Assembly: GCF_947581915.1 (NCBI RefSeq) | Contig: NZ_CANPWG010000014.1 | Coordinates: 7,769-71,768 of the forward strand | DNA from: Candidatus Palauibacter scopulicola | Lineage (GTDB): Bacteria; Gemmatimonadota; Gemmatimonadetes; Palauibacterales; Palauibacteraceae | Direction: 5' to 3' | Length of the DNA: 64,000 nucleotides | Shown: positions 1 through 64,000 of the stretch, piece by piece | Position numbering within the stretch: position 1 is the first letter of the stretch | How the letters are laid out: every line of letters begins with the position of its first letter | Notes under the pieces: generated by a model | Databases searched by the model: none | What the model saw: only the letters and a program-made list of their open reading frames with translations | What the model was told of the DNA's origin: nothing | Program-made: the position numbers and the translations under genes

Positions 1-956
1 AGCGCCTGCGGGTCCGCGCTCTCGTGCGCGACGATGAAGTCCTTCCCGCCCGTCTCCCCGACGAGTCTCGGATAGGCGCGGTAGTTCTCCACGTTCTGCG
101 CGACGGACTTCCAGAGGTGCTGGAAGGTGCCGGTCGAACCGGTGAAGTGGATGCCGCCGAGTTCCGGGCTCGAAAGGAGGACATCGCTGATCTCCGAGGC
201 GACGCCCGGGATGAAGTTGATCACGCCCGGCGGGAGTCCCGCCGCTTCGAGGAGCTTCATCACGTAGAAGGACCCGAGCACGCCGGTGGTCGAGGGCTTC
301 CAGACCGCGACGTTCCCCATGAGCGCGGGGGACGTCGTCAGGTTGGCCCCGATGGCCGTGAAGTTGAACGGGCTGATGGCGTAGACGAACCCCTCGAGCG
401 GGCGGTGGTCCATGCGGTTCCGAACGCCGGGCCCGGAGATCGGTTGCTCCGCGTGCACGCGCCCCGCGAAGAAGGAGTTGAAACGCCAGAAATCGACGAT
501 CTCGCACGCGGAGTCGATCTCGGCCTGGATCGCCGTCTTGCTCTGCCCGAGCATGGTCGCCGCGTTGAGCTTCATCCTCCAGGGACCCGCGAGGAGTTCG
601 GCGGCACGGAGGAGAATCTCCGCGCGGTCCTCCCAGGCCCGGTTCGACCATTCCCCCCAGGCCGCCCGCGACGCGGCGATGGCGGCCTGCGCCTCGGCGG
701 CCCCCGCGATGTGGCAGCGGGCCAGCACGTGGCCGTGGTCGTGCGGCATCGTCACGTCGAACGTCCGGGATGTCCGCACCTCGCGTCCGCCGATGATCAG
801 CGGGATCTCGACGACCTCGCCCCGCTGGCGGAGCAACTCTTCCTTGAGAGCGGCTCGTTCGGGGCTGCCCGGGGCATACTCGTTGACAGGTTCGTTGCCG
901 GGACGTGGGATTCCGGGATCCGCGCCCGGCTGAACCTCGTCGACAGGTGGTTTCAT
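1..956 (-). CDS. 1-pyrroline-5-carboxylate (L-glutamate gamma-semialdehyde) dehydrogenase, aldehyde dehydrogenase family; N-terminal 318 aa only, C-terminus runs off the window start
   Basis: My own reverse-strand translation from ATG at 954-956 gives MKPPVDEVQPG...VVEIPLIIGGREVRT...GFVYAISPFNFTAIG...VAVWKPS...FTGSTGTF, typical RocA/PruA-type P5CDH. It is absent from the ORF track because there is no stop inside the window. The + ORF 24..1349 is its antisense shadow. Confidence 0.8.
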   Translation of the reverse strand, partial: MKPPVDEVQPGADPGIPRPGNEPVNEYAPGSPERAALKEELLRQRGEVVEIPLIIGGREVRTSRTFDVTMPHDHGHVLARCHIAGAAEAQAAIAASRAAWGEWSNRAWEDRAEILLRAAELLAGPWRMKLNAATMLGQSKTAIQAEIDSACEIVDFWRFNSFFAGRVHAEQPISGPGVRNRMDHRPLEGFVYAISPFNFTAIGANLTTSPALMGNVAVWKPSTTGVLGSFYVMKLLEAAGLPPGVINFIPGVASEISDVLLSSPELGGIHFTGSTGTFQHLWKSVAQNVENYRAYPRLVGETGGKDFIVAHESADPQA

Positions 957-1107
957 GAAGGGATCCCCCTGGGTGAACATGTTTCGCGAAGGGAGGCGCA
1001 ATCTGGCGGCGCGGGAGTGAGATTGAAAGGTGCACGGTGCACTACGTATCGTGCAGTGGACGCGCGCCGGATTCGTTTGCTTGCCGACGGGGAAGAGCAC
1101 GGAAAAC

Positions 1108-2610
1108 ATGGCTTTTGTCAGGCACAGGCTCCCGGCCCGGCCGCGCCCGCGGCGGAAGGGCCGGCGGCGGTTCGGAGGACTCGCCCGGGCCGTCCTCGTC
1201 ACGCTCCTCGTCCTGTGTCCGGGTCCGGCCGCCGCCCAGGAGGGCGCGGGTTCGCTGCAGGCCCTCGAGGCTCGCCTCGGCCAGGCGCGCGAGAACGCGA
1301 TCCACCTGCTCGCCCCGTCTTCGTTCAGGGAGGCCGAGGATCGGCTTGAAGACGCGGCGCGCCGTCTGCGGGACGGACGGCGGGACGCCCGGTTCGAGGA
1401 ACTGCTGGGCGAAGCCGGGCGCTGGCTGGCCGCGGCGGAGGGAATCGCGGCCGCGGGCCGTCCGCACTTCCGGGAGGCGCTCGCGGCCCGGGACGAAGCC
1501 CGCGCTTCCGGAGCCGAGACGCGTGCGGTCGAAGGGTGGGGGAGGGCGGAGTCCGAACTGGAGACGGCCGGCCGCCGTCTCGAACGCGAGGACCTGGAAG
1601 ACGTCGCCGTGCGAACGGGCCGCGCGACCGTGCTCTACAGGCGGGCGACCCGGGCCGCGCGGCGCGACGAGTTTCTGGGAGCGGCGGTCCAGGCGCGAGC
1701 CGCCGCCATGAACGCGGGCGCGAGCGAGTTGGCCCCGAACGCGTTCGCGGCGGGTGAGGCGCACCTGGCGAGCGCGGAAGCGGAGATCGAGGACCTCGCG
1801 CCTGTGGAGGGGCCGGCGCGGGCCGGAGAAGCCGCGTTCGCCGCTTTCTCCCGGGCGCACCGCATCGCCGCCCTGTTCGACAGCGTGCGCCGGCGCCAGG
1901 TGACGGTCGAACGGCTGCTCGACGGGCATGAGGCGGATCTGGCCCGCCTCGCCGGCGCCGCGGAGGTGGAGCCCCTCCGGAGCGACGCCGGCGAAACGAC
2001 CGCGCGCATCGAGGGGGCCATCTCCCGCCTCCGGGCGGACAACGAGCGGCTGGGCGCCGAGTTGGCGGACGAACGCGCGCGGACGTCGGAACTCGGCAGC
2101 CGGCTGGCCTCGCTGGAGGACCGCCTGGCCGACTTCGAACGGCGGTTCACGGGAGCCCGGGACGAGTTGCTCGCGGTCCGCGAGCGGGAGGCGCGGCTGC
2201 GCGAAGTCCAGGGTCTCTTCACTCCGTCGGAAGGGGAGGTCCTGCTCACCGGGGACCGGCTCGTGCTCCGGCTGTTCGGCCTCACCTTCGAACCCGCGCA
2301 GGCCGAGATCGACGAGGCGCTGTACCCCCTGCTCACCAAGGTGCAGCGTGTGATCACGACCTTTCCGGGGGCCACCCTGCGGATCGAGGGGCATACCGAC
2401 GCGCAGGGCGGGACGCGCGGGAACCAGGCGCTGAGCCAGCAGCGGGCCATCGCCGTGCGCGAGCACCTGCTCGCCCGGGTGCCCATCCCGTCCTCCCGGG
2501 TGGAGGCCACCGGCCTCGGCGAGGAACGCCCGATCGCGAGCAACGAGACGGAGGAGGGACGCGCGCGGAACCGCCGGATCGAGATCGTCCTCACCCTGCC
2601 CGGGAACTGA
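1108..2610 (+). CDS. OmpA-family protein: signal peptide, long Ala/Arg/Glu-rich coiled-coil region, C-terminal OmpA-like peptidoglycan-binding domain
   Basis: Part of ORF 1030..2610. The C-terminus (LRIEGHTDAQGGTRGNQALSQQRAIAVREHL...RNRRIEIVL) is the OmpA_C signature. A hydrophobic stretch RAVLVTLLVLCPGPAAAQ follows the ATG at 1108. Confidence 0.7.
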   Translation: MAFVRHRLPARPRPRRKGRRRFGGLARAVLVTLLVLCPGPAAAQEGAGSLQALEARLGQARENAIHLLAPSSFREAEDRLEDAARRLRDGRRDARFEELLGEAGRWLAAAEGIAAAGRPHFREALAARDEARASGAETRAVEGWGRAESELETAGRRLEREDLEDVAVRTGRATVLYRRATRAARRDEFLGAAVQARAAAMNAGASELAPNAFAAGEAHLASAEAEIEDLAPVEGPARAGEAAFAAFSRAHRIAALFDSVRRRQVTVERLLDGHEADLARLAGAAEVEPLRSDAGETTARIEGAISRLRADNERLGAELADERARTSELGSRLASLEDRLADFERRFTGARDELLAVREREARLREVQGLFTPSEGEVLLTGDRLVLRLFGLTFEPAQAEIDEALYPLLTKVQRVITTFPGATLRIEGHTDAQGGTRGNQALSQQRAIAVREHLLARVPIPSSRVEATGLGEERPIASNETEEGRARNRRIEIVLTLPGN

Positions 2611-2637
2611 CAAGAGCCCCGGCGAGGCGACACGACC

Positions 2638-2856
2638 CTAGTCCCGGAGGCGCTCCGCCTGCACCGCGGCGATCACGCCCCACACCGCCGCTCCCACCGC
2701 GAGGCCGGTCCCGATCCAGCGGCCGACCTCCGCCCAGCGGCCGGGCCGTCCGCTCCGCCAGGGTCGGGTGATCTCGCTCCGCCAGTACTCCACCTCGTCG
2801 GTGACGATCTCCCGGGCCACTTCCGCCACCGGTCCGGCCAGCCGCCGGGCATCCAT
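2638..2856 (-). CDS. small tail-anchored membrane protein (72 aa), hypothetical
   Basis: Very high GC3. Starts 4 nt after the stop of the upstream SDR gene on the same strand. Has a C-terminal TM helix (GTGLAVGAAVWGVIAAV). Confidence 0.45.
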   Translation of the reverse strand: MDARRLAGPVAEVAREIVTDEVEYWRSEITRPWRSGRPGRWAEVGRWIGTGLAVGAAVWGVIAAVQAERLRD

Positions 2857-2860
2857 GCGC

Positions 2861-3670
2861 TCAGTCCCCCGGTGGCCTGGAGCCGACGAAGTCCTCGCCT
2901 CCGTCCACGCGGATCGTGTTTCCCGTCATCCATCCCGTTTCGGGCGCGGCGAGCGCGACCATGCACCGGGCCACGTCTTCCGGGGTTCCGAGTCGCCCGT
3001 GGGGGTTCTGGGCCGCGGCTTCGGCGATCATGTGTTCCGCGCCGGGAATCTTGCGAAGCGCGGGCGTATCGGTCACGCCGGCGCGGATCGAGTTGACGGT
3101 GATGCCCTTCGTCGCGAGTTCGAGCGCGAGTTGGCGGCAGTGCGATTCGAGCGCCGCCTTGGCCGCGGAGACGGCGCCGTAGGAGGGGATCACGCGGTCG
3201 CCGCCGGAGGAGGTCATGGCGAAGATCCGGCCGCCTTCGCCCAGCAGCCCGCGCTCGAGCAGCCCCTGGGTCCAGTAGACCAGCGTGTGGGCCATGACGT
3301 CCAGCGTCATGTTCATCTGCTCGGGGCTCATCCCGGGCGCATCGTCCGGCACGTAGGGGCGCAGGGTTCCGAAGGCCAGGGAGTGCATCAGCACGCGGAC
3401 GGATCCCGGCCCGGCGCCTGCGGCGATTTCGTCCAGCACCCGGTCGCGCTTCTTCGCCGAAGCCGCGTTCACGTTGAAGAACATCGCGCGCCGTCCGCGC
3501 GACTCGATCAGCGCCCGAATCTCTCCGACGTGGGCGAGCCCCGCTCTCCGGTCCAGGTGTACCCCGTAGATGTCGTAACCGGCTTCGGCGAACGCGAGTG
3601 CCGCCGCTTCGCCAAAGCCGCTCGAGGCTCCGAGAATCAACGCGCCAGGCGCAGAATCCGTCACTCGCAC
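2861..3670 (-). CDS. SDR-family enoyl-ACP reductase-like (FabL/FabI-like) oxidoreductase
   Basis: N-terminal Rossmann ILGASSGFGEAAALAFAEAGYDIY, catalytic Y-x7-K (SYGAVSAAKAALES), HSLAFGTLRP substrate loop. Architecture parallels B. subtilis FabL. Confidence 0.7.
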   Translation of the reverse strand: MRVTDSAPGALILGASSGFGEAAALAFAEAGYDIYGVHLDRRAGLAHVGEIRALIESRGRRAMFFNVNAASAKKRDRVLDEIAAGAGPGSVRVLMHSLAFGTLRPYVPDDAPGMSPEQMNMTLDVMAHTLVYWTQGLLERGLLGEGGRIFAMTSSGGDRVIPSYGAVSAAKAALESHCRQLALELATKGITVNSIRAGVTDTPALRKIPGAEHMIAEAAAQNPHGRLGTPEDVARCMVALAAPETGWMTGNTIRVDGGEDFVGSRPPGD

Positions 3671-4290
3671 CCCTCCGTTCGTCGTCCGCTAAAGGGCCAT
3701 CCCCCGGTCTCGGCCACCCCGCGCGAGCCGGAGCGCACAGCATAGCCGCCCGCCCCCCCGGCTGCACGGTCCGGCGCCCTCCAGCCGCGGGCGCAAAAAC
3801 CCGGCGTCGACGCCGCTCGAACGCCGACGCAGCGGGGCTTCCCACCGCTGCCGGACCCCCAACGGCGACGCATCCGGCGAGCGGGCCGCGGATCGGCGGC
3901 AATCCATATTTTTTGAAAAAAATCATGCACGCCCCGGTCCTTTCGAGTCGCCGTCACAGCTCGTTCATCGCCGCGTGTGACATGCATGAACGCTGCATGC
4001 GAGCGCTGCCGCCACGCCGTGGACCAGCGGCACAATCCACACATGATCGGGAGTTTTGGACGATCATTCAACAGTCACGTAACGTACTGTTTCACAAATC
4101 ATTACGACGTAGCTGCACGACCCCCCCAATACCCGGGGGGATGGATCGTCCGCTTGCAGGCGCGGGAACGTCGATCCTATCCTCAAGGCGCGATGGGAAA
4201 TGCACGGCCCCTGATTGCCGCGGACCTCCGGGATCCGTTCGGATACAGAGAGCGAAACCCTCGAATTTTCTTGCGAGTGTGCCCCTGACA

Positions 4291-4473
4291 ATGATGGCAT
4301 CATCCGACTGTAGCCTCGTCAACGTCGTCGTGGATCTCCCCAAGGAGCTTGCCGCGGATGTGGAGGCCGTGCGCCAGCGAGATCCCGAGTTCCTCGAGCG
4401 TGCCATTCAGTATGTGCTGGCCCGCCGCATCATCTTCGAAGAACTCAAGCCCCCCGCCTCGAGACACCGCTGA
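4291..4473 (+). CDS. small protein (60 aa); I predict a ribbon-helix-helix-like fold (beta strand then two helices); hypothetical
   Basis: C-terminal part of ORF 3598..4473; the upstream part of that ORF is low-GC non-coding. High GC3 from ATGATGGCA at 4291. The pattern LVNVVVDLPKEL / AADVEAVRQRDPEFLERAIQYVLARR fits a strand-helix-helix. Confidence 0.45.
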   Translation: MMASSDCSLVNVVVDLPKELAADVEAVRQRDPEFLERAIQYVLARRIIFEELKPPASRHR

Positions 4474-4608
4474 AGGAGAAGGCCGGCGAGCCCGCGTCGG
4501 CGAAGATTTCTTTGTGGATCGCGGTTCCGGCCGCGACTCGCCAACCGTTGACGCCCGTCCCCCCCGGGGCTACATCGCGCAGGGAGTGGTGAGCGGGGAG
4601 GTGAGGGG

Positions 4609-5010
4609 TTGGCCAGCGATTGCGAGCCGAGTATAGCCGTGTCCTCCGATACGGAGCGTCCAGCGCCCGGTCGGGATGCCGAGAGGGGATCGGAGTCCGA
4701 CGAAGCCGTACTGCGGGCCAAATACGCCGACTACTGCTCGGCTCAACTCACCGAAGTATTCCTCTCCCTGTCCGAAGAGCGCATCTACGAGATCGTGGAA
4801 GAGGAAGCCCGCGCGCAGGAGTTCGGCCAGGAGCGCCTGGGGTTTCAGACGATGGTCCGACTCGCGACCAAGCGACTCCGGGAGAGCGTGCCGCTGCCCG
4901 ATTTCGAGACGTGGCGCCGCGACTACGAAGCTGCCCCTGAAGAGTATGAAGCATACCTGATGGGCCTGTGGCGGCAGCGTTCGGAGGAGGAGGCCCCGGA
5001 GACCGATTGA
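4609..5010 (+). CDS. hypothetical acidic protein (about 130 aa)
   Basis: ORF with high GC3 and no recognisable family. The start may be an internal GTG. Same strand as, and between, the small RHH-like gene and the GT-C gene. Confidence 0.45.
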   Translation: MASDCEPSIAVSSDTERPAPGRDAERGSESDEAVLRAKYADYCSAQLTEVFLSLSEERIYEIVEEEARAQEFGQERLGFQTMVRLATKRLRESVPLPDFETWRRDYEAAPEEYEAYLMGLWRQRSEEEAPETD

Positions 5011-5033
5011 GTCGCGGTGGAATCGGAGGGGGG

Positions 5034-5345
5034 ATGCCTGAAGACCAGCACGACGGAGCCGACAGCGCCGAGGAAGGACGCCCCCAACTGCGGATGTGGG
5101 ACGAAGCGGGCCAGGAGACCGCCATCGGCAGCCTCGACGACGGGGAACGCCGGTGGAAGATCCTCGTCATCGCCGAACCGGTCGCCGAAGACCTCGTCCG
5201 GGGCTGGCTCTCCTTTCGACTCGACGACGAGCGGTACGACACGGCTCCGGTGATCATGGAGGAAACCGTGGCGCGCGTCGTCGAGCGGGCCGTTGAACTC
5301 CCCGAACCCATGCTGCGACAACTCTTCAGTTCGGCTCGGCGGTGA
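5034..5345 (+). CDS. hypothetical protein (103 aa)
   Basis: Start chosen at MPEDQ (5034) to avoid overlapping the previous gene. The stop overlaps the start of the next gene at 5342 (ATGA-style coupling). Confidence 0.45.
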   Translation: MPEDQHDGADSAEEGRPQLRMWDEAGQETAIGSLDDGERRWKILVIAEPVAEDLVRGWLSFRLDDERYDTAPVIMEETVARVVERAVELPEPMLRQLFSSARR

Positions 5346-6691
5346 CGTCGGCGGGGTCACCCGCTGACACAGGCGCAGGCCGGCCAGGCTGGCTGTGGCT
5401 CCTCGTGGCCGTCGAGGCGGCCGCGCTCTGGGGTATGGCCTGGGGTGGATCGGGCACGCCGTGGCCGGCGATGCCGCTGTGGGTCGCGGCGTTCGCGGCC
5501 TACCTGGGTGCGGCCCGCTACGCCGCCGCGCCGCACCGGGCGGGTTCGATCCGCCGGCACGTGTGGACCGCCGGGATCGTCCTCCGGGTGGGCGTCTTCC
5601 CCGCGGCGCCCGCCCTTTCCGAGGACATCTACCGGTACATCTGGGACGGCTGGGTTCAGGCCAACGGCGTGAACCCCTACGCCCATCCCCCCTCGGCGTC
5701 GGCGCTCGAGGAGCTGCGCACCGCGTGGTGGCCGCTCATCAATCACGCGGACGTCTCGACGATCTATCCGCCGGGGGCGCAGATCGTCTTCGCGCTCCTG
5801 GCCTCGGCCGGCCCCGCGTGGTGGATCTTCAAGCTGGGGTGGCTCGCGGCCGACCTGCTGGTTGCGCGGCTCATCGACCGGCTGTCATCCGGCCGCGGCG
5901 CGCTTCCGCTGCTGCTCTATCTCTGGTCTCCGCTCGTCGTCGTCGAAGTCGCCTGGAGCGGGCACCTGGATCCGCTCGGGGTCGCGCCCATGCTGGGCGC
6001 CGTGGCGCTGGCCGGCAGCGCGGCGGTCCCGGCCTGGCGCTCGGGCGCCCTGCTGGGCCTCGGCGCCGCGGTGAAGTTCGCCCCCCTCGCCGCGCTCCCG
6101 GCTCTCTTCCGGCTGCGCGGCCCCGGGGCGCTCGCCGCCGCCGTCCTCGTGCCCCTCCTTCTCTATCTGCCCTACGTCGGCGCGGGGCCGGCCCTCTTCG
6201 ACGGTCTGCGGACGTACGCGGACGTCTGGGCGTTCAACGGCGGCCTCTACCGGGCCCTCGAACGGCTGCCGGGGCACCCCGACCTCGCGAAGTGGATCGG
6301 CGCGTCGGTCGTCGGCGCCATCGCCCTGCGCGCCGCGCTCCGCCGCTGGCCGCTGGAACGCGCCCTCCTGTGGACGGTCGGAGCCGCGCTCCTCCTCTCT
6401 CCGACCCTCCATCCGTGGTATCTGCTGTGGGTGCTCCCCTTCGCCTGTCTCTCGGCGAATCGGGGCTGGCTCCTGTTCAGCGGGACCGTGTTCCTCGCGT
6501 ACGCCGGGAGGGACGCCTACCTCGCCACGGGGGCGTGGCCGGAACCCGCCTGGCTGACGTGGCTGATCCACGGGACGCCGTTGGCCCTCCTAGCGTGGGA
6601 TGGCTGGCGCGGGCGGGGCTCTCAGGGACTCGCGCGCCGTGAGGGCGTAGCCCGCGGCGAAGAGGGCCGTGAAGGGCAGCACGGCGGGTGA
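5342..6691 (+). CDS. GT-C fold integral-membrane glycosyltransferase (DUF2029 / GT87-like mannosyltransferase family)
   Basis: At least 10 predicted TM helices. Conserved acidic motif SEDIYRYIWDG in the first loop, typical of polyprenyl-phosphate-sugar dependent GT-C enzymes. Translationally coupled to the upstream small ORF. Confidence 0.65.
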   Translation: MTSAGSPADTGAGRPGWLWLLVAVEAAALWGMAWGGSGTPWPAMPLWVAAFAAYLGAARYAAAPHRAGSIRRHVWTAGIVLRVGVFPAAPALSEDIYRYIWDGWVQANGVNPYAHPPSASALEELRTAWWPLINHADVSTIYPPGAQIVFALLASAGPAWWIFKLGWLAADLLVARLIDRLSSGRGALPLLLYLWSPLVVVEVAWSGHLDPLGVAPMLGAVALAGSAAVPAWRSGALLGLGAAVKFAPLAALPALFRLRGPGALAAAVLVPLLLYLPYVGAGPALFDGLRTYADVWAFNGGLYRALERLPGHPDLAKWIGASVVGAIALRAALRRWPLERALLWTVGAALLLSPTLHPWYLLWVLPFACLSANRGWLLFSGTVFLAYAGRDAYLATGAWPEPAWLTWLIHGTPLALLAWDGWRGRGSQGLARREGVARGEEGREGQHGG

Positions 6692-8023
6692 CCCGGCGAG
6701 CGCCGTGTTCACGACGGCGCCGGCGAGCGCCGCGGCGAGCGTCAGGCGCAGGAGCGCGGGCCCGCTCGAGAGCCGGACCCGATACGCCACGACGGGCTGG
6801 AAGCCGCGCTTCGGCGTGCGGACGAAGGGGGTGCGGGTTCCGCGGCAGGCCCGCGCGACGGCGAAGGTGAGCGGCACGCCGAGCCCCAGCCCGAGGAGCA
6901 GCGCTTCGGAGATGCGGCGCCCGAGGCGTCCGCGCCCGCGGATCCACCCGGCGGATCCGTAGAAGAGCACGAACGGGACGGTGGCGAGGAGCACGGCGGC
7001 CACATGGACGGCGGCCGGGAGGCCGAAGCCGGTCGCGGACGCCCACCCGGCCCCCGCGAGCGCCGCCGCCATCGTGAGCGTCAGCGGATGGACGACGTGT
7101 CCCACGAGATGGGCCGTCGCCTCGAACTTGATCGCCGCCGGCACGGGGGCGCGCCAGATCCGCGGCAGCAGCTTCCGTGCGCTCTGGATGCCGCCCTGCG
7201 TCCACCGGCTCTGCTGGATCTCCACCGCGCGCAGATTCGCCGGCAGCTCGGCGGGGACCCGGACGTCGTCCCGGTACACGAAACGCCAGCCCGCGAGCTG
7301 GGCGCGGTAGCTGAGATCGACGTCCTCGGTCAGGGTGTCGCTCTGCCACCCCCCCGCCGCCCGCACACACGCCTTGCGCCACATTCCGCCGGAGCCGTTG
7401 AAGTTGAAGAAGAGGCCGGCCCGGTATCGCGCTTCGTGCTCGATCGCGAAGTGCGCGTCGAGGAAGAGGGCCTGGGCTCGCGTCAGCCAGCTCGCGTCGG
7501 GCGAGAGGTGGTCCCAGGCCGCCTGCACCGCCCCCACGCCCGGGTCCGCGAAGGGGGGGAGCAACTCCCGGATCAACTCCGGGGGCGGAACGAAATCCGC
7601 GTCGAGTACGAGCAGGAAGTCGCCGCGGGCGAGGGATACGCCGTGGGCGAGCGCGCCGGCCTTGAACCCCTCGCGGGATCCCCGCCGCACGTGCCGGATG
7701 TCGATCCCGCGCGCCCGCCACTCGCGCACCCGCCTCGCCGCGATCGCCACCGTCTCGTCGTCCGAGTCGTCGAGCAGTTGGATTTCGAGGCGGTCCGCGG
7801 GATAGCGCAGGCGGCAGGCCGCGTCGATGAGCCGTTCGACGACGTTCGCTTCGTTGAAGACCGGTAGCTGTACCGTGACGACCGGGAGCGGGCCGGGCCA
7901 GGTGCGCGCCTCCACCCGGGCGGGCCGGCGCATCCGCAACCACAGCAGGCGCAGCCGGTGCGCCCCGAAGGGGGCGAGGAGGGCGAGAAGCGCCAGGTAC
8001 GCCAGCGGTCCGATTTCGCTCAT
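6590..8023 (-). CDS. GT2-family processive beta-glycosyltransferase (NodC/HasA/IcaA/PgaC-like synthase)
   Basis: All the synthase signatures are present: D,D (LLDDSDDETV), DxD (LVLDADF), TED (TEDVDLSYR) and QxxRW (QQSRWTQG). One N-terminal and several C-terminal TM helices. The start overlaps the stop of the upstream amidohydrolase gene by 4 nt. Confidence 0.8.
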   Translation of the reverse strand: MSEIGPLAYLALLALLAPFGAHRLRLLWLRMRRPARVEARTWPGPLPVVTVQLPVFNEANVVERLIDAACRLRYPADRLEIQLLDDSDDETVAIAARRVREWRARGIDIRHVRRGSREGFKAGALAHGVSLARGDFLLVLDADFVPPPELIRELLPPFADPGVGAVQAAWDHLSPDASWLTRAQALFLDAHFAIEHEARYRAGLFFNFNGSGGMWRKACVRAAGGWQSDTLTEDVDLSYRAQLAGWRFVYRDDVRVPAELPANLRAVEIQQSRWTQGGIQSARKLLPRIWRAPVPAAIKFEATAHLVGHVVHPLTLTMAAALAGAGWASATGFGLPAAVHVAAVLLATVPFVLFYGSAGWIRGRGRLGRRISEALLLGLGLGVPLTFAVARACRGTRTPFVRTPKRGFQPVVAYRVRLSSGPALLRLTLAAALAGAVVNTALAGSPAVLPFTALFAAGYALTARESLRAPPAPAIPR

Positions 8024-9336
8024 GGGCGGGGTTCGATCTCTTCCGTCCCGATCCGACCCGTCCCGATCTCATCCGCGCGGAAGTCGAGCCGGTCGAGCGC
8101 GATCGTGCCGTCGCTCATCACGAACAGCACGTCCTGATACTGGCCGATGTCATCGAGCGGGTTGCGGTCGAGGACGAGAAGATCCGCCTCGAACCCCGCC
8201 GCGACCCGGCCCGTCCGGTCCGCGATGCCGAGCAACTCCGCCGCGACCGTGGTCGCGGACCGGATCGCATCGAGTTCGCTCAGCCCGATGCCCACGAACT
8301 CCATCAGTTCGTGGCTCATGCGGAGGACGCTCCCGGACCCGTACCCGGTGTCCGTGGCGGCGACGAGCGGCACCCCGAGTGCATGCGCCGCCGCCGCCGT
8401 CTCCCGGACGCGCGGGAGCATGTGCCGTCCGCGCACCTGGAGCACCGGGTCGTCGTAGTCGCCGCCGGGCACCGTGAGGTCGGACACGACCGCGATCGTC
8501 GGCACCAGGTAGGTGCCCCGCTCCCGCATGAGGCGGAGCGTTTCGTCGCGGAGATACGTCCCATGCTCGATGCTTCGCACGCCGGCCGCGACCGCGGCCC
8601 GGCCGCCGCGGTCTCCGTGCGCGTGCGCGGCGACGGGGACGCCGTCGCGCGAGGCCTCCGCCACCAGCGCCGACAGTTCGGCCTCCGTGAAGAACGGCTT
8701 GCGGGGGTCCGTTTCCGGCAGACCGGCTCGTTCAGTCGCGTTCACCTTGATGAAATCCACGCCGCGATCGAGCATCGCGCGCGCCATCCGCCCCATCGCC
8801 TCGGGGCCTCGCACGTCGCGCCCGAGGAGATCGCCGAGCCCCGGCTCATCGAGGAAGAGTCCCTCGGCCGGCCGGGGCCGCACGTGGTAGCCCGCGGCGA
8901 GGATCTCCGGGCCGGGAAGCCCGCCGCCCAGGAACAGTTCCCGCAGGCCGACGTCGGCGAAGAACCCCGCCCCCATGCTGCGCGCCGTAGTGACGCCGGA
9001 GAGCAGCGCTCGGCGAGCCGCCTCGAGCGTCCCGATGTGGACATGGGCGTCGATCAGGCCGGGAACGAGGAAGCGGCCGCCGAGGTCGATCGTGCGCACC
9101 TCGGCAGGCGCCTCTCCCCCTTCCGCCACGGAAACGATGACCCCCTCCCGCACGACGACCGTCGCGTTCGAGAGGACGCCGCCCGTCGCCGGATCGATCA
9201 CCGAGGCGCCGGTGAAGGCGATCGGCTCGCTCTGGCCGGCCGCCGCCGGGGAAGCCAGGCAGATGAACAGGGCGCCCACGCAGCGGGCGAGTCGGAAGCG
9301 TCGGGACGCGGTGGCCGCTGAAGCGATGACGGACAT
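8020..9336 (-). CDS. secreted metal-dependent amidohydrolase-superfamily protein
   Basis: Signal peptide (ALFICLASPAAAGQ). Amidohydrolase motifs: LVPGLIDAHVHIG (HxH metal site), ...AAHAHGDRG..., ...SIEHGTYL..., ATDTGYG. Confidence 0.75.
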   Translation of the reverse strand: MSVIASAATASRRFRLARCVGALFICLASPAAAGQSEPIAFTGASVIDPATGGVLSNATVVVREGVIVSVAEGGEAPAEVRTIDLGGRFLVPGLIDAHVHIGTLEAARRALLSGVTTARSMGAGFFADVGLRELFLGGGLPGPEILAAGYHVRPRPAEGLFLDEPGLGDLLGRDVRGPEAMGRMARAMLDRGVDFIKVNATERAGLPETDPRKPFFTEAELSALVAEASRDGVPVAAHAHGDRGGRAAVAAGVRSIEHGTYLRDETLRLMRERGTYLVPTIAVVSDLTVPGGDYDDPVLQVRGRHMLPRVRETAAAAHALGVPLVAATDTGYGSGSVLRMSHELMEFVGIGLSELDAIRSATTVAAELLGIADRTGRVAAGFEADLLVLDRNPLDDIGQYQDVLFVMSDGTIALDRLDFRADEIGTGRIGTEEIEPRP

Positions 9337-9434
9337 CGGAACCTCCGGGATCTGGACCGTAAGGCACCAAGATGCCTCCGACCGCGGGCCGGGGACAGGA
9401 GCGCGCCGCCATCGATTCGGCTAGCTTGCCCCCG

Positions 9435-11018
9435 ATGCGGCAAACGACGACACCACTGCCACGCGGGACCGCCGCCGGCCGGGAGCCGCTCCCGTTCCCG
9501 CTGCGCGTCGCCGCCATCGACGTGGGGTCGAACGCGTTTCGCTTCGTCGCGGCCGAGTTCAGCGACCCCGACCATTACGTGGAGCTGGCCTCGGAGCGGG
9601 TTCCCGTCCGGCTGGGACATTCGGCCTTCCTCACCGGCGAACTTTCGTCCTCCGCCATCGACCGGACCGTCGAGGGATTCCGGCGCTTCCGGGCGGAAAT
9701 CGATCGCCTGGGCATCGAGCATGTGCGCGCCGTGGCGACCAGCGCGGTCCGGGAGAGCCGCAACGGCGCCGATCTCGTCCGCCGCGTCGAGGAGGACGCG
9801 GGAATCCGGCTCGATCTGATCTCCGGCACGGATGAGGCGCGGCTCGTGTGGATGTCCGTGAAGCAGCGGTTCGATTTCGGCGACGCCAAGTGGATGCTCG
9901 TGGACCTCGGCGGCGGAAGCGTCGAGGTCTCGCTGGCGGATCGGTCCGGGATCATGTGGAGCGAGTCGCACCGGATGGGATCGGTCCGGCTGCTCGAGGA
10001 GCTCACGGGGTCGGACGATGCGCCCGCGCACTTCGCGAGCCTGCTCGCGGAATACGCCGCCACGCTCCGCATTCCGCACGCGAGCAAGCACTGGACGCCG
10101 GTGCAGCTGATCGCCACCGGCGGCAATATCGAGGAACTCGCGCGCCTCGCGGGCCACAGCGCCGCCGACGGCACCCGCCGCATCGCGCGGGCCGAACTCG
10201 CCATGGCGATCGAGGAGTTCTCCCGCCTCTCCTACAGCCAGCGCATCGGCCGACTCGGCCTGCGCGAGGATCGGGCCGACGTGATTCTCCCCGCCGCGAT
10301 CGTGTACGACCGCGTCGCCGAACTCGCGGGCGCCGAAGAGATTCTCGTCCCCGGCGTCGGCGTGAAGGAGGGCGTGCTGTTCGACCTCGTCGACGAGTTG
10401 ACGAGCGGCGCCGGTTTCGGGCGGCTGGAGCGGATCGTCCACGAAGGAGCGCTCACGCTCGGGCGCCGGTACCTCTTCGACGAGGATCACGGGCGACACG
10501 TCGCGTCGCTGGCCCTCTCCCTGTTCGACCAGCTCACCGAGGTCCACGGCCTCGAACCGCGCGACCGGCGGATCCTGCTGGCGGGGGCGATGCTGCACGA
10601 CATCGGGCAGCACATCTCTTACGCGAGACACCACAAGCACTCGCTCTACCTGATCCTTCACAGCGAGATCCCGGGCATCGCGCCGAACGAGCTCCCGCTC
10701 GTCGCGCTGGTGGCGCGCTACCACCGGCGGGCCGAACCGCGGCGCGGCCACTACCTGTACCGCGACCTGGATCCTCCCGACCGCGAACGGGTGGAGCGGC
10801 TCGCCGCCCTCCTTCGCATCGCGGACTCCCTCGACCGCGAACACCTCCGGCGCGTGAAGAGCGTCGAGGCGCGCGTGCACGAGCACACGCTCGAACTGCG
10901 TCTCGAACGGAGAGGAAGCGTGCTCCTCGAGCAGTGGGCGCTGCGCAAGAAGGGGAAGCTCTTCGCCCGCATCTTCGGCCTCGAACCCTACGTCACCTTC
11001 GACTTGGCCTCCGACTGA
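9435..11018 (+). CDS. ppx: Ppx/GppA-family exopolyphosphatase / guanosine pentaphosphate phosphohydrolase with C-terminal HD domain
   Basis: AAIDVGSNAFRFVAAE ... ISGTDEARLVW ... VDLGGGSVEV (actin-like ATPase fold motifs of Ppx/GppA). C-terminal HD domain (MLHDIGQHISYARHHKHS). Start at MRQTT (9435) within ORF 9372..11018. Confidence 0.8.
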   Translation: MRQTTTPLPRGTAAGREPLPFPLRVAAIDVGSNAFRFVAAEFSDPDHYVELASERVPVRLGHSAFLTGELSSSAIDRTVEGFRRFRAEIDRLGIEHVRAVATSAVRESRNGADLVRRVEEDAGIRLDLISGTDEARLVWMSVKQRFDFGDAKWMLVDLGGGSVEVSLADRSGIMWSESHRMGSVRLLEELTGSDDAPAHFASLLAEYAATLRIPHASKHWTPVQLIATGGNIEELARLAGHSAADGTRRIARAELAMAIEEFSRLSYSQRIGRLGLREDRADVILPAAIVYDRVAELAGAEEILVPGVGVKEGVLFDLVDELTSGAGFGRLERIVHEGALTLGRRYLFDEDHGRHVASLALSLFDQLTEVHGLEPRDRRILLAGAMLHDIGQHISYARHHKHSLYLILHSEIPGIAPNELPLVALVARYHRRAEPRRGHYLYRDLDPPDRERVERLAALLRIADSLDREHLRRVKSVEARVHEHTLELRLERRGSVLLEQWALRKKGKLFARIFGLEPYVTFDLASD

Positions 11019-11189
11019 TTGGACCTGGCCCCGCGACCGACTCGACCGGGCCTCCGACCGATTCGCCCCGGCCTCTGGACCAACGGAGGCGTCCGAAACA
11101 AGCGGGACGGTGGGTGCAGGGCTTATAATTCAGGCCCTGTGTTCGCAAACGGCCCGCGAGGTGGCCGGAAGAAAGTGGCGGAGAGCCGT

Positions 11190-13625
11190 ATGTCATCCGA
11201 GTCGAAAGAGACGTCGAACGAGACATCGCGTCGACCGTGGGTTCACCACGGGAGCCGCCGTCCCGCCGGGATTTCCCCGACGGCGTCGTCCCGCTCCGCC
11301 GCCGTGAACCCCCCGCCGCACGAGGCCCCGACGCCGGGGGCCGCGACACGGGAGGTCGAGACACCCGAGACCCCGCCGCGCGAGGCCGCTGCGCCCGTCG
11401 AGGTCGCGCCGGCCCCGGAGAACGGTGCCGACCCCGGGCCGCGTCCGTCCGCCCCGCGCGTCGGCCACCGCGTGCAGGACGTCCCTGTGCTCCCGCGCGC
11501 CGTGGCGCCGAAGCCCGTGCCCGAAGGCGCGAAGCCGAGCCACCCGTCGCTCTATTTCAACGCGGAACTCAGTTGGCTGGACTTCAACTGGCGCGTGCTC
11601 TACCAGGCCATGGACGAGCGGACGCCGCTGCTGGAGCGGCTCCGCTTCCTCGCGATCACGGAGAACAACCTCGACGAATTCGTGATGAAGCAGGTCGGCG
11701 GCCTCAAGCGCGTGCTGGGGGCGGGCGTGGTGAAGCCATCGCCGGACGGCCTGGGGCCCGCGGAACAGCTGGACCTCGTGCGCGAGGGCGTCCGCACCAT
11801 GCGGACCCGGCTGGCCGAGGTGTGGGAGGGCGACCTCCGGCCGCGCCTCGCGGCGGAACTCGACATCGCCGTGCGCGACTTCGAGGACCTGAACGACCAG
11901 GAACGCGAGCATGTGCGCCGCGTGTTCGCGGATCGGATCTATCCGGTCCTCACGCCGCTGGCCGTGGACCCGGGGCACCCGTTCCCCTTCCTGTCCAACA
12001 TGAGCCTCTCGCTCGCCCTCATGCTCGAGCACCCGGAACGCCGGACCCGCCACTTCGCCCGGGTGAAGATCCCCACGGCGCTGCGCTGGGTCGAACTCCC
12101 GGAGAGCGGGCACGTAGTCCCCGTCGAGCAGGTCGTGCGGCACTTCGCGGGCGAGCTCTTCCGGGGGATGACGATCGAGAGCGCTTCGCTCTTCCGCGTC
12201 ACCCGGAACGCGGACGTGGCCCGGGACGAAGAGGTGGCGGACGACCTCCTGCAGATGATCTCCGAGGAGATCCGCGAGCGGCGCTTCGCGCGCGTGGTTC
12301 GCCTGGAGGTGGAGCCGGGCATGCCCGACGACGTGCGGCAATTCCTGGTTCGCCAGCTCGAGCTGGATGAGGAAGACCTGTACGAGATTCCGGGCCTGCT
12401 CGAGATGTCGGGTTTCTGGCAGATCGCGGCCGAGGGCCCCTGGGAGCACCGGCACGAACCCTGGGAGCCGATGATCCCTCCCCGCCTGATCCGCGAAGGC
12501 GAGACGGAGGACCGTCCCGACATCTTCACGGTGATTCGGGCGGGCGACCTCATGGTGCACCACCCGTACGAGTCCTTCACCGCGACGGTGCAGCGGTTCA
12601 TCGAGGAGGCCGCCGCGGACCCCGCGGTCGTGGCCATCAAGCAGACGCTCTACCGGACGGCGGAGCACTCGCGGATCATCGCCGCGCTGGTGCGGGCGGC
12701 CGAGGCGGGCAAGGCGGTCGCCGTGCTCGTGGAGGTCACGGCCCGCTTCGACGAGGCCGACAACATGGAGTGGGCGTCCGTGCTGGAGGAGGCCGGCGTC
12801 AACGTCACGTACGGGCTCGTCGGGCTGAAGACGCACGCGAAGGTTGCCCTCGTGGTCCGCGAGGAAGGGGACGAGATCCGCACCTACTGCCACATCGGCA
12901 CCGGCAACTACAACTCCGAGACCGCGCAGATCTACGCGGACCTCGGGATCCTCACGGCGCGCCCGGAAATCGGCCGCGACGCGGTGAACCTGTTCCATTA
13001 CCTGACCGGATACGCCCCCGACCAGCAGTACGAGGAACTCATCGTGGCTCCCCGCGACCTGCGACGGGCCATCACCGCCCGGATCGAGCGCGAGATCTCG
13101 CACGTCGAGGCCGGCCGGAAGGGCCGCATGATCATGAAGATGAACGGTCTCGACGACCCGAAGATGATCCGCGCCCTCTACGCCGCGTCCGCCGCCGGCG
13201 TGAAGATCGACCTCATCATCCGGGGCCAGTGCCGGCTCCGCCCCGGGATCCCCGGCTTCAGCGAGAACATCCGGGTGCGCAGCATCGTCGGACGGTTCCT
13301 GGAGCACGACCGGATCTTCTGGTGGGAGAACGACGGGAGCCCCGAGGTGTGGATCGGGAGCGCGGACTGGCGCCGCCGAAACCTCGACAACCGCGTCGAG
13401 GTGCTGCTGCCCGTCCGCGACAAGCGGATCCGGAAGCGCCTGCGCAAGACCCTGCGCTTCGCCCTCCGCGACAATCAGCGCGCCTGGGAACTGCGGCCGA
13501 CGGGAGAGTACGTGCTGTGCGAGCCCGCGCCGGACGCGCGTCCCATCGACTACCAGAGCCGGATGCTGAAAGCGGTCCGGAAGCGCCGCCGCAAGGTGGA
13601 CGATCACTGGAGCGCCTCGCACTGA
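11190..13625 (+). CDS. ppk: polyphosphate kinase 1, with a ~120-aa Pro/Ala-rich N-terminal extension
   Basis: LYFNAELSWLDFNWRVL...RLRFLAITENNLDEFVMKQ (PPK1 N-domain). Two PLD-like HKD motifs (HAKVALV..., ...HDRIFWW). Start ATG 11190 is preceded by GGAG; an alternative internal GTG start is possible. Confidence 0.85.
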   Translation: MSSESKETSNETSRRPWVHHGSRRPAGISPTASSRSAAVNPPPHEAPTPGAATREVETPETPPREAAAPVEVAPAPENGADPGPRPSAPRVGHRVQDVPVLPRAVAPKPVPEGAKPSHPSLYFNAELSWLDFNWRVLYQAMDERTPLLERLRFLAITENNLDEFVMKQVGGLKRVLGAGVVKPSPDGLGPAEQLDLVREGVRTMRTRLAEVWEGDLRPRLAAELDIAVRDFEDLNDQEREHVRRVFADRIYPVLTPLAVDPGHPFPFLSNMSLSLALMLEHPERRTRHFARVKIPTALRWVELPESGHVVPVEQVVRHFAGELFRGMTIESASLFRVTRNADVARDEEVADDLLQMISEEIRERRFARVVRLEVEPGMPDDVRQFLVRQLELDEEDLYEIPGLLEMSGFWQIAAEGPWEHRHEPWEPMIPPRLIREGETEDRPDIFTVIRAGDLMVHHPYESFTATVQRFIEEAAADPAVVAIKQTLYRTAEHSRIIAALVRAAEAGKAVAVLVEVTARFDEADNMEWASVLEEAGVNVTYGLVGLKTHAKVALVVREEGDEIRTYCHIGTGNYNSETAQIYADLGILTARPEIGRDAVNLFHYLTGYAPDQQYEELIVAPRDLRRAITARIEREISHVEAGRKGRMIMKMNGLDDPKMIRALYAASAAGVKIDLIIRGQCRLRPGIPGFSENIRVRSIVGRFLEHDRIFWWENDGSPEVWIGSADWRRRNLDNRVEVLLPVRDKRIRKRLRKTLRFALRDNQRAWELRPTGEYVLCEPAPDARPIDYQSRMLKAVRKRRRKVDDHWSASH

Positions 13626-13647
13626 CGCGGGGCCCCCGTAGGCTGCC

Positions 13648-13700
13648 GGGCCGGGTCCAGGCCGGGTCCAGGGCCGGGTCCAGGCTGGGTCTAGGCTGGG
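13648..13700. repeat. about 5 tandem copies of an 11-12-bp unit (CCGGGTCCAGG / CTGGGTCTAGG) in the ppk1-phoU convergent intergenic region, overlapping the phoU stop codon
   Basis: Read directly: ccgggtccagg ccgggtccagg gccgggtccagg ctgggtctagg ctgggtccgg. Confidence 0.8.
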
Positions 13701-14359
13701 TCCGGTGAGCCCTCCTGGTGCCGGATCGTGATTCCCTGGACCATGTAGACGACGTCCTCGCCGATGTTCGTCGCGAGGTCGCCGATCCGTTCGAGATTGC
13801 GGCCGATGAGGATGACCTGCAGGCACGCCGACAGGTTGTAGTCCGGCATATGGGTGATCATCACACGGCTCAGTGAATCCTGGAGCTGGTCCAGCCGGTC
13901 GTCCCGCGCGATCACGGAGCGTGCGTCGTCCGCGTTCCGGTGGACGAAGGCATCGAGCGCATCCCGCAGCATCGCCCGGGCCATGCGGCTCATCTCATCC
14001 AGTTCGGGCGGAACCGGAACCTTCTTCTCCGCCTTCGCCAGCCGTTCGGCCGCCTCGGCGATGTTGACCGCGTGGTCGCCGATCCGCTCGAGGTCGTTGT
14101 TGATCTTGAGGACCGTGACGAGCACGCGCAGGTCGCTCGCCACCGGGTGATGGAGCGCGAGGATCTCCACCGTGGATTCCTCGACCTCCACTTCGGCCCG
14201 GTCGATGGCGTCGTCCGCCGCCCGGATCGGTTCCGCATCCACCGCGGGCTGGCCCACGAGCGCCATCGCGCGACGCACCAACTCCTCGATGTCGTGCGCC
14301 ATCCGGTGCAGGGTCCGCGTGACGTCGTCCAGCCGGTCGTCGAACTGCCTGAGGGCCAT
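13691..14359 (-). CDS. phoU: phosphate signalling complex protein PhoU
   Basis: Two PhoU repeats with NDLERIGDHAVNIAE and RNLERIGDLATNIGE motifs. Start set at MALRQFDD (14357-14359), which avoids overlap with pstB. Confidence 0.85.
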   Translation of the reverse strand: MALRQFDDRLDDVTRTLHRMAHDIEELVRRAMALVGQPAVDAEPIRAADDAIDRAEVEVEESTVEILALHHPVASDLRVLVTVLKINNDLERIGDHAVNIAEAAERLAKAEKKVPVPPELDEMSRMARAMLRDALDAFVHRNADDARSVIARDDRLDQLQDSLSRVMITHMPDYNLSACLQVILIGRNLERIGDLATNIGEDVVYMVQGITIRHQEGSPDPA

Positions 14360-14372
14360 CCGCCGCGACCCG

Positions 14373-15134
14373 CTAGCCCAGCCGGCCGGTGATGTAGGCC
14401 TCGGTCCGCTCGTCCTCGGGGTTGGTGAACAAGCGCTGGGTCTCCTTGTATTCGAGCAGTTCGCCCATGTAGAGGAAGGCCGTGTCGTCACTGATGCGAG
14501 CGGCCTGCTGCATGTTATGCGTCACGACCACGATCGTGTAGTCACCGCGCAGGTCTCCGATGAGGTCCTCGATGCGGCCGGTCGCGATCGGGTCGAGCGC
14601 GCTCGCGGGTTCGTCCATGAGGAGGACTTCCGGTTCCACCGCCAGCGCCCGCGCGATGCAGAGGCGCTGCTGCTGGCCGGCCGACAGCCCGAGGGCGTCC
14701 GCATCGAGCCGGTGGCTTACCTCGTCCCACAGCGAGGCCGCTCGCAGCGACGCTTCCACGCGGTCGCCGATGTCGTCCTGGAAGCCGTTGATCCGCAGGC
14801 CGAAGGCGATGTTCTCGAAGATCGACTTCGGAAAGGGATTCGGCTTCTGGAACACCATCCCGATCGAGCGCCGTACATCCGCCGGGTCGACCTCGGCCCC
14901 GTACAGGTCCCGCCCCCGGAACAGCACCTGCCCGGTGATGCGGGCGGCCGGCACGAAGTCGTTCAGTCGATTGAAGCAGCGCAGGAGCGTGCTCTTGCCG
15001 CAACCCGACGGCCCGATGAAGGCCACCACCCGGTTTTCCGGTATCCGGAGCGAGACGTCGTCGATCACGCGCGTCTCACCGTAGCGGACACTGAGTCCGA
15101 CGGTCTCCAGGACCGTATTCGACGACACCGTCAC
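14373..15134 (-). CDS. pstB: phosphate ABC transporter ATP-binding protein PstB
   Basis: Walker [13 protein letters not shown] signature [15 protein letters not shown], Walker B LLMDEP. 253 aa, typical of PstB. Confidence 0.9.
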
Positions 15135-16015
15135 CTCTCGTATCGGTTACGAATCAGAATCGCGGCGGCATTCATCAGCAGAAGCACGCCCAGCAGTACC
15201 ACTATCGCTCCCGCCGCCAGCGCATGGAACTCCTCCCGCGGGTCGGCCGTCCAGTTGAAGATCTGGATCGGCAGGACCGTGAAGGGGTCCATGACCGAGA
15301 CCGGATCGAAGGCGATGAACGTCAGCGCCCCGATGATCAGGAGCGGCGCCGTCTCCCCTCCCGCGCGCGAGAGCGCGAGAATCGTCCCCGAGAGGATCCC
15401 GGGCAGGGCCGCCGGAAGCACATGATGCCGGATGGCCTGCCAGCGCGTGGCGCCGAGCGCGTACGCGGCTTCCCGCAGAGAGTCGGGGACCGCGCGGATC
15501 GCCTCGCGCGCCGCGACAATCACGAGCGGGAGTACGAGGAGCGACAGCGTCGCCGCACCCGCGAGCAGGCTCCGTTCCAGCGACAGGAACCGGACGAACA
15601 CGGCGAGACCCAGAAGGCCGTAGACGATGGACGGCACTCCGGCCAGATTCGCGATGTTCGTCTGCAGCAGGTTCGTGAGTCGGTTCCTCGGTGCGTATTC
15701 CTCGAGGTACACCGCGGCGCCCACTCCCAGCGGGAAGGACATCGCGGCCACCAGCGTCAGCAGCCAAAGGCTGCCGAGGATGGCGGAGCGAATCCCGGCC
15801 CGGTCGGGGAAGCGCGACGGAAAAGTCACCAGAAAGTCGGGTGATAGCGTCGGCAGCCCGGTCGCCAGGATATGGACGAGCAGGACGAGGAGCGACGCGA
15901 CCGCGAACGCGACCGCGAACCGGCAAAGCCACTTGAACCGGACGCCCGCGCGACGGCGGGCCGCGACCCGCGGTTCGAAGCGGCCGCTGCGAGGCGGAGC
16001 GGCCCCGGGATTCAC
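15131..16015 (-). CDS. pstA: phosphate ABC transporter permease PstA
   Basis: 6-TM permease with the EAA-like loop ([21 protein letters not shown]). Position between pstC and pstB. 4-nt overlaps on both sides. Confidence 0.85.
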
Positions 16016-16899
16016 GGGTGGATCTCCCGAAAACGGCCGATCAGGCGCTGACTCAGGAGGTTCAGGGCCAGCGTGATGAGGAAGAGGAACAGGCCGACCG
16101 CGAACAGGGTCCGGTACTCGACCGTCCCGGATGGGGCATCGCCCAGACTCGCCTGCACGATGTACGCCGTCATCGTCTGAACGCTCTCGAGGAGGTCGAG
16201 CGTCATCCTCGGCGTGGCGCCCGCGGCCAGCGTCACGACCATAGTTTCCGCGATGGCGCGCGAGACCGCCAGAATGAAACTGGCGGCGATTCCCGGCAGG
16301 CCCGCCGGCACCACGATCCGGGTCGAGACCTCGAACCGCGTGGCTCCGAGACTGTACGCGGCCTCGCGCAGGGAGCGGGGGACCGCGCTCAGCGCATCCT
16401 CGGACAGGGACGACACCATCGGAAGGATCATGATGCCCACGACGAGGGCCGCGCTTGCGGCATTGAAGACTCCGGCGGCGGGGAAGACCGCGCGGAGAAT
16501 CGGAGTCACGAAGGCAACGGCGAAATAGCCGTAGACCACGGTCGGGATGCCCGCCAGAATCTCGAGCGCGGGTTTGACGATCCGCTTCGTCCGCCTCGAC
16601 GCGTACTCACTGAGATAGACCGCCGTCGCCAGACCGGCCGGGAGCGCAACGAGCAGCGCCCCCGCGGCGATGAGGAGGGTCCCGTTCAGGAGCGGGAGGA
16701 TGCCGAAAGACCGCGGCGCCAGATCCGGAGACCAGCGCGCGCCCGCGAGAAACTCGAGGGGCGACACGTCCGAGAAGAACCCCAGCGACTGCGTGGCGAG
16801 TACGACGACGATGCCGACGGTCGTGAGGACGGAGAGCGCCCCGCAGCCAAGAAAGAGCGCTCCCATCACGCGCTCGACGACTCTCGACCGAAGGCTCAT
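16012..16899 (-). CDS. pstC: phosphate ABC transporter permease PstC
   Basis: Permease with [14 protein letters not shown] motif. Order pstS-pstC-pstA-pstB. Confidence 0.85.
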
Positions 16900-16908
16900 C
16901 CGGGCCTG

Positions 16909-17853
16909 CTAGCCGATGCGGGCTCGAAGTGTGGCATACGCTTCCGGTTCGAGCGGCATGTATCCCGCTTCGGGGATCAGGGTCGCCGCGTGGTCGATGT
17001 AGAAGCTGACGAAGGCGTTCACTTCGGGCCGTACGAGCGCATCGCGGCGAACGTAGATGTACATCGGACGAGCCAGCGGTGTGTACGTACCGTCGAGGAT
17101 CGTTTCACGGGTCGGCGCGACGCAACCTCCGCCCGCGTCGACTTCCAGGGCGCGGAGGTGTCCCCGGTTGTCCTCGAAGTAGGCGTAGCCGAAATAGCCC
17201 AGCGCACCCGGATCGCCGCTCACTCCCGCCACCAGCACGTTATCGTCCGTGCTCGCCGCGTAGTCGTGCCGGCTGGCTCCCTCCTCGCCCACCACGGCCG
17301 CCGTGAAGTAGTCGAACGTGCCCGAGTCGGTATCGGGTCCGTAAAGTCTGAGGTCTTCATCCGGCCAGGCCGGGCGGACCTGGCGCCAATTCACGATATC
17401 CGACCCCGGCGTCCATAATCGCCGGAGTTCGGTCACGCTGACGCAGTCGACCCAGTCGTTGGAGGGGTGCACCACGACCGTGAGCCCATCCCATGCGACC
17501 TGCAGTTCGACCGGCTCGATGCCGTGTGCCGCGCAGGACGCGGCCTCCGCATCGTTGATGCGCCGCGATGCGTTGGCGATCTCCGTTTCGCCGTTGCAGA
17601 ACCTCTGAAATCCGCCGCCGGTTCCGGATACTCCCACCGATACGCGCACCGCGCGCCGGTAGGCGATCTGAAACTCCTCCGCCATCGCCTGACTGATCGG
17701 AAAGACCGTGCTCGAGCCATCGATCTCGATCAGGCCCGACAGGCTTCGGTCCGAGTCGGCGCCGCAACCCGCAAGAGAAACGGCCGCCAGCGCGGCCCAT
17801 GCCGTTCCGTGGACCCATGCCGTTCCGGGGTGCAGCGGCCGGTCACGCCGGGA
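16909..17853 (-). CDS. pstS: phosphate-binding lipoprotein PstS
   Basis: Lipobox AAVSLAGC then IEIDGSSTVFPISQAMAEEFQ (PBP type 2 phosphate-binding signature). Start set at MSRRDR (17851-17853) inside the longer ORF. Confidence 0.85.
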   Translation of the reverse strand, partial: SRRDRPLHPGTAWVHGTAWAALAAVSLAGCGADSDRSLSGLIEIDGSSTVFPISQAMAEEFQIAYRRAVRVSVGVSGTGGGFQRFCNGETEIANASRRINDAEAASCAAHGIEPVELQVAWDGLTVVVHPSNDWVDCVSVTELRRLWTPGSDIVNWRQVRPAWPDEDLRLYGPDTDSGTFDYFTAAVVGEEGASRHDYAASTDDNVLVAGVSGDPGALGYFGYAYFEDNRGHLRALEVDAGGGCVAPTRETILDGTYTPLARPMYIYVRRDALVRPEVNAFVSFYIDHAATLIPEAGYMPLEPEAYATLRARIG

Positions 17854-19201
17854 CATGGAAGCTCTTCCGCTTCGAGAGCCGGGCCGCGTTCGGGAGCGTG
17901 AACCACACCGTCGTTCCACGGCCGAGGGCGCTCTCGATGCCGATCTCGCCCCCGTGCGCCTCCACGAAGTGTTTCACGATCGCGAGTCCGAGCCCGGTCC
18001 CGCCACGTGCCCGCGAACGCGCCGGATCCACCCGGTAGAAGCGTTCGAACACGCGTTCGACGTGAACGGATGCGATCCCGGGGCCTCGGTCGGAGACTTC
18101 CACGCGCTGCAAGCCGCCGGCCGGTCGAATACGGACCGCGATCGCCGGGTCTTCGTCGCTGTAGCGTGCCGCGTTGTCGAGCAGGTTGCGCATGATCTGA
18201 CGGACCGCATCGGGATCCGCCCACGCGGGCTCTTCCGTTCCGGATACGCGCAGGTCGAGGTCGGCGGCGCGAACCCTCGGCGACAGCGTGTCCCACACTT
18301 CTCCCGCGATAGCTCCGACCGAGACGGCCTCCGGCTCGGGGCTCCAGCTGCCGGACTCCAGCAGCGAGAGATCCAGGAGATCCTCGACCAGGTACCGCAT
18401 GCGCGTCGCGTTGGCGAAGATGCGCCGCGCAAAATCACGTGCCTGGCCGACTTCGAGGCCCCCCTCCACCAGCGCCTCGGCGAAGCCGACCACACTCGTC
18501 AGCGGTGTCTTGAGTTCGTGCGACACGTTCGCCACGAAATCGCGGCGGACCCCTTCGAGGCGTCGCATGACCGTGAGATCGCGGAGTACGATGATCGCGC
18601 CCGACCGGTGAGGGCGGGCCGACATCAACACCGTGTGCTCACCGAGTTCGACCTCCGCCGTCGTGGATTCGCCGCGCCGCGATGCGCTCACCGCTTCGGC
18701 GATCCTGGGAGAACGGAACAGCGTGCCGATGCGAGTCCCGGGTGCCACCTCACGTCCCGCCCAGCGTTCGAAAGCCGGGTTGCAGAGGCTCACGAGCCCT
18801 TCCCGGTCGATGAACGCGAGTCCATCCTCCAACCCGTCGAACAGAACCCTCAGGTCGCCGGACTCGCGTTCGGATACCTGCAGGCGATGGCGTATCCGAC
18901 CGGCCATGCGGTCGATCGCTCGACCCAGGGAACCGACCGAGTCGGAGCCGACCGGACCGACCGGGGGACGGAGGTCGCCGGAAGCGATGCGGTCGACGGC
19001 TTCCCGCGCCTGTCCGAGTTCGATCTCGACTCTTCCGGCCACGAAGCGGGCGGCCGGCCACAGCAGGAGCAGGATGCCACCCAGAACGGCGGATGCGACC
19101 GCCACCCCCGTCGCGTCCAGCCGGAAAATGAACCAGGCGGCGAAGTACGTCACCGCGAGCACGGCGGCCGACGCGAGGAAGAAGCGGTTTCCCAGCCTCA
19201 C
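17843..19201 (-). CDS. phoR: phosphate-regulon sensor histidine kinase PhoR-like (2 TM helices, HAMP, PAS-like domain, HisKA, HATPase)
   Basis: H-box FVANVSHELKTPLTSVVGF. N, G1, G2 boxes (LLDNAARYS, DRGPGI, GGTGLGLAIVK). Immediately downstream of the phoB-like response regulator. Confidence 0.8.
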   Translation of the reverse strand: MRLGNRFFLASAAVLAVTYFAAWFIFRLDATGVAVASAVLGGILLLLWPAARFVAGRVEIELGQAREAVDRIASGDLRPPVGPVGSDSVGSLGRAIDRMAGRIRHRLQVSERESGDLRVLFDGLEDGLAFIDREGLVSLCNPAFERWAGREVAPGTRIGTLFRSPRIAEAVSASRRGESTTAEVELGEHTVLMSARPHRSGAIIVLRDLTVMRRLEGVRRDFVANVSHELKTPLTSVVGFAEALVEGGLEVGQARDFARRIFANATRMRYLVEDLLDLSLLESGSWSPEPEAVSVGAIAGEVWDTLSPRVRAADLDLRVSGTEEPAWADPDAVRQIMRNLLDNAARYSDEDPAIAVRIRPAGGLQRVEVSDRGPGIASVHVERVFERFYRVDPARSRARGGTGLGLAIVKHFVEAHGGEIGIESALGRGTTVWFTLPNAARLSKRKSFHVPA

Positions 19202-19240
19202 CGAACGGGCTCCGTCACCGAACGGGCTCCGCCGCGCGTA

Positions 19241-19936
19241 CTACTTGTCCAGCGCGCGGAATCGGTAGCCGATCCCGCGAACCGTTTCGATCAGGGACGC
19301 TGCGCCCCCGAGCTTGGTCCGCAGCCGTGCGACGTGCATGTCCACCGTGCGCGTTTCGATTGCGGCGTTCGTGTCCCAGACGGCCTGGAGCAGTTGACGG
19401 CGGGTCTGGACGCGTCCCCGTCTCTCCAGCAGGACTTCGAGCAGACGATACTCGAGTCGCGTCAGGTCGACCTCGACCCCCTCCGAGAAGACCCGATGCG
19501 CCTCCCGGTCGAGTTCCACCGGCCCGACCGAGATTCTCCTCGACGCGGACACGGGCTCCGCCTTCGACCGGCGCAGGAGGGCCTCGACGCGGAGCGTGAG
19601 TTCGCGCGCGCTGAAGGGCTTCGTGATGTAGTCGTCCGCACCAACCTCGAAGCCCTTGACCCGCTCGTCTTCCTCCCGCCGCGCCGTGAGCAGAATGACG
19701 GGCGTCGAGCTTGTGCGCTCGCCGCGCCGGAGGCGCTGCAGCACCTCGTATCCGTCGATTCCCGGCAACATGAGATCGAGGATGATGAGGTCCGGCTGCT
19801 CGGCCTGCGCGGTAGTCAGCGCGCCCTGCCCGTTCACGGCCGTGGTGACCCGGTATCCTTCCCGGCTCAGGTGATAGACGAGCACGCTCAGGATGTCCGG
19901 TTCATCATCCACAACCAGGATCTGTGCGTCCGGCAT
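19241..19936 (-). CDS. phoB: OmpR/PhoB-family response regulator
   Basis: Receiver domain MPDAQILVVDDEPDIL...DLIILDLMLPGIDG...KPF. Winged-helix C-terminus (MHVARLRTKLG...GIGYRF). Start at MPDAQ (19934-19936). Confidence 0.85.
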   Translation of the reverse strand: MPDAQILVVDDEPDILSVLVYHLSREGYRVTTAVNGQGALTTAQAEQPDLIILDLMLPGIDGYEVLQRLRRGERTSSTPVILLTARREEDERVKGFEVGADDYITKPFSARELTLRVEALLRRSKAEPVSASRRISVGPVELDREAHRVFSEGVEVDLTRLEYRLLEVLLERRGRVQTRRQLLQAVWDTNAAIETRTVDMHVARLRTKLGGAASLIETVRGIGYRFRALDK

Positions 19937-19957
19937 CTCACGTTCCGCGTCAAGGGG

Positions 19958-19972
19958 TCTCAGGAATCCTGA
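19958..19972. promoter_or_regulatory. 15-bp perfect palindrome CTCAGGA-A-TCCTGAG, 22 bp upstream of the phoB start codon
   Basis: Read directly. Arms are exact reverse complements. Confidence 0.4.
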
Positions 19973-19991
19973 GCCTCGTCTGCCGGCGGTA

Positions 19992-20009
19992 TCGTAACAC
20001 TTTCGTAAC
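19992..20009. promoter_or_regulatory. Pho-box-like element: two identical 7-bp direct repeats TCGTAAC separated by 4 bp (11-bp periodicity), 56-73 bp upstream of phoB in the phoB/TonB-receptor divergent region
   Basis: atCGTAACacttTCGTAACc read directly. This architecture (7-bp direct repeats, 4-bp spacer) is that of PhoB boxes, and the site is at the head of the pho-pst operon. Confidence 0.45.
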
Positions 20010-20216
20010 CATCTCGTGAACGCCCCTCGGAGCCGCCGCATCCGCCCGCCCCGGGGGGCTCCGGCGTGCTTCCTTCCGCGTGACGCAGCGTGTTTGAACC
20101 CGTGACGAACATGTGACGTTCCCTTGCCTGGAGACGTTACCGAACCCGCCTATCCTCCGCTCCGGTAGCAGTTCCGTGCAGCAGGATCCCGAAGAATCCC
20201 GGAGCCCCCGGAGCCA

Positions 20217-23057
20217 ATGAAACTCACAAGACGACAGCGCAAACCCCGGCACAGGGCCGGTCTCGGCGTCCTTTCCGTCCTTCTCCTGCTCGGCCACGCG
20301 GGTGCGTCCGCGGCCCAGGAGGTGTCGCCCGGCCGACTCTCCGGTCGAATCGTGGATGAGGATACGGCGAGGCCGCTGAGCCTGGCGCAGATCTCCATCC
20401 CGTCGCTGAACCTGGGAACCCTGAGCGACGTCGACGGTCGCTGGACGCTTCGGGCCATACCGGCCGGGAAATACGAAGTCGTCGCCCGCCTCATCGGCTA
20501 CGCGAGCAAGACGATTACCGGCGTGCTGATCGTTTCCGGAGAGGCCGCGACCATCGACATCTCGCTGCCGGCCCGGGCGATCGAGCTGAACGAGCTATCG
20601 GTCACCGTGGCGGACCAACGCGGCACGGCCGCCGCGGTCCTCCAGAACCGGCGGACCGCGGCGGCGGTGACGGACGCGATCGGACGCGAGCAGATCTCCG
20701 ACTCGCCCGACTCCGACGCGGCCGCGGCGATGGCGCGCGTCCCGGGCGTCTCCATCGTGAACAAGAAGTTCGTCTTCGTGCGCGGCCTCGGCGAACGCTA
20801 CGGCAACACGACGCTCGACGGCGCGGTCATGCCGTCCCCGATCGCGGACCGCAAGGCGGTCCCGCTCGACCTCGTCCCGGCCAGCTTTATCGAGAACGTC
20901 TCGACCTCGAAGAGCTATCTGCCGCGGCAGCCGGCCGACTATGCCGGCGGGCTGGTCCAGATTGAGACGCGCAGGGTCCCGGGAGAGAACTTCTTCAAGG
21001 TCGGGATCGGCGGCGGAGCGGAGTCGGCGACGACGGGCAAGGGGGGGCTCGACTACGCCGGCGCCGGGCTCGACTTCCTCGGCATCGATGACGGGCGCCG
21101 CGGGCTGCCCGACATCGTGCCGACGGACCGGGCGGTCAACCGCGCGAACTTCACCCGCACCGAGCTGGAGGAGATCGGAGAAGCGTTTTCTCCGGGCTGG
21201 GCCGGCACGCCGCGCGACCTCCCCTTCGGACAGAGCGGCGAACTCGCCTTCGCGACCGAGTTCCCGCTCGCCTCGAAGAACCTGGGGATCCTCGCGACGG
21301 CGCACTGGGACGACTCGTGGAACCGGCGCGACGGTTACGTGGAACGCGTGTTCGCCTCCTCCGGCCTCGCGGACCCGGAAGTGGACTACGCGGGCGACCA
21401 GTCCACGCGTACCGTCACGCTCGGCGGCCTCCTGAACGCCGACTACCCGCTCGCGCCGAGCCACCGCATTTCCTTCAGCGGACTCCTGAATCGCGTCACG
21501 GAGGACCAGGCGCGCGTCCTGCAGGGGTTCAACCTCGACTCCAACACGGACCAGCGGAACACGCGGATCCAGTACGTCGAGAACTCCCTCGTCCAGGGTC
21601 GCCTGAGCGGGAAGCACTACTTCAACGCCTTCGGCGGCACGACGGCGGAGTGGAAGGCCGCGTACTCGCGGGCAAGCCGCTACGAACCGAACACCCGCGA
21701 GGTCCTGTACCGCGAGTCGGGCGGCGTCTTCCTGTGGGACAACTTCATCCAGAGCGGCAGCATCTTCCATCAGGACCTGACGGAAGACGCGATCAACCTC
21801 AACGTCGATGTGCAGTTCCCGGTCCGCGTGAACGGGCGGGCGGGGACGATCGAGGTCGGCGCCGCGACCCTCGCGCGCGACCGCGACGTGCTCAGCCGAC
21901 GCTTCCGGTTCATCCCCAACCGGTCGATCCCGGATGACGTCAAGGCCGCGTCGCCCGACGGGATCTTCTCGCCGGAGAACATCGGCCTCGGCCCGCGGCA
22001 GTTCGAGATCCAGGAGGCCACCTTCCGCCCCGACAACTACGTGGCGGATCAGATGACGACGGGCGCCTACGTGATGGCGGACGTCGAACTGCTGCCGCGC
22101 GTCCGCTTCGCCGGCGGGGCTCGCATCGAGCGCAGCAGGCAGGTCGTGGAGCCGGTGGATGTCTTCACGAAGGGCGTCGAACCGCTCGCGGGCGCCGAAC
22201 TCGACGATACCGACATCGTGCCCGGCGCCACCCTCACCTGGGCGGCGGGCGACCGGGTCAACCTCCGGGCCGCCGCTTCACGCACGCTGGCGCGGCCCGA
22301 GTTCCGCGAGTTGGCGCCGTTCTCGTTCGCCGACTTCGCCGGCGGGTATCTCGTCGTCGGGAACCCGGTGCTTCAGCGCTCGCGGATCACGAACTTCGAT
22401 CTGCGCTGGGAGTGGTTCCCCCGGCCCGGTGCGGTCATCGCGGTGAGCGGCTTCTACAAGAAGTTCACGGACCCTATCGAGGAGGTCGTGTTCCCGAGCA
22501 GCGAGTTCATCAAGAGCTGGCTCAACGCCGGGACGGCGAACAACCTCGGGACCGAATTCGAGGTGCGTTCCAACCTCGGCTTCCTCTCCGAATCGCTGGA
22601 GAACTTCGCTCTGAATCTGAATCTCACCCTCGTCGACTCCGAGGTGGAGACGGGAAGCGTGGCCCAGATCTTCGTCCCCGGTTCGGGACCGCTCGAAATC
22701 GACATCGTGGGGCAGAAGCGGCGCCTCCAGGGCCAGTCGCCCTACGTCGTCAACGCGGGCGCGAACTGGGCCAGCCCGTCGGGCCGGACATCGGTGTCGC
22801 TCCTCTTCAACCGCTTCGGCCGGCGCATCAGCCAGGTGGGCAGCCAGTTCCTCGAAAGCGTGTTCGAGGAGGCCCGGAGCCAGTTCGACCTGGTCTTCGA
22901 ACAGGCGGTCGGGCCGCGGATGTCGGCCAGGCTGAGCGCCACCGACCTGCTCGCCGCCGACTACCGCTTCACGCAGGGCGGCGACCTCCTCCGCGGCTGG
23001 CGGCCCGGGCGGGCCTTCTCCGCCGGGCTGACCTGGCAGCCCGCGGGCGACCGCTGA
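20217..23057 (+). CDS. TonB-dependent outer-membrane receptor with N-terminal carboxypeptidase-regulatory-like domain
   Basis: Signal peptide, then a CarbopepD_reg-like domain (RLSGRIVDEDT...VDGRWTL...AGKYEVVARLIGYA). Plug domain (DAAAAMARVPGVSIVNKKFVFVRGLGERYGNTTLDGAVMPSP). Long beta-barrel. Confidence 0.85.
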   Translation: MKLTRRQRKPRHRAGLGVLSVLLLLGHAGASAAQEVSPGRLSGRIVDEDTARPLSLAQISIPSLNLGTLSDVDGRWTLRAIPAGKYEVVARLIGYASKTITGVLIVSGEAATIDISLPARAIELNELSVTVADQRGTAAAVLQNRRTAAAVTDAIGREQISDSPDSDAAAAMARVPGVSIVNKKFVFVRGLGERYGNTTLDGAVMPSPIADRKAVPLDLVPASFIENVSTSKSYLPRQPADYAGGLVQIETRRVPGENFFKVGIGGGAESATTGKGGLDYAGAGLDFLGIDDGRRGLPDIVPTDRAVNRANFTRTELEEIGEAFSPGWAGTPRDLPFGQSGELAFATEFPLASKNLGILATAHWDDSWNRRDGYVERVFASSGLADPEVDYAGDQSTRTVTLGGLLNADYPLAPSHRISFSGLLNRVTEDQARVLQGFNLDSNTDQRNTRIQYVENSLVQGRLSGKHYFNAFGGTTAEWKAAYSRASRYEPNTREVLYRESGGVFLWDNFIQSGSIFHQDLTEDAINLNVDVQFPVRVNGRAGTIEVGAATLARDRDVLSRRFRFIPNRSIPDDVKAASPDGIFSPENIGLGPRQFEIQEATFRPDNYVADQMTTGAYVMADVELLPRVRFAGGARIERSRQVVEPVDVFTKGVEPLAGAELDDTDIVPGATLTWAAGDRVNLRAAASRTLARPEFRELAPFSFADFAGGYLVVGNPVLQRSRITNFDLRWEWFPRPGAVIAVSGFYKKFTDPIEEVVFPSSEFIKSWLNAGTANNLGTEFEVRSNLGFLSESLENFALNLNLTLVDSEVETGSVAQIFVPGSGPLEIDIVGQKRRLQGQSPYVVNAGANWASPSGRTSVSLLFNRFGRRISQVGSQFLESVFEEARSQFDLVFEQAVGPRMSARLSATDLLAADYRFTQGGDLLRGWRPGRAFSAGLTWQPAGDR

Positions 23058-23075
23058 CGATCGGGAGAAAGAAGA

Positions 23076-24380
23076 ATGAGAAAGCTCGCGCTGACCGGCC
23101 TGCTCCTGGGGGGCCTCCATCTGGGGTGCGGAGGCGACGGGGACCTGCTTTCGCCGAGGCCGCCGGCGCCGCCGGCCGGCGTCGCGACGCTGTCCGGCAC
23201 GATCACGCAGTCGATGACGCTCGACCCTGCCCTCACCTACCGCATCCAGGGCACGACGATCGTTGAGGACGGGGCTACGCTCACGATCCCGGCCGGAACG
23301 CTCCTGCTGGGCGACGTGGACTACTCCGGTTCCGCGCTGATCGTCCGGCAGGGCGGTCGGTTGGTGGCGCGCGGGACCGCGGACGCACCCATCGTGTTCA
23401 CGAGTTCGAACCCCGCGGGCACCCGCCGCCGCGGCGACTGGGGCGGTGTCGTCCTCAACGGCCGCTCGAACTGCAACTTCCCGTCGGACGAGTGCGTCGG
23501 CGAAGGCAACTCGGGCCCCTACGGCGGAACCGAGACGGACGATGACAGCGGCGAACTCAGCTATGTGCGGATCGAGTACGCCGGGTACGAGGTGAGTTTC
23601 GGCAACGAACTGAACGGCCTCACCCTGAACGGCGTGGGTTCGGGCACCCGGCTCCACCACATCCAGTCGCACTTCGGCTCGGACGACGGCATCGAGTTCT
23701 TCGGCGGTACGGTCGACCTGAAATATGCCTACGTCACCGGCGCCTCCGATGACTCGTTCGACTATTCGACGGGCTGGCAGGGCCGCGGGCAGTTCTGGGC
23801 CGCGCAACAGGACCCGCACGATGCGGACAACGGCTTCGAGGTCGACGGGAACGAAGAGGACTTCGACGCCGTGCCGTTCACCGACCCGACGATCTACAAC
23901 GTCACCCTGGTCGGCAAGGAGGCCGGGACGGGTTCCGCGGGCGAGAGTTCGCGAGGGATCATCTTCCGTCGCGGCACGGCCGGGATGCTCTACAACGCCG
24001 TGATCCTCGGATTCGAGAAGGGGTTCGATGTCGACAACGAAGAGACGGCGGATCGGGTTCAGATTCGGAACAGCTACGTCTTCGGCCAGGAGAGCCGGTC
24101 CTTCGAGGGCGCCGAAGACAACGAGACGCCCGACATCGACGAAGAAGCCCTCTGGATGACGGCGGGCTGGGACAACGTGATGGACGTCGATCCGATGCTC
24201 GCCGACCCCTTCAACCTCATGATGCCCGATTTCCGTCCGTTCGGCGGTTCGCCGCTGACGAAGGGTTACGCCGAACCGCCCGCGGACGACGGTTTCTTCG
24301 AGGCGGTCGACTACATCGGCGCCTTCGCGCCGGGCGTGCCGCAGTGGATCGAGGGCTGGACCACGTCGGAGCAGGGATAG
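23076..24380 (+). CDS. lipoprotein with acidic repeats, TonB-receptor-associated (hypothetical)
   Basis: Lipobox LHLGCGG. Repeated acidic D-D-G/S-F-D/E-Y motifs (DDGIEFFGG, DDSFDYSTG, DNGFEVDG). 19 bp after the TonB-receptor stop. Confidence 0.6.
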   Translation: MRKLALTGLLLGGLHLGCGGDGDLLSPRPPAPPAGVATLSGTITQSMTLDPALTYRIQGTTIVEDGATLTIPAGTLLLGDVDYSGSALIVRQGGRLVARGTADAPIVFTSSNPAGTRRRGDWGGVVLNGRSNCNFPSDECVGEGNSGPYGGTETDDDSGELSYVRIEYAGYEVSFGNELNGLTLNGVGSGTRLHHIQSHFGSDDGIEFFGGTVDLKYAYVTGASDDSFDYSTGWQGRGQFWAAQQDPHDADNGFEVDGNEEDFDAVPFTDPTIYNVTLVGKEAGTGSAGESSRGIIFRRGTAGMLYNAVILGFEKGFDVDNEETADRVQIRNSYVFGQESRSFEGAEDNETPDIDEEALWMTAGWDNVMDVDPMLADPFNLMMPDFRPFGGSPLTKGYAEPPADDGFFEAVDYIGAFAPGVPQWIEGWTTSEQG

Positions 24381-24418
24381 CCGAAGTCGATTCGCATTCG
24401 CCAGGCGGAGACTCTCGC

Positions 24419-24934
24419 GTGTCGCGCACGGGCCTCGTCCTTGTATCGGCTCTGCTGCCGGTCCTTGTCGGATCCTGCGGAGGGGCGGCGCCCGACGGAG
24501 CTGAGCGGCTGCCCGGATCCGCCGGCTCCCTCGAGGAACTCGCGACCACGGTCCTGGTCGGGCTGGCCGCGGCGGATACCGTGAGCCTCGAAACCGTCCG
24601 CCTCACCGAGGACGAGCACAACGATCTGGTGTGGCCCGAACTCCCGGCCTCGGCGCCGGAGGTGAACTACCCCGTGGACCTCGCGTGGAAGAACATCCGG
24701 ACGCGGAACCGCGCGGCGCTCTCCGATCTCTTCGCCGTGTACGAGAACCGGGAGCTGCAGTTCGTCCACGCGGAGTGCCGCGGGTTCACCGAGGCCTTCG
24801 ACAGCTTCGTCGTGCACACGGACTGCTGGGTCACGCTCGAACGCGACGGAGAACGGCTTCCGCCGCAACAACTCTTCAAGGACGTACTCGACCGGGAGGG
24901 CGGACTGAAGATCTTCCGCTACTACGAGCCGTGA
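24419..24934 (+). CDS. small lipoprotein (hypothetical)
   Basis: GTG start at 24419 within ORF 24344..24934. Lipobox LLPVLVGSCGG. Third gene of the TonB-receptor module. Confidence 0.5.
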   Translation: MSRTGLVLVSALLPVLVGSCGGAAPDGAERLPGSAGSLEELATTVLVGLAAADTVSLETVRLTEDEHNDLVWPELPASAPEVNYPVDLAWKNIRTRNRAALSDLFAVYENRELQFVHAECRGFTEAFDSFVVHTDCWVTLERDGERLPPQQLFKDVLDREGGLKIFRYYEP

Positions 24935-24952
24935 ACCGCTCCCGGCGCGAGG

Positions 24953-24978
24953 CCTCTCAGTAGTCCACTCAGTAGTCC
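24953..24978. repeat. 12-bp tandem duplication (TCAGTAGTCCAC x2) that duplicates the last three codons plus stop of nadE (VDY* VDY*)
   Basis: Read directly from cactcagtagtccactcagtagtccaccgg. Confidence 0.8.
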
Positions 24979-25847
24979 ACCGGCCTCAGGTACCACTCCC
25001 CGATCGCCGTCGGCGAGAGCATCGCGACCGTCGGCAGGTGGCGTTTCCAGTGTGTGTTCTCGAGCCGTCCGGCCACGAGTTCGACCTTTCCTCTCTCGAA
25101 GCCCGCCTCGACAAGCGCCTCCCGCCCGCGTCCGGAGATGAGGTGGTGGAGGATGAGATCCGCCTCCGGGTATGTGACGCCCAGGTCCTCCTCGTCCGTC
25201 TGTCCCTGGATCAGATCCGCCGTCGCCGGCTTGTCGACGACCTCGGCGGGCACGCCGACGGCCCGCGCGAGCGCCCATACCTGGCTCTTGAACAGATCCC
25301 CGAGCGGGTTCACCGGCGGGGAGTCGTCCGCGTGCCAGGTATAGTAGCCGAGCAGGCGCTCCGACTTGTTTCCCGTGCCGGCCGGGAGCGCAGAGAGCTT
25401 GAAGGCCTGGTCGAAGAGGACGATCATGCGCTGGCGCGCGGCCACGTTGCCCCGCCGGTGTTCGCCCGCCTCGGGCTCGAACTCGTCGAGATAGCCGTCC
25501 ACCGCGCTCGTGATGTCGATCGTGCGCGTCGGGATCCCGAATTCCTCCGCCACGAGCAGGGCGTGCTCGCGGCTGCGGGGGCTCGAAGTCCGGTAGGGCA
25601 GGAGTAGGGCGAGCACCGCTTCCGGGCCGAGAGCTTCCGCGCACAGCGCCGCGGTGAGAGCGGAATCCACGCCGCCCGACAGCCCGACCACGACCCTGCG
25701 AAAGCCGCGTCGACGTTCGATCTCCTCGCGGAGGAACTGAACGAGCCAGTTCCGCACGAGGCTCGTGTCGATGTCGAGCGGACTCGGATCGGCGGGGTGC
25801 GGCGGACGGCTGTCGGCGATCCCCGCCGGCGGCCACGCTCCGTTCAT
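24969..25847 (-). CDS. nadE: NAD+ synthetase (NadE) synthetase domain, stand-alone
   Basis: PP-loop GLSGGVDSALTAAL. NadE-specific ...SALPAGTGNKSERLLGYYTWHADDSPPVNPLGDLFKSQV... Confidence 0.85.
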   Translation of the reverse strand: MNGAWPPAGIADSRPPHPADPSPLDIDTSLVRNWLVQFLREEIERRRGFRRVVVGLSGGVDSALTAALCAEALGPEAVLALLLPYRTSSPRSREHALLVAEEFGIPTRTIDITSAVDGYLDEFEPEAGEHRRGNVAARQRMIVLFDQAFKLSALPAGTGNKSERLLGYYTWHADDSPPVNPLGDLFKSQVWALARAVGVPAEVVDKPATADLIQGQTDEEDLGVTYPEADLILHHLISGRGREALVEAGFERGKVELVAGRLENTHWKRHLPTVAMLSPTAIGEWYLRPVDY

Positions 25848-25854
25848 TCGATGT

Positions 25855-26748
25855 TCATTCGATGTCGGGGGCGGGTCTTCGAACGCCGGACCCCGGACTG
25901 TTCACGAGAAGACGCGTCCAGGATCGCTCCAGGTCGGAGAAGAGGGGCTCCTCCGCGCGGGCGCGCGTGGCCTCGTCGAGGTCGATCCGCACGGGCAGCA
26001 GCGCTTCCTCCCACAGCGGCCCCGCCAGCAGCCGGTGTCCGCGCGGATCGTAGGCCGCGGACCCGCCGGCGAACCCCTTGCCGCCTTCGAATCCGACCAG
26101 CTGGGACACGACGACGAACACCCCGTGCTCCGCGGCGATCGCACTCGCGAGGGCATCCCAGCGGACGAGGTTGTCGGGCACCCCGGCCCCCGGGGCTGCC
26201 CCGCGCGCGGGCGAGGCGCTGAGGACGAGGACGATCGCCGCCCTGTCGAGGGCGGCGAGGGTGCCCGAGATCGAATGAAAACCGTCTTCACAGATCAGGA
26301 GAGCGGTTCGCCCGAGCCGCCCGTCGAACGCCCGGATCCCGGCTCCCGCCTCGACGAACCGCTCCTCCTGAAAAACGCCGTAGGTGGCGAGGAACACCTT
26401 TCGGTGGACGTGGCGAATGCCTCCCGAGGGCCCCAGCGTCGCGTATAGCGCCGAGTTGTAGATGCCTCCCGCATCCCGCTCATAAAACCCGATCGCGACA
26501 TCGAGGCCGGCCGCATCCGGGCCGGTCCGCGAGTTGAGAGCCCTCAACAGCTCCCGGCTGGAGATCGCCTGCTCGCGCACGCCGCCCTCGAGGAAATACC
26601 CCGTGAGCGCCGTCTCCGGAAACACGACCAAACCCGGCCGGGGTTGCTGCCGTGCGGCACGCAGGATCGTCGCGGCACAAGCGTCGAGGGTCCGGTCGAG
26701 GTCGCCCTTGGCGGGCCGGAACTGGGCGATCGTGATATCGAGCGGCAT
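25855..26748 (-). CDS. carbon-nitrogen hydrolase (nitrilase-superfamily) protein; likely the glutaminase partner of NadE
   Basis: CN-hydrolase catalytic triad context (E in VVFPETALTGY, K in HRKVFL, C in LLICEDGFH). Located 8 bp upstream of nadE on the same strand, in the same order as the domains of fused Gln-dependent NadE. Confidence 0.75.
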   Translation of the reverse strand: MPLDITIAQFRPAKGDLDRTLDACAATILRAARQQPRPGLVVFPETALTGYFLEGGVREQAISSRELLRALNSRTGPDAAGLDVAIGFYERDAGGIYNSALYATLGPSGGIRHVHRKVFLATYGVFQEERFVEAGAGIRAFDGRLGRTALLICEDGFHSISGTLAALDRAAIVLVLSASPARGAAPGAGVPDNLVRWDALASAIAAEHGVFVVVSQLVGFEGGKGFAGGSAAYDPRGHRLLAGPLWEEALLPVRIDLDEATRARAEEPLFSDLERSWTRLLVNSPGSGVRRPAPDIE

Positions 26749-26904
26749 GCGTTCCGCACTCGTTCGAGTGAAGTGCCGAGAGGCCGGCGGCCACGCGATA
26801 CCGCCGCCGGGGGAACGTCCCGGAACCTCGCGACGGTGTCAACGGCCCGGCCGCCGCGGGGTCGCCTGTTGCACCTCGGGGCTTCTCCTCGTATCCGTCG
26901 GGCC

Positions 26905-27621
26905 ATGCCCGAAGCTCCGAGTCCGATCGCGGCGGCGTATGCCGTGCTGCTCCTGATCGGCATGCCGGCCCTCGCCGCCCTCGATGCCCGTCGCGGGGCG
27001 GATCTCGCCGCGGCGTCGAAACACCGCCGGCTGCTGTATGTGTCGGTCGGAGCCTCGCTTGTCATCCTGGGCTTGGTGACGCTCGGCGTCGCGGCGTGGC
27101 AGGACGTGCCCGCTTCCGCGCTCGGCTGGAAGGTCGATGCGCCGGCCGCCTCGCTGCTCCGGGGACTCGGCGTGGCCATCGCGGGTCTGGCGCTCGCCTG
27201 GTTCATCACGGCCGCCGCCCGCCTGGCCGGGCTCCGGGAGACCGAGGCCGTGCTGCTGCTGATGCCGCGAGACGCCGGGGAGAAGCGGGCCTTTCTCATG
27301 CTCTCGGCGATTGCCGCGGTATGCGAGGAGTACGCCTACCGGGGGTTCGCCCTGTGGGCCATCTCGGCGTGGATCGGGAGCCCCTGGTTGGCCGCCGCCC
27401 TCGTTTCAGTTTCGTTCGGTCTCGGACACGGATACCAGAAGCTGGCCGGCGTCATCCGGGCGACCGCGCTCGGCATCGTGCTCGCGGCGAGCGTCATCTG
27501 GACGGAGAGCCTGTTCCCCGCCATTGTCGGGCACTTCTGGATCAACGCGGCGATCGGGCTGGGAGGCTGGCGCTACTTCCACACAGGCTCCGATGCCGCC
27601 GAACCCGGGGCCCCGGAATGA
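26905..27621 (+). CDS. CPBP-family (CAAX) intramembrane metalloprotease
   Basis: Motifs EEYAYRGF (E-E-x3-R), FGLGHG and HFWINA across predicted TM helices. Start ATG 26905 within ORF 26644..27621. Confidence 0.75.
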   Translation: MPEAPSPIAAAYAVLLLIGMPALAALDARRGADLAAASKHRRLLYVSVGASLVILGLVTLGVAAWQDVPASALGWKVDAPAASLLRGLGVAIAGLALAWFITAAARLAGLRETEAVLLLMPRDAGEKRAFLMLSAIAAVCEEYAYRGFALWAISAWIGSPWLAAALVSVSFGLGHGYQKLAGVIRATALGIVLAASVIWTESLFPAIVGHFWINAAIGLGGWRYFHTGSDAAEPGAPE

Positions 27622-27655
27622 CAGGCGCCGGCAGGTGGAAGACAAGGAGAAGCGA

Positions 27656-28720
27656 ATGATCGCGAGAATGTGCGCGCGAACGGTCGTCGTGCTTGGCCTG
27701 GCCATTCCGGCGGGAATGGCGGCGCAGGAGGCCTCCCCGATCGAGGTCGGGGGGCTGCTGCGGGCCGGAGCCCGGGCGCATTCGGACTCCACCCTCGGCG
27801 GGCAGGGGTTCCGGCTCTTCGAATCCCGCCTCAAGGTGGAGGGCGCCGTCGGGCTCGTCTTCGACTACAAGTTCGTTGTCCGCTACGACGCGGGGCGGGA
27901 CACGTACCGGATCCACGACGCGGTGGTCACGATGCCGGTGATTCCGGAATTCGAACTCAGCATCGGCATGTTCAAGCCCTACTTCGGCTATGAAGCCACC
28001 GTGTCGCGCAGCGACATCACGTTTGTGGAGCGTTCGCAGGCCGCAACCGCCCTCAGGCCGGACCGGCAGATCGGCGTGCAGGCGGGCGGGCAGGCGCTCG
28101 AGGGCCGGTTCACCTACGGGGCCGGCCTCTACAACGGCAACGGCCGGTCCGTCACGAACGACGGCGACAACTACATGTTCGCCGGGCGCGTGCAGTACAA
28201 CTCGATCGGCACGATCGCCTTCTACGACGACCTCGTCGTGCAGGCGGGAGCTTCCCTCGCTTATTCGGAGGACACATCCGCGCCGCTCGGAAAGGGCATC
28301 GTCACCGGAGACCGATCGGCCGCTCCCGGCATCACGTCCGATTTTGCGGGCAGCCGCCTGTACTGGGGCGCGGACGTTCAGGTCTCCTACCACAGCCTGA
28401 CGCTGACGGGCGAGTACCTGCGGGCGGACTTCGATCTCGATGCGCCGCTCAGCGGGAGCGCGCCGGCCGAGACGGAGGCCTACGGCGGCTGGGTGCAGTT
28501 CGGCTATCGGCCCTGGGGACTGCTCGAGGCCGTCGTGCGGTACGATGGATTCCGGCCGGCTCTGGGCGCCGACCGGAAGTTCATGGTGTTCGGACTGAAC
28601 TTGTATCCGGACGGCTACGCGAGGTTCGGGCTGCAGTACGCAAGCGCCCTCGACGACTCCCCCCACGCGCCGACGCTGTCCGATGGCCAGTTTCAGTTCC
28701 TCGCCCAGGTCGACTTCTGA
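27656..28720 (+). CDS. outer-membrane porin of the phosphate-selective porin O/P (OprO/OprP-like) family
   Basis: Signal peptide (VVLGLAIPAGMAAQEA). Amphipathic beta-strand pattern ending in ...FQFLAQVDF (C-terminal Phe). RBS AAGGAGAAG 6 nt upstream of ATG 27656. Family call from overall similarity to porin O/P. Confidence 0.6.
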   Translation: MIARMCARTVVVLGLAIPAGMAAQEASPIEVGGLLRAGARAHSDSTLGGQGFRLFESRLKVEGAVGLVFDYKFVVRYDAGRDTYRIHDAVVTMPVIPEFELSIGMFKPYFGYEATVSRSDITFVERSQAATALRPDRQIGVQAGGQALEGRFTYGAGLYNGNGRSVTNDGDNYMFAGRVQYNSIGTIAFYDDLVVQAGASLAYSEDTSAPLGKGIVTGDRSAAPGITSDFAGSRLYWGADVQVSYHSLTLTGEYLRADFDLDAPLSGSAPAETEAYGGWVQFGYRPWGLLEAVVRYDGFRPALGADRKFMVFGLNLYPDGYARFGLQYASALDDSPHAPTLSDGQFQFLAQVDF

Positions 28721-28763
28721 ACCCGTAGCGAGCAGGCGAGGTCCGGGCGGCGTGTACGCGGGA

Positions 28764-29507
28764 ATGACGGTGGGCGCGGTCGTGCCGGCGAGGGACGAGG
28801 AGCGGAATATCGGCGGTGTCGTCGCCGACCTGCTGGCGCTGCGCGATGATGCCGGCCAGCGCGTGGTCGACGATTTTGTGGTCTGCGACAACGGGTCGAC
28901 GGACGCGACCGCGACCCGCGCGCGCGAGGCCGGGGCGCGGACCGTCCGGCAGGACACGCCGGGCTACGGGCTGGCCTGCCTGACCGCCCTCGCGCACCTG
29001 CACCCCGTCGACATCGTGCTGTTCACGGATGGCGACCGGTCGTTCGAGGCGGCGCAGGGAGTCCGGCTGCTCGAAGCCGTCGCCGCCGGGGCCGATCTGG
29101 CCATCGGGTCGCGCGCGCTGGGCCGGAGGGAGCCGGGCGCCCTGTCCGCGCCCCAGATCGCGGGGAACCGGGTGGCCGCGCTGCTCATACGTCTTCTGTG
29201 GGGGGCGGCGGTGACCGACCTCGGTCCCTACCGCGCCATGCGGGCCGAGGCGCTGCGCCGCATCGACATGCGCGACCGCACGTACGGCTGGACCGTGGAG
29301 ATGCAGGTCAAGGCCATCCAGCACGGTCTGCGGGTCGTCGAAGTGCCCGTGGACACCTTGCGGCGCCGTTTCGGCCGGTCGAAGGTGGGAGGCACGGTTC
29401 GGGGAGTCGTCGGCGCCAGCGCCGGCATCCTCTCGATGATCGCGCGGCTCCGCTGGCGGCAGTGGCGCGCCGCCCGCTCCACCCGGCCGCAGGAGGCAGG
29501 AGAATGA
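28764..29507 (+). CDS. GT2-family glycosyltransferase (DPM1 / polyprenyl-phosphate glycosyltransferase-like, soluble)
   Basis: VVPARDEERNIGGVV ... VVCDNGSTDATA ... FTDGDRS (GT-A DxD region). About 250 aa, the size of polyprenyl-phosphate sugar synthases. Confidence 0.7.
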   Translation: MTVGAVVPARDEERNIGGVVADLLALRDDAGQRVVDDFVVCDNGSTDATATRAREAGARTVRQDTPGYGLACLTALAHLHPVDIVLFTDGDRSFEAAQGVRLLEAVAAGADLAIGSRALGRREPGALSAPQIAGNRVAALLIRLLWGAAVTDLGPYRAMRAEALRRIDMRDRTYGWTVEMQVKAIQHGLRVVEVPVDTLRRRFGRSKVGGTVRGVVGASAGILSMIARLRWRQWRAARSTRPQEAGE

Positions 29508-30346
29508 AAGGAATTTCGGCGCGGGTCGCCCCGTGGGCGTTGCTCGGTGTCCTGGCGCTCGGCGGGATTTCGTGCGCCGGGCCGTCCACCGACGTCGCCT
29601 GGGACGAGCATGACCCGGCCAATACCGCGCGGCTCGACCACGGCGAGTGGCAGGCGCTGCTCGACGCCTACCTGATCACCGACGACCCGTCCGGCGTCAC
29701 CCTGGTCGACTACGCGAAGCTGCGGGCGAACACCGCCGACCGGGCGCGCCTGGCCGGCTACATCGACTACCTGCAGGGACTGGATCCGCGGCAGTACGCG
29801 AAGGACGTGCAGATGGCGTACTGGATCAACCTCTACAACGCCGTGACCCTGCGGGTCGTCGTGGACGAGTATCCCGTCGCGTCGATCAAGGACATCCACG
29901 AGGGCCTGATTCCCGGCACGGGCCCGTGGCGCGACATCCACGCGAGCGTGGCCGGGCACCCTCTCACGCTGGACAACATCGAGCACGACATCCTGCGCCC
30001 CATCTGGCGGGACGCCCGGATCCACTACGGCGTGAACTGCGCCAGCATCGGCTGTCCGAATCTGGCCCCGGAGCCCTACACCGCGGAGAACCTGGAGCGA
30101 CTCCTGGATCAGGCCGCGCGGGACTACGTGAATCACCCGAGAGGCGTGACGCTCCGCGACCAGGCGTCCGCTGTCGTCTCCAGCATCTACTTCTGGTATC
30201 AGGAGGACTTCGGGGATTCCGAGGCGGGCGTGCTCGAACACCTTCGGAAGTACGCCGAGGGGGATCTGGCGGAGCGGCTTCGGGATTTCGACGGGTCTCT
30301 CGACCACGACTACGACTGGAGCCTGAACGCGCCGGACGTTCCGTGA
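29504..30346 (+). CDS. DUF547-family lipoprotein
   Basis: Lipobox LALGGISCAG. The ATG overlaps the GT2 stop (ATGA). RBS CAGGAGGCAGGAG. Conserved AYWINLYNA...HYGVNCASIGCP (DUF547 core). Confidence 0.65.
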   Translation: MKGISARVAPWALLGVLALGGISCAGPSTDVAWDEHDPANTARLDHGEWQALLDAYLITDDPSGVTLVDYAKLRANTADRARLAGYIDYLQGLDPRQYAKDVQMAYWINLYNAVTLRVVVDEYPVASIKDIHEGLIPGTGPWRDIHASVAGHPLTLDNIEHDILRPIWRDARIHYGVNCASIGCPNLAPEPYTAENLERLLDQAARDYVNHPRGVTLRDQASAVVSSIYFWYQEDFGDSEAGVLEHLRKYAEGDLAERLRDFDGSLDHDYDWSLNAPDVP

Positions 30347-30383
30347 CGCGACCCCGGGTCCGCCCAACCCGTCGAGCCATGAC

Positions 30384-30423
30384 AAACGCCGCGGGGATCC
30401 GGTCGGGACCCGCCGCGGCGTTT
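30384..30423. terminator. bidirectional intrinsic terminator: 11-bp perfect GC-rich stem AAACGCCGCGG / CCGCGGCGTTT with a short T tract; serves the + operon ending at 30346 and the tRNA-Glu on the - strand
   Basis: Read directly. Confidence 0.6.
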
Positions 30424-30425
30424 CA

Positions 30426-30498
30426 TACCCCCTAGGGGAATCGAACCCCTGTCTCCTGGCTGAGAACCAGGTATCCTGGGCCACTAGACGAAGGGGGC
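30426..30498 (-). tRNA. tRNA-Glu (anticodon CTC), CCA not encoded
   Basis: The reverse complement GCCCCCTTCGTCTAGTGGCCCAGGATACCTGGTTCTCAGCCAGGAGACAGGGGTTCGATTCCCCTAGGGGGTA folds as a cloverleaf. Anticodon stem CCTGG/CCAGG, loop TTCTCAG; T-arm AGGGG-TTCGATT-CCCCT. Near-identical in layout to E. coli tRNA-Glu. Confidence 0.85.
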
Positions 30499-30515
30499 CG
30501 GAGTTGGGAAGCGAT

Positions 30516-30543
30516 ATTCTAGTCGGACTGGAAGGCGTGTCAA
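30516..30543 (-). promoter_or_regulatory. sigma70-like promoter for tRNA-Glu: TTGACA -N16- TAGAAT on the minus strand
   Basis: The reverse complement of 30516-30543 reads TTGACAcgccttccagtccgacTAGAAT. The tRNA 5' end lies about 17 nt downstream. Confidence 0.55.
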
Positions 30544-30547
30544 GATT

Positions 30548-31012
30548 ATGAGATGGGAACACCTGCACATCATCATGCACTCCTTCCCCATCGTCCTCGC
30601 CGCGAGCGGGAGCGCCGTCGGCCTCTACGGGTGGGCGCGCGACCGCGAGCCGCTCGAGCTGTGGGGGCTCGTGGCCCTCGTCATCGCCGGCGCCTTCGTG
30701 GCGCCCGCCTACCTGACCGGTCTCGCCGCCGCCGATGTCGTCGCGGACCGCACCTTCGTGCGACCCGGCATCGTCCAGACCCACCGCTTCTGGGCCACGT
30801 GGGCGGCGGTCCCCGCCTTCACCGCCGGCGCGCTCGCCGCCTTCGCGCTGCACGAGCGCGACGACCGCCGGCTGCGGCGCTTCGTCCTCCTGCTGGGCCT
30901 GTTCGCGACCTTCATGATCGGCATCGCCGCCTGGCAGGGCTCGAAGATCGTCCACGGCCCGAACGAAACCGCCGCCGCGGGCGTATCCGCCACGACCGTT
31001 CACGGCGGTTAG
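30548..31012 (+). CDS. small integral membrane protein (4 TM helices), hypothetical
   Basis: ORF with high GC3 and four hydrophobic segments. Confidence 0.5.
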   Translation: MRWEHLHIIMHSFPIVLAASGSAVGLYGWARDREPLELWGLVALVIAGAFVAPAYLTGLAAADVVADRTFVRPGIVQTHRFWATWAAVPAFTAGALAAFALHERDDRRLRRFVLLLGLFATFMIGIAAWQGSKIVHGPNETAAAGVSATTVHGG

Positions 31013-31050
31013 CCGTCCGCGCGCGTAGCGTCCGGCCGGCTAGTGACGTG

Positions 31051-31227
31051 TCACGCCGGACTAGTGGGTGGCGTTCTCCAGGAGCACGACGAGACCGTAG
31101 AAGATGAAGGCCGCGGCCAGCATGGCGGTGGTCTGAAGGATGCGTTCCCGGAGGGACATCCGCGCGAGCTGTCCGAGCAGCAGGGCGACGACGACCGTGC
31201 AGAGCAGCAGGATTCCCAGAATCATAC
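31051..31227 (-). CDS. small membrane protein (58 aa, 2 TM), hypothetical; not in the ORF track
   Basis: My own translation: MSMILGILLLCTVVVALLLGQLARMSLRERILQTTAMLAAAFIFYGLVVLLENATH. High GC3. Downstream of lipB. Confidence 0.35.
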
Positions 31228-31365
31228 TCATCTTCGCAAGCCATCCTTGTGCGGCGGTTCAGCGACGGACATCGGGTCACCCTTATCGGGTGGGAGACGG
31301 GCCACAAGGTCGGCCCCAGGCCGCGTTTCGGCAACGTTCGCCGCCGGCGCGTTCCCGCGGGAACG

Positions 31366-32145
31366 TCAGATGCGCAGGCCGGCTGCCGGCACCGGTGACA
31401 GCGCGAGGCTCGGGAACGCGGCGGGGAAGGCGCGCACGACGGCTTCGCCGGCCTCTTCCAGGGTGAGGGAGGCGCCCTCGGAGGCGAGGCTCGTCATGCG
31501 GACGCCCTGGATGCCGCACGCCACGATGCCGCGGAAGTTCATGAGAGGCTCGGGCGTCACGTTGAGCGCGAAGCCGTGGGATGTGATCCAGCGGCTCGCA
31601 TGCACGCCGATCGAAGCGACCTTGCGAATCGCGCCGGCCCCGATGAGGGCGTCCGCGCGTCCGGCGACGACCGTTCCGAAGCCGTCGTCCTCACCCGTGT
31701 CGAGGCTCCCGGCGGGTGGAGAACCCGTCCACACTCCGGTGTACGACTCGACCCGGAACGCGGGGAGGCCGCGCTCCGCGAGGACGCGCAGCAGCACCTC
31801 CTCGATGCGGCGCAGGTACCAGTGGAGGTCCTTCCGGTGCGCCCGGAGGTCCAGGATCGGGTAGCCCACGAGCTGGCCGGGGCCATGATAGGTGAGGTCG
31901 CCGCCGCGCTCGATCTCGACCAGGTCCAGCCCCGCCTCGGCGAGCCATGCCGGGTCGGGGGGCGTGACGTCGTCCCTCGATCCCCGCCCGAAGGTGATCA
32001 CCGGCAGGTGTTCGACGAGGAGCAGGAGGTCGTGATCCGGCGGAGAGTTCCGCCGCCAGCGCGCGATCGAGCGCTGAAGCTCGAGCACCTCCCGGTACTC
32101 GCGGCGGCCGAGGTCGACCACCCGGAGTTGCCGCTCGCCGCTCAC
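31366..32145 (-). CDS. lipB: lipoyl(octanoyl) transferase LipB
   Basis: The C-terminal part of the spurious 1181-aa ORF translates to ...LLLLVEHLPVITFGRG...DLVEIERGGDLTYHGPGQLVGYPILDLR... (LipB signature RGG-x-TYHGPGQ). The GTG start overlaps the lpd stop (GTGA). Confidence 0.8.
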   Translation of the reverse strand: MSGERQLRVVDLGRREYREVLELQRSIARWRRNSPPDHDLLLLVEHLPVITFGRGSRDDVTPPDPAWLAEAGLDLVEIERGGDLTYHGPGQLVGYPILDLRAHRKDLHWYLRRIEEVLLRVLAERGLPAFRVESYTGVWTGSPPAGSLDTGEDDGFGTVVAGRADALIGAGAIRKVASIGVHASRWITSHGFALNVTPEPLMNFRGIVACGIQGVRMTSLASEGASLTLEEAGEAVVRAFPAAFPSLALSPVPAAGLRI

Positions 32146-33554
32146 ATGTGGATCGAGCGCCCGAGCGCGGCGAACGCGGCCTCCATCACGGCCTCGGCCA
32201 TGCTGGGGTGTGCGTGCGCGTGACGCACGAGCTCGTCCAGCGTGGCTTCCAGTTCGCGCGCCATGCCGACCTCCGCCACGAGCTCGCTCACGTTGTGTCC
32301 GATCATGTGGACGCCCAGCACTTCGCCGTACTTGGCGTCCGCCACGATCTTCACGAAGCCGTCCGCGGACTCGGCGGTCAGCGCGCGCCCGTGCGCGCCG
32401 AGCGGGTACTTGCCGGTGACGACCTCGTGGCCCGCCTCCTCGGCCTGCGCCGCGGACATGCCGATCGAGGCGACCTCGGGGTGGCAGTATCCGACGGAGG
32501 GGATGTTCCCGTACTCCATCGGGTGCTGGGCCACGCCCGCGATATGCTCGGCGGCGACGATGCCTTCGTGCGATCCGACGTGCGCCAGCATCGGCTGCCC
32601 GGCCACGTCCCCGATCGCGTAGACGCCGGGCTGGCTCGTGCGGCACCACTCGTCGATCCGGATGAAACCGTCCTCCACGGCGACCCCGTTCTTCTCGAGG
32701 CCGAGGTTCTCGCTCACGGGCCGCCGACCGACGGCCATGAGCACGAGATCCGTCTCCTCGGCGGTCTCGCTGCCGTCCGGATTCACGACCGTGAGGACCA
32801 TCGGGCTCGCGTCGCGGTCCAGGTGCTTGACGCGGGTATTCGTGAGATTGCGGATGCCCCGCTTCCTGAACGAGCGTTCGAGCGCGTTTCCGATCTCCGG
32901 GTCCTCGAGCGGCACGAGCGTGTCGAGCGCCTCGATGAGCGTGACGTCCACGCCGAAGGCGTTGAAGACATCGGCGAACTCGACCCCCACGAATCCGGCT
33001 CCGACGATCGCCATCGTCGCCGGGAGTTCCTGGAGACCGAGCGCTTCCCGGCTGCCGATCACCTTCTCGCCGTCGAGTTCGAAGCCGGGGAAGGTGTTCA
33101 TCACGGAACCCGTTGCGAACACGACGTTCCGGGTCGCGATCTCGCGCGTGTCGCCGTCCTCCGTTTCGACCGCGACGCGACCCGTCCCCGCCAGCCGGCC
33201 GCGGCCCTGCACGATGTCGACCTTGTTCTTCCCGAGGAGGTATTTCACGCCGGCCGTGAGTTTCCGGGTGATGATGCGGCTCCGCTTCACGGCCGCGGAG
33301 AAGTCGTACTCCACCTCGACCGGCTTCACGCCCATGCGGGCGCCGTGGTGCTGCAGGTTGTGCGCGAGCGCGGCGCTCTCGAGCAGCGCCTTGGCGGGGA
33401 TGCAGCCCCAGTTGAGGCAGGTGCCGCCGAGGCCGCCCTCGTACGACCCGCTCTCGACGCAGGCGGTCCGGAGGCCGAGTTGCGCGGCCCGGATCGCACA
33501 TACGTAGCCGGCCGGTCCGGCCCCGACTACGACGACGTCGTATGTCTCCGACAT
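32142..33554 (-). CDS. lpd: dihydrolipoyl dehydrogenase (E3)
   Basis: FAD site DVVVVGAGPAGY. Redox disulfide GGTCLNWGCIPAKALL. C-terminal HAHPSMAEA dimerisation motif. Confidence 0.9.
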   Translation of the reverse strand: MSETYDVVVVGAGPAGYVCAIRAAQLGLRTACVESGSYEGGLGGTCLNWGCIPAKALLESAALAHNLQHHGARMGVKPVEVEYDFSAAVKRSRIITRKLTAGVKYLLGKNKVDIVQGRGRLAGTGRVAVETEDGDTREIATRNVVFATGSVMNTFPGFELDGEKVIGSREALGLQELPATMAIVGAGFVGVEFADVFNAFGVDVTLIEALDTLVPLEDPEIGNALERSFRKRGIRNLTNTRVKHLDRDASPMVLTVVNPDGSETAEETDLVLMAVGRRPVSENLGLEKNGVAVEDGFIRIDEWCRTSQPGVYAIGDVAGQPMLAHVGSHEGIVAAEHIAGVAQHPMEYGNIPSVGYCHPEVASIGMSAAQAEEAGHEVVTGKYPLGAHGRALTAESADGFVKIVADAKYGEVLGVHMIGHNVSELVAEVGMARELEATLDELVRHAHAHPSMAEAVMEAAFAALGRSIHM

Positions 33555-33605
33555 CTATCCCTTCACTCTCTGGTTTTCGGTTCTCCGGAAGTCCGACGGT
33601 CCGCG

Positions 33606-34973
33606 CTAGAGGATCATCTCGAGGGGGTTCTCGAGCATCGCCTTGAAGGCGCCGAGGAACGCCGCGCCCGTGGCGCCGTCGATGACGCGGTGGTCGCAGG
33701 ACATGGTCACGCGCATGCGCTTGCGGACGACGACCTGGCCGTCCACCGCGACGGGCTTCTCGACCGTCTGGCCGATGGCGAGGATGCCGGCTTCCGGTGG
33801 GTTGATGATCGCCGTGAACTCGTCGATCTCGAACATGCCGAGGTTGCTGACGGAGAACGTCCCGCCCTGGTACTCCTCCGGCGCGAGCTTCCGCGCCCGC
33901 GCCCGGGCGATGAGGTCCCGCGCCTCGGCCGAGATCTGCCGCAGCCCCTTCCGGCCCGCATCGCGCAGCACCGGCGTGATCAAGCCTTCGTCGAGCGCCA
34001 CGGCGATGCCGAGGTGGACCGCGCCGTGGTAGCGGATCGCGTTCTCCTCCCACGACGCGTTGACCGCCGGGTGGCGATTCAGCGCCTCCGCCGTCGCCTT
34101 CAGGAGCAGATCCGTCACCCCGATCTTGCCGTCCGCGAAGCGCGCGTTGAGGTCCGCGCGCAGCTCGAGCGCGCGGCCCATGTCGACCTCGGTCGTGAGG
34201 AAGAAATGGGGGACGGGCCCGATCGACTGGCCGAGCCGGCGCGCGATCGCCTTCCGCATCTGGCTCGCCTCCTCGACGCGGTCTTCCAGCCCGGGAGGGA
34301 GCGGCGCGGGCGGGGGCTGGCCGGGGGCGGCCGGAGACGGCGTGGGCGCGGGGGCCGTGGGCGTGGGCCCCGGGACCGGCGCGACGCTTGGGGCGCCGCG
34401 GGCCAGCGCGGCCTCGATGTCGGCCTTGACGATCCGGCCGCCCGGCCCGGATCCGGCGAGGCCGGCCAGCGCGATCCCGCTCTCCGCGGCCATCCGCCGC
34501 GCGACGGGCGAGGCCTTGATGCGCCCCCCGGCCGCCGCGGCCGGGTCTCCGGGCGCCGCACCCGCCGCGACCTCGACCGGCGCTGCGGCTTCGGGCGCCG
34601 CGGGTTCCGGCGCCACGGGTTCCGCCACCGCGGCTTCCGCCGCCACGGCAGGCGCGGCGGGCTCGCCGGCGGGGCCTTCCGCCGCCCCGTCGCCGACCGC
34701 CGCCGCCTCGGCGAGCAGTTCGTCGATCGCCTCGTCCGGCTCCGCGATCACGCCGATGAGCGCGCCCACCGGCACCGTGGCGCCCTCCTGCACGACGATC
34801 TTGCGCAGCACGCCGCCGCCGAGCGCCTCGACATCCATGTTCGCCTTGTCGGTCTCGATCTCCGCGACGACATCGCCCTGCGCCACGGCATCGCCCTCGG
34901 CGACCTTCCACTCGATGAGCTTGCCCTCCTCCATCGTCGGGCTCAGCTGCGCCATCACGACTCTCGTTGGCAT
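33606..34973 (-). CDS. dihydrolipoamide acetyltransferase (E2) of the pyruvate dehydrogenase complex
   Basis: Lipoyl domain ...AEIETDKANMDVE.... Ala/Pro-rich linkers. Catalytic C-terminus ...MSCDHRVIDGATGAAFL.... Start at MPTRVVMAQ (34971-34973). Confidence 0.85.
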   Translation of the reverse strand: MPTRVVMAQLSPTMEEGKLIEWKVAEGDAVAQGDVVAEIETDKANMDVEALGGGVLRKIVVQEGATVPVGALIGVIAEPDEAIDELLAEAAAVGDGAAEGPAGEPAAPAVAAEAAVAEPVAPEPAAPEAAAPVEVAAGAAPGDPAAAAGGRIKASPVARRMAAESGIALAGLAGSGPGGRIVKADIEAALARGAPSVAPVPGPTPTAPAPTPSPAAPGQPPPAPLPPGLEDRVEEASQMRKAIARRLGQSIGPVPHFFLTTEVDMGRALELRADLNARFADGKIGVTDLLLKATAEALNRHPAVNASWEENAIRYHGAVHLGIAVALDEGLITPVLRDAGRKGLRQISAEARDLIARARARKLAPEEYQGGTFSVSNLGMFEIDEFTAIINPPEAGILAIGQTVEKPVAVDGQVVVRKRMRVTMSCDHRVIDGATGAAFLGAFKAMLENPLEMIL

Positions 34974-34993
34974 ATCGGTCGGCGTCCGGTCTG

Positions 34994-35977
34994 CTAGTCC
35001 GCGTAGCACACGTGGCGCACCGCCGCCGCCACGTGGTCCGCGTTGGGGGTTACGAGCTTCTCCAGGTTCTTCGCGTAGGGCATGGGCACGTCCAGCCCGT
35101 TCACGCGCGCCACCGGGGCGTCCAGCGAGTCGAACGCCTCGCGCTGGATGTCGTCCACGACCTGGGCTCCGATGTTGCACATCGGCCACCCCTCCTCCGC
35201 GACCACGGCCCGGTTCGTCTTCTTCACCGACGCCACGACCGCGTCCACGTCCAGCGGACGCACCGTGCGCAGGTCCAGCACCTCGACGTCGATCTCTTCC
35301 TTCTCCAGCGTGCGGGCCGCCGCGAGCGCCTGGTGTACCATCTTCGAGTGGCACACGACGGTCACGTCCGACCCCTCCCGCTTCACCTCGGCCTTGCCGA
35401 TCGGCGTCAGGTACTCCTCCTCCGGCACTTCATCCCGGACGAGGTTGTACATGATCTCGCTCTCGATGAAGACCACGGGGTCGTTGTCGCGGATCGCGCT
35501 CTTGAGGAGTCCCTTCGCGTCCTTCGCCGTGGCGGGCGCGATCACCTTCAGCCCGGGCACGTAGCTGTACCAGGGCTCCGGCGACTGCGAGTGCTGCGCC
35601 GCGAGCTGGAGCGCCGCACCGCCCGGTCCCCGGAAGACGATGGGGACGTTGTACTGTCCGCCCGACATCTGGAACATCTTCGCCGCCGCGTTCACGACCT
35701 CGTCGATCGCGAGCAGGGCGAAGTTCCACGTCATGAACTCGACGATCGGCCGCAGCCCCGCCATCGCCGCGCCCACGCCGAGCCCCGCGAACCCCAACTC
35801 GGCGATCGGAGCGTCCCGCACGCGCCACTCCCCGAACTGGTCGAGCAGGCCCTTCGTGACCTTGTAGGCGCCGTCGTACTCGCCCACCTCTTCGCCGATG
35901 ATGAAGGTCGAGTCGTCGCGCTCCATCTCTTCGCGGAGGGCGTCGTTCAGCGCTTCCCGATACGTGAGGACGGCCAT
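34994..35977 (-). CDS. pdhB: pyruvate dehydrogenase E1 beta subunit
   Basis: MAVLTYREALNDALREEMERD...GEEVGEYDGAYKVTKGL (transketolase-like pyrimidine-binding domain). The start shares one nt with the pdhA stop (TGATG). Confidence 0.85.
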   Translation of the reverse strand: MAVLTYREALNDALREEMERDDSTFIIGEEVGEYDGAYKVTKGLLDQFGEWRVRDAPIAELGFAGLGVGAAMAGLRPIVEFMTWNFALLAIDEVVNAAAKMFQMSGGQYNVPIVFRGPGGAALQLAAQHSQSPEPWYSYVPGLKVIAPATAKDAKGLLKSAIRDNDPVVFIESEIMYNLVRDEVPEEEYLTPIGKAEVKREGSDVTVVCHSKMVHQALAAARTLEKEEIDVEVLDLRTVRPLDVDAVVASVKKTNRAVVAEEGWPMCNIGAQVVDDIQREAFDSLDAPVARVNGLDVPMPYAKNLEKLVTPNADHVAAAVRHVCYAD

Positions 35978-37098
35978 CAGCGCAGCTCCTTCCGCCACGC
36001 GTCGCGTCGCCGCATGTCGTCCGGGTACCCGTCCGAATACACGTAGCGATAGAGCGCTTCCGAATCGGGGAAGGGGCTCCGGTCCGCAAACGCCGCGGAC
36101 TCCTCGGCGATCTCCTTCGCCTCGCGGTCGATCGCCTGGTACTCCTCCTCCGTCAGCCGCCCCGCGTCCATGAGCTTCCGGGTGAAGGAGAGGATCGGGT
36201 CATCCGACCGCCACTTCTCGACTTCCTCGCGCGTCCGGTACGTCCCGTGCATCGGGTCCGCCATCGAGTGGCCCATGTAGCGGAAGCAGCGCGCCTCGAT
36301 GAAGCTGGGCGTCTTCTCGTTCCGCCCCCGCTCGATCGCCTCCTCCATGGCCTGGCGGACGGCGAGCACATCCATGCCGTCCACGTCCAGCGAGGTGAGG
36401 CCCTCGTAGGCCCGGCCCCGGTCCTTGAGTTCCTTCACGGCCGCCACCCGCCGGTAGTCGGTCCCCATCCCGTAGCGGTTGTTCTCGAGAAGGAAGATGA
36501 CTGGCAGCTTCCAGCGCGCGGCCATGTTCAACGACTCGTGGAAGGCGCCGATGTTGACCACGGAGTCGCCGAAGAAGCAGAGGCAGACCTGGTCTCCGCC
36601 CCGGTAGCGGATCGCGTAGCCGACCCCGATCGCAAGCGGCAGGTGGCTCCCGACGATGCCGTGTCCGCCCATGAAGTTGAGCGACTTGTCGAACATGTGC
36701 ATCGAGCCGCCGAAGCCCTTCGAGCAGCCGTCCACGCGTCCGTAGAGTTCGGCCATGACGGCGTTCGGCGTCATGCCGCGCGCGATCGCCTGCGTGTGGT
36801 CGCGATACGCGGTGATCACGTAGTCGTCGTCCCGCAGCGGCGAAATCGACCCCGCCGAGACGGCCTCCTGCCCAATGTAGAGATGGCAGAAACCGCCGAT
36901 CTTGCCGACCTGGTAGACCTCCGCCGCTTTCTCCTCGAACCGGCGCTCGATGATCATCTCCCGCAGGAGTGCCACGCACTCCTCCTTCGAGAGTCCGAGG
37001 AACGCGTCGGGGTCTTCGCCCGATCCCCCGCCGGGGGCTCCCGCCGCCGGAGCGTCGGATACGGTGGCCGTGGACCGGCCGGGGTTCGCCGCGCTCAT
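35977..37098 (-). CDS. pdhA: pyruvate dehydrogenase E1 alpha subunit (TPP-binding)
   Basis: TPP motif GDSVVNIGAFHESLNMAARWKLPVIFLLENN (G-D-x25-30-N). The stop overlaps the lipA stop/start region by 4 nt. Confidence 0.85.
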   Translation of the reverse strand: MSAANPGRSTATVSDAPAAGAPGGGSGEDPDAFLGLSKEECVALLREMIIERRFEEKAAEVYQVGKIGGFCHLYIGQEAVSAGSISPLRDDDYVITAYRDHTQAIARGMTPNAVMAELYGRVDGCSKGFGGSMHMFDKSLNFMGGHGIVGSHLPLAIGVGYAIRYRGGDQVCLCFFGDSVVNIGAFHESLNMAARWKLPVIFLLENNRYGMGTDYRRVAAVKELKDRGRAYEGLTSLDVDGMDVLAVRQAMEEAIERGRNEKTPSFIEARCFRYMGHSMADPMHGTYRTREEVEKWRSDDPILSFTRKLMDAGRLTEEEYQAIDREAKEIAEESAAFADRSPFPDSEALYRYVYSDGYPDDMRRRDAWRKELR

Positions 37099-38024
37099 CC
37101 GGCCGCCAGCGCCGCGACCCTCCGGCGCAGTTCGACGACCTGCTCGCGCGCGTGATAGCTGGACCGAACCAGCGGCCCGCTCTCGACGTGCAGGAACCCT
37201 CGCGATTCCCCGATCTCCTTCCAGTTCATGAACTCCTCCGGGGACACGTAGCGGTCGATCGGAAGATGGTCCGGCGATGGCCTCAGGTACTGCCCCAGCG
37301 TGAGGATCTGTACGCCGGCTTCGAGCGCGTCTCCCATGAACTCGTCGATGTCGGCGGACGTCTCTCCGAGCCCGAGCATGATCCCCGTCTTGACGAGGAC
37401 CTGGTCGTCAAGCTGCCGGCCCGTGTTGAGGACGTTCAGGGAGCGCTCGTAGCGGCCGCCCGGCCGGGCGACCCGGTGCAGCCGGCGCACGGTCTCCATG
37501 TTGTGGTTGAAGATCTCAGGGCTCGCGGCGATCACGGTGCGGATCGCCTCGGGATTCCCCCGGAAGTCCGGTGTCAGAACCTCGATCGAACACTCGGGAC
37601 GGCGCGACCGGATCTCGCGGATCATCTCGGCGAAGATCCAGGCGCCGCCATCGGGCAGGTCGTCGCGGTCGACGGACGTGATGACGCAGTGGTTGAGTTG
37701 CAACCGCTCGATGGCCTCCGCGACGCGCCGCGGCTCGTCTTCGTCGAGTTCCTCCGGCCGGCCGTGCGCGATCGCGCAGTAGGGGCAGTTGCGCGTGCAC
37801 ACGTCGCCCATGATGAGGAACGTCGCCGTGCCCGCCTCCCAGCACTCGCCGATGTTGGGGCACTGGGCCTCCTCGCAGACCGAGCTGAGCTCGAGCCCCC
37901 GCATCAGTTCCTTGAGGCGCATGTAGTTGGGCCCTCCGGGCGCCCGCACCTTCAGCCATCGCGGCTTCCGCGAAGGCCAGGCATCGGCCGTGCTACCTCC
38001 CTGTATGACCTCGAGTGGCTTCAA
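37095..38024 (-). CDS. lipA: lipoyl synthase LipA (radical SAM)
   Basis: KPRWLKV...CEEAQCPNIGEC (auxiliary cluster) and CTRNCPYC (radical-SAM CxxxCxxC). Start assigned to TTG at 38022-38024 (MKPLEVIQGG...) preceded by GAGAAGG, which gives 309 aa. The longer 484-aa ORF has a non-homologous N-terminus. Confidence 0.8.
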   Translation of the reverse strand: MKPLEVIQGGSTADAWPSRKPRWLKVRAPGGPNYMRLKELMRGLELSSVCEEAQCPNIGECWEAGTATFLIMGDVCTRNCPYCAIAHGRPEELDEDEPRRVAEAIERLQLNHCVITSVDRDDLPDGGAWIFAEMIREIRSRRPECSIEVLTPDFRGNPEAIRTVIAASPEIFNHNMETVRRLHRVARPGGRYERSLNVLNTGRQLDDQVLVKTGIMLGLGETSADIDEFMGDALEAGVQILTLGQYLRPSPDHLPIDRYVSPEEFMNWKEIGESRGFLHVESGPLVRSSYHAREQVVELRRRVAALAAG

Positions 38025-38219
38025 GACTGCCGCCTTCTCGCTGTGTGACCCGGACTGCGTTTCCGTGTCCTGCGCACCGCGCCGCTGCGTCCGCGTGCCG
38101 TCCGCCCGGAACCCTCCAAGATACCGGCTGTTGCACGACGGACCAACCCGCTGCGCCCCACCCGTACAGGGGGGATGGCGGAATTGCTCAGCCCTCGGGC
38201 CTCGGGTATCTTCCCGCGC

Positions 38220-38468
<249 letters not shown>

Positions 38469-38505
38469 ACCCGGCGTGAGCCGACCGCCGAGGCGATCCG
38501 CCGCG

Positions 38506-39663
38506 ATGCGGAACCGGTGTCCGCGCGGCCTGTCGGCGCCGCGCATCATGAGCCTCGGCCTCCTGCTGTTGCCGCACCCGCTCTCGTCGCGCGAGCCCGC
38601 GCCGCATGTTCAGACGCCGGACACCCCCGCCGCGCAGGAACACGCCCACGGAGCCTCGATGCCCGCCGGCGACCCGGGCCCGCCGCGCCTGCCTGCCGCG
38701 AGCCCGCTCATCGACGTGCGGGTGCCCGCGGGCGAGCGCGAGTTCGAGATCGTCGTCGGCCCCGTGTCGCTGCCGGCCGGCGGTCCGCACCTCCGGCCCC
38801 CGGTGCAACTCGCGGAGCTGCCCGTCGCCGGCTGGATGCACGGCTTCTCGTGGCGGATGAGGGACCGCGCGGGCAACCCGCTCCCCGACCGCCTTCTCCA
38901 TCACGTCAACGTCATCGACCCCGACAGCCGCGAACTCTTCTCCGCCGTCCCGCGCCGCATTCTCGCCGCGGGCCGCGAGACGAAGAACGAGTTGCTGCCG
39001 GGCGTGCTGGGCGTTCCCCTCGCGCCGGGCGGCCGGGTCCTCGTGAGCGCGATGTTCGCCCCGCTCCCCGACGCGTCGCACGAGGAAGCCTTCCTGCACA
39101 TCCGGCTTCCGTATACGCCGTTCGATGATCCGGGCCTCGTCGAGCCCGTGGACGTGTATCCGTTCTATCTCGACGTGATGGGCCCGGTCGGCGAGAAGGA
39201 GTTTCCGCTTCCGCCCGGGACTCACGGCAGGAGCTGGGAGGGCAGCCCCGCCGTGGACGGGCGGATCCTCGCCGTCGGTGGGCACCTGCACGACTACGGG
39301 GACTGGATTCGGCTCGAGGATGTCACGGCGGGCAGGGTGATCTGGGAGACGGGGCCCGAGGTGGACGGCGAAGGCCGCACCGTCGGCGTGCCCACGAGCC
39401 GGCTCTGGTGGCGGGGGGGCGTGCGGATCCGGAGAGACCACGTCTACCGCATCTCCGTCCAGTACTCGAACCCGCTGCGTCACCCGGCGCCGGACGGTGG
39501 GATGGGCGCCATCGGCGGCATCATCATCGCGGCGGCCGAGGACTGGCCGGAGTTCAGCCGCGAGCACCCGGACTACGTCCAGGATCTTCGCAACACCCTC
39601 GAGAAACCGAACGAGTCCGCCCACGCCCGCGGCCATGCATCCGGCTCGGAAGGCGGCGGCTAA
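38506..39663 (+). CDS. exported hypothetical protein (about 385 aa) with His-containing motifs
   Basis: The in-frame part of ORF 38260..39663 that does not overlap the ferredoxin. N-terminal hydrophobic segment ([14 protein letters not shown]). Motifs [11 protein letters not shown] and [10 protein letters not shown]. No family recognised. Confidence 0.5.
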
Positions 39664-39668
39664 TCGCA

Positions 39669-40610
39669 GTGCCCGAACTGCCCGACATCACGGTGTACCT
39701 GGAAGGGCTGGAGACGCGCGTCCTCGGGCGCACGCTGGAGCGGGTGCGGCTCGGCAGTCCCTTCCTGCTCCGGAGCGTCGATCCGCCCCTGACCGAGGCG
39801 CACGGCCGCCGGGTCGTGGCCCTCCGTCGGCTGGGGAAGCGAATCGCGATCGGACTCGCGCTCCCGGAGGACCGGGAGGACGAACCGGAGCTGTGGCTCG
39901 TCCTCCACCTCATGATCGCGGGCCGGCTCCGGTGGCGGGATCCCGGCGTGAAGATTCCGCGGCGACTCGGTCTCGCCGCCTTCGACTTCGCCGAGGGGAG
40001 CCTCCTGCTCACGGAGGCAGGGACGAAGAAACGGGCGTCGCTCCACGTCGTGAAGGGCGCCGAGGCGCTCGCCCGGCACGACCCCGGCGGCATCGATCCC
40101 CTCACCGCGGACCCGGCCGCCTTCCGCGAGACGCTCACGGCCCGCAACCACACGCTCAAGCGCGCGCTCACGGATCCGCGGCTCTTCTCGGGCATCGGCA
40201 ACGCGTATTCGGACGAGATCCTGCACCGCGCGAAGCTGTCGCCGATCAAGTGGACGAGCCGGCTCGGCGACGAGGAGATCGACCGGCTCCAGGACGCCGT
40301 GCGCCAAACGCTCGCGCGGTGGACGCGCCGGCTGCGGGACGAGTTGGCGGGGGAGTTTCCGGAGAAGGTGACCGCATTCCACGCCGGGATGGCGGTGCAC
40401 GGAAAATACGGAGAGCCGTGTCCGGACTGCGCGGCGCCGGTGCAGCGGATCCGGTACGCGGACAACGAGACGAACTACTGCGCCGCCTGCCAGACCGGCG
40501 GAAAGGTGGTCGCGGACCGGGCCCTCTCCCGGCTGCTGGGAAAGGACTGGCCCCGCAGCCTGGAAGCGCTCGAGGCGTTGCGGTCAGGAGGCGAGTCTAC
40601 TGCCGAGTGA
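39669..40610 (+). CDS. Fpg/Nei-family DNA glycosylase / AP lyase
   Basis: GTG start giving (M)PELPD with catalytic Pro2. H2TH region [19 protein letters not shown]-terminal zinc finger C-x2-C-x16-C-x2-C (CPDCAAP...YCAACQ). Confidence 0.8.
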
Positions 40611-40646
40611 CGCCGGCCGCCGCCACGCGACGCCGGCCCCCGCCGA

Positions 40647-42815
40647 CTACCAGGTGGCGAGTTCCACGATCGCTTCGGCGATGTCGTCGACCTGCGGCAG
40701 AGACGCGTTCTCGAGCGAGGGCGCGTAGCCGATGAAGGTGTCCGTCGAGGTGACCCGGCGGATCGGCGCGTCGAGCCACTCGAACAGTTCGTCGGCCAGA
40801 CGGGCCGAGATCTCGGCCCCGTAGCCCCAGGACTTGGCGTCCTCGTAGGCCACGAGCACACGGTTCGTCTTCATCACGGAGCGGCGGATGGCGTCCATGT
40901 CGACCGGGTTCAGCGACCGCAGGTCGATGAGGTCCGCGCCCACCGGCTCTCCGGCGCGGTCCAGCTTCGCGAGCGCCTTGCGCGTGCGCTCCACCATTGC
41001 GCCGTAGGTGACGATCGTGAGATCGTCGCCCTCCGTGACGAGGGCGGCCTTGCCGAAGGGGATCATGTACTCGGGACCCGGATAGACGCCCTTGTTGTAC
41101 GTCTGCCGGTACAGGTGCTTGTGCTCGAGGAAGAGCACCGGATCGTCGCACCGGATCGCGGTCCGCAGGAGCCCGTTCGCGTCCACCGCGTTCGAGGGGC
41201 AGATCACGTGCATGCCGGGCGTGTGCGTGAAGAGCGAGGCGCCCGTCTGCGAATGGTACATCGCGCCGCCCGAGATGTAGCCCCCGTAGGTGGTCCGAAT
41301 GACGAGCGGGCACTTCCAGCGTCCCGCGGAGCGCCAGCGGAAGGTCGCGACCTCGTTCCGGAACTGGTGGTAGGCTGGCCAGATGTAGTCGAAGAACTGG
41401 ACCTCGGCGACCGGCTTCAGCCCGCGCACGGCGAGACCCACGGCGCGTCCGACGATGTTCGCCTCGGCGAGGGGCGCGTTGTACACCCGCAGCGACCCGA
41501 ACTCGCGCTGCAGGCCGTACGTCACCTTGAAGACGCCGCCCTTGCCCTTGACCTCATCGAGGATCTCCTCGCGGCTCGCGTCCGCCACGTCCTGCCCGAA
41601 CACCACGATCTGCGGATCGCGCCGCATCTCGTCGCGGAGGCAGGCGTTGAGCAGGTCGACCATCGTCTTCGGATTCCCCTCGGGGTCGGGCCGTGCCTCC
41701 GTCTCGAAGGCGTTCGACGCGGGGTCGACGTCGGGCGAGTACACGTGCGTGTAGACGGTTGCCGGGTCCGGTTGCGGGCGGGCCATGGCGCGGTCCGCCG
41801 CGTCGGCGACTTCGGCCCTGATCTCCGCCTTGAGCGATTCGAGTGCGCCGGCCTCGATCACGCCTTCCCGAACGAGGTAGTCGGCGAAGGTGGCGAGCGG
41901 GTCGCGCTCGGATTCGACTTCCCGTTCGCTTTCGGACTTGTAGAGCCGCTCATCGTCGGACATCGAGTGGCTGTAGGGCCGGGTGACATGTGCGTGAACG
42001 AGCGCCGGACCGTGGCCGGACCGCACGTATCGCGCGGCGCGCCGCATGACGACGTAGCTCTCGAGCGGGTCCGTCCCGTCGACCTCCTCGATGTGGAGGT
42101 TCGGGTAGTTCCGCACGAGACTCGAGATGCTGCCCCCCGCCGTGTTGACCTCGACGGGCACGGAGATCGCGTAGCCGTTGTCCTCCACGAGGAAGAGGAT
42201 GGGAAGCTGCAGGTTGGAGGCGGTGTTGAGCGCCTCCCAGAACTCTCCTTCCGAGGTCGTGCCGTCCCCCGTGCACACGAGCACGATCTCATCCGCTTCC
42301 ACGTTGGGGGCGACCGCATCGAGTCCGTCGAGGCCGGCGGCCCGGGCGCGGGCGATGCCCTCCGCGCACCCCACTGCCTGGTTGAACTGCGTGCCCGTCG
42401 GGCTCGAAGGCGTGACGAGGTGCAGGTCAGGAGAACCGAAGTGCGCCGGCATCTGCCGTCCGCCGGTCGATGGATCCTCCTCCGCGCCGACCGCGCCGAG
42501 GAACATCTCGTACGGAGTCATGCCGAGTTCGAGACAGAGCGCGCGGTCGCGGTAGTAGGTGAAGAACCAGTCGTGGCCTGCTCTGAGGGCGCGTCCCGCC
42601 GCGACGAGGAGCGCTTCGTGCCCGGCGCCGGAGATCTGGAAGAAGATGCGGTTCTGCCGCTTCATCGCGATTTCGCGGTCGTCGATCGTCCTCGACGTGT
42701 ACATCGTGCGATACATCGCGAGGAGGTCCTCGGCCTGGAGATCCCGCCATTCGGGGCGGGCCAGGGCGCTGAGCGCGCGCTCCAGATCGTCGGTCTGGTC
42801 GATAGGGGTTGCCAT
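40647..42815 (-). CDS. fused alpha/beta E1 component of a TPP-dependent 2-oxoacid dehydrogenase (branched-chain/acetoin-type)
   Basis: N-terminal half resembles E1 alpha (TPP motif [36 protein letters not shown]); C-terminal half resembles E1 beta (transketolase pyrimidine and C-terminal domains). Start at MATPIDQ (42813-42815). Confidence 0.8.
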
Positions 42816-42959
42816 GTATGTCCAGCTGATCAGGAAGAGATTCGAGTGCCGGGTCTCCGGGCTCCGGAGACTCGCCACGACTCCGCCTTCGCCTTCCGCA
42901 ACCGCCCCGCCCGAACCGCGACGAAGACCCGGCGGGGAATCTAATCGTCCCTCCCCGGT

Positions 42960-43670
42960 CTAGAAACCGACCTTCCGAAAGCGGCGCAGCCGGGGGAGGA
43001 TCGAAGCGGCGTGGTCCGCGATCGGGTCTCCCTCCCCACTCTCGGGCATGAGCAGGCTCAGCGCGTGCAGCATCGCGACGGCGTAGTCGGAGAATGCCCG
43101 GTAGGGCGGCGCGTGGCGAAACCCCCACGCCCCCGGCGGAAGCAGGAGGAGCCAGCGCAGGTCGCCCGCCAGCTGGGTCAGGTCCCCTTCATCCAGCGCC
43201 AGCTTCGGTTCGCCCATGGCCAGCCGCGTCAGCGCGCCCATGAAGAGGGCCGACGCCTCCGGCGAGAGGAGCTCGAGGTCGGGGTAGCGCGCCAGCACCC
43301 GCGCCGCGAACGAGGGTTCTTCGCCCGTCGAGGCTCCCGCCTTGGTCTCAAGGCCCTCGGGCGCGGCAAGTCGCTCGGCGATGGTCGTCGGCTCTCCGTC
43401 GCCCAGGATCAGCCATTCGAGGCGAAGGGGAGGGAAGGCGCGCTTCAGCGCCGCCAGGAATTCGGCCCGCGGCCCCGCCCTCGAGGACCCACCGGCCTCC
43501 CGCTCGTAGTTCGAGAGCGTGCCGAGGCTCACGCGGGCGTGCTCGGGCAACTCCGCGTTCACGCGGCCGCGGAAGTCGCGTAGCGACAAGCCCTGAAGAT
43601 CTTTACGGAAGAATCGCAGTCTCGATTGAACGGTGTCCATATATCTGAACATTAGGATTGACGGTTCCAC
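42960..43670 (-). CDS. XRE-family helix-turn-helix transcriptional regulator with uncharacterised C-terminal domain
   Basis: N-terminal LQGLSLRDFRGRVNAELPEHARVSLGTLSNYERE fits the Cro/C1 HTH pattern. Immediately upstream of the fused E1 gene on the same strand. Confidence 0.55.
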   Translation of the reverse strand: MEPSILMFRYMDTVQSRLRFFRKDLQGLSLRDFRGRVNAELPEHARVSLGTLSNYEREAGGSSRAGPRAEFLAALKRAFPPLRLEWLILGDGEPTTIAERLAAPEGLETKAGASTGEEPSFAARVLARYPDLELLSPEASALFMGALTRLAMGEPKLALDEGDLTQLAGDLRWLLLLPPGAWGFRHAPPYRAFSDYAVAMLHALSLLMPESGEGDPIADHAASILPRLRRFRKVGF

Positions 43671-43762
43671 GTTGCAACCGCGCGGAGCCGGTACGTGTTA
43701 CCTTCCTCGACTTGGCGCGCGCAGGTCCATCCTTCACGGTGTTCCTCAAAGGTGTCCGTCAT

Positions 43763-46075
43763 ATGAGCTTCCGAAGAAACCACGGTCTCACCGCTTTCCG
43801 CGCCGACGCTGGATTTGGGCGCGGGGTGCTGAGCTTCGGGGTCGCCTGTCTCATCGCCCTCTTCCTGCCGGCGGCGGAGTTGCGCGCGCAGGACGGTCCG
43901 GCGCAGGGCGGATCGGAAGAGGCGCCGCCCCTTCCGATCGAGGGTCTTGCGGTCCGTACGGCGGAGGCGCCGGCCATCGACGGAGTCCTGGACGATGCGG
44001 CCTGGAACGGGGCCCCGGTGATGACGGACTTCATCCAGCGCGAACCGTTTGACGGGCAGCCGGCGTCCGAACGCACCGAAGTGCGCATGGTGTTCGACGA
44101 CGAGGCGATCTACGTCGGGGTCTGGGCTCTCGACGGGGACCCGGCGGCGATCATCCCCGGGGACCGGATCCGGGACGCCGAGGTCTCCGAGGCCGACCAC
44201 GTGCTGCTCGCGTTCGATACCTACCACGACTTCCAGAACGCGTTCGTGTTCGGGACGACGCCGGCGGGCATCGAGTACGATGGACAGGTCGCCAACGAAG
44301 GCCGCGGCGGCGGCTTCTTCCTGGGGGGCGGCTTCAACACCCAGCGGCGGATGCAGTCGGGCGCCGGCGGAGGCTTCAACAAGAACTGGGACGGCTCCTG
44401 GAACGTCGCGACGAGCCGCGACGGCGAGGGCTGGTACGCCGAGTTCCGGATTCCCTTCAACACGCTCCGTTACGGGACCGATCCGACCTGGGGCTTCAAC
44501 GTCGCCCGTCAGATCCGGCGCCGGAACGAGGAATCCTTCTGGTCCGCGGTCCCCCGCGAGTTCAACCTCTACCGGCTCAACTACGCGGGGAACCTGACGG
44601 GGCTCGAGCTTCCATTCCGGCGTCTCGGCTCGGTCACGCCGTACATGCTCGGTGCGACGGCGCGGGACTACGCGGGCGGGCAGACGGCGTTCGACCAGGA
44701 CTACGATTTCGGCGGCGAGGCCAAGCTCCAGCTTACGCGTGGAATGACGCTCGACGCGACGTACAACACGGACTTCGCGCAGGTGGAGGTCGACGACCAG
44801 CAGGTCAACCTGACGCGCTTCAGCCTGCTATTCCCGGAAAAACGCCCCTTCTTCCTCGAGAACGCGGGTTTCTTCGCAGTCGGCGGTGGCGGGGCGGATC
44901 TCTTCTTCAGCCGCCGAATCGGCATCGCCAACGGACGGCAGGTCCCGATCACCGGCGGCGCCCGCGTCTCCGGGCGCGCGGCCGGGTTCAACGTCGGGAT
45001 GCTCCACATCGGGACGGACGGGATCGAGGGCGTCCAGGGGGCGAACGCGTACTCGGTCGCCCGCGTGGCCCGTGAACTGCCGAACCGGTCGCGGATCGGC
45101 GGGGCCTTCATCAACCGCGACGGGAGCGCGTCCGGCGACTACAACCGGACCTACGCGGTGGATGGACAGCTGGGACTGGGGGAGGCGTGGACGTTGACGG
45201 CGTGGGGGGCGAGGACGGCGACTCCCGGCCTGACGGACGCGGACGGGGCGTTCGACGCGACCTTCGGTCTCACGACCCGCAAGTGGCGGGGGAACCTCCA
45301 GTATCAGCACTTCGGCGAGAACTTCAACCCCGAAGTGGGCTTCCTGCGGCGGACGGGCCACAAGTACTACCAGCTCTTCCTCATGTACAACATCCATCCG
45401 GAGGAGACCTTCCGCGAGATCCGCCCGCACATCTCCTACTTCACCTTCCGGAGCGACAAGACGGGGGTGACGCGGGGGTTCGAGGAGTCGGCCCGGCTCC
45501 ACATCGACAACCACTGGGAGTTCAACGACGGGATGGAGGCCCACACCGGCATGAACTGGAACCGGGAGGGGCTGTACGAGCCGTTCCCGATGCCCGGAAC
45601 GGACATCATCGTGCCCGCGGGGACCTACGACGGGTGGGAGACGCAGCTCCGTTTCTGGACGAACGAATCGGCGAAGGTCTCCTTCCGCAGCGGGGCGAAC
45701 ATCGGCCAGTTCCTGTCGGGTTCGCGCCGCAGCCTGAACGGGACGTTGACCGTGCGGCCGGGCTCCTCGTTCAGTACGTCGCTGCGGCTCGACTACAACA
45801 ATGTGACGTTGGAGGAAGGGGATTTCGTCGCCACGCTGGCCGGGGTGAACCTCGGCTACTTCTTCACGCCGCGGATCTACCTGCAGTCGCTCGTTCAGTA
45901 CTCGACCCAGCTCGACACCTTCTCCGCCAACGTGCGGTTCGGATGGCTCAACACGGCGGGGACCGGCCTGTTCATCGTCTACAACGACATCCAGGGGATC
46001 CAGGATCTGCACGGGCCGCAGGGCCGCTCGCTGATCGTCAAGTTCAGCCGGCAGTTCAACGTCCTCGGGGGCTAG
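43763..46075 (+). CDS. large secreted / outer-membrane protein, tentatively of the DUF5916 family with a CBM9-like N-terminal region
   Basis: Signal peptide (VLSFGVACLIALFLPAAELRAQDG). Family call rests on weak similarity, so confidence for the family is low. Start ATG 43763 inside ORF 43658..46075. Confidence 0.6.
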   Translation: MSFRRNHGLTAFRADAGFGRGVLSFGVACLIALFLPAAELRAQDGPAQGGSEEAPPLPIEGLAVRTAEAPAIDGVLDDAAWNGAPVMTDFIQREPFDGQPASERTEVRMVFDDEAIYVGVWALDGDPAAIIPGDRIRDAEVSEADHVLLAFDTYHDFQNAFVFGTTPAGIEYDGQVANEGRGGGFFLGGGFNTQRRMQSGAGGGFNKNWDGSWNVATSRDGEGWYAEFRIPFNTLRYGTDPTWGFNVARQIRRRNEESFWSAVPREFNLYRLNYAGNLTGLELPFRRLGSVTPYMLGATARDYAGGQTAFDQDYDFGGEAKLQLTRGMTLDATYNTDFAQVEVDDQQVNLTRFSLLFPEKRPFFLENAGFFAVGGGGADLFFSRRIGIANGRQVPITGGARVSGRAAGFNVGMLHIGTDGIEGVQGANAYSVARVARELPNRSRIGGAFINRDGSASGDYNRTYAVDGQLGLGEAWTLTAWGARTATPGLTDADGAFDATFGLTTRKWRGNLQYQHFGENFNPEVGFLRRTGHKYYQLFLMYNIHPEETFREIRPHISYFTFRSDKTGVTRGFEESARLHIDNHWEFNDGMEAHTGMNWNREGLYEPFPMPGTDIIVPAGTYDGWETQLRFWTNESAKVSFRSGANIGQFLSGSRRSLNGTLTVRPGSSFSTSLRLDYNNVTLEEGDFVATLAGVNLGYFFTPRIYLQSLVQYSTQLDTFSANVRFGWLNTAGTGLFIVYNDIQGIQDLHGPQGRSLIVKFSRQFNVLGG

Positions 46076-46115
46076 GGCCACGGCGCCGAATCCGGGCCGG
46101 GCCGGCGGAGAACCC

Positions 46116-46556
46116 GTGGGCCCGCGGCTCCTCTTCGTCTGCGTGGAGAACTCCTGCCGGAGCCAGATGGCGGAGGCCTTCGCCCGCATGCTGGCGGGTG
46201 ACGGTGTACAGGCGTCGAGCGGGGGCTCCCGGCCTTCGGGCGTCGTGAACCCGCGGGCGATCGAATCCATGGCGGAGGTGGGCTACGATCTCGGCGGCCA
46301 CCGGTCGGAGGGGTTGGACGACGTGCCGCCCGGGCCGTTCGATGCGGTCGTCACCATGGGGTGCGGCGACGCGTGTCCGCATGTGTCCGCGCGGCGGCGG
46401 GAGGACTGGGAGGTGAAGGACCCGAAGGACCTGCCCCCGGAGGAGTTCCGCGCGGTCCGGGATGACATTCGCCGGCGCGTGGCCGCATTGCTGGCGGATC
46501 TCGGCGTGGCACCCGGGGCGACGGCGGTGGGGCCCGGACGGCCTCCCGCGGCGTGA
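46116..46556 (+). CDS. arsC: arsenate reductase, LMW-PTP family (thioredoxin-coupled ArsC type)
   Basis: P-loop LFVCVENSCRSQMAEA (CX5R). Second and third Cys in TMGCGDACP, as in B. subtilis ArsC. Confidence 0.7.
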   Translation: MGPRLLFVCVENSCRSQMAEAFARMLAGDGVQASSGGSRPSGVVNPRAIESMAEVGYDLGGHRSEGLDDVPPGPFDAVVTMGCGDACPHVSARRREDWEVKDPKDLPPEEFRAVRDDIRRRVAALLADLGVAPGATAVGPGRPPAA

Positions 46557-47278
46557 GCGGGCCGCACCGGTCGCTCGTGATCGTGGCCGGCGGGCGTTCT
46601 CGCCGACTCGGCCGCGACAAGCCGCTGGTCGAGATCGGCGGCCGTACCGTGCTGTCACGGATCCTGGAAGCCACGTCGCAGTTCAAGGACACCGTCCTGG
46701 CGGTGCGCGAAGTTCCGCCCTTCCGGCGCGCGCTCGCCGGGGAAGGCTGGGAGTCCGTCGCCGAAACCGCGGGCCCGCCCGGCTCGGCCACGTTCCGCAG
46801 CCCGGAGGGCCGCGGTCTCCTTGTTGTGCCCGACCCGGTACCCGACCTGGGTCCCCTCGCCGGCTTCGCCTCGGGGCTGGACGCGGCACGGGGCGCGATC
46901 TGCGTTGTGCTGGCGGGCGACCTCCCCTTCGTCACGCCGGATCTCGTCGACCGCCTGAGCGGCGAACTCGCGAGCGATGCGGAGGCGGACGCCGTCGTGC
47001 CGAACGCGCGCGGCCGGGCTCAGCCCCTGTGCGCCGCCTATCGGCGGGAGGTCGGCCGGCTGGCCGCCCGGCTCGTGGCGCGCGCCGCCGCGTCCGGCGC
47101 CCCGTCCCCCTCGATGATGGGCTTCCTCGAGCGGTTGCGAGTGCGAACCGTCACGGCCGAACAGACCGCCGGCATCGGCGATCTCGAGACGATGGTGCGC
47201 GGCGTGGACAGCCGGGCCGACCTCGAGTGGGCCGTGCGGCGCGCCGCCCGATCCGACCAGGCCGGGACACGACGCTAG
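46553..47278 (+). CDS. mobA: molybdenum cofactor guanylyltransferase MobA
   Basis: LVIVAGGRSRRLGRDKPLVEIGG (MobA nucleotide-binding signature). The GTG start overlaps the arsC stop (GTGA). Confidence 0.75.
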   Translation: MSGPHRSLVIVAGGRSRRLGRDKPLVEIGGRTVLSRILEATSQFKDTVLAVREVPPFRRALAGEGWESVAETAGPPGSATFRSPEGRGLLVVPDPVPDLGPLAGFASGLDAARGAICVVLAGDLPFVTPDLVDRLSGELASDAEADAVVPNARGRAQPLCAAYRREVGRLAARLVARAAASGAPSPSMMGFLERLRVRTVTAEQTAGIGDLETMVRGVDSRADLEWAVRRAARSDQAGTRR

Positions 47279-48486
47279 AACCCGGCCGCCACCTCTCCGA
47301 GGGCGGCGACCGCGTCGTCCAGTTGCCGGTCGCTGAGGTAGGGGGCCGGGCCCAGCCGCAGCAGGTCGTCGCGGTAGTCCGTCGCCACGCCGCGAGCCGC
47401 GAGCGCCTCGTGGAAGTCGCGTGCCCGCGGCGTCCGGAGCGCGAGGAAGCCGCCCACCGCATCGGGCGGCGTCTCCCGGTCGCGGTCCACGAGTGCCGGG
47501 TCCGCGTCGAGCCCGTCGAACCCTCGCGTGAGACGGTCCATCTGGTGCCGGCTCACCGCACGCAGGAACTCCGGCGCGAGTCCCCGCTCCCGGAAGAAGT
47601 CGAACACCTCGGCGGCGCGGTAGTGGCTCGTCGGATCGTACGTGCTGCCCGCGAACCGTTCCGCTCCCGCTCCGTACGGCACCCGCGCGGCGTCCTCCGC
47701 CCCGTGCAGCGCCGAGAACTCGGCGAACCAACCCGTGACGGCGGGGCGCAGCCGGCAGTCCGGAGGTACGCGCAGGAAGCAGTTCCCCTCGCCGAGCTGG
47801 CAGTACTTGTACCCGCCCCCCACCACGAACGCGCCTTCGAGCCCCAGCTTCGAGAGATCGAAGGGGATCGCGTTCAGCGCGTGATAGGCGTCCACGAGCA
47901 GGTGGCACCCCACCTGTTCGCAGCGGTCCGCAACGCGGTCCAGCCCGCCGACGATACGGGCGTCACGGAAGAGGACGGCGGAAACGAGCACGCCCGCCGT
48001 CTCGTCGTCCGTGGCGAGACCGAGTCGCTCGGAGAGCGAGTCGATCGGGTCCACGGGCACGCGGACGATGGCCAGCCCCTCCTCCTCCAGGCGGTCGAGC
48101 TGGCGCCGGATGGAGTGGAACTCCCCCGCCGTCGTCACGATCCGGGGCCGCGCGCGCAGGTCGAGGGCGGAGAGAAAGCGCACCACGAGTTCGTGCGTGT
48201 TGGAGCCCAGCGCGACGTCCCCTTCGTCGGGGCGCCCCGGGCGTCCGAGGAGTTCGGCGTACCCGGCGCGGACCCGGTTCCCGCGGGCGAACGCCTCCTC
48301 CCACTTCCCGTCCACCAGGCGGGCGGCGTCTTCCCATGCCCGGAGCTGTCCCGCGAAGCCGCAGTCGGGCCACGCCTGGTGCGAATGGCCCGTGAGAAGC
48401 AGCCGCTCCGCGACCCGGAAGCGGGAGTAGTACGGGGCGAGCGCGTTCGGCTCCCGGTACAGGTCCTCCGGCGCGAAACGCGTCAC
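47275..48486 (-). CDS. kynU: kynureninase (PLP-dependent)
   Basis: NALAPYYSRF...LTGHSHQAWPD and VGGGYKYCQLGEGNCFLRV (PLP-lysine region) match kynureninase. Its stop shares CTAG with the mobA stop on the opposite strand. Confidence 0.8.
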   Translation of the reverse strand: MTRFAPEDLYREPNALAPYYSRFRVAERLLLTGHSHQAWPDCGFAGQLRAWEDAARLVDGKWEEAFARGNRVRAGYAELLGRPGRPDEGDVALGSNTHELVVRFLSALDLRARPRIVTTAGEFHSIRRQLDRLEEEGLAIVRVPVDPIDSLSERLGLATDDETAGVLVSAVLFRDARIVGGLDRVADRCEQVGCHLLVDAYHALNAIPFDLSKLGLEGAFVVGGGYKYCQLGEGNCFLRVPPDCRLRPAVTGWFAEFSALHGAEDAARVPYGAGAERFAGSTYDPTSHYRAAEVFDFFRERGLAPEFLRAVSRHQMDRLTRGFDGLDADPALVDRDRETPPDAVGGFLALRTPRARDFHEALAARGVATDYRDDLLRLGPAPYLSDRQLDDAVAALGEVAAGF

Positions 48487-48496
48487 GGGAAGCTCG

Positions 48497-49300
48497 TCAC
48501 AGGTCGGTGCGGATCGCCCACAGGTCGGGAAACACGGGGCGGTTCAGCGACTTCCTGAGGTAGGCGGCGCCCCCCGTCTGGCCGGTCCCGGGCCGCGCTC
48601 CGATCGTGCGCTCCACCATCTTCACATGCCGGTAGCGCCATTCCTGGAGGCCCTCGTCGAGATCCACGAACCGCTCGCACAGCTGGACGAGTTGCGGATC
48701 CTCCCGGTACAGCCGGATGAGCGCGTCCCGCACGCCCGCGGACGGCTCGGTCGGTGCCGTGACGTCCCGCTCCAGGTCCTCCGCCGGGATCGCGTACCCG
48801 TGCGCGTGGAGGAACCGGAGGAAGGCGGCCCACAGCGACGGTTCCGCGTAGCGGGCGTCGAGCCGCCGGCGCGCGTCGCTTCCTTCCGGATATCGATCGA
48901 AGACGTTCGTCCGCTTGTGGCCGAGGATGAATTCGAGCTCGCGGAACTGGTACGACTGCAGGCCGCTCGCCTCCTCCAGCCGTTGCCGAAAGGCGAGGAA
49001 CTCCAGCGGTCGCATCGTCTCCAGGATGTCCAGCTGGGCGACCTGCACCTTCAGGATCGTGAGGATGCGCTGCATCGTGTGCAGGAGCCGCGGCATGTCG
49101 TCGGCACCCATCCGGTCGCGCGCGAACTCGAGTTCGTGCAGAAGCTGCTTGAACCACAGCTCGTACACCTGGTGGATGATGATGAACAGCATCTCATCGT
49201 GCTCGGGGCTCCCGCCCTCGCCCGACTGCTCCTCCTGGAGAGACAGCAGCTCGTCGAGGTGCAGGTATCCGGCATAGGTCAGGTATTTTCCGTGCGCCAT
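48497..49300 (-). CDS. kynA: tryptophan 2,3-dioxygenase
   Basis: MAHGKYLTYAGYLHLDELLSLQ...HDEMLFIIIHQVYELWFKQ...WRYRHVKMVERTIG (bacterial TDO signature including the haem-ligand His region). Start ATG 49298-49300 preceded by GGAGGGAG. Confidence 0.85.
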   Translation of the reverse strand: MAHGKYLTYAGYLHLDELLSLQEEQSGEGGSPEHDEMLFIIIHQVYELWFKQLLHELEFARDRMGADDMPRLLHTMQRILTILKVQVAQLDILETMRPLEFLAFRQRLEEASGLQSYQFRELEFILGHKRTNVFDRYPEGSDARRRLDARYAEPSLWAAFLRFLHAHGYAIPAEDLERDVTAPTEPSAGVRDALIRLYREDPQLVQLCERFVDLDEGLQEWRYRHVKMVERTIGARPGTGQTGGAAYLRKSLNRPVFPDLWAIRTDL

Positions 49301-49344
49301 CGATCTCCCTCCGGCGGCCCGCGTGCGGTGCCCGGGACGCGACC

Positions 49345-51666
49345 CTAGTACCCCCACTCGAATCTCGGCGTGTAGCCGTCCAGCGACGAATACTGCGGCG
49401 GCCACGGGATCGGCGCCCCCGAAGCATAGGCGGCGTGCCGGGTCCAGTATGGGTCCCAGAGGTGGGCACGGGCGAGACAGCAGAGGTCCGCGCGGCCCGC
49501 CGCGAGGATCGTGTTCACGTCCATGAACGAGGAGATGTTGCCCACGGCCATGGTCGCGATCCCCACTTCGTGCCGGATGCGATCCGAGAAGGGGGTCTGG
49601 TACTGGCGGCCGTAGACCGGCTCCTGCCAGGGGACGGTCTGTCCCGCCGAGACATCGATGATGTCCACGCCCGCCTCCTTCAGGCGGTGCGCGACCTCGA
49701 CGGCCCCGTCCGCGGTCATCCCGCCCTCCGCCCAGTCCACGGCGGAGATCCGGACCGAGATCGGCTTCTCGGGCGGCCACGCGGATCGCACCGCCGCGAG
49801 GACCTCGAGCGGGAAACGAAGCCGCCCGTCCACGTCTCCTCCGTACTCGTCCTCACGGAGGTTCGTGAGAGGGGAGATGAAGCTGGCCAGCAGGTAGCCG
49901 TGCGCGAAGTGGATCTCCAGCAGGTCGAACCCGGCCTCCTCCGACATTTTCGCTGCGCGGCGGAACTCGGCGGTCACCCGATCCATGTCCCGCCGCGTCA
50001 TCTCGCGCGGCACCGGGCTGTGTTCGAACCAGGGCACGGGGGAGGCGGCCATGATCGGCCAGCCGCCCTCATCGAGAGGTTCGTTGTCGCCCTCCCAGGA
50101 CAGGTGGGTGGACGCCTTCCGGCCCGCGTGGCCGAGCTGCAGCCCGATCGCCGCGTCCGAATGGCGGTGCACGAAGTCGACAATCCGCTTCCAGGCGCCC
50201 ACATGCACGGGAGCGTACATTCCCGTGCAGCCCAACGAGATGCGGCCCTCCCGGCTCACGTCCGTCATCTCCGACATCACGAGTCCGGCTCCCCCGATCG
50301 CCCGGCTGCCCAGATTCACGAGGTGCCAGTCGTCCGGCGTCCCGCCCTCCGCGGAGTACTGGCACATGGCCGAGACGACGACCCGGTTCTTCAGTTCAAG
50401 CTCCCGGAGCCGGAATGGGGCGAGGAGGGGGGGAGGGGCCGGGCCGCGCCCGACGCCCGCGGGGGGAGCGCCTGCGGTCGCCGCCGCTGTGTCGGCCGCC
50501 ACTGCGTCCGCCGCCGCCCGCTCCGCGAACCAGCGGTCGACGCGCGCGGTGAACTCCGGGTCGCGCAGGGCGAGGTTGGAGTGGGTGATGCGGAGGCTGC
50601 GCGTGATGAGGTTGAAGGCGAACTGCAGGGGTTCCGTCTCCAGGAAACGCTCGGTGCCCTCGAACCATTCGAGACTCGCCTGCGCCGCCCTCTGCGCGCT
50701 CTCGACCTCCGGCCGGCGGGCCGTCTCGTAGGCCTCCAGCGCGGGCGCCACATCGAGATCGTGGGCGAGCAGCGACTCGTGAAGGGAAATCGCGTCGATC
50801 ATCGCCAGCCGGGTGCCGGACCCGATGGAGAAGTGGGCCGAGTGCGCGGCGTCGCCGACGAGCACGATGTGGCCGTGGCGCCACGATCGGTTCCGGACGG
50901 TCGGGAAGCCCCGCCAGATCGAGCGGTTCGCGACGAGGCGATGGGAATCGAGTTCCTCACGAAACGTGTCCTCGAGGAAAGCGACGGTCTCCTCCTCGGA
51001 GGCGGCGTCCATCCCGGCGGCGCGCCACGTCGCCTCGGTCGCCTCGACGATGAAGGTGGAGACGGGATCGCCGCCGACGCTGTCGGGCCTGTACTGATAC
51101 GCGTGTACGCGCCACAGGCCGTGTTCGGTCTCCCGGAAATGGAAGGTGAAGGCGGGGAAGGGCTTCGTCGTGCCGAGCCACACGAACCGGTTCGGACGGA
51201 GATCGACGAGGGGGCCGAAGGCGGCGGCGTATCGGTCCCGCATGCGGCTGTTCACTCCATCGGCGGCGAGCACGAGATCGGCGCCGGCGTACGCTTCCTC
51301 CGACTCGACTTCCACGCCGCACTGAAGATCGACGCCGAGTTCGCGCGCCCGCGACTCCAGGATCTCGAGGAGGGCGGTGCGGGCGAGGCCGCTGAACCCG
51401 TGTCCGGTCGACGTGAGCCGGTGGCCCAGGTAGTGGATGTCGATGTCGTCCCAGTGGTGGAAGGACCGCACGATCGCCTCGTAACTGTCGCGGTCCGCGG
51501 CGGCGAGTTCCTCCAGCGTGGCGTCGGAGAACACGACGCCGAAGCCGTAGGTGTCGCCGGGGCGGTTGCGTTCGAGGACGATGACATCGTGCGCCGGATC
51601 CGCGCGCTTCATCAGGATCGCGAAGTACAGGCCGGCCGGCCCGCCTCCGACGCAGACGATCCTCAG
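49345..51666 (-). CDS. two-domain flavoenzyme: N-terminal FAD-dependent aromatic monooxygenase fused to C-terminal Old-Yellow-Enzyme-like FMN reductase. It resembles 2-aminobenzoyl-CoA monooxygenase/reductase (ACMR), the family databases often label bifunctional salicylyl-CoA 5-hydroxylase/oxidoreductase.
   Basis: N-domain: [27 protein letters not shown]-domain: MCQYSAEGG...[25 protein letters not shown] (OYE). About 773 aa. The first 278 codons of the track ORF 49345..52497 overlap the ACAD gene out of frame and are rejected. Confidence 0.8.
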
Positions 51667-52823
51667 AGGTCGCTCTCGCCGCGCGCGGCGTCGAGCAGAT
51701 GACGCGCGATGATGAGACGCTGGATCTCGGTGGCGCCCTCGTAGATGCGGAGCGCTCTCACGGAGCGGTAGAGCCGGTCGACCGGGTGGTCCGCCAGTAC
51801 GCCGCGTCCGCCGAGGATCTGCACGGCGTCGTCCACCACGCCCTGCGCGATCTCGGTCGCGAAGGACTTTGCCATGGCGGCTTCGAGGTCGGTGCGGTCC
51901 GCGCCGCCGTCGCGCTCCCAGGCCGCTCGATACACGAGGAGCCGGGCGGCGGTCAGGTCGGTGCCCATCCGTCCCACCTTCTCCTGCGTGATCTGGAAAT
52001 CGGCGAGCGCCCGTCCGAACTGCCGGCGCGAGAGGGCGTGGTGGAGCGCTTCGTGCAGCGCGCGGCCCGCCATTCCGCAGGCCGCGGCGCCGACGGTGGG
52101 GCGCAGGCGATCGAGCGTGGCGAGCCCGAGCTTGTACCCTTCGCCCTCGCCTCCGACGCGGGCCGCGGCCGGAAGCCGGCAGTCTTCGAGCGCGATCTCG
52201 CCCAGCGGGTGGGGGTCGGCCATCACGAGCGGCCGCACGAAGCGGAATCCCTTCGTGTCGGCGGGGAGGAGGAAGGCGGAGATCCCGGCAACCCCCTCGG
52301 CCGGGTCGGTGACCGCGAACAGGAGATAGAAGTCCGCGATCCCCGCGTTCGAGATGAAGGTCTTCACGCCGTTGAGGACGTAGTCGTTCCCGTCGCGGAC
52401 GGCGGTCGAGCGCATGGCGGCCACGTCGGACCCCGCCTCCGGCTCGCTCATCGCGAAGGCCGCCACGGCTCGCCCGCGGATGGCGCGGTCGAGCCACAGG
52501 CGGCGCTGCCTCTCGTCGCCGGCCAGCGCGATGGGGGTCGAGCCCAGCGCCTGGAGGGCGAACATCGCGTCCGCGAGCGGTGAGTAGAAAGCCAGCGTCT
52601 CCCGCGTCACGGAACAGGCCCGGAAGTCCTGTCGGCCGATCGCCTTCAGCCAGCCGCCTCGCCCCAGGGATGCGCAGATCTCCCGCGCGTAGCGGCGGGC
52701 GAGATCATCATCGTCCCGATGCGCGTGTTCCGCGAACTCCGACGCCGCGTAGCGCCCGAGCCCCTCCCCGAGTTCGAGGTGCCGCGGTTCGAGAAAGGCG
52801 CGGACGGGATGGAGGTCGATCAC
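51663..52823 (-). CDS. acyl-CoA dehydrogenase
   Basis: The ACAD fold is conserved throughout (…[20 protein letters not shown]…, C-terminal …[14 protein letters not shown]…). GTG start at 52821-52823 overlaps the enoyl-CoA hydratase stop (GTGA), giving 386 aa. Confidence 0.85.
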
Positions 52824-53620
52824 GAGAACACCGCGGCCCGCTTCTCGACGAAGGCGCGGAAGCCCTCGCGGAAGTTCGGGTCCTCCATGCAGGCGGCCTG
52901 CAGGCGGGCCTCTTCGGCGAGCGCGTCGACCAACGTCATGTGTGCCTCCCTCTCCAGAGCGCGCTTGGTGACGGACAGCGCGGAGGTGGGTCCCGCCGCC
53001 AGCCGCGCCGCCCACTCCGTCCCCGCGGCGAGCGCCTCGCCATCGGGGACGACCCGATTGTACAGTCCGATACGGAGCGCCTCCCGTGCGTCGAGGAAAT
53101 CGCCCGTCATCAGAAGCTCCGTCGCACGCCCGAGACCGATGATTCGCGGCAGGAGCCAAGCGATCCCCATGTCGGCGCCGGAGAGCCCGACCCGCGTGAA
53201 CAGGTAGGCGATCTTCGCGGATTCGGTCGCGATCCGCACGTCGCAGGCGGTCGCGATCACGGCCCCGGCCCCCGCCACCGTGCCGTTCAGGGCGCCGACG
53301 ATGGGCCTCTCGCACTCCTTCATGGCGACGATCAGGTCACACGTCATCCGCGTGAATTCGAGCAATTCCGGGGCGTCCATCTCGAGGAGCGGCCCGATGA
53401 TGTCGCGCACATCCCCGCCCGTGCAGAAGGCGGCCCCGGCCCCCGTGATCACGACCGCACGGATCCCCGGTTCGCGGTCGAGCGCGCGGAAGGTGTTTCG
53501 GAGTTCGTCGTAGACCTCGAAGGTCAGCGCATTGCGCCGTTCCGGACGGTTCAGCGTGATCGTCGCGACGGATGTCGCCGCGTCGACCTCGTACAGGAAT
53601 GAACTCGGATTCAGAGGCAC
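52820..53620 (-). CDS. enoyl-CoA hydratase/isomerase-family protein
   Basis: ITLNRPERRNAL...AFCTGGDV...GAGAVIATACDVRIA (crotonase fold). GTG start 53618-53620 preceded by GGAAGGAAG. Confidence 0.8.
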   Translation of the reverse strand: MPLNPSSFLYEVDAATSVATITLNRPERRNALTFEVYDELRNTFRALDREPGIRAVVITGAGAAFCTGGDVRDIIGPLLEMDAPELLEFTRMTCDLIVAMKECERPIVGALNGTVAGAGAVIATACDVRIATESAKIAYLFTRVGLSGADMGIAWLLPRIIGLGRATELLMTGDFLDAREALRIGLYNRVVPDGEALAAGTEWAARLAAGPTSALSVTKRALEREAHMTLVDALAEEARLQAACMEDPNFREGFRAFVEKRAAVFS

Positions 53621-53651
53621 GGCGCGCTTCCTTCCCGGCGGTGGTGCGGGG

Positions 53652-54059
53652 TCACGGCAGGACGGCGGTCGCTTCGATCTCGACCTGCGCGCCGGCATCG
53701 ACGAGCCCGCTGACCTCGACGAGCGCCATGGCGGGATAGTGCCGGCCCAACCGGGCGCGCCACGCGGTCCCAAGCTCCGAACGGGCGTCCCGGTAGGCGG
53801 CGAGATCCGTCACGTAGATGGTCATCCGTCCGATGTGCGAGGGCTCTCCGCCCGCCGCCCGCACCACCGCCAGCACGCGGTCGAGCGCGAGCGCGAACTG
53901 CGCGGCGAAGTCCGAAGTCTCGACGTGTCCGTCCGATCCGGTCGCGGTCTGCCCGGCCACGAACAGTACGCGCCCGCCGGAGGGGGCGAGGAGGCCGTGA
54001 TTCCAGCCCCGCGGCTCGCCCAGCGCGGCCGGGTTCAGAACCTCGAACACATCGGTCAC
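53652..54059 (-). CDS. RidA (YjgF/TdcF/L-PSP) family enamine/imine deaminase
   Basis: 135 aa with the family pattern ...RVLFVAGQTA...GRMTIYVTDLAAY...PAMALVEVSGLVDAGAQVEIEA. GTG start overlaps the upstream SDR stop (GTGA). Confidence 0.75.
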   Translation of the reverse strand: MTDVFEVLNPAALGEPRGWNHGLLAPSGGRVLFVAGQTATGSDGHVETSDFAAQFALALDRVLAVVRAAGGEPSHIGRMTIYVTDLAAYRDARSELGTAWRARLGRHYPAMALVEVSGLVDAGAQVEIEATAVLP

Positions 54060-54838
54060 GGGAGAGCCGCCGTGGCGCCGCCGTCCAGCACGACGGTCTG
54101 ACCGTTGATGCTCCGCGCTTCGTCTTCGCACAGGAACGCAATCGATGCCGCGACCTCCCCGGGGGCGATGAGTCGCCGCTGCGGCGTCGTCGCAAGGATC
54201 GCCTCGACGGCGTCCGTCTCCGCCATCTCCGTTCGCTTCACGATGTTCTCGATCGTGGCGTCCGTCATCGGCGTGTCGACGTAGCCGGGACAGACCGCGT
54301 TCACCGTGACCCCGGCTCCCGCTACCTCGGCCGCGGCGGAGCGCGTGAGTCCGAGCAGGGCGTGTTTCGATGCGGCGTAGGCGGCGATGTAGCGCGCCCC
54401 GCGCAGCGCGGCGACGGAGGCCACGTTCACGATCCGGCCCCAGCCGCGTTCCAGCATGCCGGGCAGCACGCCCTGCATTGCGAGAAGCGCGCCGGTCGCG
54501 TTGATGCGCCACAGCCGCTCCCACTCCTCCGGGGCGAGCTTCACGACGGCCGCGGAACTGGCCACGCCGGCATTGTTCACGAGGATGTCCACGGCGCCGA
54601 GCCGCTGCTCGGCCTCGCGGCACAGGTCCTCCACGTTCGCCGGATCCGACACGTCGCACGTCATCGCCCACGCCTCGCCTCCACCGTCCCGCAGCTCGGC
54701 CGCGACAGCCTCGATCTCCGGCGTGCTCCGCGCCGCCAGCACCAGCCGGACGCCTCGATCCGCCAGCGTCCGTGCCGTCGCGGCCCCGATGCCGCGCCCC
54801 CCGCCCGTGACAAGCGCGCCACGTCCGGCAAGACTCAC
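54056..54838 (-). CDS. SDR-family 3-hydroxyacyl-CoA dehydrogenase / 3-oxoacyl reductase-like protein
   Basis: ALVTGGGRGIGAA, NNAG, catalytic S...YAASKHAL. The start overlaps the creatininase-family gene stop (ATGA). Confidence 0.8.
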   Translation of the reverse strand: MSLAGRGALVTGGGRGIGAATARTLADRGVRLVLAARSTPEIEAVAAELRDGGGEAWAMTCDVSDPANVEDLCREAEQRLGAVDILVNNAGVASSAAVVKLAPEEWERLWRINATGALLAMQGVLPGMLERGWGRIVNVASVAALRGARYIAAYAASKHALLGLTRSAAAEVAGAGVTVNAVCPGYVDTPMTDATIENIVKRTEMAETDAVEAILATTPQRRLIAPGEVAASIAFLCEDEARSINGQTVVLDGGATAALP

Positions 54839-55623
54839 TTCTTTTCCTCTCCCAGGGCTTCCCTCACTTCCTCTCCCAGGGCTTCCCTCACTGCCTCGGC
54901 GAGGATCTCGCCGAGCGTCTCAATGGTAGCACGTCCCTCTTCCGCCGTCGCCTGTGACGGATAGCCGAAATACGCCCGCGTCCCCCCCGCCTCCGCGAAA
55001 TCTCCCAGCCCGGCCCGGATCGCGGCGGAGAGGGAGACGGGATTGTCGTCCAGTCCGCGCATGATCTCCTCGCGCACGCGGCCGGGATCGCGGGCGAGGA
55101 GGATCGAGCCCTCGTACCGCCCGGCGTGGCAGGCCCCGCTCCGGAACTCCTCGGTGAGCCGGCTCCCCCACGGCCGGCGCGTCAGATCGGGAAACACGAC
55201 GCGAATGGAATCCCCCCCGCCGACCGCCGCCGCCGCGGCGTGAAGCGCCTCGAGGTTGGCGGGGTCGAAGTGGGCGTTCGCGATCGCCAGGGTGGCGATC
55301 CCGGCCCGGCGCAGGCTGGCGGCGATGTCGACGAGGAGGGCGGTGAACGTCGCGGCCCCGATATCGATCGTGCCGGGAAACCTCGCGGAGAACGCGGCGG
55401 GCGTGTACGGGAGGCCGTCGAGGAGCACGATCTCCAGACCCGCGGCCGAGAGTCGCCGCGCGCCGGCTTCCGCCATCGCTTCCGCGATGGTGACGTCGGT
55501 GTCGAGCGGCAGGTGGGGGCCGTGCGCTTCGGTCGCTCCCACGGGCAGGATCGCCACCGTTCGATCGAGGTCGAGGGCCCCGACTTCCTCCCAGGTGAGG
55601 TCCGAAAGCCTGTTCACAGTCAT
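54835..55623 (-). CDS. creatininase-family metal-dependent amidohydrolase (creatininase / MftE / ArfB-formamidase family)
   Basis: ILPVGATEAHGPHLPLDTD (binuclear-metal His/Asp ligands of the family) and ...AIANAHFDP.... First gene of the minus-strand catabolic operon. The C-terminus carries a tandem EVREALGE duplication. Confidence 0.7.
   Translation of the reverse strand: MTVNRLSDLTWEEVGALDLDRTVAILPVGATEAHGPHLPLDTDVTIAEAMAEAGARRLSAAGLEIVLLDGLPYTPAAFSARFPGTIDIGAATFTALLVDIAASLRRAGIATLAIANAHFDPANLEALHAAAAAVGGGDSIRVVFPDLTRRPWGSRLTEEFRSGACHAGRYEGSILLARDPGRVREEIMRGLDDNPVSLSAAIRAGLGDFAEAGGTRAYFGYPSQATAEEGRATIETLGEILAEAVREALGEEVREALGEEKK
54846..54893. repeat. 24-bp perfect tandem duplication (TCCTCTCCCAGGGCTTCCCTCACT x2) inside the 3' end of the creatininase-family gene, duplicating the octapeptide EVREALGE
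   Basis: Read directly. Confidence 0.8.
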
Positions 55624-55751
55624 GGAGTCTCGCTACGCCGTGCCGGGGAGGGGCGCAAGTCCGGGCGGCTCGTGTCGGTTGTAGACCCGCCGGGCCGCGC
55701 ATACCGTGCGAACCTCAGCCAGGACCGGACGACCCCCGCCGACGGAGCCCG

Positions 55752-57365
55752 ATGCGAGACGCCGCGCCGCAGCCGATCTTCGATCCGCCCGAGCGCTTCA
55801 ACATCGCCGAGTACTTCCTGGGCGACCGCATTCGGGAAGGGCGGGGCGGCCGCCGCGCGCTGCTCACGGACGGCGGCGAGGTCACCTACGCGGAAGTCGA
55901 CGCGCTGGCGAACCGCTACGGCCACCTCCTGCGCAGCGCGGGCGTGCGGCCGGAGGAGCGGGTTCTCATCGCGCTCCCGGACGGACCGGACTTCGTCGGC
56001 GCCCTCTTCGGCACGCTGCGGATCGGCGCCGTGGGCGTCATGCTGAACCCGTTTCTCCGGCGCGACGAGATTTCCTACTTCTTTCGGTACACGCGCGGCG
56101 CCGTCCTTCTCGTGGATTCGGGCCGCGCGCCCTTCTTCCGCGAGGGGATCTCCGCGGCGCCGGCATCCGCGGCGGCTCATGAAGCCGGCATCCCCTGGGA
56201 CGAGACGCCCTCCGCTCCGCGCGAGACCTTCGTCGTGGACGAGCCGGCCTTTGCGGAACGGCTTCGCGCCCAGCCCGCGACGCTGGAACCCTGCCCGACC
56301 CACCGGGACGATGCCGCCCTCTGGCTGTTCAGCGGGGGAACGACAGGACGCCCGAAGGGCGTCGTGCAGACGCACGCCTCGTTCGCGAACACGACGGAGA
56401 GCTACGGCAAGCGGGTGCTGGGCCTCACGGAAGACGACATCACCCTCTCCGTCCCCAAGCTGTTCTTCGGCTACGCCACAGGGTCCAACCTCTTCTTCCC
56501 CTTCGCGGTCGGTGCGACCGCAGCCCTCTTCCCGGAGCGCTGCACTCCGGACGTCCTGTTCGAGAGGATCGCACGATTCCGCCCCACGGTGCTCGTCAAC
56601 GTCCCCACCATGATCCGGCACATGGTGGCGCACCCGGACGCCGCCGCCAGCGATCTGTCGAGCCTTCGTCTCGCGACCTCGGCGGGTGAGGCGCTCCCGC
56701 CCGAACTTCACCGGCGCTGGCGCGACCGCTGGGGGGTGACGCTCCTGGACGGCCTGGGGACCGCGGAGATGTGGCACATCTTCCTCAGCAACCGTCCGGA
56801 CGAGGTACATCCGGGAACGCTGGGGCGTGCGGTCCCCGGTTTCGAGGTGCGGGTCTGCGACGACGAGGGCCGCGAGCTGCCGGACGGTGAAGTGGGTTGG
56901 CTGTGGGTGCGCGGAGGATCGCGCGCGCTGGGGTACTGGCAGCGGGCCGGGGCGACGGCGGAGGCCTTCCGGGGGGAATGGTACGTGTCGGGCGACATGA
57001 TCGTCCGCGATGAACGCGGGGTGTTCCGCTACTGCGGTCGTGGCGACGACATGCTCAAGGTCAAGGGAAAGTGGCTCTCCCCCGGGGAGGTGGAGGATTG
57101 TCTGCTGCAACACCCCGCCGTCGCGGAGGCGGCCGTCGTCGGCGTGCCGACTCCCGAGGGTCTTCTGGAGCCGGTCGCCTGGATCGTTCCGACGAAACCG
57201 GCTGCCGCAAGAGTCGGCGAGCTGGCGCCGGAACTCAGGGAATTCGTCGGTTCGCGGCTGTCCTCGTACAAGACGCCGGCCGCCGTTCACGTCGCGGCGG
57301 ATCTGCCCCGGACGCACCTCGGAAAGGTCGACCGCGCCGCACTCCGCGATCGATCCCGGACCTGA
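55752..57365 (+). CDS. aryl-carboxylate-CoA ligase of the benzoate/2-aminobenzoate-CoA ligase clade (AMP-binding superfamily)
   Basis: AMP-binding motif SGGTTGRPKGV. N-terminal FNIAEYFL typical of benzoate-CoA ligases. ...GDMIVRDERGVFRYCGRGDDMLKVKGKWLSP... (A8/A10). Divergent from the catabolic operon. Confidence 0.8.
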   Translation: MRDAAPQPIFDPPERFNIAEYFLGDRIREGRGGRRALLTDGGEVTYAEVDALANRYGHLLRSAGVRPEERVLIALPDGPDFVGALFGTLRIGAVGVMLNPFLRRDEISYFFRYTRGAVLLVDSGRAPFFREGISAAPASAAAHEAGIPWDETPSAPRETFVVDEPAFAERLRAQPATLEPCPTHRDDAALWLFSGGTTGRPKGVVQTHASFANTTESYGKRVLGLTEDDITLSVPKLFFGYATGSNLFFPFAVGATAALFPERCTPDVLFERIARFRPTVLVNVPTMIRHMVAHPDAAASDLSSLRLATSAGEALPPELHRRWRDRWGVTLLDGLGTAEMWHIFLSNRPDEVHPGTLGRAVPGFEVRVCDDEGRELPDGEVGWLWVRGGSRALGYWQRAGATAEAFRGEWYVSGDMIVRDERGVFRYCGRGDDMLKVKGKWLSPGEVEDCLLQHPAVAEAAVVGVPTPEGLLEPVAWIVPTKPAAARVGELAPELREFVGSRLSSYKTPAAVHVAADLPRTHLGKVDRAALRDRSRT

Positions 57366-57378
57366 ACCCCGCGGCGTT

Positions 57379-58626
57379 CTAGTCCCCTTCGAGGAACGCC
57401 ATGACGAGTCCGCTCCGGATCTTGGGCTCGAACCAGGTCGACTTGGGAGGCATCATCCGGCGCTGCCGACAGACCGCGACAAACTGATCCATCGTCACGG
57501 CGGGCAGCGTGACGGCCAGATCCGCTCGACCCCCGTCCACCTCGGACGCGAGCCATGCGGCGTCCTTGTTGGCGCCGACGAAGGTGAGCCGCTCGTCGGC
57601 CGCATCCGGGATGCCCAGATCCGCGAAGAGCGTCCGCTGCACGATGTCGTGGTCGATGGAGGCGGCGGCGTCTGCCTCGTCGTAGACGCCGGCCCGCGGC
57701 GAGGCGCGCCGCCAACCTCCGTCCGCCGTGTACACGCCGATCACGTGCGTCGCGTCCGGCTGAAGGGGCTCGTCCCCGGCGGCCGAAACCTCGAAGGAGC
57801 GCTCCAGCGCCGCGTCGACGGCGGTCGCATCGCGTTCGCCGGGCAGGCGGACCAGCCGGTTGTACGGGGAAATGCCCATGCGATCCGCCGGAAAGAACAC
57901 CGCGAGGAAGGACTCGTACCCCAGCATCGCGGCGGCCGCGCTCCGGTGGTTGCCGTCGGCCACGTACGCCTCGGGCTCCGCGGCGAACAGTCGCTGGAGG
58001 CGCGCGATGGCCCCCGGTTCCGCGACGAGCCAGATGCGGTGGATCGTGTCTCCCGCCCCCCCGGTCTCGAAGTCGGGGCCGGTTCCGTCGGCGTGGCGCT
58101 CGAGCGCCGCCGCGAACGCCCCGGACGCGTCCGGCACCGCGTTGTTCACGGTCCCGATGATGGCGCCCGTCGCTTCGATGAGTCGGGCGCGCCCCCTCGC
58201 CTTGGGCGGGCGGACCCCTTCGTTCCTGATGATCGGCCCGGCCGGCGTGTCTTCCGTCCGGATCTCGTTCGTGCGGGCCAGCCCGCCCAGGCCGATCTGC
58301 CGCACACCCGGGCGCCGCGGGTCCACGATCTCGTAGAGGTACAGGATCCGCTTCGCCTCGCGGGTGAAGCGCGAGGCGCTCAGCCGCTGGAAGTTGCGGT
58401 GCGCGAGCTCCAGCGACGCCTCCGAATCGCCGGGGAGAATCGAGGTCGGGCTGTCGACGGCGCAGTGCGCCATCGTGACGCCGAGGACAGAGTCGGGCGC
58501 ACGCCGGATGGCCTCCCAGATCTCCGTATCCCCTTGGAATTCGTCGTAGTTCCGGGCCGAGACGTGGCGGGCGGCCTCGGAGTCGACGGGGACGAGCGCG
58601 CGCGGGACGGGACGTATCGTAAGCAT
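57379..58626 (-). CDS. DUF1015-family protein
   Basis: Start at MLTIRPV (58624-58626) within the longer ORF. Length 415 aa and the conserved blocks are typical of DUF1015. Confidence 0.55.
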   Translation of the reverse strand: MLTIRPVPRALVPVDSEAARHVSARNYDEFQGDTEIWEAIRRAPDSVLGVTMAHCAVDSPTSILPGDSEASLELAHRNFQRLSASRFTREAKRILYLYEIVDPRRPGVRQIGLGGLARTNEIRTEDTPAGPIIRNEGVRPPKARGRARLIEATGAIIGTVNNAVPDASGAFAAALERHADGTGPDFETGGAGDTIHRIWLVAEPGAIARLQRLFAAEPEAYVADGNHRSAAAAMLGYESFLAVFFPADRMGISPYNRLVRLPGERDATAVDAALERSFEVSAAGDEPLQPDATHVIGVYTADGGWRRASPRAGVYDEADAAASIDHDIVQRTLFADLGIPDAADERLTFVGANKDAAWLASEVDGGRADLAVTLPAVTMDQFVAVCRQRRMMPPKSTWFEPKIRSGLVMAFLEGD

Positions 58627-58856
58627 GACGTGATGACGTGGGGGGTTCGGGTTTGGCGTGAGCGTCGGTTCGGCGACAACCCTGCCGAGCCGGACCACGC
58701 GGCGCAACGTCGGGCCCGCGGCGCGCGCGCACGCGCGGGGTTGCCGGTTTCCCCTCCCGACGGTTTCATAAGGGGCGACGGAGCAGGTGCGCCGAGTTCG
58801 GAGGCATGCCGCGGGCGGTCCGCGGGCCATCGGCCGCCACGAAAGTTGGGGGTACG

Positions 58857-59417
58857 ATGGGACCCTTCAAGGGCCGCGTCGGGGCGCGAGGCATCGGGAG
58901 GGCGATGACCGTCGCTGCCTTGGCGGTCGCCGTTACCGGGTGCGAGAGCGACAACAATCCGTACGGACCCGCATACCGAACCGTCCATCACACCATCATC
59001 GGCGCGTACCGGCCGCTCGAACTGCTCAGGCGCCAGGTGCCGCACCTTCCCGACGACTTCCTGCCCCTCCCCCCCGGGTCCGATGTCCGCCTCGTCTTCG
59101 GTTCGATCCAGAACCTGAGTTCACGGCTCACGTTGACCGGATTCGGGCCGGGCGGTACGACCTTCGACACCCGGCTCTACGGTTCGTGGGAGTACGACGT
59201 CGGTGCGCGGAGGATCACGATGAAGATTGACCCGAGCGCGACGACCGACGGGTTCGAGACCGTGCTCCAGGTCACGCTTCTCGACCGCTGGGTCCGCATC
59301 CAGGGCGTCGCGGAGATCGGCGGCCGGCTCGTGCCTCTGGATCTCGGCAAGTCGCTCGTTGAAGCTGCCGAAGGCGGCGGCGGAGGCGGGCCGGCGAACC
59401 GGGTCTCGGCGCGGTAG
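58857..59417 (+). CDS. lipoprotein (hypothetical)
   Basis: Lipobox AVAVTGCES. Gly-rich C-terminal tail. Confidence 0.5.
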   Translation: MGPFKGRVGARGIGRAMTVAALAVAVTGCESDNNPYGPAYRTVHHTIIGAYRPLELLRRQVPHLPDDFLPLPPGSDVRLVFGSIQNLSSRLTLTGFGPGGTTFDTRLYGSWEYDVGARRITMKIDPSATTDGFETVLQVTLLDRWVRIQGVAEIGGRLVPLDLGKSLVEAAEGGGGGGPANRVSAR

Positions 59418-59432
59418 GAGGTACGGCTCCCC

Positions 59433-60209
59433 GTGGCGAAGAAGGCAAAGGCGCGGCCGCAGTCCGCGCGCGGCATCGAACTGACGGCCTTCCGGGTCGC
59501 GGAGACCGCCCTCGATATCGTGACGGGCGACCAGCGCCGCGAGTGGATGGACGAGACGCCCGATCGCTTCGCCTACCGCTGTCTGCCGCTCCTCATCGCG
59601 AATCAGGCCGGCTGGGATCTGCTCTGCCCCACGACGTTCTGGCTTCGCTGGGACGGCGAGGTCGCGCTGGACTCCATCCGTTTTCGCTGGGAGGACGAGC
59701 CGCACCCCGCCATCGCGAGCCACTTCGGGAGCGGAGTCTTGACGTTCACGCCCGGCTATCTGTTCCGCACCACGAAGGGACACAACCTCTGGGCGCGAGG
59801 CTGCCCCAACCTTCCGAAGGACGGCATCGTCCCGCTCGACGGGATCATCGAGACGGACTGGGCCCCGTTCTCGTTCACGATGAACTGGAAGGTCACCCGG
59901 CCCAAGCACTGGATCCGCTTCGACGAGGGCGAGCCGATCTGCCGGATCGTCCCCATTCCGCGGCACTATCTCGAGAACGTGCGCCCCCGCACGCGGGAGC
60001 TGTGGGACGACAAGCTCGTCGCGAACCAGTACACGGCGTGGAACGAGTCCCGGGCCCAGTTCATCGACGACCTCCACGCCCAGGACGAGGAAGCGGTGCA
60101 ACAGGGCTGGCAGCGGACCTATATTCGCGGCCAGAACATGCGCGGCACGCGGATGCAGGACCACCAGACGAAACTCCGGCTTCGCGATTTCCTGTCCTTG
60201 AGGAAATAG
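59433..60209 (+). CDS. hypothetical protein (258 aa)
   Basis: GTG start preceded by AGGAGG. High GC3. No family recognised. Confidence 0.5.
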
Positions 60210-60360
60210 ACGCGTCCCGCCCGGCGCATGGACAACCGCAAATTTCCCGTGTATTCTGGGCTCCGGAAAATGCGAACCGGATCAGGTTCGCCGGTATCGT
60301 GGTCGGCATGTGCGGCAAGCCCGTACTCTCGGCGACACCCATACCTTCAGGAGCACGGGC

Positions 60361-60573
60361 ATGCGCAGAAGCGGCACAGTCAAGTGGTTCAACGATCAGA
60401 AGGGCTTCGGGTTCATCGCGCTCGATGATGGATCCGCCGAGGTCTTCGTTCACCACACGGCGATCCAGGCGGATGGCTTTCGGAGCCTGGCGGAAGGCGA
60501 GAAGGTCGAACTCGATGTCGTCGACGGGCCGAAAGGCCCCAAAGCCGAGAACGTGGTCAAGCAGGCCTTTTGA
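60361..60573 (+). CDS. cspA: cold-shock protein, CspA family
   Basis: [15 protein letters not shown] (RNP1) and VFVHHTAI (RNP2). 70 aa. Confidence 0.9.
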
Positions 60574-60615
60574 TCGGCCGGTAGATCGCGCGTCGCGTAG
60601 AGAGACAGGCAGGAA

Positions 60616-60647
60616 GGGGGCGTCCGGGACGGGATGCCCCCTTTTTT
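60616..60647 (+). terminator. rho-independent terminator after cspA: GGGGGCGTCC...GGATGCCCCC stem followed by TTTTTT
   Basis: Read directly. Confidence 0.75.
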
Positions 60648-60764
60648 GATGGCCCTGCGTTTGTTTTGTAGCCTTCCGCGACCCGCTCTCACTAGCGGTC
60701 TCGCGCCTGTTTGTGCAACTTGAACGTGTCACCGTCGCCTCACTTCCAGCGCCGGGAGGGAATC

Positions 60765-61685
60765 ATGGAGATCGACCGAAGAAAGTTCCTCGCATCGGTT
60801 GGTGCCGGGGCCCTCGCCGTCATGACGCCCGAGGACAAGGCGGAGGCCCTGGAGCACTACATGTGCGACCTCCTCGATGGCGACGATCCGGGTCACGTCC
60901 ACGACCATCATCACCACCACGGTCCGGTTCCGCGGACCGAAGACCTCGACCCGCGGCTCCTCGACGACAACGAGTTGCTGGCGGAGGCCGCGGAGGCCGA
61001 AGCCGAATTCGCGGACGAACACGACCACGACGATCACGACCACGACGATCACGAGGCGGAACAGGAGGTCAGGCCCCCGCGCGGAACCGGCAACCTGTTC
61101 AGGCCCACCGACGAGGTTGTCGAACCCCTCCCGGCGAATCCCACGCTGGAGGATTTCTTCCGCAAGCGGTTCTGGCCCGCACGGCATGTCCTGCAGAGCG
61201 CGACTCACGCGTTAAATGACGGGCAGCCCGAGTTGAACGTCCTCGCCGGCCTGCTCCATGACACGGTGCAGAACCTGATCAAGGTGGACCATGGCTGGTG
61301 GGGCGCGCAGCTCTACGAACCGTATGTTCCGGAGTACGTGAGCTGGGGGATCCGGTATCACGGCGCGTTGCGTTTCTATCCGGACGAGGAGTACGGATAC
61401 GAATACCCCGAGTTGTACAACCGGATCTTCGGCGAGGACTACGTCCCGCCGGACTACATCAAGCAGGCGGCGGAGTATGCGACGGGTCATCCGCTGTACG
61501 TTTCGGCCCGCATGATCTGCGTCAACGACACGTATGCCTTCCAGGATGGCATGGAAGTCTCGCTGGATCCGTTCATCGACATCATCGGGCGTCACTTCAA
61601 GCAGCCAAAGGAGGGTCTCGGGTACGACAACAGTCCGGTCGCACACATGTGGAGGTCCATCGAGATGCCCTGGGCTCCGCTCTAG
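60765..61685 (+). CDS. TAT-exported HD-domain protein with an acidic His-rich low-complexity segment
   Basis: Twin-arginine motif DRRKFLASVGAGALA. HHHHH and HDHDDHDHDDHE runs. HD-domain spacing H(THAL)...HD(LLHDTV)...D. RBS GGGAGGG 6 nt upstream. Confidence 0.65.
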   Translation: MEIDRRKFLASVGAGALAVMTPEDKAEALEHYMCDLLDGDDPGHVHDHHHHHGPVPRTEDLDPRLLDDNELLAEAAEAEAEFADEHDHDDHDHDDHEAEQEVRPPRGTGNLFRPTDEVVEPLPANPTLEDFFRKRFWPARHVLQSATHALNDGQPELNVLAGLLHDTVQNLIKVDHGWWGAQLYEPYVPEYVSWGIRYHGALRFYPDEEYGYEYPELYNRIFGEDYVPPDYIKQAAEYATGHPLYVSARMICVNDTYAFQDGMEVSLDPFIDIIGRHFKQPKEGLGYDNSPVAHMWRSIEMPWAPL

Positions 61686-61821
61686 CAGCTGCGGGGCTGC
61701 CGGGGCATCTCCGGACGTTCCGCGGGCCAACGGCTCGGGCCCGCGAGGACGGGAAGCGTCGAGCCAACCTGTTTGAACCGACCATTCGGGATCTGATACG
61801 ACCAAACCTCAGGAGATGAGT

Positions 61822-64000
61822 ATGCTGAAACGAGCATTCCTCGCCCTTGCGTTTCTGGCGCTGCCGGCGGCGGCCTTTGCCCAGGGGACCATCGAGGGCA
61901 GGGTGACCAGTCCGACCGGCGCCGGCCTCAGCGGCGCGAGGGTCGCAATCACCGCGCTCGACATATCGGTGGGCTCGGGCGCCGGCGGCGCCTATTCGAT
62001 TTCCGGCGTCCCGGCCGGCGACCACATGGTCGAAGTCCGGCTCATCGGTTACGCGATTCAGACCCAGACGGTCTCGGTCACGAGCGGCCAGACGTCAAAC
62101 CAGGACTTCGCGCTGGAACTCCAGGCGATCAACCTCGGCGAGCTGGTGGTCGTCGGAAGCCGCACGCAGCCGCGGACGGTGACCGAGTCGATGGTGCCGG
62201 TGGACGTGATCCCGGTGTCCGAGATCGCCAGGCAGGCGGAGACGAACATCGACTTCCTGCTCCGCACCGCGGTTCCGTCCTACAACGTCCGCGTGGAGCC
62301 CATCAGCGACGCGGCCACGATCACGCGGCCGGCGAACCTGCGGGGTCTCGCGTCCGATCACACGATGGTGCTGATCAACGGGAAGCGGCGGCACCGCGGA
62401 TCGATCATCACGTGGCTCGGCGCCGGTCTCTCGGACGGAGCCCAGGGCGTGGACATCGGTTCCATTCCCGGCATCGCGCTGCGGCAGGTGGAGGTGCTCC
62501 GCGACGGCGCCTCGGCGCAGTACGGTTCCGACGCCATTGCCGGCGTGATGAACTTCATCCTGAAGGACGACCGCGACGGCGGCATGATCGAGGTCAAGAG
62601 CGGCAGCTACTACGAAGGCGACGGCGACATGCTCACCGTCTCCGGCAACGTCGGGGTTCCGCTGGGGTCCACCGGCTTCGCCAACCTGAGCGTGGAGTAC
62701 GGCAACCAGGATCCGACCGACCGGGCCATCCAGCGCGCCGACGCCATCGCGCTCCTCGGGGCCGGCAACAGCGCCGTGCGCACACCGACGGCCCAGATCT
62801 GGGGATCGCCCGAAGTCAACGACGACCTGAAGGTGTGGCTCAACACCGGCTACACGTTCAGCGACGACGAGCAGTTCTACGCCTTCGGGAACCTCTCCAC
62901 CAAGGAGGTGGACGGCGGGTTCTTCTTCCGTAACCCGAACACGCGCGGCGCCGTGTTCAGCGGTGACGGCGGGGAGTCGCTGCTCATCGGCGACGTGCTG
63001 ATGGCGAAGGGCCTCGGAACGGCGAACTGCCCGGAGGTCCGCATCACCAACCATGTGCCGGACCCGGTGGCGCTGGCGCAGGTCTTCGCGGATCCGAACT
63101 GCTTCTCGTTCCAGGAGATGTTTCCCGGCGGCTTCACGCCCCAGTTCGGCGGCAACGTCACCGACTGGTCCGTCGTCAGCGGCGTGAAGGGCGGTAACGA
63201 GGACGGCTTCACCTGGGACGCGAGCGCCGGCTTCGGCAGCCACACGGCCGACTTCTTCATCTACAACACGGTGAACGCGGCGCTCGGGCCGGAGACGCCC
63301 ACGCATTTCGACCCGGGCCTGTACCGGCAGGATGAGTTCAACCTCAACTTCGACGTCGCATACGAGGCCAGCGACGGGGTCCACCTCGCGGGCGGGCTCG
63401 AGCGGCGGGAAGAGCGCTTCACGATCGGGCAGGGGCAGGACGAGTCGTGGAAGATCGGGCCCTACGCCGCGCAGGGCTTCAGCTCGTCCTCCAACGGTTT
63501 CCCCGGCTTCAGCCCGATCGCCGCGGGGAACTGGGACCGCCAGAACGTGGCGGTCTACGGAGACCTGCAGCTGGGCGGCAGCGAAGACCCGTGGACGCTC
63601 GGCGCCGCGTTGCGGTTGGAAGACTTCTCCGACTTCGGAACTCAGTTGACGGGGAAGGTCTCGGGCCGCCTGCAGGTCAGCGACGCGGTCGCCCTGCGCG
63701 CGGGCGGGAGCACCGGTTTCCGCGCGCCGACGCCGGGGCAGCAGAACGCCTTCAACGTGTCGACGGTGTTCGACGCGACGATCGGCGACCTCGTCAACCG
63801 CGGCACGATCCCGTCGACGTCCGCCGTGGCGGCCCTTCGAGGCGGGCGGCAGCTGACGCCGGAGAAGGCGTTCAGCCTGACCGCCGGGACGGTGTTCGAC
63901 GCGGACGCGTTCAAGCTGACGGTGGACTACTACCGGATCGCGATCTCGGACCGCTTCGCGCAGACGCAGACGTTCTCGCTCACCGACGATGAGGTCACGC
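61822..64000 (+). CDS. TonB-dependent receptor with CarbopepD_reg-like N-terminal domain; 3' end beyond the window
   Basis: My own translation: MLKRAFLALAFLALPAAAFAQGTIEGRVTSPTGAGLSGARVAI...GYAIQTQTVSV... then plug domain (INLGELVVVGSRTQ...GASAQYGSDAIAGVMNFILK). The frame stays open to the end of the window. AGGAG 6 nt upstream of ATG 61822. Confidence 0.8.
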   Translation, partial: MLKRAFLALAFLALPAAAFAQGTIEGRVTSPTGAGLSGARVAITALDISVGSGAGGAYSISGVPAGDHMVEVRLIGYAIQTQTVSVTSGQTSNQDFALELQAINLGELVVVGSRTQPRTVTESMVPVDVIPVSEIARQAETNIDFLLRTAVPSYNVRVEPISDAATITRPANLRGLASDHTMVLINGKRRHRGSIITWLGAGLSDGAQGVDIGSIPGIALRQVEVLRDGASAQYGSDAIAGVMNFILKDDRDGGMIEVKSGSYYEGDGDMLTVSGNVGVPLGSTGFANLSVEYGNQDPTDRAIQRADAIALLGAGNSAVRTPTAQIWGSPEVNDDLKVWLNTGYTFSDDEQFYAFGNLSTKEVDGGFFFRNPNTRGAVFSGDGGESLLIGDVLMAKGLGTANCPEVRITNHVPDPVALAQVFADPNCFSFQEMFPGGFTPQFGGNVTDWSVVSGVKGGNEDGFTWDASAGFGSHTADFFIYNTVNAALGPETPTHFDPGLYRQDEFNLNFDVAYEASDGVHLAGGLERREERFTIGQGQDESWKIGPYAAQGFSSSSNGFPGFSPIAAGNWDRQNVAVYGDLQLGGSEDPWTLGAALRLEDFSDFGTQLTGKVSGRLQVSDAVALRAGGSTGFRAPTPGQQNAFNVSTVFDATIGDLVNRGTIPSTSAVAALRGGRQLTPEKAFSLTAGTVFDADAFKLTVDYYRIAISDRFAQTQTFSLTDDEVT

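Follow-up and report, generated by a model that had tools for sequence, protein, structure and literature searches.

Organization of the Locus

The window analyzed here is a stretch of 64,000 nucleotides from Candidatus Palauibacter scopulicola. Three genes make up the locus of interest: a plus-strand gene for a GT-C membrane glycosyltransferase (5342-6691, 449 aa), which is GT87-like and PimE/ALG3-like, all-transmembrane and without a periplasmic domain; a minus-strand gene for a membrane GT2 of the BcsA-core type without a PilZ domain (6590-8023, 477 aa); and, on the same strand as the GT2, a gene for a secreted amidohydrolase of the Cc2672/ochratoxinase type (8020-9336, 438 aa). The first-pass annotation had placed three genes at these positions, and the open reading frames, the codon-position GC and the homologues agree. 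GC at the third codon position is 0.89-0.92 in all three, as expected in a genome of about 70% GC, indicating that they are real genes, and each has many homologues.

The junctions are also as first described. The amidohydrolase stop and the GT2 start share the four nucleotides ATGA (8020-8023). The GT2 stop codon, TAG on the reverse strand (6590-6592), and the GT-C stop codon, TGA (6689-6691), both read directly, define a convergent 3' overlap of 102 bp (6590-6691), previously given as about 100 bp. On the GT2 strand the overlap encodes the last transmembrane helix (residues 446-466), and on the GT-C strand a tail of low model confidence. Whether the overlap is kept in relatives had been raised as a point to check: the two genes overlap convergently by 4-111 bp in the 24 genomes measured, and are separated by 2.7 kb in one further genome (G034).

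Two small conserved genes without an assigned family, recognized by their frame GC pattern and translation, occupy 4609-5010 and 4968-5345 on the strand of the GT-C, and the stop of the second overlaps the GT-C start (GTGA). They are kept across the genus at 42-93% (tblastn) and have no Pfam match. A minus-strand open reading frame at 4748-5311 was rejected as a shadow frame from the frame GC pattern.

The GT2 Is Built Like the Core of Cellulose Synthase

The GT2 has an N-terminal transmembrane helix, a GT-A domain, an interface helix with the QxxRW motif, C-terminal transmembrane helices and a loop with the motif FxRTPKxG. The DDSxD, DAD, TED and QQxRW motifs are invariant in an alignment of 54 sequences and align to those of BcsA by HMM alignment. 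When the family profile was compared with PDB sequences, BcsA was matched best (1.8e-25, 92.8 bits), with weaker matches to DPMS (2e-8, 36.4 bits), ceramide glucosyltransferase (1e-5, 27.6 bits) and ArnC (1e-5). An AF2 model (pLDDT 91.9) agrees with this picture: by VIA-align, residues 1-475 of the predicted model superpose on residues 228-698 of E. coli BcsA (Z 34.6, rmsd 3.6, 442 residues aligned) and on residues 95-581 of R. sphaeroides BcsA (Z 32.2), followed by HAS (Z 27-28) and CesA8 (Z 26), at a sequence identity to BcsA of only about 17-18%. The earlier description of a membrane-integrated GT2 with cellulose-synthase-type signature motifs thus holds at the level of both motifs and fold. 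This fold and these motifs are those of synthases of free polymers, which counts against a lipid-anchored mechanism.

The likeness to BcsA extends to the GT-A domain with DxD, TED and QxxRW and to the transmembrane and interface helices that superpose in the model. A loop of the GT2 may take the place of the BcsA gating loop, which has the motif FxVTxK and lies between IF3 and TM7. In this GT2 loop (residues 395-419), which precedes helix 420-443, F400, R402, T403, P404, K405 and G407 (F-x-RTPK-x-G) are invariant; compared by motif position rather than by residue-level structural alignment, F, T and K of FxRTPK agree with FxVTxK of BcsA and V differs. The GT2 differs from BcsA in having a single N-terminal transmembrane helix, no PilZ domain (no Pfam match) and no BcsB, BcsZ or BcsC partners that we could find, and in its pairing or fusion with a GT-C, something that bcs systems do not show.

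Classification by HMM places the protein in Pfam Glyco_tranf_2_3 (1.4e-29), one of the families anticipated, and it falls below the cut-offs of the curated synthase families: 90.3 bits against 699 for CelA (TIGR03030) and 52 against 992 for PRK11498. The PNAG synthase PgaC/IcaA (TIGR03937, 91.3 bits against 422.3) and the chitooligosaccharide synthase NodC (TIGR04242, 34 bits against 550) were considered and rejected as identities, and there is no CE4 deacetylase gene at the locus.

With a BcsA/HAS/CesA-like fold predicted throughout, the GT2 might be thought to make a free secreted beta-glycan, mannan-like or glucan-like, that the GT-C would branch in the periplasm as it emerges, with no lipid anchor. 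The family may also resemble the plant CslA/CslC backbone synthases. In P0243, one of the homologues, a GH26 glycoside hydrolase domain is attached (29.6 bits), and others carry large beta-propeller, FG-GAP or LRR domains, all of which would suit such a product. We nevertheless consider a free polymer unlikely: a soluble carbohydrate-binding domain is missing from the GT-C, the proteins closest to it in structure all work on lipid-linked acceptors (see below), and genes for outer-membrane export or periplasmic partners do not recur near the GT2. Among 20 scanned representatives of the 25 most recurrent neighbor clusters (80 loci), none was BcsB-like, PgaB-like or an outer-membrane export partner. 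Taken by itself, the GH26 fusion of P0243 is more readily reconciled with a free beta-mannan-like polymer than with a product anchored to a lipid.

Another possibility, which we regard as doubtful though worth keeping in view, is that the GT2 is a non-processive membrane-lipid glycosyltransferase resembling MgdA (Sll1377), the cyanobacterial monoglucosyl-diacylglycerol synthase, with a glycosyl-diacylglycerol as its product, perhaps one that spares phosphorus. The lipid would then be moved out by a flippase distinct from the GT2, and the GT-C would extend it to a lipoglycan, as in actinobacterial PIM/lipomannan synthesis. MgdA makes a single-sugar lipid, and to our knowledge no GT-C partner has been reported for it. 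The likeness is one of description and of name: MgdA is an integral membrane GT2 with transmembrane helices flanking the catalytic domain (PMC3916417; PMC3276260), and a cluster that was automatically named 'Beta-monoglucosyldiacylglycerol synthase family' is among the nearest named clusters of the GT2 in the ESM Atlas (score 0.99). Yet the family profile is far closer to BcsA than to ceramide glucosyltransferase or DPMS, and the invariant gating-loop-like FxRTPKxG and the full BcsA-like set of transmembrane helices suit translocation of a chain; the GH26 fusion in one homologue also speaks against an MgdA-like role. The gene neighborhoods that bear on this possibility are taken up in the following sections.

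The GT-C Enzyme

The GT-C belongs to Pfam GT87 by a narrow margin (27.9 bits against a cut-off of 25), and scores below the cut-off for NCBIfam MptB (21.7 bits against 40). Its AF2 model has a pLDDT of 90.1, with the tail (residues 429-449) below 50 and the last 20 or so residues disordered. The best structural matches of the model are ALG3 (Z 24.7), GPI mannosyltransferase I (Z 22.9), PIG-U, ALG6 and PimE (Z 18.6, 21% identity; all VIA-align). The enzymes among these proteins act on lipid-linked acceptors, and such acceptors are what an MgdA-like GT2 would supply. In the first-loop motif SEDIYRYIWDG, which sits between helices 67-85 and 95-107, D95, R98, W101 and G103 are invariant; D95 is an acidic residue of the first extracytoplasmic loop and is presumably catalytic. 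By analogy with its family, and from the AglJ/PpgS-like small GT2 genes that adjoin it in relatives, the GT-C would use a polyprenyl-phosphate mannose donor.

The GT2 and GT-C Form a Conserved Pair

The convergent GT-C had been assigned to the same module as the GT2, and its association proves stronger than was assumed. In a sample of 41 genomes of relatives, the orthologues of both have the same distribution by genus (each in 23 of 24 genomes of g1, and in g2 and g5-g8); G004 and the genera g3, g4, g9 and g10 yielded neither. In a sample of 121 genomes of the phylum, 13 carry both genes, which are adjacent in 12 (10 convergent and 2 tandem); co-occurrence and adjacency thus run across Gemmatimonadota. 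The two are neighbors in other orientations in Acidobacteriota and Myxococcota: of 80 wider GT2 loci, 18 have a GT-C, variously oriented, in the flanks that were fetched, among them loci of Thermoanaerobaculia, Marinacidobacterales and Myxococcota. Natural fusions in the order GT2 then GT87/PF26314, about 935-957 aa long, account for 12 of the 120 'longer' homologues among those listed. A separate Pfam scan found GT87 in three of the four fusions tested, and the GT-C of the window aligns to residues 571-929 of one of them, P0269, at 33% identity (E 5e-24).

The GT2 also occurs without its partner. No GT-C was detected within 8 kb on either side of the GT2 in 62 of the 80 wider loci, and 6 of the 19 genomes in the phylum sample that carry the GT2 have none, so a GT-C is dispensable for the GT2. 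Across most phyla the GT2 gene is isolated, with housekeeping genes around it, a setting that would suit a membrane-lipid enzyme of the MgdA kind. The same may be said of the genes around the pair in this genus (ppx-ppk1, phoU-pstBAC and a phoR/phoB-like two-component pair), although no Pho-box-like motif is common to the locus and the pho promoters.

Taken together, we are fairly confident that the functional unit consists of the convergent GT2 (6590-8023) and GT-C (5342-6691), with the amidohydrolase outside it.

The Amidohydrolase

The first-pass annotation coupled the GT2 to the amidohydrolase, seeing in the GT2 a processive synthase of an exopolysaccharide that a secreted partner would modify, for instance by de-N-acetylation. 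The ATGA overlap recurs in eight close relatives of this genome, and the N-terminus, SRRFRLARCVGALFICLASPAAAG, looks by eye like a twin-arginine signal, in keeping with a secreted partner. The protein matches Pfam Amidohydro_1 (1.1e-37), and the motifs DAHVH, FIKV, AHAHG, IEHG and ATDTG can be read from its sequence; their HxH, K, H, H and D we take to be the binuclear-metal ligand signature. A match to Pfam NagA_N, which would favor de-N-acetylation, is weak (19.7 bits, below the cut-off of 27). As a NagA-type de-N-acetylase the protein was rejected, scoring 51.9 bits against 225.65 for TIGR00221 and 32.3 against 483 for PRK11170.

Its affinities lie elsewhere. By phmmer against the PDB it matches 9kov (2.1e-50), 3mtw, the L-Arg carboxypeptidase Cc2672 (2e-42), and 3be7 (1.2e-37), and it groups with Cc2672 (COG1228 group), with proteins called 'Xaa-Pro dipeptidase' and with amidohydrolases of the ochratoxinase type (E 2e-42 to 2e-50 in the PDB). 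The likeness to these and to the Sgx9260-type L-Xaa-Arg/Lys carboxypeptidases spans residues ~103-412 and stays below the NCBIfam equivalog cut-off (XaaProDiPepCaul, 218 bits against 500). About 50 Amidohydro_1 matches occur in this genome, of which it is one.

Synteny largely refutes the coupling. Six genomes of the genus lack the amidohydrolase at the locus or carry it unlinked, and it adjoins the GT2 in none of the five loci fetched from outside the genus and in 1 of the 80 wider ones. Among individual genomes, there is no adjacent amidohydrolase in G018, G020, G017 and G024; in G003 it lies beside ppx with the GT2 on another contig; in G001 it is unlinked; and in G004 it is present and neither the GT2 nor the GT-C was found. 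Even where adjacency is kept (17 genomes), the ATGA overlap is present in nine, this genome and its eight close relatives, and the other eight have gaps of 2-208 bp. The overlap with the GT2 start in nine genomes makes co-transcription of the two genes here probable, and a local, recently acquired functional link may exist. A dipeptidase with unrelated neighbors in other genomes had been named beforehand as the outcome that would speak against the coupling, and a member of the Cc2672/'Xaa-Pro dipeptidase' clade with other neighbors is what we find. The proposed pairing with the GT2 is thus not borne out, and we rate an amidohydrolase-processed polymer as very improbable. Judged by its sequence relatives, the protein looks like a periplasmic carboxypeptidase/amidase-type enzyme unrelated to the glycosyltransferase pair, one that would have come to sit between ppx and the GT2 in one sub-lineage.

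A Candidate Donor Synthase and Other Accessory Genes

Some 20 kb from the pair, after a phosphate-selective porin gene whose position would again suit a phosphorus-sparing lipid, the window contains a plus-strand gene for a small soluble-type GT2 (28683-29507), a candidate polyprenyl-phosphate hexose synthase. Its best NCBIfam matches are AglJ (1.3e-28), dolichyl-phosphate hexose transferase (2.5e-20) and PpgS (1.2e-8), all below cut-off (100 bits against 325 for AglJ, 34.6 against 370 for PpgS); those three families also head the matches of each of the four small GT2s tested, in every case falling far short of the NCBIfam cut-offs. It matches DPMS (5mlz) at about 1e-5. It shares 39% identity with a small GT2 of locus L049, whose gene is a divergent neighbor of the GT-C gene there, and it is the protein of this genome (G000) that best matches the small GT2 next to the GT-C in L031. 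G009, G018 and G020 each have one copy of the small GT2, adjoining the GT-C, and a separate AglJ/PpgS-like small GT2 is found in most Gemmatimonadota loci with the GT2/GT-C pair. By analogy with these loci, the gene at 28683-29507 probably supplies the donor for the GT-C.

The start of a DUF547 gene (29504-30346, plus strand; Pfam 2.2e-23), whose product has a lipoprotein-like signal, overlaps the stop of the small GT2. In P0254 the large GT2 family is naturally fused to DUF547, and the C-terminal part of that protein shares 40% identity (5e-40) with the DUF547 protein of the window; in L052 a DUF547 gene lies beside a small GT2 and the GT-C.

Pairs of a GT2 and a GT-C that follow the logic of ArnC/ArnT or GtrB/GtrC are common, and the large GT2 might itself make the polyprenyl-phosphate sugar used by the GT-C, with some other envelope molecule as acceptor. 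The clade of the window has no small GT2 at the locus, and the best structural matches to the GT2 model include PcManGT (Z 30.8), a BcsA-like minimal GT2 and a mannosyltransferase according to its PDB entry. We think this improbable. A second donor synthase would be redundant where a separate small GT2 is present, and the profile matches to DPMS and ArnC are weak beside that to BcsA. Moreover, we know of no polyprenyl-phosphate sugar synthase with QxxRW, a gating-loop-like motif and four to five C-terminal transmembrane helices.

Loci in relatives add further genes. In L027, L030 and L031 a DedA/VTT gene and a flippase-like gene are present, the best NCBIfam match of the L031 flippase-like protein being the GlcN-PG flippase, and a CdsA gene recurs near the GT2 in seven loci. 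Such GpgF-like flippase and DedA genes, like the recurrence of CdsA, would fit an MgdA-like lipid glycosyltransferase; no close orthologue of the flippase-like gene was found in this genome (27% identity at most). In the glycolipid operons gpgSDF of P. aeruginosa and hexSDF of C. difficile, UPF0104 flippase-like genes likewise accompany lipid glycosyltransferases (PMC12713373). Those systems contain a deacetylase step, as the first-pass annotation had imagined for this locus, and no such deacetylase is present here; GpgS is a GT4 and GpgD a cytoplasmic deacetylase of COG3233, not a secreted amidohydrolase (PMC12713373).

A Model for the Pathway

We propose, with our confidence evenly balanced, that the large GT2 makes a chain to which the GT-C adds hexose from a donor made by the small GT2, giving a membrane-anchored glycoconjugate. 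The GT2 would be a minimal cellulose-synthase-core enzyme that builds a beta-linked sugar chain from a nucleotide sugar at the cytoplasmic face. The chain would probably be started on a membrane lipid and then passed across the inner membrane; this priming is conjectural, and a lipid acceptor for the GT2, instead of a free polymer, is a live alternative. At the periplasmic face the PimE/ALG3-type GT-C, lacking a soluble domain, would add a hexose, most likely mannose, to the membrane-held product. The polyprenyl-phosphate hexose donor would come from the small AglJ/PpgS-like GT2, encoded beside the GT-C in relatives and at 28683-29507 here. Which sugars and which acceptor are used, that a lipid primes the chain, in what order the steps run and that the small GT2 makes the donor are all inferred.

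The closest parallels differ in instructive ways. The PIM/lipomannan pathway shares a GT87-type GT-C (PimE, MptB), a small GT2 of the polyprenyl-phosphate hexose synthase type (Ppm1) and, likely, a lipid-anchored acceptor, but it is actinobacterial and its acceptor is made by the GT4 enzymes PimA/PimB, whereas the host here is a diderm member of Gemmatimonadota and the acceptor would be made by a cellulose-synthase-like GT2. GtrA/B/C, CsbB-GtcA-YfhO and PpgS-Rv3779, three-component systems for glycosylation in the periplasm, likewise have a donor synthase that is a small GT2, a flippase-like component (seen here in relatives) and a transferase of the GT-C type. They differ in that the flippase-like gene here is of the UPF0104/MprF type, not GtrA, and is absent from the locus in the window, and in that an extra, large synthase-type GT2 is the conserved partner.

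The GT2 and GT-C thus probably build a membrane-anchored or surface sugar chain, and our model has a lipoglycan or lipid-primed glycan as the end product, although it could also be a glycolipid. As read here, the pathway would be an uncharacterized one for the synthesis of a membrane-associated glycoconjugate.

Gene organization of the locus

The locus, in a window of about 70% GC from a Gemmatimonadota genome, consists of three genes whose nearest named proteins are from 'Candidatus Palauibacter sp.' (82-84% identity). A GT-C membrane glycosyltransferase (5342-6691, + strand, 449 aa; Pfam GT87, 27.9 bits with a cut-off of 25) converges on a large membrane GT2 glycosyltransferase (6590-8023, - strand, 477 aa; Pfam Glyco_tranf_2_3, 1.4e-29), which follows an amidohydrolase gene (8020-9336, - strand, 438 aa; Pfam Amidohydro_1, 1.1e-37). 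Third-position GC is 0.89-0.92 in all three ORFs, the pattern of real genes here. The positions of the ORFs and the two overlaps described in the first-pass annotation were borne out: the amidohydrolase gene ends, and GT2 begins, within a common ATGA, and the convergent overlap, measured between the stop codons of GT2 (6590-6592) and GT-C (6689-6691), is 102 bp. It codes for the last TM helix of GT2 but only for a disordered tail of GT-C, which makes it look like read-through into an antisense frame poor in stops and not a device.

Two small genes of no known family precede GT-C on the + strand (4609-5010 and 4968-5345). Both are conserved across the genus, and the stop of the second overlaps the GT-C start as GTGA. 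A minus-strand ORF at 4748-5311 ('orfC') was rejected as a gene, being a shadow frame with codon-position GC of 0.57/0.79/0.61 and a low-complexity translation; tblastn matches to it and to a second frame, 'orfB', come from shadow or over-long frames at the two small genes and at a FabI-like gene. The latter (2861-3670, - strand) codes for an enoyl-ACP reductase-type SDR (adh_short_C2, 164 bits) and is the true gene within a longer ORF (2673-3926), and a domain match identifies an OmpA-domain protein at 1030-2610. The stretch 3927-4600, which includes an AT-rich patch, has lower GC (0.63 for 4001-5000), no convincing ORF and no Rfam match. Across the window, Rfam and ARAGORN found no RNA gene other than a tRNA-Glu (CTC; 30426-30498, - strand). 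Between 4500 and 9600 there are no promoter-like sites, and the one terminator-like site (1.3 expected) is inside GT2.

The locus is represented in a sponge metatranscriptome (library X1), whose related-strain contigs, of 90-99% identity, are present in 29 of the 30 bins into which 5000-9600 was divided (all except 9312-9465), although these contigs tell nothing of strand or expression level and may stem from carried-over DNA. Contigs over all three genes number 6 at >=99% identity, 15 at 95-99% and 34 at 90-95%, and two contigs span the GT2/GT-C junction.

Structure of the two glycosyltransferases

The signature motifs attributed earlier to GT2 are present, with TED and QQxRW invariant in the family. 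Also among the invariant motifs is F400-x-RTPK-x-G, located in the loop preceding the penultimate TM helix; cellulose synthases have the UDP-binding FxVTxK gating loop at the corresponding place (PMC8306620), and the equivalence of the two is positional only. Against PDB sequences, the family profile matches BcsA best (1.8e-25), followed by PcManGT (6e-18), DPMS (2e-8) and ceramide glucosyltransferase (1e-5). By HMM class GT2 is a Glyco_tranf_2_3 protein, and it falls below every NCBIfam equivalog cut-off (score/cut-off: PgaC 91/422, CelA 90/699, NodC 34/550, HpnI 43/310).

In the AF2 model of GT2 (pLDDT 91.9, pTM 0.91), residues 1-475 superpose on residues 228-698 of E. coli BcsA (Z 34.6, rmsd 3.6, 442 residues). 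Other matches are R. sphaeroides BcsA residues 95-581 (Z 32.2), PcManGT (Z 30.8), the hyaluronan synthases (Z 26-28) and CesA8 (Z 26). On the strength of the full-length superposition, GT2 is predicted to share the core fold of BcsA, and to differ from it in having no PilZ domain and a single N-terminal TM helix.

The GT-C model (pLDDT 90.1) is helical up to residue 422, without any soluble domain. Structures similar to it are ALG3 (Z 24.7), GPI mannosyltransferase I (Z 22.9), PIG-U (Z 19.7), ALG6 (Z 18.8) and, with the highest identity of these matches (21%), PimE (Z 18.6). This likeness is seen by fold comparison only, the GT-C profile having no match among PDB sequences at E <= 1. Enzymes of the ALG3, GPI mannosyltransferase I, ALG6 and PimE type use polyprenyl-phosphate sugar donors and lipid-linked glycan acceptors.

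Pairing of GT2 and GT-C across genomes

Synthase-type GT2s make cellulose, hyaluronan, chitin and PNAG, GT-Cs are lipid-carrier-dependent periplasmic transferases, and the two are normally assigned to different pathways. In a sample of 41 genomes of relatives, GT2 and GT-C orthologues have the same distribution. Of the genus, 23 of 24 genomes have both (G004 is without either), as do five of the other genera sampled (g2 and g5-g8); neither was found in g3, g4, g9 and g10, and in g11 GT2 is at a contig end. The first-pass annotation had raised conservation of the roughly 100-bp overlap in relatives. Overlap as such is kept, but its length, measured in 24 genomes, varies from 4 to 111 bp: 102 bp in nine, 59-111 bp elsewhere in the genus except for 4 bp in G020, and 17-68 bp in three other genera. 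In one relative (G034) the genes are 2.7 kb apart.

An even sample of the phylum (121 genomes; GT2 orthologues at E <= 1e-60, GT-C by the query profile A2 at E <= 1e-20) has GT2 in 19 genomes, GT-C in 18 and both in 13, with the pair adjacent in 12 of these 13 (10 convergent, 2 tandem). GT2 alone is present in 6, and only a more distant GT-C in 5. Outside the phylum, full-length GT2 family members of 39-46% identity occur in Acidobacteriota, Myxococcota, Verrucomicrobiota, Elusimicrobiota, Bacteroidota and others, and GT-C is inside the fetched flanks of 18 of 80 wider loci, where its orientation relative to GT2 is divergent, tandem or convergent. The two are also fused: 12 of the 120 longer homologues listed (about 935-957 aa) have GT2 followed by GT87/PF26314, one named from Kofleriaceae and one from Planctomycetota. 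A Pfam scan of four fusions placed GT87 C-terminal to GT2 in three, and the window's GT-C aligns with residues 571-929 of the longer homologue P0269 at 33% identity (E 5e-24), first-loop motif included. That the two stay adjacent in more than one orientation, and are also found fused, argues strongly for a shared function of GT2 and GT-C.

A literature search on the pairing (DUF2029/GT87; GT-C with cellulose-synthase-like GT2, polyprenyl phosphate, Gemmatimonadota) found nothing, and the Palauibacter ecogenomics paper (PMC10469786) makes no mention of amidohydrolase, peptidase, glycosyltransferase, exopolysaccharide or glycolipid. The module is real and apparently an undescribed combination of known kinds of enzymes.

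The GT2 family has further fusion partners: a GH26 glycoside hydrolase domain (P0243), DUF547 (P0254), TPR, PD40/Tol-like propellers and FG-GAP/PQQ propellers, as well as leucine-rich-repeat proteins of about 2200 aa. Forms of about 1190 aa, named from Dormibacterota and Verrucomicrobiae, have no extra Pfam domain. No fetched locus has a GH26-like tail, or one of the type found in the longer homologue P0259, as a neighbour gene.

The amidohydrolase is most likely just a neighbour

It had been proposed that GT2 is functionally coupled to a polymer-modifying amidohydrolase, conceivably of the NagA type. Both the class of the enzyme and its linkage speak against this. Its top matches among PDB sequences (9kov 2.1e-50, 3mtw 2e-42, 3be7 1.2e-37, 4c5y 6.7e-30) form the Cc2672 L-Arg carboxypeptidase/'Xaa-Pro dipeptidase'/ochratoxinase group, with NagA structures at about 1e-5. 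Among NCBIfam models, the 'Xaa-Pro dipeptidase' of Caulobacter scores highest (218 bits, below its cut-off of 500), and nagA reaches 51.9 bits against a cut-off of 225.65. There are 50 Amidohydro_1 matches in the 3.6-Mb genome of the window, so the enzyme is one member of a large expansion. The superfamily is markedly expanded in the relatives as well (52-101 first-look candidates by protein search in 23 of 24 genus relatives, 32 in G024).

The amidohydrolase adjoins GT2 in 17 of the 24 genus genomes having a GT2 orthologue (G008, where GT2 is at a contig start, is one of the 24 but is assigned to neither group). Nine of the 17 have the 4-nt overlap, and eight have gaps of 2-208 bp, as projected by alignment to the window's Met1 and not from annotated starts. 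In four others the place beside GT2 is taken by ppx (G020 and G024), phoU (G018) or other DNA (G017). A 59% orthologue in G001 is on a different contig with neither ppx nor GT2 nearby, G003 keeps phoU-ppk-ppx-amidohydrolase with no GT2 in the next 5 kb and GT2 on a different contig, and G004 has the amidohydrolase with neither GT2 nor GT-C found. The amidohydrolase was found at none of the five out-of-genus loci fetched and at 1 of the 80 wider loci. A dipeptidase-like enzyme with unrelated neighbours in other genomes is thus what was found; the coupling is rejected, the unusual partner is most likely just a neighbour, and the finding as first written is corrected.

Small GT2, flippase-like, DedA and DUF547 genes

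In three other genera (loci L027, L030 and L031) the locus consists of a small GT2 (PF00535 only) divergent from GT-C, GT-C itself, the large GT2, a VTT/DedA gene and LPG_synthase_TM. The flippase-like neighbour has 'glucosaminyl phosphatidylglycerol flippase' as its top NCBIfam match (2.2e-15, below cut-off) and passes TIGR00374 (48.1 bits vs 43.2), and the top NCBIfam match of the DedA neighbour is UptA. A tblastn search of the 80 wider loci (E 1e-6) detected no VTT or flippase-like gene. UPF0104 flippase-like genes stand alongside lipid glycosyltransferases in gpgSDF and hexSDF (PMC12713373).

All four small GT2s tested have AglJ, dolichyl-phosphate hexose transferase and PpgS as top NCBIfam matches, all below cut-off, and their PDB matches include DPMS (about 1e-5). 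G009, G018 and G020 have just one such gene apiece, adjoining GT-C. It is gone from the locus in the window's clade, and the sole good match in the window's genome (39-42% identity) is at 28683-29507 (+ strand), after a phosphate-selective porin gene and before a DUF547 lipoprotein-like gene. DUF547 is also the partner in P0254, a natural fusion with the large GT2 family whose DUF547 part is 40% identical to the window protein (E 5e-40), and at locus L052 a DUF547 gene adjoins the small GT2 and GT-C. The close relative G005 (C1:3482143-3484178) has a second GT-C paralogue, 30% identical, and right after it a small GT2 sharing 77% identity with the porin-linked copy in the window. The module is dispersed in the window's genome and fused elsewhere. 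In Palauibacter relatives of about 82% identity (L049, 10679-11389; L032), the two small genes are separated from GT-C by a small AglJ/PpgS-like GT2, which the window's clade does not have at this spot (5311-5342).

Phosphate-related neighbourhood

Phosphate-related genes are dense at 9372-20041 and 27311-28720. They include ppx (9372-11018) and ppk1 (11019-13625), then, on the - strand, phoU (13691-14491), pstB/A/C (14373-16899), a likely pstS (16909-17919), a phoR-like histidine kinase (17843-19201) and a phoB-like response regulator (19241-20041). A TonB-dependent receptor gene (20217-23057) follows, and the phosphate-selective porin O/P gene is at 27311-28720. The position of the locus beside ppx-ppk1, phoU-pstBAC(S) and the phoR/phoB-like pair suggests a link to phosphate limitation; the synteny is within the genus only. 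Between the response regulator and the receptor (20085-20125) lie four units, GTGAC(G)/GTGTTT, spaced 10-12 bp apart in the manner of a Pho box, which are not distinguishable from chance: GTGAC(G) repeats with a spacing of about 11 bp have one match against 0.37 expected, reached by 30 of 100 shuffles, and a looser pattern has one against 1.88. No Pho-box-like motif shared with the phoB/TonB-receptor region was found upstream of GT-C or the amidohydrolase.

A model for the GT2/GT-C pair

The main rival to the best reading, given below, is that GT2 is a single-sugar glycolipid synthase, whose product GT-C would extend. For a chain-forming, translocating synthase speak the BcsA-like fold and motifs, a profile match to BcsA much better than to lipid glycosyltransferases, and one GH26 fusion (P0243, 29.6 bits vs 20.2). 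For a lipid acceptor speak the class of GT-C, the flippase-like and DedA neighbours, the presence of CdsA nearby in 7 loci, the precedent of PcManGT, an Atlas cluster named, automatically, 'beta-monoglucosyldiacylglycerol synthase', and the finding of no export or periplasmic partner among 20 scanned representatives of the 25 most recurrent neighbour clusters. The best reading joins the two sets of evidence: GT2 would make and move a lipid-primed chain, which GT-C would finish afterwards.

A more specific model, which we hold to be doubtful, is that GT2 and the PimE/ALG3-like GT-C act as one machine, fused in Myxococcota and Planctomycetota, in which a lipid-anchored glycan translocated by the synthase would be finished in the periplasm with polyprenyl-phosphate sugars. 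Such a product, made by an undescribed synthase-dependent route, would correspond in a diderm to the lipomannan of actinobacteria, and may have a tie to phosphate limitation in the genus.

If true, the conserved pair and its natural fusions would represent a new route to envelope glycoconjugates in widespread, mostly uncultured phyla (Gemmatimonadota, Acidobacteriota, Myxococcota and Planctomycetota). A function would likewise be gained for the many 'cellulose synthase family' proteins of about 480 residues, a large family that stands between the plant CslA-type polymer synthases and the cyanobacterial lipid glucosyltransferases.

Follow-up and report, generated by a model that had tools for sequence, protein, structure and literature searches.

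A conserved Gemmatimonadota operon that probably degrades tryptophan through 2-aminobenzoyl-CoA

In a 64,000-nucleotide stretch of the Candidatus Palauibacter scopulicola genome (here, the window), genes for the upper kynurenine pathway lie directly behind genes of a type associated with 2-aminobenzoyl-CoA degradation. Do these genes form a single route for tryptophan breakdown, or are they neighbors with separate roles? An initial annotation had favored a single route, encoded by a nine-gene catabolic island. All nine genes are present, with boundaries at or very near those it gave, and its family assignments were borne out by Pfam and NCBIfam matches. The features are as follows.

55752-57365, plus strand (divergent): ligase of the benzoate-CoA-ligase family, proposed anthranilate (2-aminobenzoate)-CoA ligase
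55624-55751, no strand: divergent intergenic region of 128 bp, presumed promoter and control region for ligase and operon
54835-55623, minus strand: creatininase-family binuclear metallo-amidohydrolase, operon gene 1, candidate aryl-formamidase
54056-54838, minus strand: short-chain dehydrogenase/reductase (SDR), most like 3-hydroxybutyrate dehydrogenase
53652-54059, minus strand: nonarchetypal Rid-family protein, proposed enamine/imine deaminase
52820-53620, minus strand: crotonase-superfamily (crotonase/ECH) protein of PRK08258 type, proposed ring-opening hydrolase or isomerase
51663-52823, minus strand: acyl-CoA dehydrogenase (ACAD), from Pfam domains
49345-51666, minus strand: ACMR-like FAD monooxygenase::Old Yellow Enzyme (OYE) fusion, probable CTG start
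48497-49300, minus strand: tryptophan 2,3-dioxygenase (TDO, KynA), from Pfam Trp_dioxygenase
47275-48486, minus strand: divergent kynureninase-family PLP enzyme (KynU-like), from profile and fold searches

A conserved chromosomal operon

The eight minus-strand genes had been described as uniformly chained by 4-nt start/stop overlaps. Such overlaps exist at four of the seven junctions (creatininase-like/SDR, which reads GTGA; SDR/Rid; crotonase/ACAD; and ACAD/fusion, which reads CTGA), while the other three are gaps of 31 nt (Rid-crotonase), 10 nt (TDO-kynureninase) and 44 nt (fusion-TDO), the last being the largest spacing between operon genes. A sequence scan revealed no terminator-like site inside the cluster, and given the tight spacing we propose a single transcript that starts in the 128-bp divergent region and spans all eight genes. 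Four Palauibacter loci share a conserved stretch of approximately 45 nt ahead of the creatininase-like ATG (cTTGCGCc-N17-TAGCGA-gactcc-ATG); a sigma-70 consensus scan of the divergent region gave no match, and no regulator gene was found adjacent to the operon or elsewhere in the cluster or window. The TDO ATG is preceded by GGAGGGAG. For the fusion gene, no in-frame ATG, GTG, or TTG occurs between 52497 and 51612, so that a full-length product with its GGGPAG FAD motif would need CTG or another noncanonical start. The probable start is the CTG that overlaps the ACAD stop codon.

The complete layout, with the ligase transcribed away from the creatininase-like, SDR, Rid, crotonase, ACAD, fusion, TDO, and kynureninase-like genes, is found again in at least 18 species-representative Gemmatimonadota loci at 55 to 88% identity, with 7 further contigs in addition. 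This nine-gene arrangement is far above chance expectation. The identity of all operon genes falls in step across these loci, the TDO and kynureninase-like genes keep their place at the 3' end of the core throughout the phylum, and the operon is also found in soil and freshwater Gemmatimonadales. The term "island" does not hold up: the GC content of the cluster resembles that of the remainder of the window, and three other Palauibacter genomes show synteny over the entire chromosomal neighborhood.

A 2-aminobenzoyl-CoA core and its ligase

The fusion protein contains FAD_binding_3 (residues 4 to 325) and Oxidored_FMN (residues 414 to 746) domains. It narrowly passes NF006101 (1090.5 bits; cutoff, 1078), a model that NCBI names salicylyl-CoA 5-hydroxylase, and is 52% identical to the homologs in the Arthrobacter pAL1 and Ralstonia clusters. 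[quoted passage not shown] A core of ligase, Rid, crotonase, ACAD, and fusion genes, with or without the SDR, occurs without kyn genes in Alpha- and Betaproteobacteria, Chloroflexota, and others, and the same set is present in annotated Ralstonia megaplasmids. Judged by gene content, the operon minus its creatininase-like, TDO, and kynureninase genes is thus this widespread abm-type 2-aminobenzoyl-CoA cluster.

In composition this core matches the abm clusters for aerobic 2-aminobenzoate metabolism that Schuhle and colleagues reportedly described in Azoarcus (Aromatoleum) evansii in 2001, and also a published summary of them (PMC4539516). Like the abm clusters of A. evansii, Ralstonia, and Cupriavidus, the operon combines an ACMR-type fusion and an adjacent aryl-CoA ligase with crotonase-family, ACAD, and Rid/YjgF-family genes, and its predicted intermediates are all CoA esters. 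Unlike them, it lacks a MarR regulator, a solute-binding protein, and a thioesterase, includes the creatininase-family, TDO, and kynureninase genes, and encodes a fusion only about 52% identical to proteobacterial and actinobacterial homologs as well as a ligase of another family.

That ligase had been annotated as a divergently transcribed benzoate/2-aminobenzoate-type CoA ligase, in agreement with its plus-strand location and its match to TIGR02262 (483 bits; cutoff, 375). Among structures it is closest to the benzoate-CoA ligases 4EAT and 2V7B (393 bits), compared with 366 bits for the anthranilate-CoA ligase AuaEII (4WV3), and it shares only 33% identity with the verified Arthrobacter anthranilate-CoA ligase, as it does with the Ralstonia cluster ligase. 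By these relationships it is of the benzoate-CoA-ligase type, not the AbmG type. Gemmatimonadota and Acidobacteria retain it beside the operon, at 56 to 84% identity. In A. evansii and T. aromatica, benzoate-CoA ligases take 2-aminobenzoate as a substrate (PMC8388817).

The name of the fusion model and the affinity of the ligase for benzoate-CoA ligases would also suit a cluster that degrades salicylate or another 2-substituted benzoate, with TDO and kynureninase as mere neighbors of separate function. The relevant comparison is the Arthrobacter sp. Rue61a pAL1/Streptomyces sdg type, which resembles our locus in having a homologous fusion (52% identity) together with aryl-CoA ligase and Rid genes. 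Arthrobacter grown on anthranilate contained anthraniloyl-CoA and CoA esters from further down the pathway (PMC3534580). The thioesterase, cupin, and FAH-family genes of that type suggest that a hydroxylated aromatic acid is released there and then cleaved oxygenolytically. Our cluster instead has crotonase, ACAD, and SDR genes, and none of the thioesterase, cupin/gentisate dioxygenase, or FAH-type hydrolase genes seen beside the pAL1 fusion. It also keeps a deaminase-type Rid gene. In addition, kynA and kynU follow the fusion gene at constant positions, after gaps of 44 and 10 nt, and their divergence parallels that of the fusion gene phylum-wide. We therefore regard a salicylate-type cluster as very improbable.

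Still less probable is an anabolic operon in which the kynurenine pathway feeds anthraniloyl-CoA into secondary metabolism of a quinolone or aurachin type, as with PqsA and AuaEII. The AuaEII score of the ligase is compatible with this idea, and polyketide production gave some Palauibacter species their names. However, no ketosynthase, PKS, or NRPS gene lies in or near the cluster, the dearomatizing fusion, ACAD, crotonase, and Rid are degradative, and soil and freshwater Gemmatimonadales carry the same operon.

The remaining core proteins are predicted to process the dearomatized ring. The Rid protein matches Ribonuc_L-PSP (64 bits) and falls below TIGR00004 (41 bits; cutoff, 106); at the position that we take to be Arg105, 49 of 53 cluster-linked homologs have Met (this site and the crotonase sites below were placed against reference sequences and their numbering). 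Every annotated cluster examined (Ralstonia, Arthrobacter, and Streptantibioticus) has a Rid gene as well as the fusion gene, and we propose that the protein is an enamine/imine deaminase acting on 2-amino-5-oxocyclohex-1-ene-1-carbonyl-CoA. A cyclohexanedione-carboxyl-CoA-like ester (C7H8O4), seen in Arthrobacter only when anthranilate grown (PMC3534580), fits a deamination step.

The crotonase, previously called an enoyl-CoA hydratase, does belong to the crotonase/ECH family (NF006107, 360 bits; cutoff, 330), and its nearest structure, 3G64, is of unknown function. The hydratase catalytic residues are absent: all 51 homologs have V/I at the presumed E144 position and F at the presumed E164 position, whereas the Asp of a G(A/C)DMG motif is invariant. 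We propose that the protein acts not as a hydratase but as a ring-opening hydrolase or isomerase, which leaves "beta-oxidation-like" as a loose term at best. The ACAD matches the N-terminal, middle, and C-terminal Acyl-CoA_dh Pfam domains and carries a YEG catalytic-base motif; its best NCBIfam matches (acryloyl-CoA, cyclohexane-1-carbonyl-CoA, and glutaryl-CoA dehydrogenases) are all under cutoff. The SDR (adh_short, 208 bits; TIGR01963, 248 bits, under cutoff) is proposed to interconvert oxo and hydroxy groups of a CoA ester, either alicyclic or ring opened.

The kynurenine genes and the deformylation step

TDO matches Pfam Trp_dioxygenase at 210 bits and TIGR03036 with an E value of 8e-82, but its 274 bits fall under the latter's cutoff of 391. 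The kynureninase call is less routine than it had appeared, as curated models miss the protein: it scores only 31.9 bits against KYNU_C, compared with 113 bits for the canonical KynU in another locus (L037), and matches no NCBIfam kynureninase model. A phmmer search of PDB with the single sequence returned cysteine desulfurases only. A profile built from 31 homologs matched Pseudomonas fluorescens kynureninase (1QZ9) over its full length (E = 9e-16), aligning equivalents of Lys227, Tyr226, Asp201, Trp256, and Arg375, and 1QZ9 was also the top Foldseek match (25% identity) of an AF2 model with a pLDDT of 82.5. By profile and predicted fold, the only searches that recovered it, the protein is a divergent kynureninase.

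The low KYNU_C score, the lack of a curated match, and the 25% identity to 1QZ9 mark a distinct subfamily, which might be a related PLP hydrolase with another physiological substrate. Such an enzyme could use 3-hydroxykynurenine, or it could convert N-formylkynurenine to N-formylanthranilate, with subsequent deformylation by the creatininase-like amidase; a distinct subfamily together with the absence of a formamidase makes this reversed order of the two steps possible. We consider another substrate unlikely. The protein keeps the catalytic and carboxylate-binding residues known from kynureninase, its gene adjoins that of TDO in all loci compared, and the cluster has neither kynurenine 3-monooxygenase nor 3-hydroxyanthranilate dioxygenase.

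Taking the enzyme as a kynureninase, the locus resembles the kynA-kynB-kynU pathway of Pseudomonas, Bacillus, Cupriavidus, and Streptomyces coelicolor in its neighboring TDO and kynureninase-family genes and in anthranilate as the predicted product. It differs in the divergent kynureninase, in tying the kyn genes to anthranilate-consuming genes rather than to a regulator or antABC/catechol, and in lacking a cyclase-type KynB, which was not found in the window. Since no known formamidase is encoded in the operon or window, we tentatively propose the creatininase-like protein as the best candidate for the conversion of N-formylkynurenine to kynurenine, the least certain step. It matches Pfam Creatininase (173 bits), and its metal ligands and catalytic His align with those of P. 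putida creatininase. Its family (PF02633: creatininase, MftE, archaeal ArfB, and IolN) shares the fold, a binuclear metal site, and the catalytic His, and ArfB is an aryl-formamide hydrolase. Unlike characterized members, it falls under every curated equivalog cutoff (MftE, 108 versus 172 bits; creatininase, 80 versus 235; IolN, 34 versus 245), and an aromatic CoA pathway is an undescribed context for them; no paper in the literature searched ties the family to kynurenine formamidase.

Somewhat less likely, the pathway is unchanged and the protein serves elsewhere, for example in hydrolytic C-C or C-N cleavage of an alicyclic dioxo/amino CoA ester in the lower pathway or as an entry amidase for other N-acyl-anthranilates, with deformylation left to a distantly encoded enzyme or occurring unspecifically. 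Although 18 of the 19 informative Gemmatimonadota loci with kynA carry the gene, it is also kept in four operons without adjacent kynA/kynU (L023 and L025, from Acidobacteria, L028, and L049) and is missing from one with them (L026), so that it tracks the kyn module imperfectly, in a pattern confounded by phylogeny. It also adjoins the ligase, at the opposite end of the operon from kynA/kynU, and its family holds a ring-opening C-C hydrolase, IolN, whose model it matches weakly (E = 1e-8). Against a role elsewhere, the gene is absent from the abm-type clusters of Proteobacteria, Chloroflexota, and Actinomycetota compared, and the lower pathway therefore generally does without it. Its top curated relatives, MftE (the closest) and creatininase, cleave amides, and no alternative formamidase candidate lies in the operon or window.

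Proposed route

These loci show directly which gene families are present, that their order is conserved, and where catalytic residues are retained; from sequence we infer the substrates and reactions throughout. Taken together, the operon most likely breaks down tryptophan via kynurenine, anthranilate, and 2-aminobenzoyl-CoA (probability, roughly 0.7). TDO would convert L-tryptophan to N-formylkynurenine, the creatininase-family metallo-amidohydrolase may remove the formyl group, and the divergent kynureninase would yield anthranilate and alanine. The benzoate-CoA-ligase-family enzyme would then form 2-aminobenzoyl-CoA, which the fusion would hydroxylate and reduce to 2-amino-5-oxocyclohex-1-ene-1-carbonyl-CoA, a reaction established in A. 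evansii. The Arg-less Rid protein would hydrolyze the enamine/imine to ammonia and dioxocyclohexane-carbonyl-CoA, and the glutamate-less crotonase would open or isomerize the ring without oxygen. In broad outline, SDR and ACAD would take the product toward central metabolites with housekeeping thiolases; no thiolase gene lies in the cluster or window.

The gene families and the abm-type core support the pathway logic of the initial annotation, from KynA and KynU through anthranilate and its CoA ester to ACMR-type dearomatization and further CoA esters. Its label "non-oxygenolytic" suits the ring opening but not the whole route, since O2 is consumed by TDO and also by the monooxygenase half of the fusion. 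The concept is also less new than implied: tryptophan degradation via anthraniloyl-CoA monooxygenase/reductase is listed as a known, incompletely resolved pathway (PMC9007349), and kyn to abmG to abm is the standard reconstruction in Cupriavidus (PMC8879955). We found no paper on a single operon of this kind, as the initial annotation had supposed, and the physical joining of kyn and abm-type genes seems undescribed. Also apparently new are the benzoate-CoA-ligase-type ligase, the creatininase-family amidohydrolase as a formamidase candidate, the crotonase without both hydratase glutamates, and the Rid protein without Arg105. The operon is likely to be chromosomal, catabolic, and ancient within Gemmatimonadota, and in it an abm-type 2-aminobenzoyl-CoA pathway would continue the upper kynurenine pathway.

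Gene content and organization of the cluster

ORF listing, start-codon inspection, and Pfam and NCBIfam scans together defined the gene set, and all nine genes named in the initial annotation are present: eight on the minus strand and a divergently transcribed ligase gene on the plus strand.

Genes of the cluster (window coordinates, strand, assignment, product length, profile score)
55752-57365, plus strand: benzoate-CoA-ligase family, 537 aa; TIGR02262, 483 bits (cutoff 375)
54835-55623, minus strand: creatininase family, 262 aa; Pfam, 173 bits
54056-54838, minus strand: SDR, 260 aa
53652-54059, minus strand: Rid/L-PSP family, 135 aa
52820-53620, minus strand: crotonase family, 266 aa; NF006107, 360 bits (cutoff 330)
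51663-52823, minus strand: acyl-CoA dehydrogenase (ACAD), 386 aa
49345-51666, minus strand: FAD_binding_3 + Oxidored_FMN fusion, 773 aa; NF006101, 1090.5 bits (cutoff 1078)
48497-49300, minus strand: tryptophan 2,3-dioxygenase (TDO), 267 aa; Pfam Trp_dioxygenase, 209.8 bits
47275-48486, minus strand: PLP enzyme, kynureninase-like, 403 aa; KYNU_C only, 31.9 bits

The eight minus-strand genes had been described as chained by 4-nt overlaps, which holds at four of the seven junctions; at the remaining ones, 31, 44, and 10 nt separate the genes. The overlap between the ACAD and fusion genes is CTGA (junction at 51612-51666), and start-codon inspection found no in-frame canonical start for the fusion between 52497 and 51612. 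With a start at 51612 the fusion would lose its GGGPAG FAD motif. The conserved start position is occupied by the CTG of this overlap. A CTG is also found at the homologous fusion start in two other Palauibacter loci, L090 (~12985-13000) and L091 (~12990-13000), while more distant relatives have ATG, GTG, or TTG there in every case. Among close relatives, most public calls of the fusion gene are N-terminally truncated products of 750 aa that begin with MKRS.

The creatininase-family gene carries, at its 3' end, a 24-nt tandem duplication (54844-54897; 2.2 copies, 96% match) that gives the protein a C-terminal VREALGEE-VREALGEE repeat. The kynureninase-like gene and a convergent MobA-like NTP-transferase gene share a palindromic CTAG at 47275-47278, in which their TAG stops overlap, so that there is no space for a terminator between them.

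A scan for sigma-70 promoters and terminators and an Rfam search gave no matches within the cluster, and the intergenic region has only weak inverted repeats. Directly 5' of the creatininase-like ATG, a block of ~45 nt (55624-55670; cTTGCGCc-N17-TAGCGA-gactcc-ATG) is kept in the Palauibacter loci L090 to L092 and contains no Shine-Dalgarno sequence. This conserved block may be a promoter for a near-leaderless transcript.

The cluster had been called an island, a view contradicted by both composition and synteny. GC content is ~70% across the whole window and does not shift at the cluster, and the neighboring genes are of housekeeping type (pst/phoU/phoRB, ppk/ppx, a 2-oxoacid dehydrogenase complex, NAD synthase, and TonB-dependent receptors). 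The order of this neighborhood is identical, gene for gene, in three other Palauibacter genomes, making this a stable chromosomal locus. The nearest homologs of the fusion likewise come from Candidatus Palauibacter (Gemmatimonadota), at 94% identity. None of the window genes that we scanned encodes a thiolase, a cyclase-type KynB, or a regulator.

Two blocks elsewhere in the window can be recorded here. A phosphate-regulon block (9372-19936) with genes for Ppx/GppA, polyphosphate kinase, PhoU, pstB/pstA/pstC/pstS-like products, a histidine kinase, and a response regulator lies upstream of a TonB-dependent receptor. A 770-aa single-chain E1 (40647-42959; E1_dh plus transketolase domains) is encoded a few kilobases from a separate split E1alpha/E1beta-E2-E3-lipoate ligase set (31366-37098), giving two 2-oxoacid dehydrogenase systems within the window.

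Fusion enzyme, ligase, and distribution of the cluster

The 2-aminobenzoyl-CoA monooxygenase/reductase (ACMR) of Azoarcus evansii, which turns 2-aminobenzoyl-CoA into 2-amino-5-oxocyclohex-1-ene-1-carbonyl-CoA, is one polypeptide of ~85-87 kDa: an FAD aromatic monooxygenase forms its N-terminal part and an Old Yellow Enzyme (OYE) FMN reductase its C-terminal part. The window fusion has the same single-chain design, with FAD_binding_3 at residues 4-325 and Oxidored_FMN at residues 414-746 of 773. Also like the abm cluster of Azoarcus evansii, the window groups this gene with crotonase-family, ACAD, dehydrogenase, and YjgF/Rid ("translation inhibitor") genes, a set likewise located next to the homologous fusion gene in Proteobacteria and further phyla. 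Unlike the A. evansii cluster, it has neither a MarR-type regulator nor an ABC solute-binding protein, either within the cluster or among the flanking genes.

To place the fusion, we compared it with homologs from Arthrobacter pAL1, Ralstonia, and Streptantibioticus, which stood in for AbmA and SdgC. The annotated Ralstonia megaplasmid encodes the fusion with MarR, crotonase, ACAD, ligase, thioesterase, and Rid. This Ralstonia set matches the make-up of the A. evansii abm cluster as reported by Schuhle et al. in 2001 and as summarized in PMC4539516. A second type of context is seen on Arthrobacter pAL1, where Rid, FAH-family, cupin, and thioesterase genes accompany the fusion and a verified anthranilate-CoA ligase in an anthranilate CoA-thioester cluster (PMC3534580). 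By its predicted gene content, the window cluster is clearly of the crotonase/ACAD type, as in Ralstonia. In contrast to the salicylyl-CoA 5-hydroxylase (sdg) type, whose thioesterase, cupin, and FAH genes are present on pAL1, it contains no acyl-CoA thioesterase, no cupin (gentisate-type) dioxygenase, and no FAH/maleylpyruvate-type hydrolase. In Streptantibioticus, an unannotated record searched only with the window's own proteins, Rid and ligase genes adjoin the fusion.

The ligase is set apart by its lineage. Among known structures it comes closest to the benzoate-CoA ligases 4EAT and 2V7B (393 bits), followed by the anthranilate-CoA ligase AuaEII (366 bits), and it shares only 33% identity with the verified Arthrobacter enzyme and 33% with the Ralstonia cluster ligase. 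The cluster as it occurs in Gemmatimonadota and Acidobacteria thus took its ligase from another lineage. In A. evansii and T. aromatica, benzoate-CoA ligase also takes 2-aminobenzoate as a substrate (PMC8388817), and genomic context makes the window ligase a plausible candidate for the 2-aminobenzoate-activating enzyme.

To determine how widely the operon occurs, we queried species-representative genomes with a fusion-homolog alignment, took the closest 80 loci, and searched these by tblastn with each of the nine window proteins. The complete nine-gene layout is present at no fewer than 18 Gemmatimonadota loci, in Palauibacter-like, Gemmatimonadales, and Longimicrobiales genomes, and all its genes have drifted from the window in parallel (55-88% identity). 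The same gene order recurs on 7 more contigs reached via the other proteins. Outside this lineage, the fusion at the closest 80 loci typically occurs with Rid, crotonase, ACAD, and ligase genes, often with an SDR gene, and never beside creatininase-like, TDO, or kynureninase-like genes. A neighbor-joining tree of the 80 homologs places the window within a Gemmatimonadota/Acidobacteria clade and does not separate the functional types. The fusion homolog on the Gemmatirosa kalamazoonensis plasmid is not in such an operon, so that the search gave no cultured carrier.

Several of the compared loci vary around this layout. Unrelated membrane-protein genes lie between the fusion and kynA or between kynA and kynU in L022 (12421-14864), L029 (~13858-14775), and L017 (13062-13907), which indicates that the kyn module is separable from the core. 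In two Gemmatimonadales loci, L083 (579-1394) and L085 (236-1060), the ligase gene is followed immediately by one for a Phenol_MetA_deg outer-membrane channel, which hints at aromatic substrate uptake; this channel gene is absent from the window. In a Rhodospirillales metagenome-assembled genome (L037; 3461-5671 and 10001-12256), canonical kynA and kynU are separated from an ACMR-like gene by 4-6 kb that include a TetR regulator and an ABC exporter, a loose second case of kyn/ACMR proximity.

Proposed entry of tryptophan and the formamidase question

The best explanation of the operon is the one proposed initially, namely that tryptophan is converted through anthranilate to 2-aminobenzoyl-CoA, and we put its probability at about 70%. 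For the first enzyme, the Pfam match bears out TDO family membership, and TIGR03036 is matched at E=8e-82 (274.5 bits), under its equivalog cutoff of 390.7.

The last gene required closer attention. Its product exceeds the KYNU_C cutoff of 27 bits by a small amount, at 32 bits compared with 113 bits for the canonical KynU of the Rhodospirillales locus, and matches no NCBIfam kynureninase at E<=1e-3; its best NCBIfam matches are cysteine desulfurases, at ~20 bits. Cysteine desulfurases were also all that phmmer against the PDB returned (~E=1e-3), an assignment overturned by profile and fold searches. A profile of 31 homologs matched the Pseudomonas fluorescens kynureninase 1QZ9 over its full length at E=9e-16, ten orders of magnitude ahead of any desulfurase. 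The YKY, D-x-x-H, GWF, and R-x-G-x-x-P motifs are in register in this alignment, and with them the residues characteristic of kynureninase, a fold-type I PLP enzyme, are conserved by the numbering of 1QZ9: the Schiff-base Lys, the Asp/His that contact PLP, the Trp of GWF, and the Arg that holds the substrate carboxylate. An AlphaFold model (pLDDT 82.5) also has 1QZ9 as its top Foldseek match (TM 0.75). Taken together, profile alignment and predicted fold identify this protein as a divergent kynureninase-family enzyme.

With N-formylkynurenine as the product of TDO and no recognized formamidase encoded, the creatininase-like protein is the obvious candidate for that role. No KynB (PF04199) accompanies kynA/kynU among the Pfam-scanned window genes or at the annotated loci of relatives. 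The creatininase family includes an aryl-formamide hydrolase, the archaeal ArfB, and our literature search found no paper tying the family to kynurenine formamidase. In an alignment with Pseudomonas putida creatininase, the catalytic His and every metal ligand are matched. The protein falls under every curated equivalog cutoff (MftE, 108/172; IolN, 34/245; creatininase TIGR04448, 80.5/235), including that for creatininase sensu stricto (EC 3.5.2.10), and the creatininase motif NGHYEN reads NAHFDP. A plasmid tblastn search with this protein was uninformative, returning only MftE-like genes at ~34% identity.

Its distribution bears on a different role, in the lower pathway or as another entry amidase. 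Four operons without kynA/kynU at the 3' end retain the gene (L023 and L025, both Acidobacteria, L028, and L049), and L026 has kynA/kynU and lacks it; both patterns speak against a formamidase. Overall, co-occurrence with kynA/kynU is concordant in 18 cases and discordant in 5, a tally confounded by phylogeny. We consider the alternative role rather unlikely and regard the formamidase assignment as tentative, at somewhat under even odds.

Proposed lower pathway and implications

To our knowledge, the steps beyond 2-aminobenzoyl-CoA monooxygenase/reductase have seen no resolution since the pathway was discovered in A. evansii. Two cluster genes are atypical in ways that bear on these steps. The crotonase had been read as an enoyl-CoA hydratase, but it lacks both catalytic glutamates: the positions that presumably correspond to E144 and E164 of rat ECH are V/I and F in 51/51 cluster-linked homologs, while the Asp of G(A/C)DMG is invariant in all 51. 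Its nearest structure, 3G64, has no assigned function. Archetypal RidA uses Arg105 to hold the substrate carboxylate. The window Rid protein departs from this archetype, scoring 41.3 bits against the TIGR00004 cutoff of 106.25, and the Arg105 position is Met in 49/53 cluster-linked homologs, a reasonable change if the substrate is a CoA thioester. Both sets of residue changes are common to all phyla with abm-type clusters (L001-L080) and are not confined to the window. "Beta-oxidation-like" is therefore only a loose description of this part of the route.

In the sequence of steps that we envisage, Rid would hydrolyze the enamine/imine of 2-amino-5-oxocyclohex-1-ene-1-carbonyl-CoA, and the crotonase would open or isomerize the dioxo ring that is left. 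These proposed steps are consistent with the C7H8O4-CoA found in anthranilate-grown Arthrobacter (PMC3534580).

The route as such has precedents. [quoted passage not shown] The physical linkage had been put forward as an undescribed operon, in agreement with our literature search, which found no paper describing kynA/kynU within an abm-type operon. Nor did we find mention of this tryptophan trait in Palauibacterales/Gemmatimonadota genomics papers or ecogenomic surveys.

It is doubtful, though possible, that all three unusual proteins act as their context suggests, with the creatininase-like protein as a third, non-orthologous kynurenine/aryl formamidase, the Arg-less Rid as the deaminase of the lower 2-aminobenzoyl-CoA pathway, and the glutamate-less crotonase as its non-oxygenolytic ring opener. 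If so, one operon would hold a complete blueprint for tryptophan mineralization through CoA esters; if the enzymes prove ordinary, the finding amounts to a neat operon form of a route already known. Its value lies in a possible new formamidase family and in testable candidates for the unresolved steps: Rid for deamination, the atypical crotonase for ring opening, and the creatininase-like protein for a new-family formamidase. As a compact, phylum-wide operon, it provides a proposed minimal gene list from tryptophan to ring-opened CoA esters and gives marine and soil Gemmatimonadota, most of them uncultured, a predicted capacity for aromatic amino-acid catabolism.

Follow-up and report, generated by a model that had tools for sequence, protein, structure and literature searches.

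Which enzyme removes the formyl group in an operon that carries a tryptophan 2,3-dioxygenase (KynA) and a kynureninase-like enzyme (KynU), with no recognisable kynurenine formamidase (KynB) alongside them? This question is raised by the present window, by which is meant the whole 64,000-nucleotide stretch of Candidatus Palauibacter scopulicola DNA that was analysed, and the original prediction answered it with the first gene of the operon (here CRE), read as a creatininase-family hydrolase and candidate non-canonical KynB.

The operon comprises eight tightly packed genes on the minus strand, in the order CRE, SDR, RidA, ECH, ACAD, ACMR, KynA and a divergent KynU (Table 1), of which CRE/SDR, SDR/RidA and ECH/ACAD are joined by GTGA stop/start overlaps and the others are separated by gaps of 10–44 bp. 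Between CRE and KynA lie five genes that, with a divergently transcribed ligase (LIG), constitute an abm-type 2-aminobenzoyl-CoA pathway that was absent from the original prediction. ACMR scores 1090 bits against NF006101 (cutoff 1078) and is ~52% identical to the enzymes of Arthrobacter Rue61a pAL1 and of Proteobacteria; its start codon is uncertain (CTG at 51666). Both kynurenine-pathway genes are real, as had been claimed, with some qualification: KynA scores 274 bits against TIGR03036, below the cutoff of 390.7, and is 36% identical to the KynA of Deinococcus, and the KynU-like protein is divergent, being 27% identical to Deinococcus KynU (pairwise E 4e-10), with no kynureninase model among its NCBIfam matches and no kynureninase retrieved by phmmer from the PDB. 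From tryptophan to a dearomatised/ring-reduced CoA ester, a candidate gene can be named for each step save deformylation, which upholds the predicted gap in the pathway, and CRE is the sole hydrolase left unassigned.

Table 1. Genes of the operon and its divergent ligase, with positions counted along the window.
Feature	Positions	Strand	Basis
LIG, aryl-CoA ligase, benzoate-CoA ligase family, presumed anthranilate-CoA ligase	55752..57365	+	TIGR02262 483 bits (above cutoff); AMP-binding E 2e-80
CRE-LIG divergent intergenic region, presumed divergent promoters	55624..55751	.	128 bp
CRE, creatininase-family binuclear-metal amidohydrolase	54835..55623	-	262 aa, ATG start; gene 1 of operon
SDR, short-chain dehydrogenase (3-hydroxyacyl/3-hydroxybutyrate dehydrogenase-like)	54056..54838	-	adh_short E 9e-62; GTGA overlap with CRE stop
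RidA-family enamine/imine deaminase	53652..54059	-	PF01042 E 1.5e-17
ECH, enoyl-CoA hydratase/crotonase family	52820..53620	-	NF006107 359.8 bits (above cutoff); ECH_1 E 2e-53
ACAD, acyl-CoA dehydrogenase	51663..52823	-	Acyl-CoA_dh_1/M/N domains; GTGA overlap with ECH stop
ACMR, bifunctional FAD monooxygenase/OYE reductase, 2-aminobenzoyl-CoA monooxygenase/reductase-like	49345..51666	-	FAD_binding_3 + Oxidored_FMN
KynA, tryptophan 2,3-dioxygenase	48497..49300	-	PF03301 E 9.5e-62
KynU-like divergent PLP enzyme, last gene of operon	47275..48486	-	KYNU_C 31.9 bits, sole Pfam match

The assignment of CRE to the creatininase family is secure. Its open reading frame carries a coding signature (GC3 of 0.85, against 70% GC for the window), the Pfam model PF02633 (Creatininase) matches over its full length (E 7.6e-51; 173 bits, with the cutoff at 31.3; profile positions 2–238 of 238), and homologs in Palauibacter (Candidatus, Gemmatimonadota) reach 92% identity. 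With an AlphaFold (AF2) model of pLDDT 92.5 as query, Foldseek retrieved from the PDB at E <= 1e-3 creatininase-family chains only (TM 0.67–0.75). The fold is shared with the creatinine amidohydrolase of Pseudomonas putida (3A6J/1J2T; TM 0.73, 25% identity), whose six catalytic and metal-binding residues E34, H36, D45, H120, H178 and E183 align with E32, H34, D43, H118, H166 and E171 of CRE; creatininase Glu122 aligns with Asp120. These six residues show no variation across 27 orthologs; in 28 broader relatives D43 and H166 never vary, and each of the other four is at least 90% conserved. In contrast, the creatinine-gating flap residues Trp154 and Trp174 are replaced in the HMMER alignment by Pro145 and Gly163, both invariant within the subfamily. 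The CRE loop at residues 145–160 is rich in Arg and might contact a carboxylate or the phosphates of CoA. CRE is therefore predicted to be an active binuclear-metal amidohydrolase with an intact catalytic set, and yet no creatininase. Curated NCBIfam models agree in falling short of their cutoffs: TIGR03964 (MftE) scores highest at 107.7 bits (cutoff 172), TIGR04448 (creatininase) reaches 80.5 (cutoff 235), and NF041098 (IolN) 34.5 (cutoff 245) over residues 9–118 only, so that, with the creatinine-binding tryptophans missing, an ordinary creatininase, MftE or IolN was rejected.

Known formamidases were sought by three routes. A Pfam scan of the ~50 GC3-supported open reading frames of the window contained neither PF04199 nor an alpha/beta hydrolase; and tblastn with validated KynB sequences, an HMM built from the sequences of 4COB, 4COG and 4CZ1, and tblastn with two candidate alpha/beta formamidases (Deinococcus/Ruegeria type) found no cyclase-type KynB and no such alpha/beta hydrolase in the window and 169 related loci (1.93 Mb in total). 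As a positive control, the same search picks up residual KynB sequence next to kynA in Paraburkholderia. The claim that no recognisable KynB lies within the 64 kb thus withstood the Pfam scan, tblastn and the KynB HMM alike. Stretches of CRE genes did match KynB residues ~108–160 (tblastn E 0.016–1; HMM E at least 0.0025), but homology was rejected because these matches are sub-significant and mutually non-independent and the folds differ; such fragments (E 0.0025–1) are all that CRE offers, and it does not carry the HxGxHxDxPxH metal motif of KynB. The KynB of P. aeruginosa has HTGAH within this motif. Cyclase-type KynB (4COB, 4COG, 4CO9) is, like CRE, a metal-dependent hydrolase encoded in kyn clusters and the reaction proposed here is identical, but fold and sequence are unrelated, so a CRE with KynB function would be an analogue rather than a homologue. 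In the literature, no relevant link was found between creatininase-family proteins and kynurenine formamidase, anthranilate catabolism, deformylases or CoA ligases.

CRE-containing clusters span five phyla or candidate phyla (Gemmatimonadota, Eisenbacteria, Acidobacteriota, Planctomycetota and Myxococcota) in several gene orders, and the co-location of CRE with the kyn and abm genes is conserved. Across 32 fully flanked loci, SDR and RidA were each present in 30, ECH in 29, the ligase and ACAD each in 28, ACMR in 26, KynU in 25 and KynA in 23; KynA or KynU occurred in 26, with divergent copies in two more. The anticipated co-occurrence with kynA/kynU is thus observed in 26 of these loci, but the link to the ligase, SDR and RidA is tighter. 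CRE keeps company with two kynureninase types, the canonical one in two planctomycete loci (L057, L058). Where clusters are split, it stays with KynA/KynU/ligase in three (L013, L035, L047) and with the KynU-like gene and ligase in two (L018, L021); two loci (L069, L079) retain it with SDR-RidA-ECH-ACAD only, and another (L113) has ECH-ACAD-ACMR-KynA-KynU and lacks CRE, SDR, RidA and the ligase. The idea that CRE segregates cleanly with an upper (kyn) module was rejected, as it follows the upper module in five loci and the lower in at least four. Viewed from KynA, the KynU-like gene lies within 1.3 kb downstream in 34 of 46 KynA-centred loci and CRE is present in just 4 of the 11 that have at least 7 kb of upstream sequence, KynA-KynU pairs often being isolated, without CRE, among unrelated neighbours. 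A strict complementary distribution of CRE and other hydrolases is broken by L040, L067 and L097; in the first two (Acidobacteriota), an alpha/beta hydrolase gene lies directly 3' of KynU in addition to CRE. A plasmid collection, which served for control abm and kyn contexts only, held no CRE ortholog, all matches being below 36% identity.

The constant genomic partner of CRE is a particular aryl-CoA ligase lineage, rather than the kynurenine genes. Of the 69 genome loci having enough upstream sequence, 57 have the ligase no more than 400 bp upstream of CRE and, wherever a ligase at least 55% identical to that of the window occurs, CRE adjoins it (74/74 loci; CRE 53–92% identical), with a median gap of 79 bp (<=300 bp in 67) and identities of the two proteins that co-vary (r 0.93). 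Clusters whose ligase is at most 35% identical have no CRE. The pairing extends to sister clades, where all six loci have an AMP-binding gene or fragment ~4 kb or less upstream on the same strand and four, measured by tblastn, have CRE at 37–46% and ligase at 44–47% identity; tblastn found no kyn or abm pathway gene in range of the sister-clade CRE-ligase loci, none of the six having a kyn gene in range. Haliangium ochraceum and other Myxococcota similarly carry CRE-ligase pairs with no kyn gene in range; the ortholog in H. ochraceum DSM 14365 is 60% identical to the CRE of the window. Sister-clade operons include the arrangements ligase-CRE-4HBT thioesterase and OYE-ligase-CRE-GNAT. Together, these data identify a large uncharacterised creatininase subfamily that is tied in genomes, as an obligate partner, to one aryl-CoA ligase lineage.

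The abm cluster is known from aerobic 2-aminobenzoate degradation in Azoarcus evansii and, on both pAL1 and the chromosome, in Arthrobacter sp. Rue61a (PMC3534580, PMC4539516). These clusters have in common with the CRE operon a ligase, monooxygenase/reductase, crotonase, acyl-CoA dehydrogenase, SDR and RidA, but contain no creatininase gene and no kynA/kynU. The clusters of Burkholderia, Ralstonia, Phyllobacterium and Arthrobacter Rue61a are of the same composition (ACMR, SDR, ECH, ACAD, RidA and ligase, with no creatininase gene); RidA was found in 6/6 of the CRE-less abm-type clusters examined, and abm clusters without kyn genes are also without CRE. As Arthrobacter Rue61a grows on anthranilate via the 2-aminobenzoyl-CoA route (PMC3534580) and the core runs without CRE there and in Proteobacteria, CRE is dispensable for the core CoA pathway. 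Ruegeria pomeroyi and Deinococcus radiodurans offer a further comparison: in the former, a TDO-abh pair joins kynA to an ACMR-SDR-ECH-ACAD-ligase-RidA cluster as in the CRE operon, in the latter the operon reads kynU-kynA-abh, and the homologous alpha/beta hydrolases occupy the hydrolase slot in both, as formamidase candidates by context. They have a serine-hydrolase fold, unlike CRE, and are absent from the window and all CRE loci; an exchange of alpha/beta hydrolase and CRE in this slot fits non-orthologous displacement.

The simplest explanation of the conserved pair is a hydrolase whose product is the substrate of the ligase. The reading we favour, tentatively and with confidence a little short of even, is that CRE is an aryl-formamidase or N-acyl-anthranilate amidohydrolase feeding the ligase, with N-formylkynurenine or N-formylanthranilate as substrate; we infer both the substrate and the exact step from genomic context. 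CRE would be teamed with a specific aryl-CoA ligase and carry out the amide hydrolysis, stripping the formyl group left on the aromatic amine by tryptophan 2,3-dioxygenase (an EC 3.5.1.9-type reaction). This might take place at N-formylkynurenine, ahead of the kynureninase-like enzyme, or equally at N-formylanthranilate, after it, and in either case free anthranilate would pass to the ligase and into the 2-aminobenzoyl-CoA pathway; a CoA ester could also be the substrate. A chemical precedent exists within the creatininase family in ArfB (FAPy-ribonucleotide deformylase, Methanocaldococcus jannaschii MJ0116), which hydrolyses a formamide on an aromatic (pyrimidine) amine. It is the closest precedent for either deformylation, likened by family and chemistry and not by sequence, and differs in serving archaeal riboflavin/F420 biosynthesis with a nucleotide substrate.

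In support of the formamidase reading, CRE is found with kyn genes in rearranged orders throughout the five phyla or candidate phyla. Against it, CRE is tied more to the ligase (28/32) and SDR/RidA (30/32) than to KynA (23/32) and KynU (25/32); CRE is present in only 4 of the 11 KynA-centred loci with at least 7 kb of upstream sequence; CRE-ligase pairs occur with no kyn genes in range in Myxococcota and sister clades; L069 and L079 keep CRE with lower-pathway genes only; L040 and L067 have additional alpha/beta hydrolases; and the ligase-CRE-4HBT thioesterase order of sister clades recalls CoA-dependent transformations, in which CRE would come after the ligase. The original identification of CRE with KynB is therefore supported only in part: deformylation is the only gene-less step and no known formamidase lies nearby, but CRE is not tied specifically to KynA/KynU.

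The main rival, unlikely but deserving serious consideration, has CRE act after the ligase, on a CoA thioester. The enzyme might deaminate the enamine 2-amino-5-oxocyclohex-1-ene-1-carbonyl-CoA by hydrolysing its C-N bond, remove the formyl group of N-formylanthraniloyl-CoA, or hydrolytically open the ring of a diketo-CoA intermediate, comparable to the action of IolN on a diketo-inositol; the narrower proposal of a CoA-thioester-dependent amidohydrolase, confined to the first two and, in the case of deformylation, supplied by a ligase lineage adapted to the formylated acid, is somewhat less probable still. Ligase, SDR and RidA are the nearest and most constant neighbours of CRE, L069 and L079 retain it with SDR-RidA-ECH-ACAD only, and the gene content of L113 implies that CRE segregates with SDR, RidA and the ligase. 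The two sister-clade operon types point the same way: 4-chlorobenzoate dehalogenation follows a design of ligase, CoA-ester-transforming enzyme and thioesterase, which they resemble. Identity to the counterparts in CRE-less abm clusters is only 33–35% for the ligase, against about 52% for ACMR, a hint that the ligase may have another substrate or product. The creatininase family also holds a C-C hydrolase in IolN, but the match of CRE to that model is weak and partial. Further against action on a CoA thioester, deamination and ring opening can plausibly be credited to RidA and the crotonase, and we know of no creatininase-family enzyme that acts on CoA esters. Moreover, the SDR-RidA-ECH-ACAD-ACMR core functions without CRE in Proteobacteria and Arthrobacter (PMC3534580).

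Rather improbably, CRE could hydrolyse a wider set of N-acyl-anthranilates or aryl amides and so provide acid to the ligase independently of tryptophan dioxygenase, with the kyn link secondary; it might then act on anthranilamide, or on N-acetyl- or N-acylanthranilate formed as quinolones or quinaldine are degraded. CRE-ligase pairs with no kyn genes in range are consistent with this. In one locus (L098), the genes after CRE encode a NicX-like ring-cleavage dioxygenase and an Amidohydro_2 protein and, as NicX-type cleavage yields N-formyl amides, they suggest that a different heteroaromatic compound is converted there to amides or formamides; being confined to a single locus, this adjacency was rejected as independent support for a deformylase. 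When Arthrobacter Rue61a breaks down quinaldine, the immediate precursor of anthranilate is an N-acyl-anthranilate, from which an amidase releases it. Quinaldine-derived anthranilate is degraded in that strain through the same CoA-thioester pathway (PMC3534580). On the other side, KynA or KynU, counting divergent copies, accompanies CRE in all but a few of the fully flanked loci, KynA-KynU may sit elsewhere in genomes whose CRE-ligase pairs appear to lack them, isolated pairs being common, and quinolone-degradation genes were not seen near CRE.

Very unlikely is a role for CRE as a regulatory deacylase that would free the catalytic lysine of its AMP-forming partner ligase from an N-epsilon-acyl group and so reactivate the ligase, much as Pat and a deacetylase control benzoate-CoA ligases. 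In Rhodopseudomonas palustris, lysine acetylation regulates aryl-CoA ligases of the benzoate-CoA ligase family, and the strict pairing of ligase and CRE as lineages would suit such control. A GNAT gene lies directly 3' of CRE in L181 and near the ligase in L098, and in L182 a Pat-like acetyltransferase is encoded upstream of the ligase at a distance of ~5.5 kb; MftE, which by NCBIfam score comes closest among characterised relatives, is a peptidase with a peptide substrate. GNAT adjacency is sporadic, however, at 2–3 of >90 loci (an incidental count), Pfam finds no GNAT in the operon region (47–58 kb) of the window, the pocket that forms the creatininase active site is small and buried, and to our knowledge the creatininase fold has no precedent as a protein lysine deacylase.

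That CRE is an ordinary creatininase, MftE or ArfB orthologue lying beside the pathway by chance is barely credible, Pfam family membership alone speaking for it, and against it the scores far under equivalog cutoffs, the replaced Trp154 and Trp174, a context of aromatic catabolism where creatininase serves creatine metabolism and MftE (mycofactocin peptidyl-dipeptidase, of the same fold family) a peptide substrate, the absence from the Pfam matches of the window's open reading frames of creatinase/sarcosine oxidase, MftC-type radical SAM and other mycofactocin-type, and riboflavin-biosynthesis domains (the sole radical SAM match being lipoyl synthase), and an operon membership, with overlapping stop/start codons, that is conserved over five phyla or candidate phyla.

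Were CRE an aryl-formamidase, it would represent a third unrelated fold for kynurenine/aryl formamidases, after the cyclase-type and alpha/beta-hydrolase enzymes, and would close a hole in the tryptophan catabolism of the five phyla or candidate phyla named above, where members of the subfamily abound. Action on a CoA thioester would be unprecedented for the creatininase fold in both reaction type and substrate class, and would explain the joint inheritance of CRE and ligase across many phyla, including the ligase-CRE-thioesterase modules. Whatever the step, the kynurenine route in these five phyla feeds the little-studied aerobic 2-aminobenzoyl-CoA pathway. The payoff would lie in improved annotation and a lead for enzymology, rather than in a new biological principle, for a subfamily that numbers at least 600 matching stretches in a collection of one genome per species and thousands of matching metagenomic proteins, and of which Haliangium ochraceum is a cultured carrier that makes the question testable.

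The gene under study, a creatininase-family gene (CRE), heads a minus-strand operon of eight genes, defined by Pfam and NCBIfam scans and junction analysis, in the order CRE-SDR-RidA-ECH-ACAD-ACMR-KynA-KynU-like, with GTGA stop/start overlaps at three junctions and gaps of 10-44 bp at the remainder; an aryl-CoA ligase gene (LIG) lies 128 bp from CRE in divergent orientation. With 1090 bits on NF006101 (cutoff 1078), ACMR falls in the 2-aminobenzoyl-CoA monooxygenase/reductase family. From these assignments and the divergent ligase, the locus is predicted to encode conversion of tryptophan via N-formylkynurenine and anthranilate to 2-aminobenzoyl-CoA, followed by the aerobic 2-aminobenzoyl-CoA (abm) pathway that operates in Azoarcus evansii and in Arthrobacter sp. 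Rue61a (PMC4539516, PMC3534580). The original prediction, that CRE is a non-canonical kynurenine formamidase (KynB) of creatininase fold, had named only KynA and KynU, and the CoA-pathway genes between CRE and the kyn genes go beyond it. Its KynA stands, and its KynU is present in divergent form: a weak KYNU_C match is the sole Pfam match, identity to Deinococcus KynU is 27%, no kynureninase model occurs among its NCBIfam matches, and phmmer found no PDB kynureninase. Both kynurenine and N-formylkynurenine are candidate substrates for it.

No ATG, GTG or TTG lies near the conserved N-terminus of ACMR; since its only start candidate is a CTG at 51666 overlapping the TGA stop of ACAD (cTGa), and the genes called at this junction in the related locus L003 overlap by 4 nt, a non-canonical start or reinitiation is suggested. 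In Palauibacter and its close relatives (L003-L012, L100), but not in more distant loci, synteny with the cluster extends beyond LIG to a convergent DUF1015 gene and a nearby DUF6065 gene; DUF1015 is present in 4 of 32 loci.

Features of the window and of related loci (L-numbers) used for comparison
Locus	Feature	Position	Strand	Assignment or context
window	CRE	54835-55623	-	creatininase family
window	SDR	54056-54838	-	short-chain dehydrogenase
window	RidA	53652-54059	-	enamine/imine deaminase family
window	ECH	52820-53620	-	enoyl-CoA hydratase, NF006107 above cutoff
window	ACAD	51663-52823	-	acyl-CoA dehydrogenase
window	ACMR	49345-51666	-	FAD monooxygenase + OYE reductase
window	KynA	48497-49300	-	tryptophan 2,3-dioxygenase (TDO)
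window	KynU-like	47275-48486	-	kynureninase-like PLP enzyme
window	LIG	55752-57365	divergent from CRE	benzoate-CoA-ligase family, TIGR02262 483 bits
window	ACMR start region	51660-51666	-	
window	CRE C-terminal duplication	54838-54900	-	(V)REALGEE x2
window	DUF1015	57379-58830	-	convergent to LIG
window	DUF6065	59418-60209	+	
window	Amidohydro_1 protein	8020-9420		~45 kb away
window	CN_hydrolase	25855-26838		beside NAD synthase
window	fused E1 protein	40647-42959	-	2-oxoacid dehydrogenase
window	split E1/E2/E3 set, lipoyl synthase	32142-38609		near fused E1
window	phosphate-related block	9363-20149		
L040	split alpha/beta hydrolase	14550-16172		directly after KynU
L067	split alpha/beta hydrolase	4535-6037		directly after KynU
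L086	alpha/beta hydrolase	10262-11879		beside kynA, Ruegeria pomeroyi megaplasmid
L092	alpha/beta hydrolase	3697-6595		beside kynA, Deinococcus radiodurans
L098	CRE neighbourhood with NicX-like and Amidohydro_2 genes	10773-13594		MAG, 3.8-Mb contig
L026	OYE-type flavoprotein	13248-14699		between ACAD and ACMR
L181	OYE-type flavoprotein	4980-6458		directly upstream of LIG-CRE
L180	PF01555 gene	9719-10855		
L182	PF01555 gene	9241-10362		
L183	PF01555 gene	9316-10467		
L184	PF01555 gene	8827-9942		

CRE is a genuine creatininase-family gene, as had been proposed: its ORF encodes 262 aa from an ATG, matches PF02633 end to end (E 7.6e-51) and, with a GC3 of 0.85, varies in GC by codon position as a true gene does, in a window of ~70% G+C. 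Scores against the three curated NCBIfam members that it touches fall far under the equivalog cutoffs (MftE 107.7, cutoff 172; creatininase 80.5, cutoff 235; IolN 34.5, cutoff 245), and its nearest relatives are 'creatininase family proteins' of Candidatus Palauibacter (Gemmatimonadota), 84-92% identical. An alignment of 27 orthologs (59-90% identity) holds 68 invariant columns. By HMMER alignment to Pseudomonas putida creatininase, CRE E32, H34, D43, H118 and E171 occupy the positions of E34, H36, D45, H120 and E183, the binuclear metal ligands; H166 corresponds to H178, the catalytic histidine, and D120 to E122, the catalytic acid position. The two Trp of the creatinine-gating flap (W154, W174) are replaced by an invariant Pro and Gly (P145, G163), and the PDB matches of CRE are dominated by mutants of these same Trp. 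A confident AlphaFold model (pLDDT 92.5, pTM 0.90) matches creatininase-family structures only (TM 0.70-0.75, 21-27% identity). Residue equivalences, replaced flap and fold match together predict an active metal hydrolase of the creatininase fold with a substrate other than creatinine. Among 1.84 billion cluster representatives searched, relatives form a continuum from 60% down to ~33% identity (129 at E <= 1e-30, 6599 at E <= 1e-3), with the motifs EAHGPHLP, NxH(F/L)(D/E)P and GACHAGxYE(G/T)S retained throughout. A direct duplication in the last 20 residues of CRE is absent from its closest homologs and lies within the low-confidence tail of the model.

That no recognisable KynB accompanies the operon was confirmed for the neighbourhood, because both a Pfam scan and tblastn were negative. 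Among ~50 GC3-supported ORFs of the window there was no cyclase-family protein (PF04199) or alpha/beta hydrolase, the remaining hydrolases being only an Amidohydro_1 protein and a CN_hydrolase. Three authentic KynB (4COB, 4COG, 4CZ1, via PDB search) and two alpha/beta hydrolases from beside kynA in Deinococcus and Ruegeria gave no match at E <= 1e-3 in the window plus 169 related loci, together 1.93 Mb; as a positive control, tblastn picked up a remnant of KynB next to kynA on a plasmid of Paraburkholderia. The two alpha/beta hydrolases, generically annotated, from two phyla and mutually 35% identical, are good candidates for a putative bacterial alpha/beta-type kynurenine formamidase family.

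At least 600 CRE matches were obtained in a scan with one genome for each species, and the best 80 loci (53-92% identical) were examined; these belong to Gemmatimonadota, Eisenbacteria, Acidobacteriota (including Thermoanaerobaculia), Planctomycetota and Myxococcota. The loci are mostly MAG contigs with flanks of at most 10 kb, and by tblastn with the window's operon proteins most show the canonical order LIG(-)|CRE-SDR-RidA-ECH-ACAD-ACMR-KynA-KynU. Within 10 kb of CRE in the 32 loci with full flanks, SDR and RidA each occur in 30, ECH in 29, LIG and ACAD each in 28, ACMR in 26, KynU in 25 and KynA in 23; KynA or KynU is near CRE in 26, plus two loci with divergent copies. Gene order differs from phylum to phylum, and a canonical-type kynureninase replaces the divergent one in Planctomycetota L057 and L058, so CRE's place in the pathway is more than a frozen operon. 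Split clusters place CRE with KynA/KynU/LIG (L013, L035, L047), with a KynU-like gene and LIG and no KynA in range (L018, L021), or with SDR-RidA-ECH-ACAD (L069, L079, L026, L078). A stand-alone OYE-type flavoprotein (Oxidored_FMN, ~480-490 aa) recurs in L026, L181 and L063; partial ACMR-like matches at the ACAD/ACMR position in L033, L051, L057, L078 and L080 may be this gene.

The constant neighbour of CRE across the comparative loci is LIG. In all 74 loci that hold a ligase of the window lineage (55-93% identical) and enough sequence, CRE adjoins that ligase, at a median gap of 79 bp (<=300 bp in 67), and CRE identity varies together with ligase identity (r 0.93), partly from shared descent; clusters whose ligase is <=35% identical to LIG all lack CRE. 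Haliangium ochraceum, a cultured myxobacterium, and other Myxococcota carry the pair with none of the remaining pathway genes in range. Distant relatives forming a sister clade were profiled by alignment (A3) and six of their loci examined: all six carry a same-strand AMP-binding gene no farther than ~4 kb upstream (in one, only a fragment), and tblastn in four gave CRE at 37-46% and the adjacent ligase at 44-47% identity. Arrangements include LIG-CRE-4HBT thioesterase (L182, L183), OYE-LIG-CRE-GNAT (L181) and aconitase-like-LIG-x-x-DinB-CRE (L180, L184); in the four, the window's operon proteins retrieved no further pathway genes by tblastn, and Pfam labels show no tryptophan dioxygenase or kynureninase domain in the six. 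CRE thus belongs, robustly, to a large uncharacterised creatininase subfamily co-inherited with one aryl-CoA ligase lineage, and, equally robustly, the pair is embedded in a tryptophan-to-anthraniloyl-CoA operon in Gemmatimonadota and several other phyla. In four loci the sister-clade LIG-CRE(-thioesterase) module is closely followed downstream by an N6_N4 DNA-methyltransferase-family gene (PF01555), an odd neighbour whose conservation may only reflect genome relatedness.

ACMR homologs at ~52% identity occur on 559 plasmids or chromids. Clusters in Burkholderia, Phyllobacterium and Ralstonia (ACMR-SDR-MarR-ECH-ACAD-(thioesterase)-RidA-LIG) and on Arthrobacter pAL1 (RidA, FAH-family protein, cupin, thioesterase, LIG, ACMR) contain no creatininase or kyn genes, and Arthrobacter has been shown to grow on anthranilate via the abm CoA route (PMC3534580). 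In Ruegeria pomeroyi an abm-type cluster is flanked by a TDO and alpha/beta-hydrolase pair, and Deinococcus has a kynU-kynA-alpha/beta-hydrolase operon. The CoA core therefore needs no CRE, and kynA, where present in these controls, comes with a hydrolase of another fold, which is the strongest support for the formamidase proposal. Against it stand the constancy of LIG as partner and a reciprocal KynA-centred scan (80 metagenome loci, 56-73% identity): CRE occurs in only 4 of the 11 KynA-centred loci having >=7 kb of upstream sequence. A KynU-like gene of the divergent clade follows KynA in 34 of 46 KynA-centred loci, isolated KynA-KynU-like pairs sit among unrelated genes such as those for transporters and methyltransferases, and L113 has ECH-ACAD-ACMR-KynA-KynU without CRE, SDR, RidA or LIG. 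Also counting against it, Acidobacteriota L040 and L067 carry, besides CRE, a conserved pair of alpha/beta-hydrolase ORFs that may act as an alternative formamidase or as a peptidase, split or secreted. The ORFs are N- and C-terminal halves (Abhydrolase_1 profile positions 5-110 and 113-239) with a TAP-like C-terminal domain, and the split is common to both loci (47-55% identity).

Two models of consecutive steps explain the CRE-LIG pair. In the first, quite possibly correct on the genomic context, CRE is an aryl-formamidase, at either stage: the only amide available in the operon would be the formamide created by KynA, and CRE would produce the acid that LIG activates. ArfB, an aryl-formamide hydrolase of the creatininase family, offers chemical precedent. 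Kynureninase can cleave N-formylkynurenine to N-formylanthranilate (KEGG tryptophan map); given this ability, the divergent kynureninase and the separability of the (KynA, KynU) and (CRE, LIG) pairs, N-formylkynurenine would be no likelier a substrate than N-formylanthranilate. Hydrolysis of N-formylkynurenine, as first proposed, is a subset of this reading and so only partly supported. NicX, of the 2,5-dihydroxypyridine dioxygenase family, typifies ring cleavage yielding N-formyl amides, so a single case, L098, hints at a deformylase role: there a NicX-like gene comes after CRE, then an unknown ORF and an Amidohydro_2 protein, and farther on MerR, SDR, RidA and ECH. TDO-kynureninase gene sets that lack a dedicated formamidase are likewise described in the antimycin literature, where it is also asked which species is activated by the ligase (PMC3869250); the searchable library yielded no literature connecting creatininase-family proteins with kynurenine, anthranilate or CoA ligases. 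In the second model, rather unlikely from context, CRE hydrolyses the CoA-ester product of LIG, as ligase-CRE-thioesterase modules, tight CRE-SDR-RidA linkage and a distinct ligase lineage would fit, but core clusters without CRE are otherwise identical and precedent is lacking. A broader N-acyl-anthranilate amidase is improbable and a ligase deacylase very improbable; the remaining readings are, even together, hardly probable, and an ordinary creatininase, MftE or ArfB among them is barely conceivable. An aryl-formamidase would add a new isofunctional fold to a known reaction, a CoA-ester hydrolase a new substrate class to the creatininase fold, and either would allow better annotation of a pathway that is widespread in little-studied phyla; Haliangium ochraceum is a cultured carrier of the pair and the assays are simple.

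Elsewhere in the window, a phosphate-related block (Ppx/GppA, polyphosphate kinase, PhoU, PstB-like ABC ATPase, permease, phosphate-binding PBP protein and a histidine kinase/response regulator pair) is ordinary and unrelated to CRE. A 743-770 aa protein fuses E1 alpha (E1_dh) and E1 beta (Transket_pyr + Transketolase_C) of a 2-oxoacid dehydrogenase, near a conventional split E1/E2/E3 set with lipoyl synthase.
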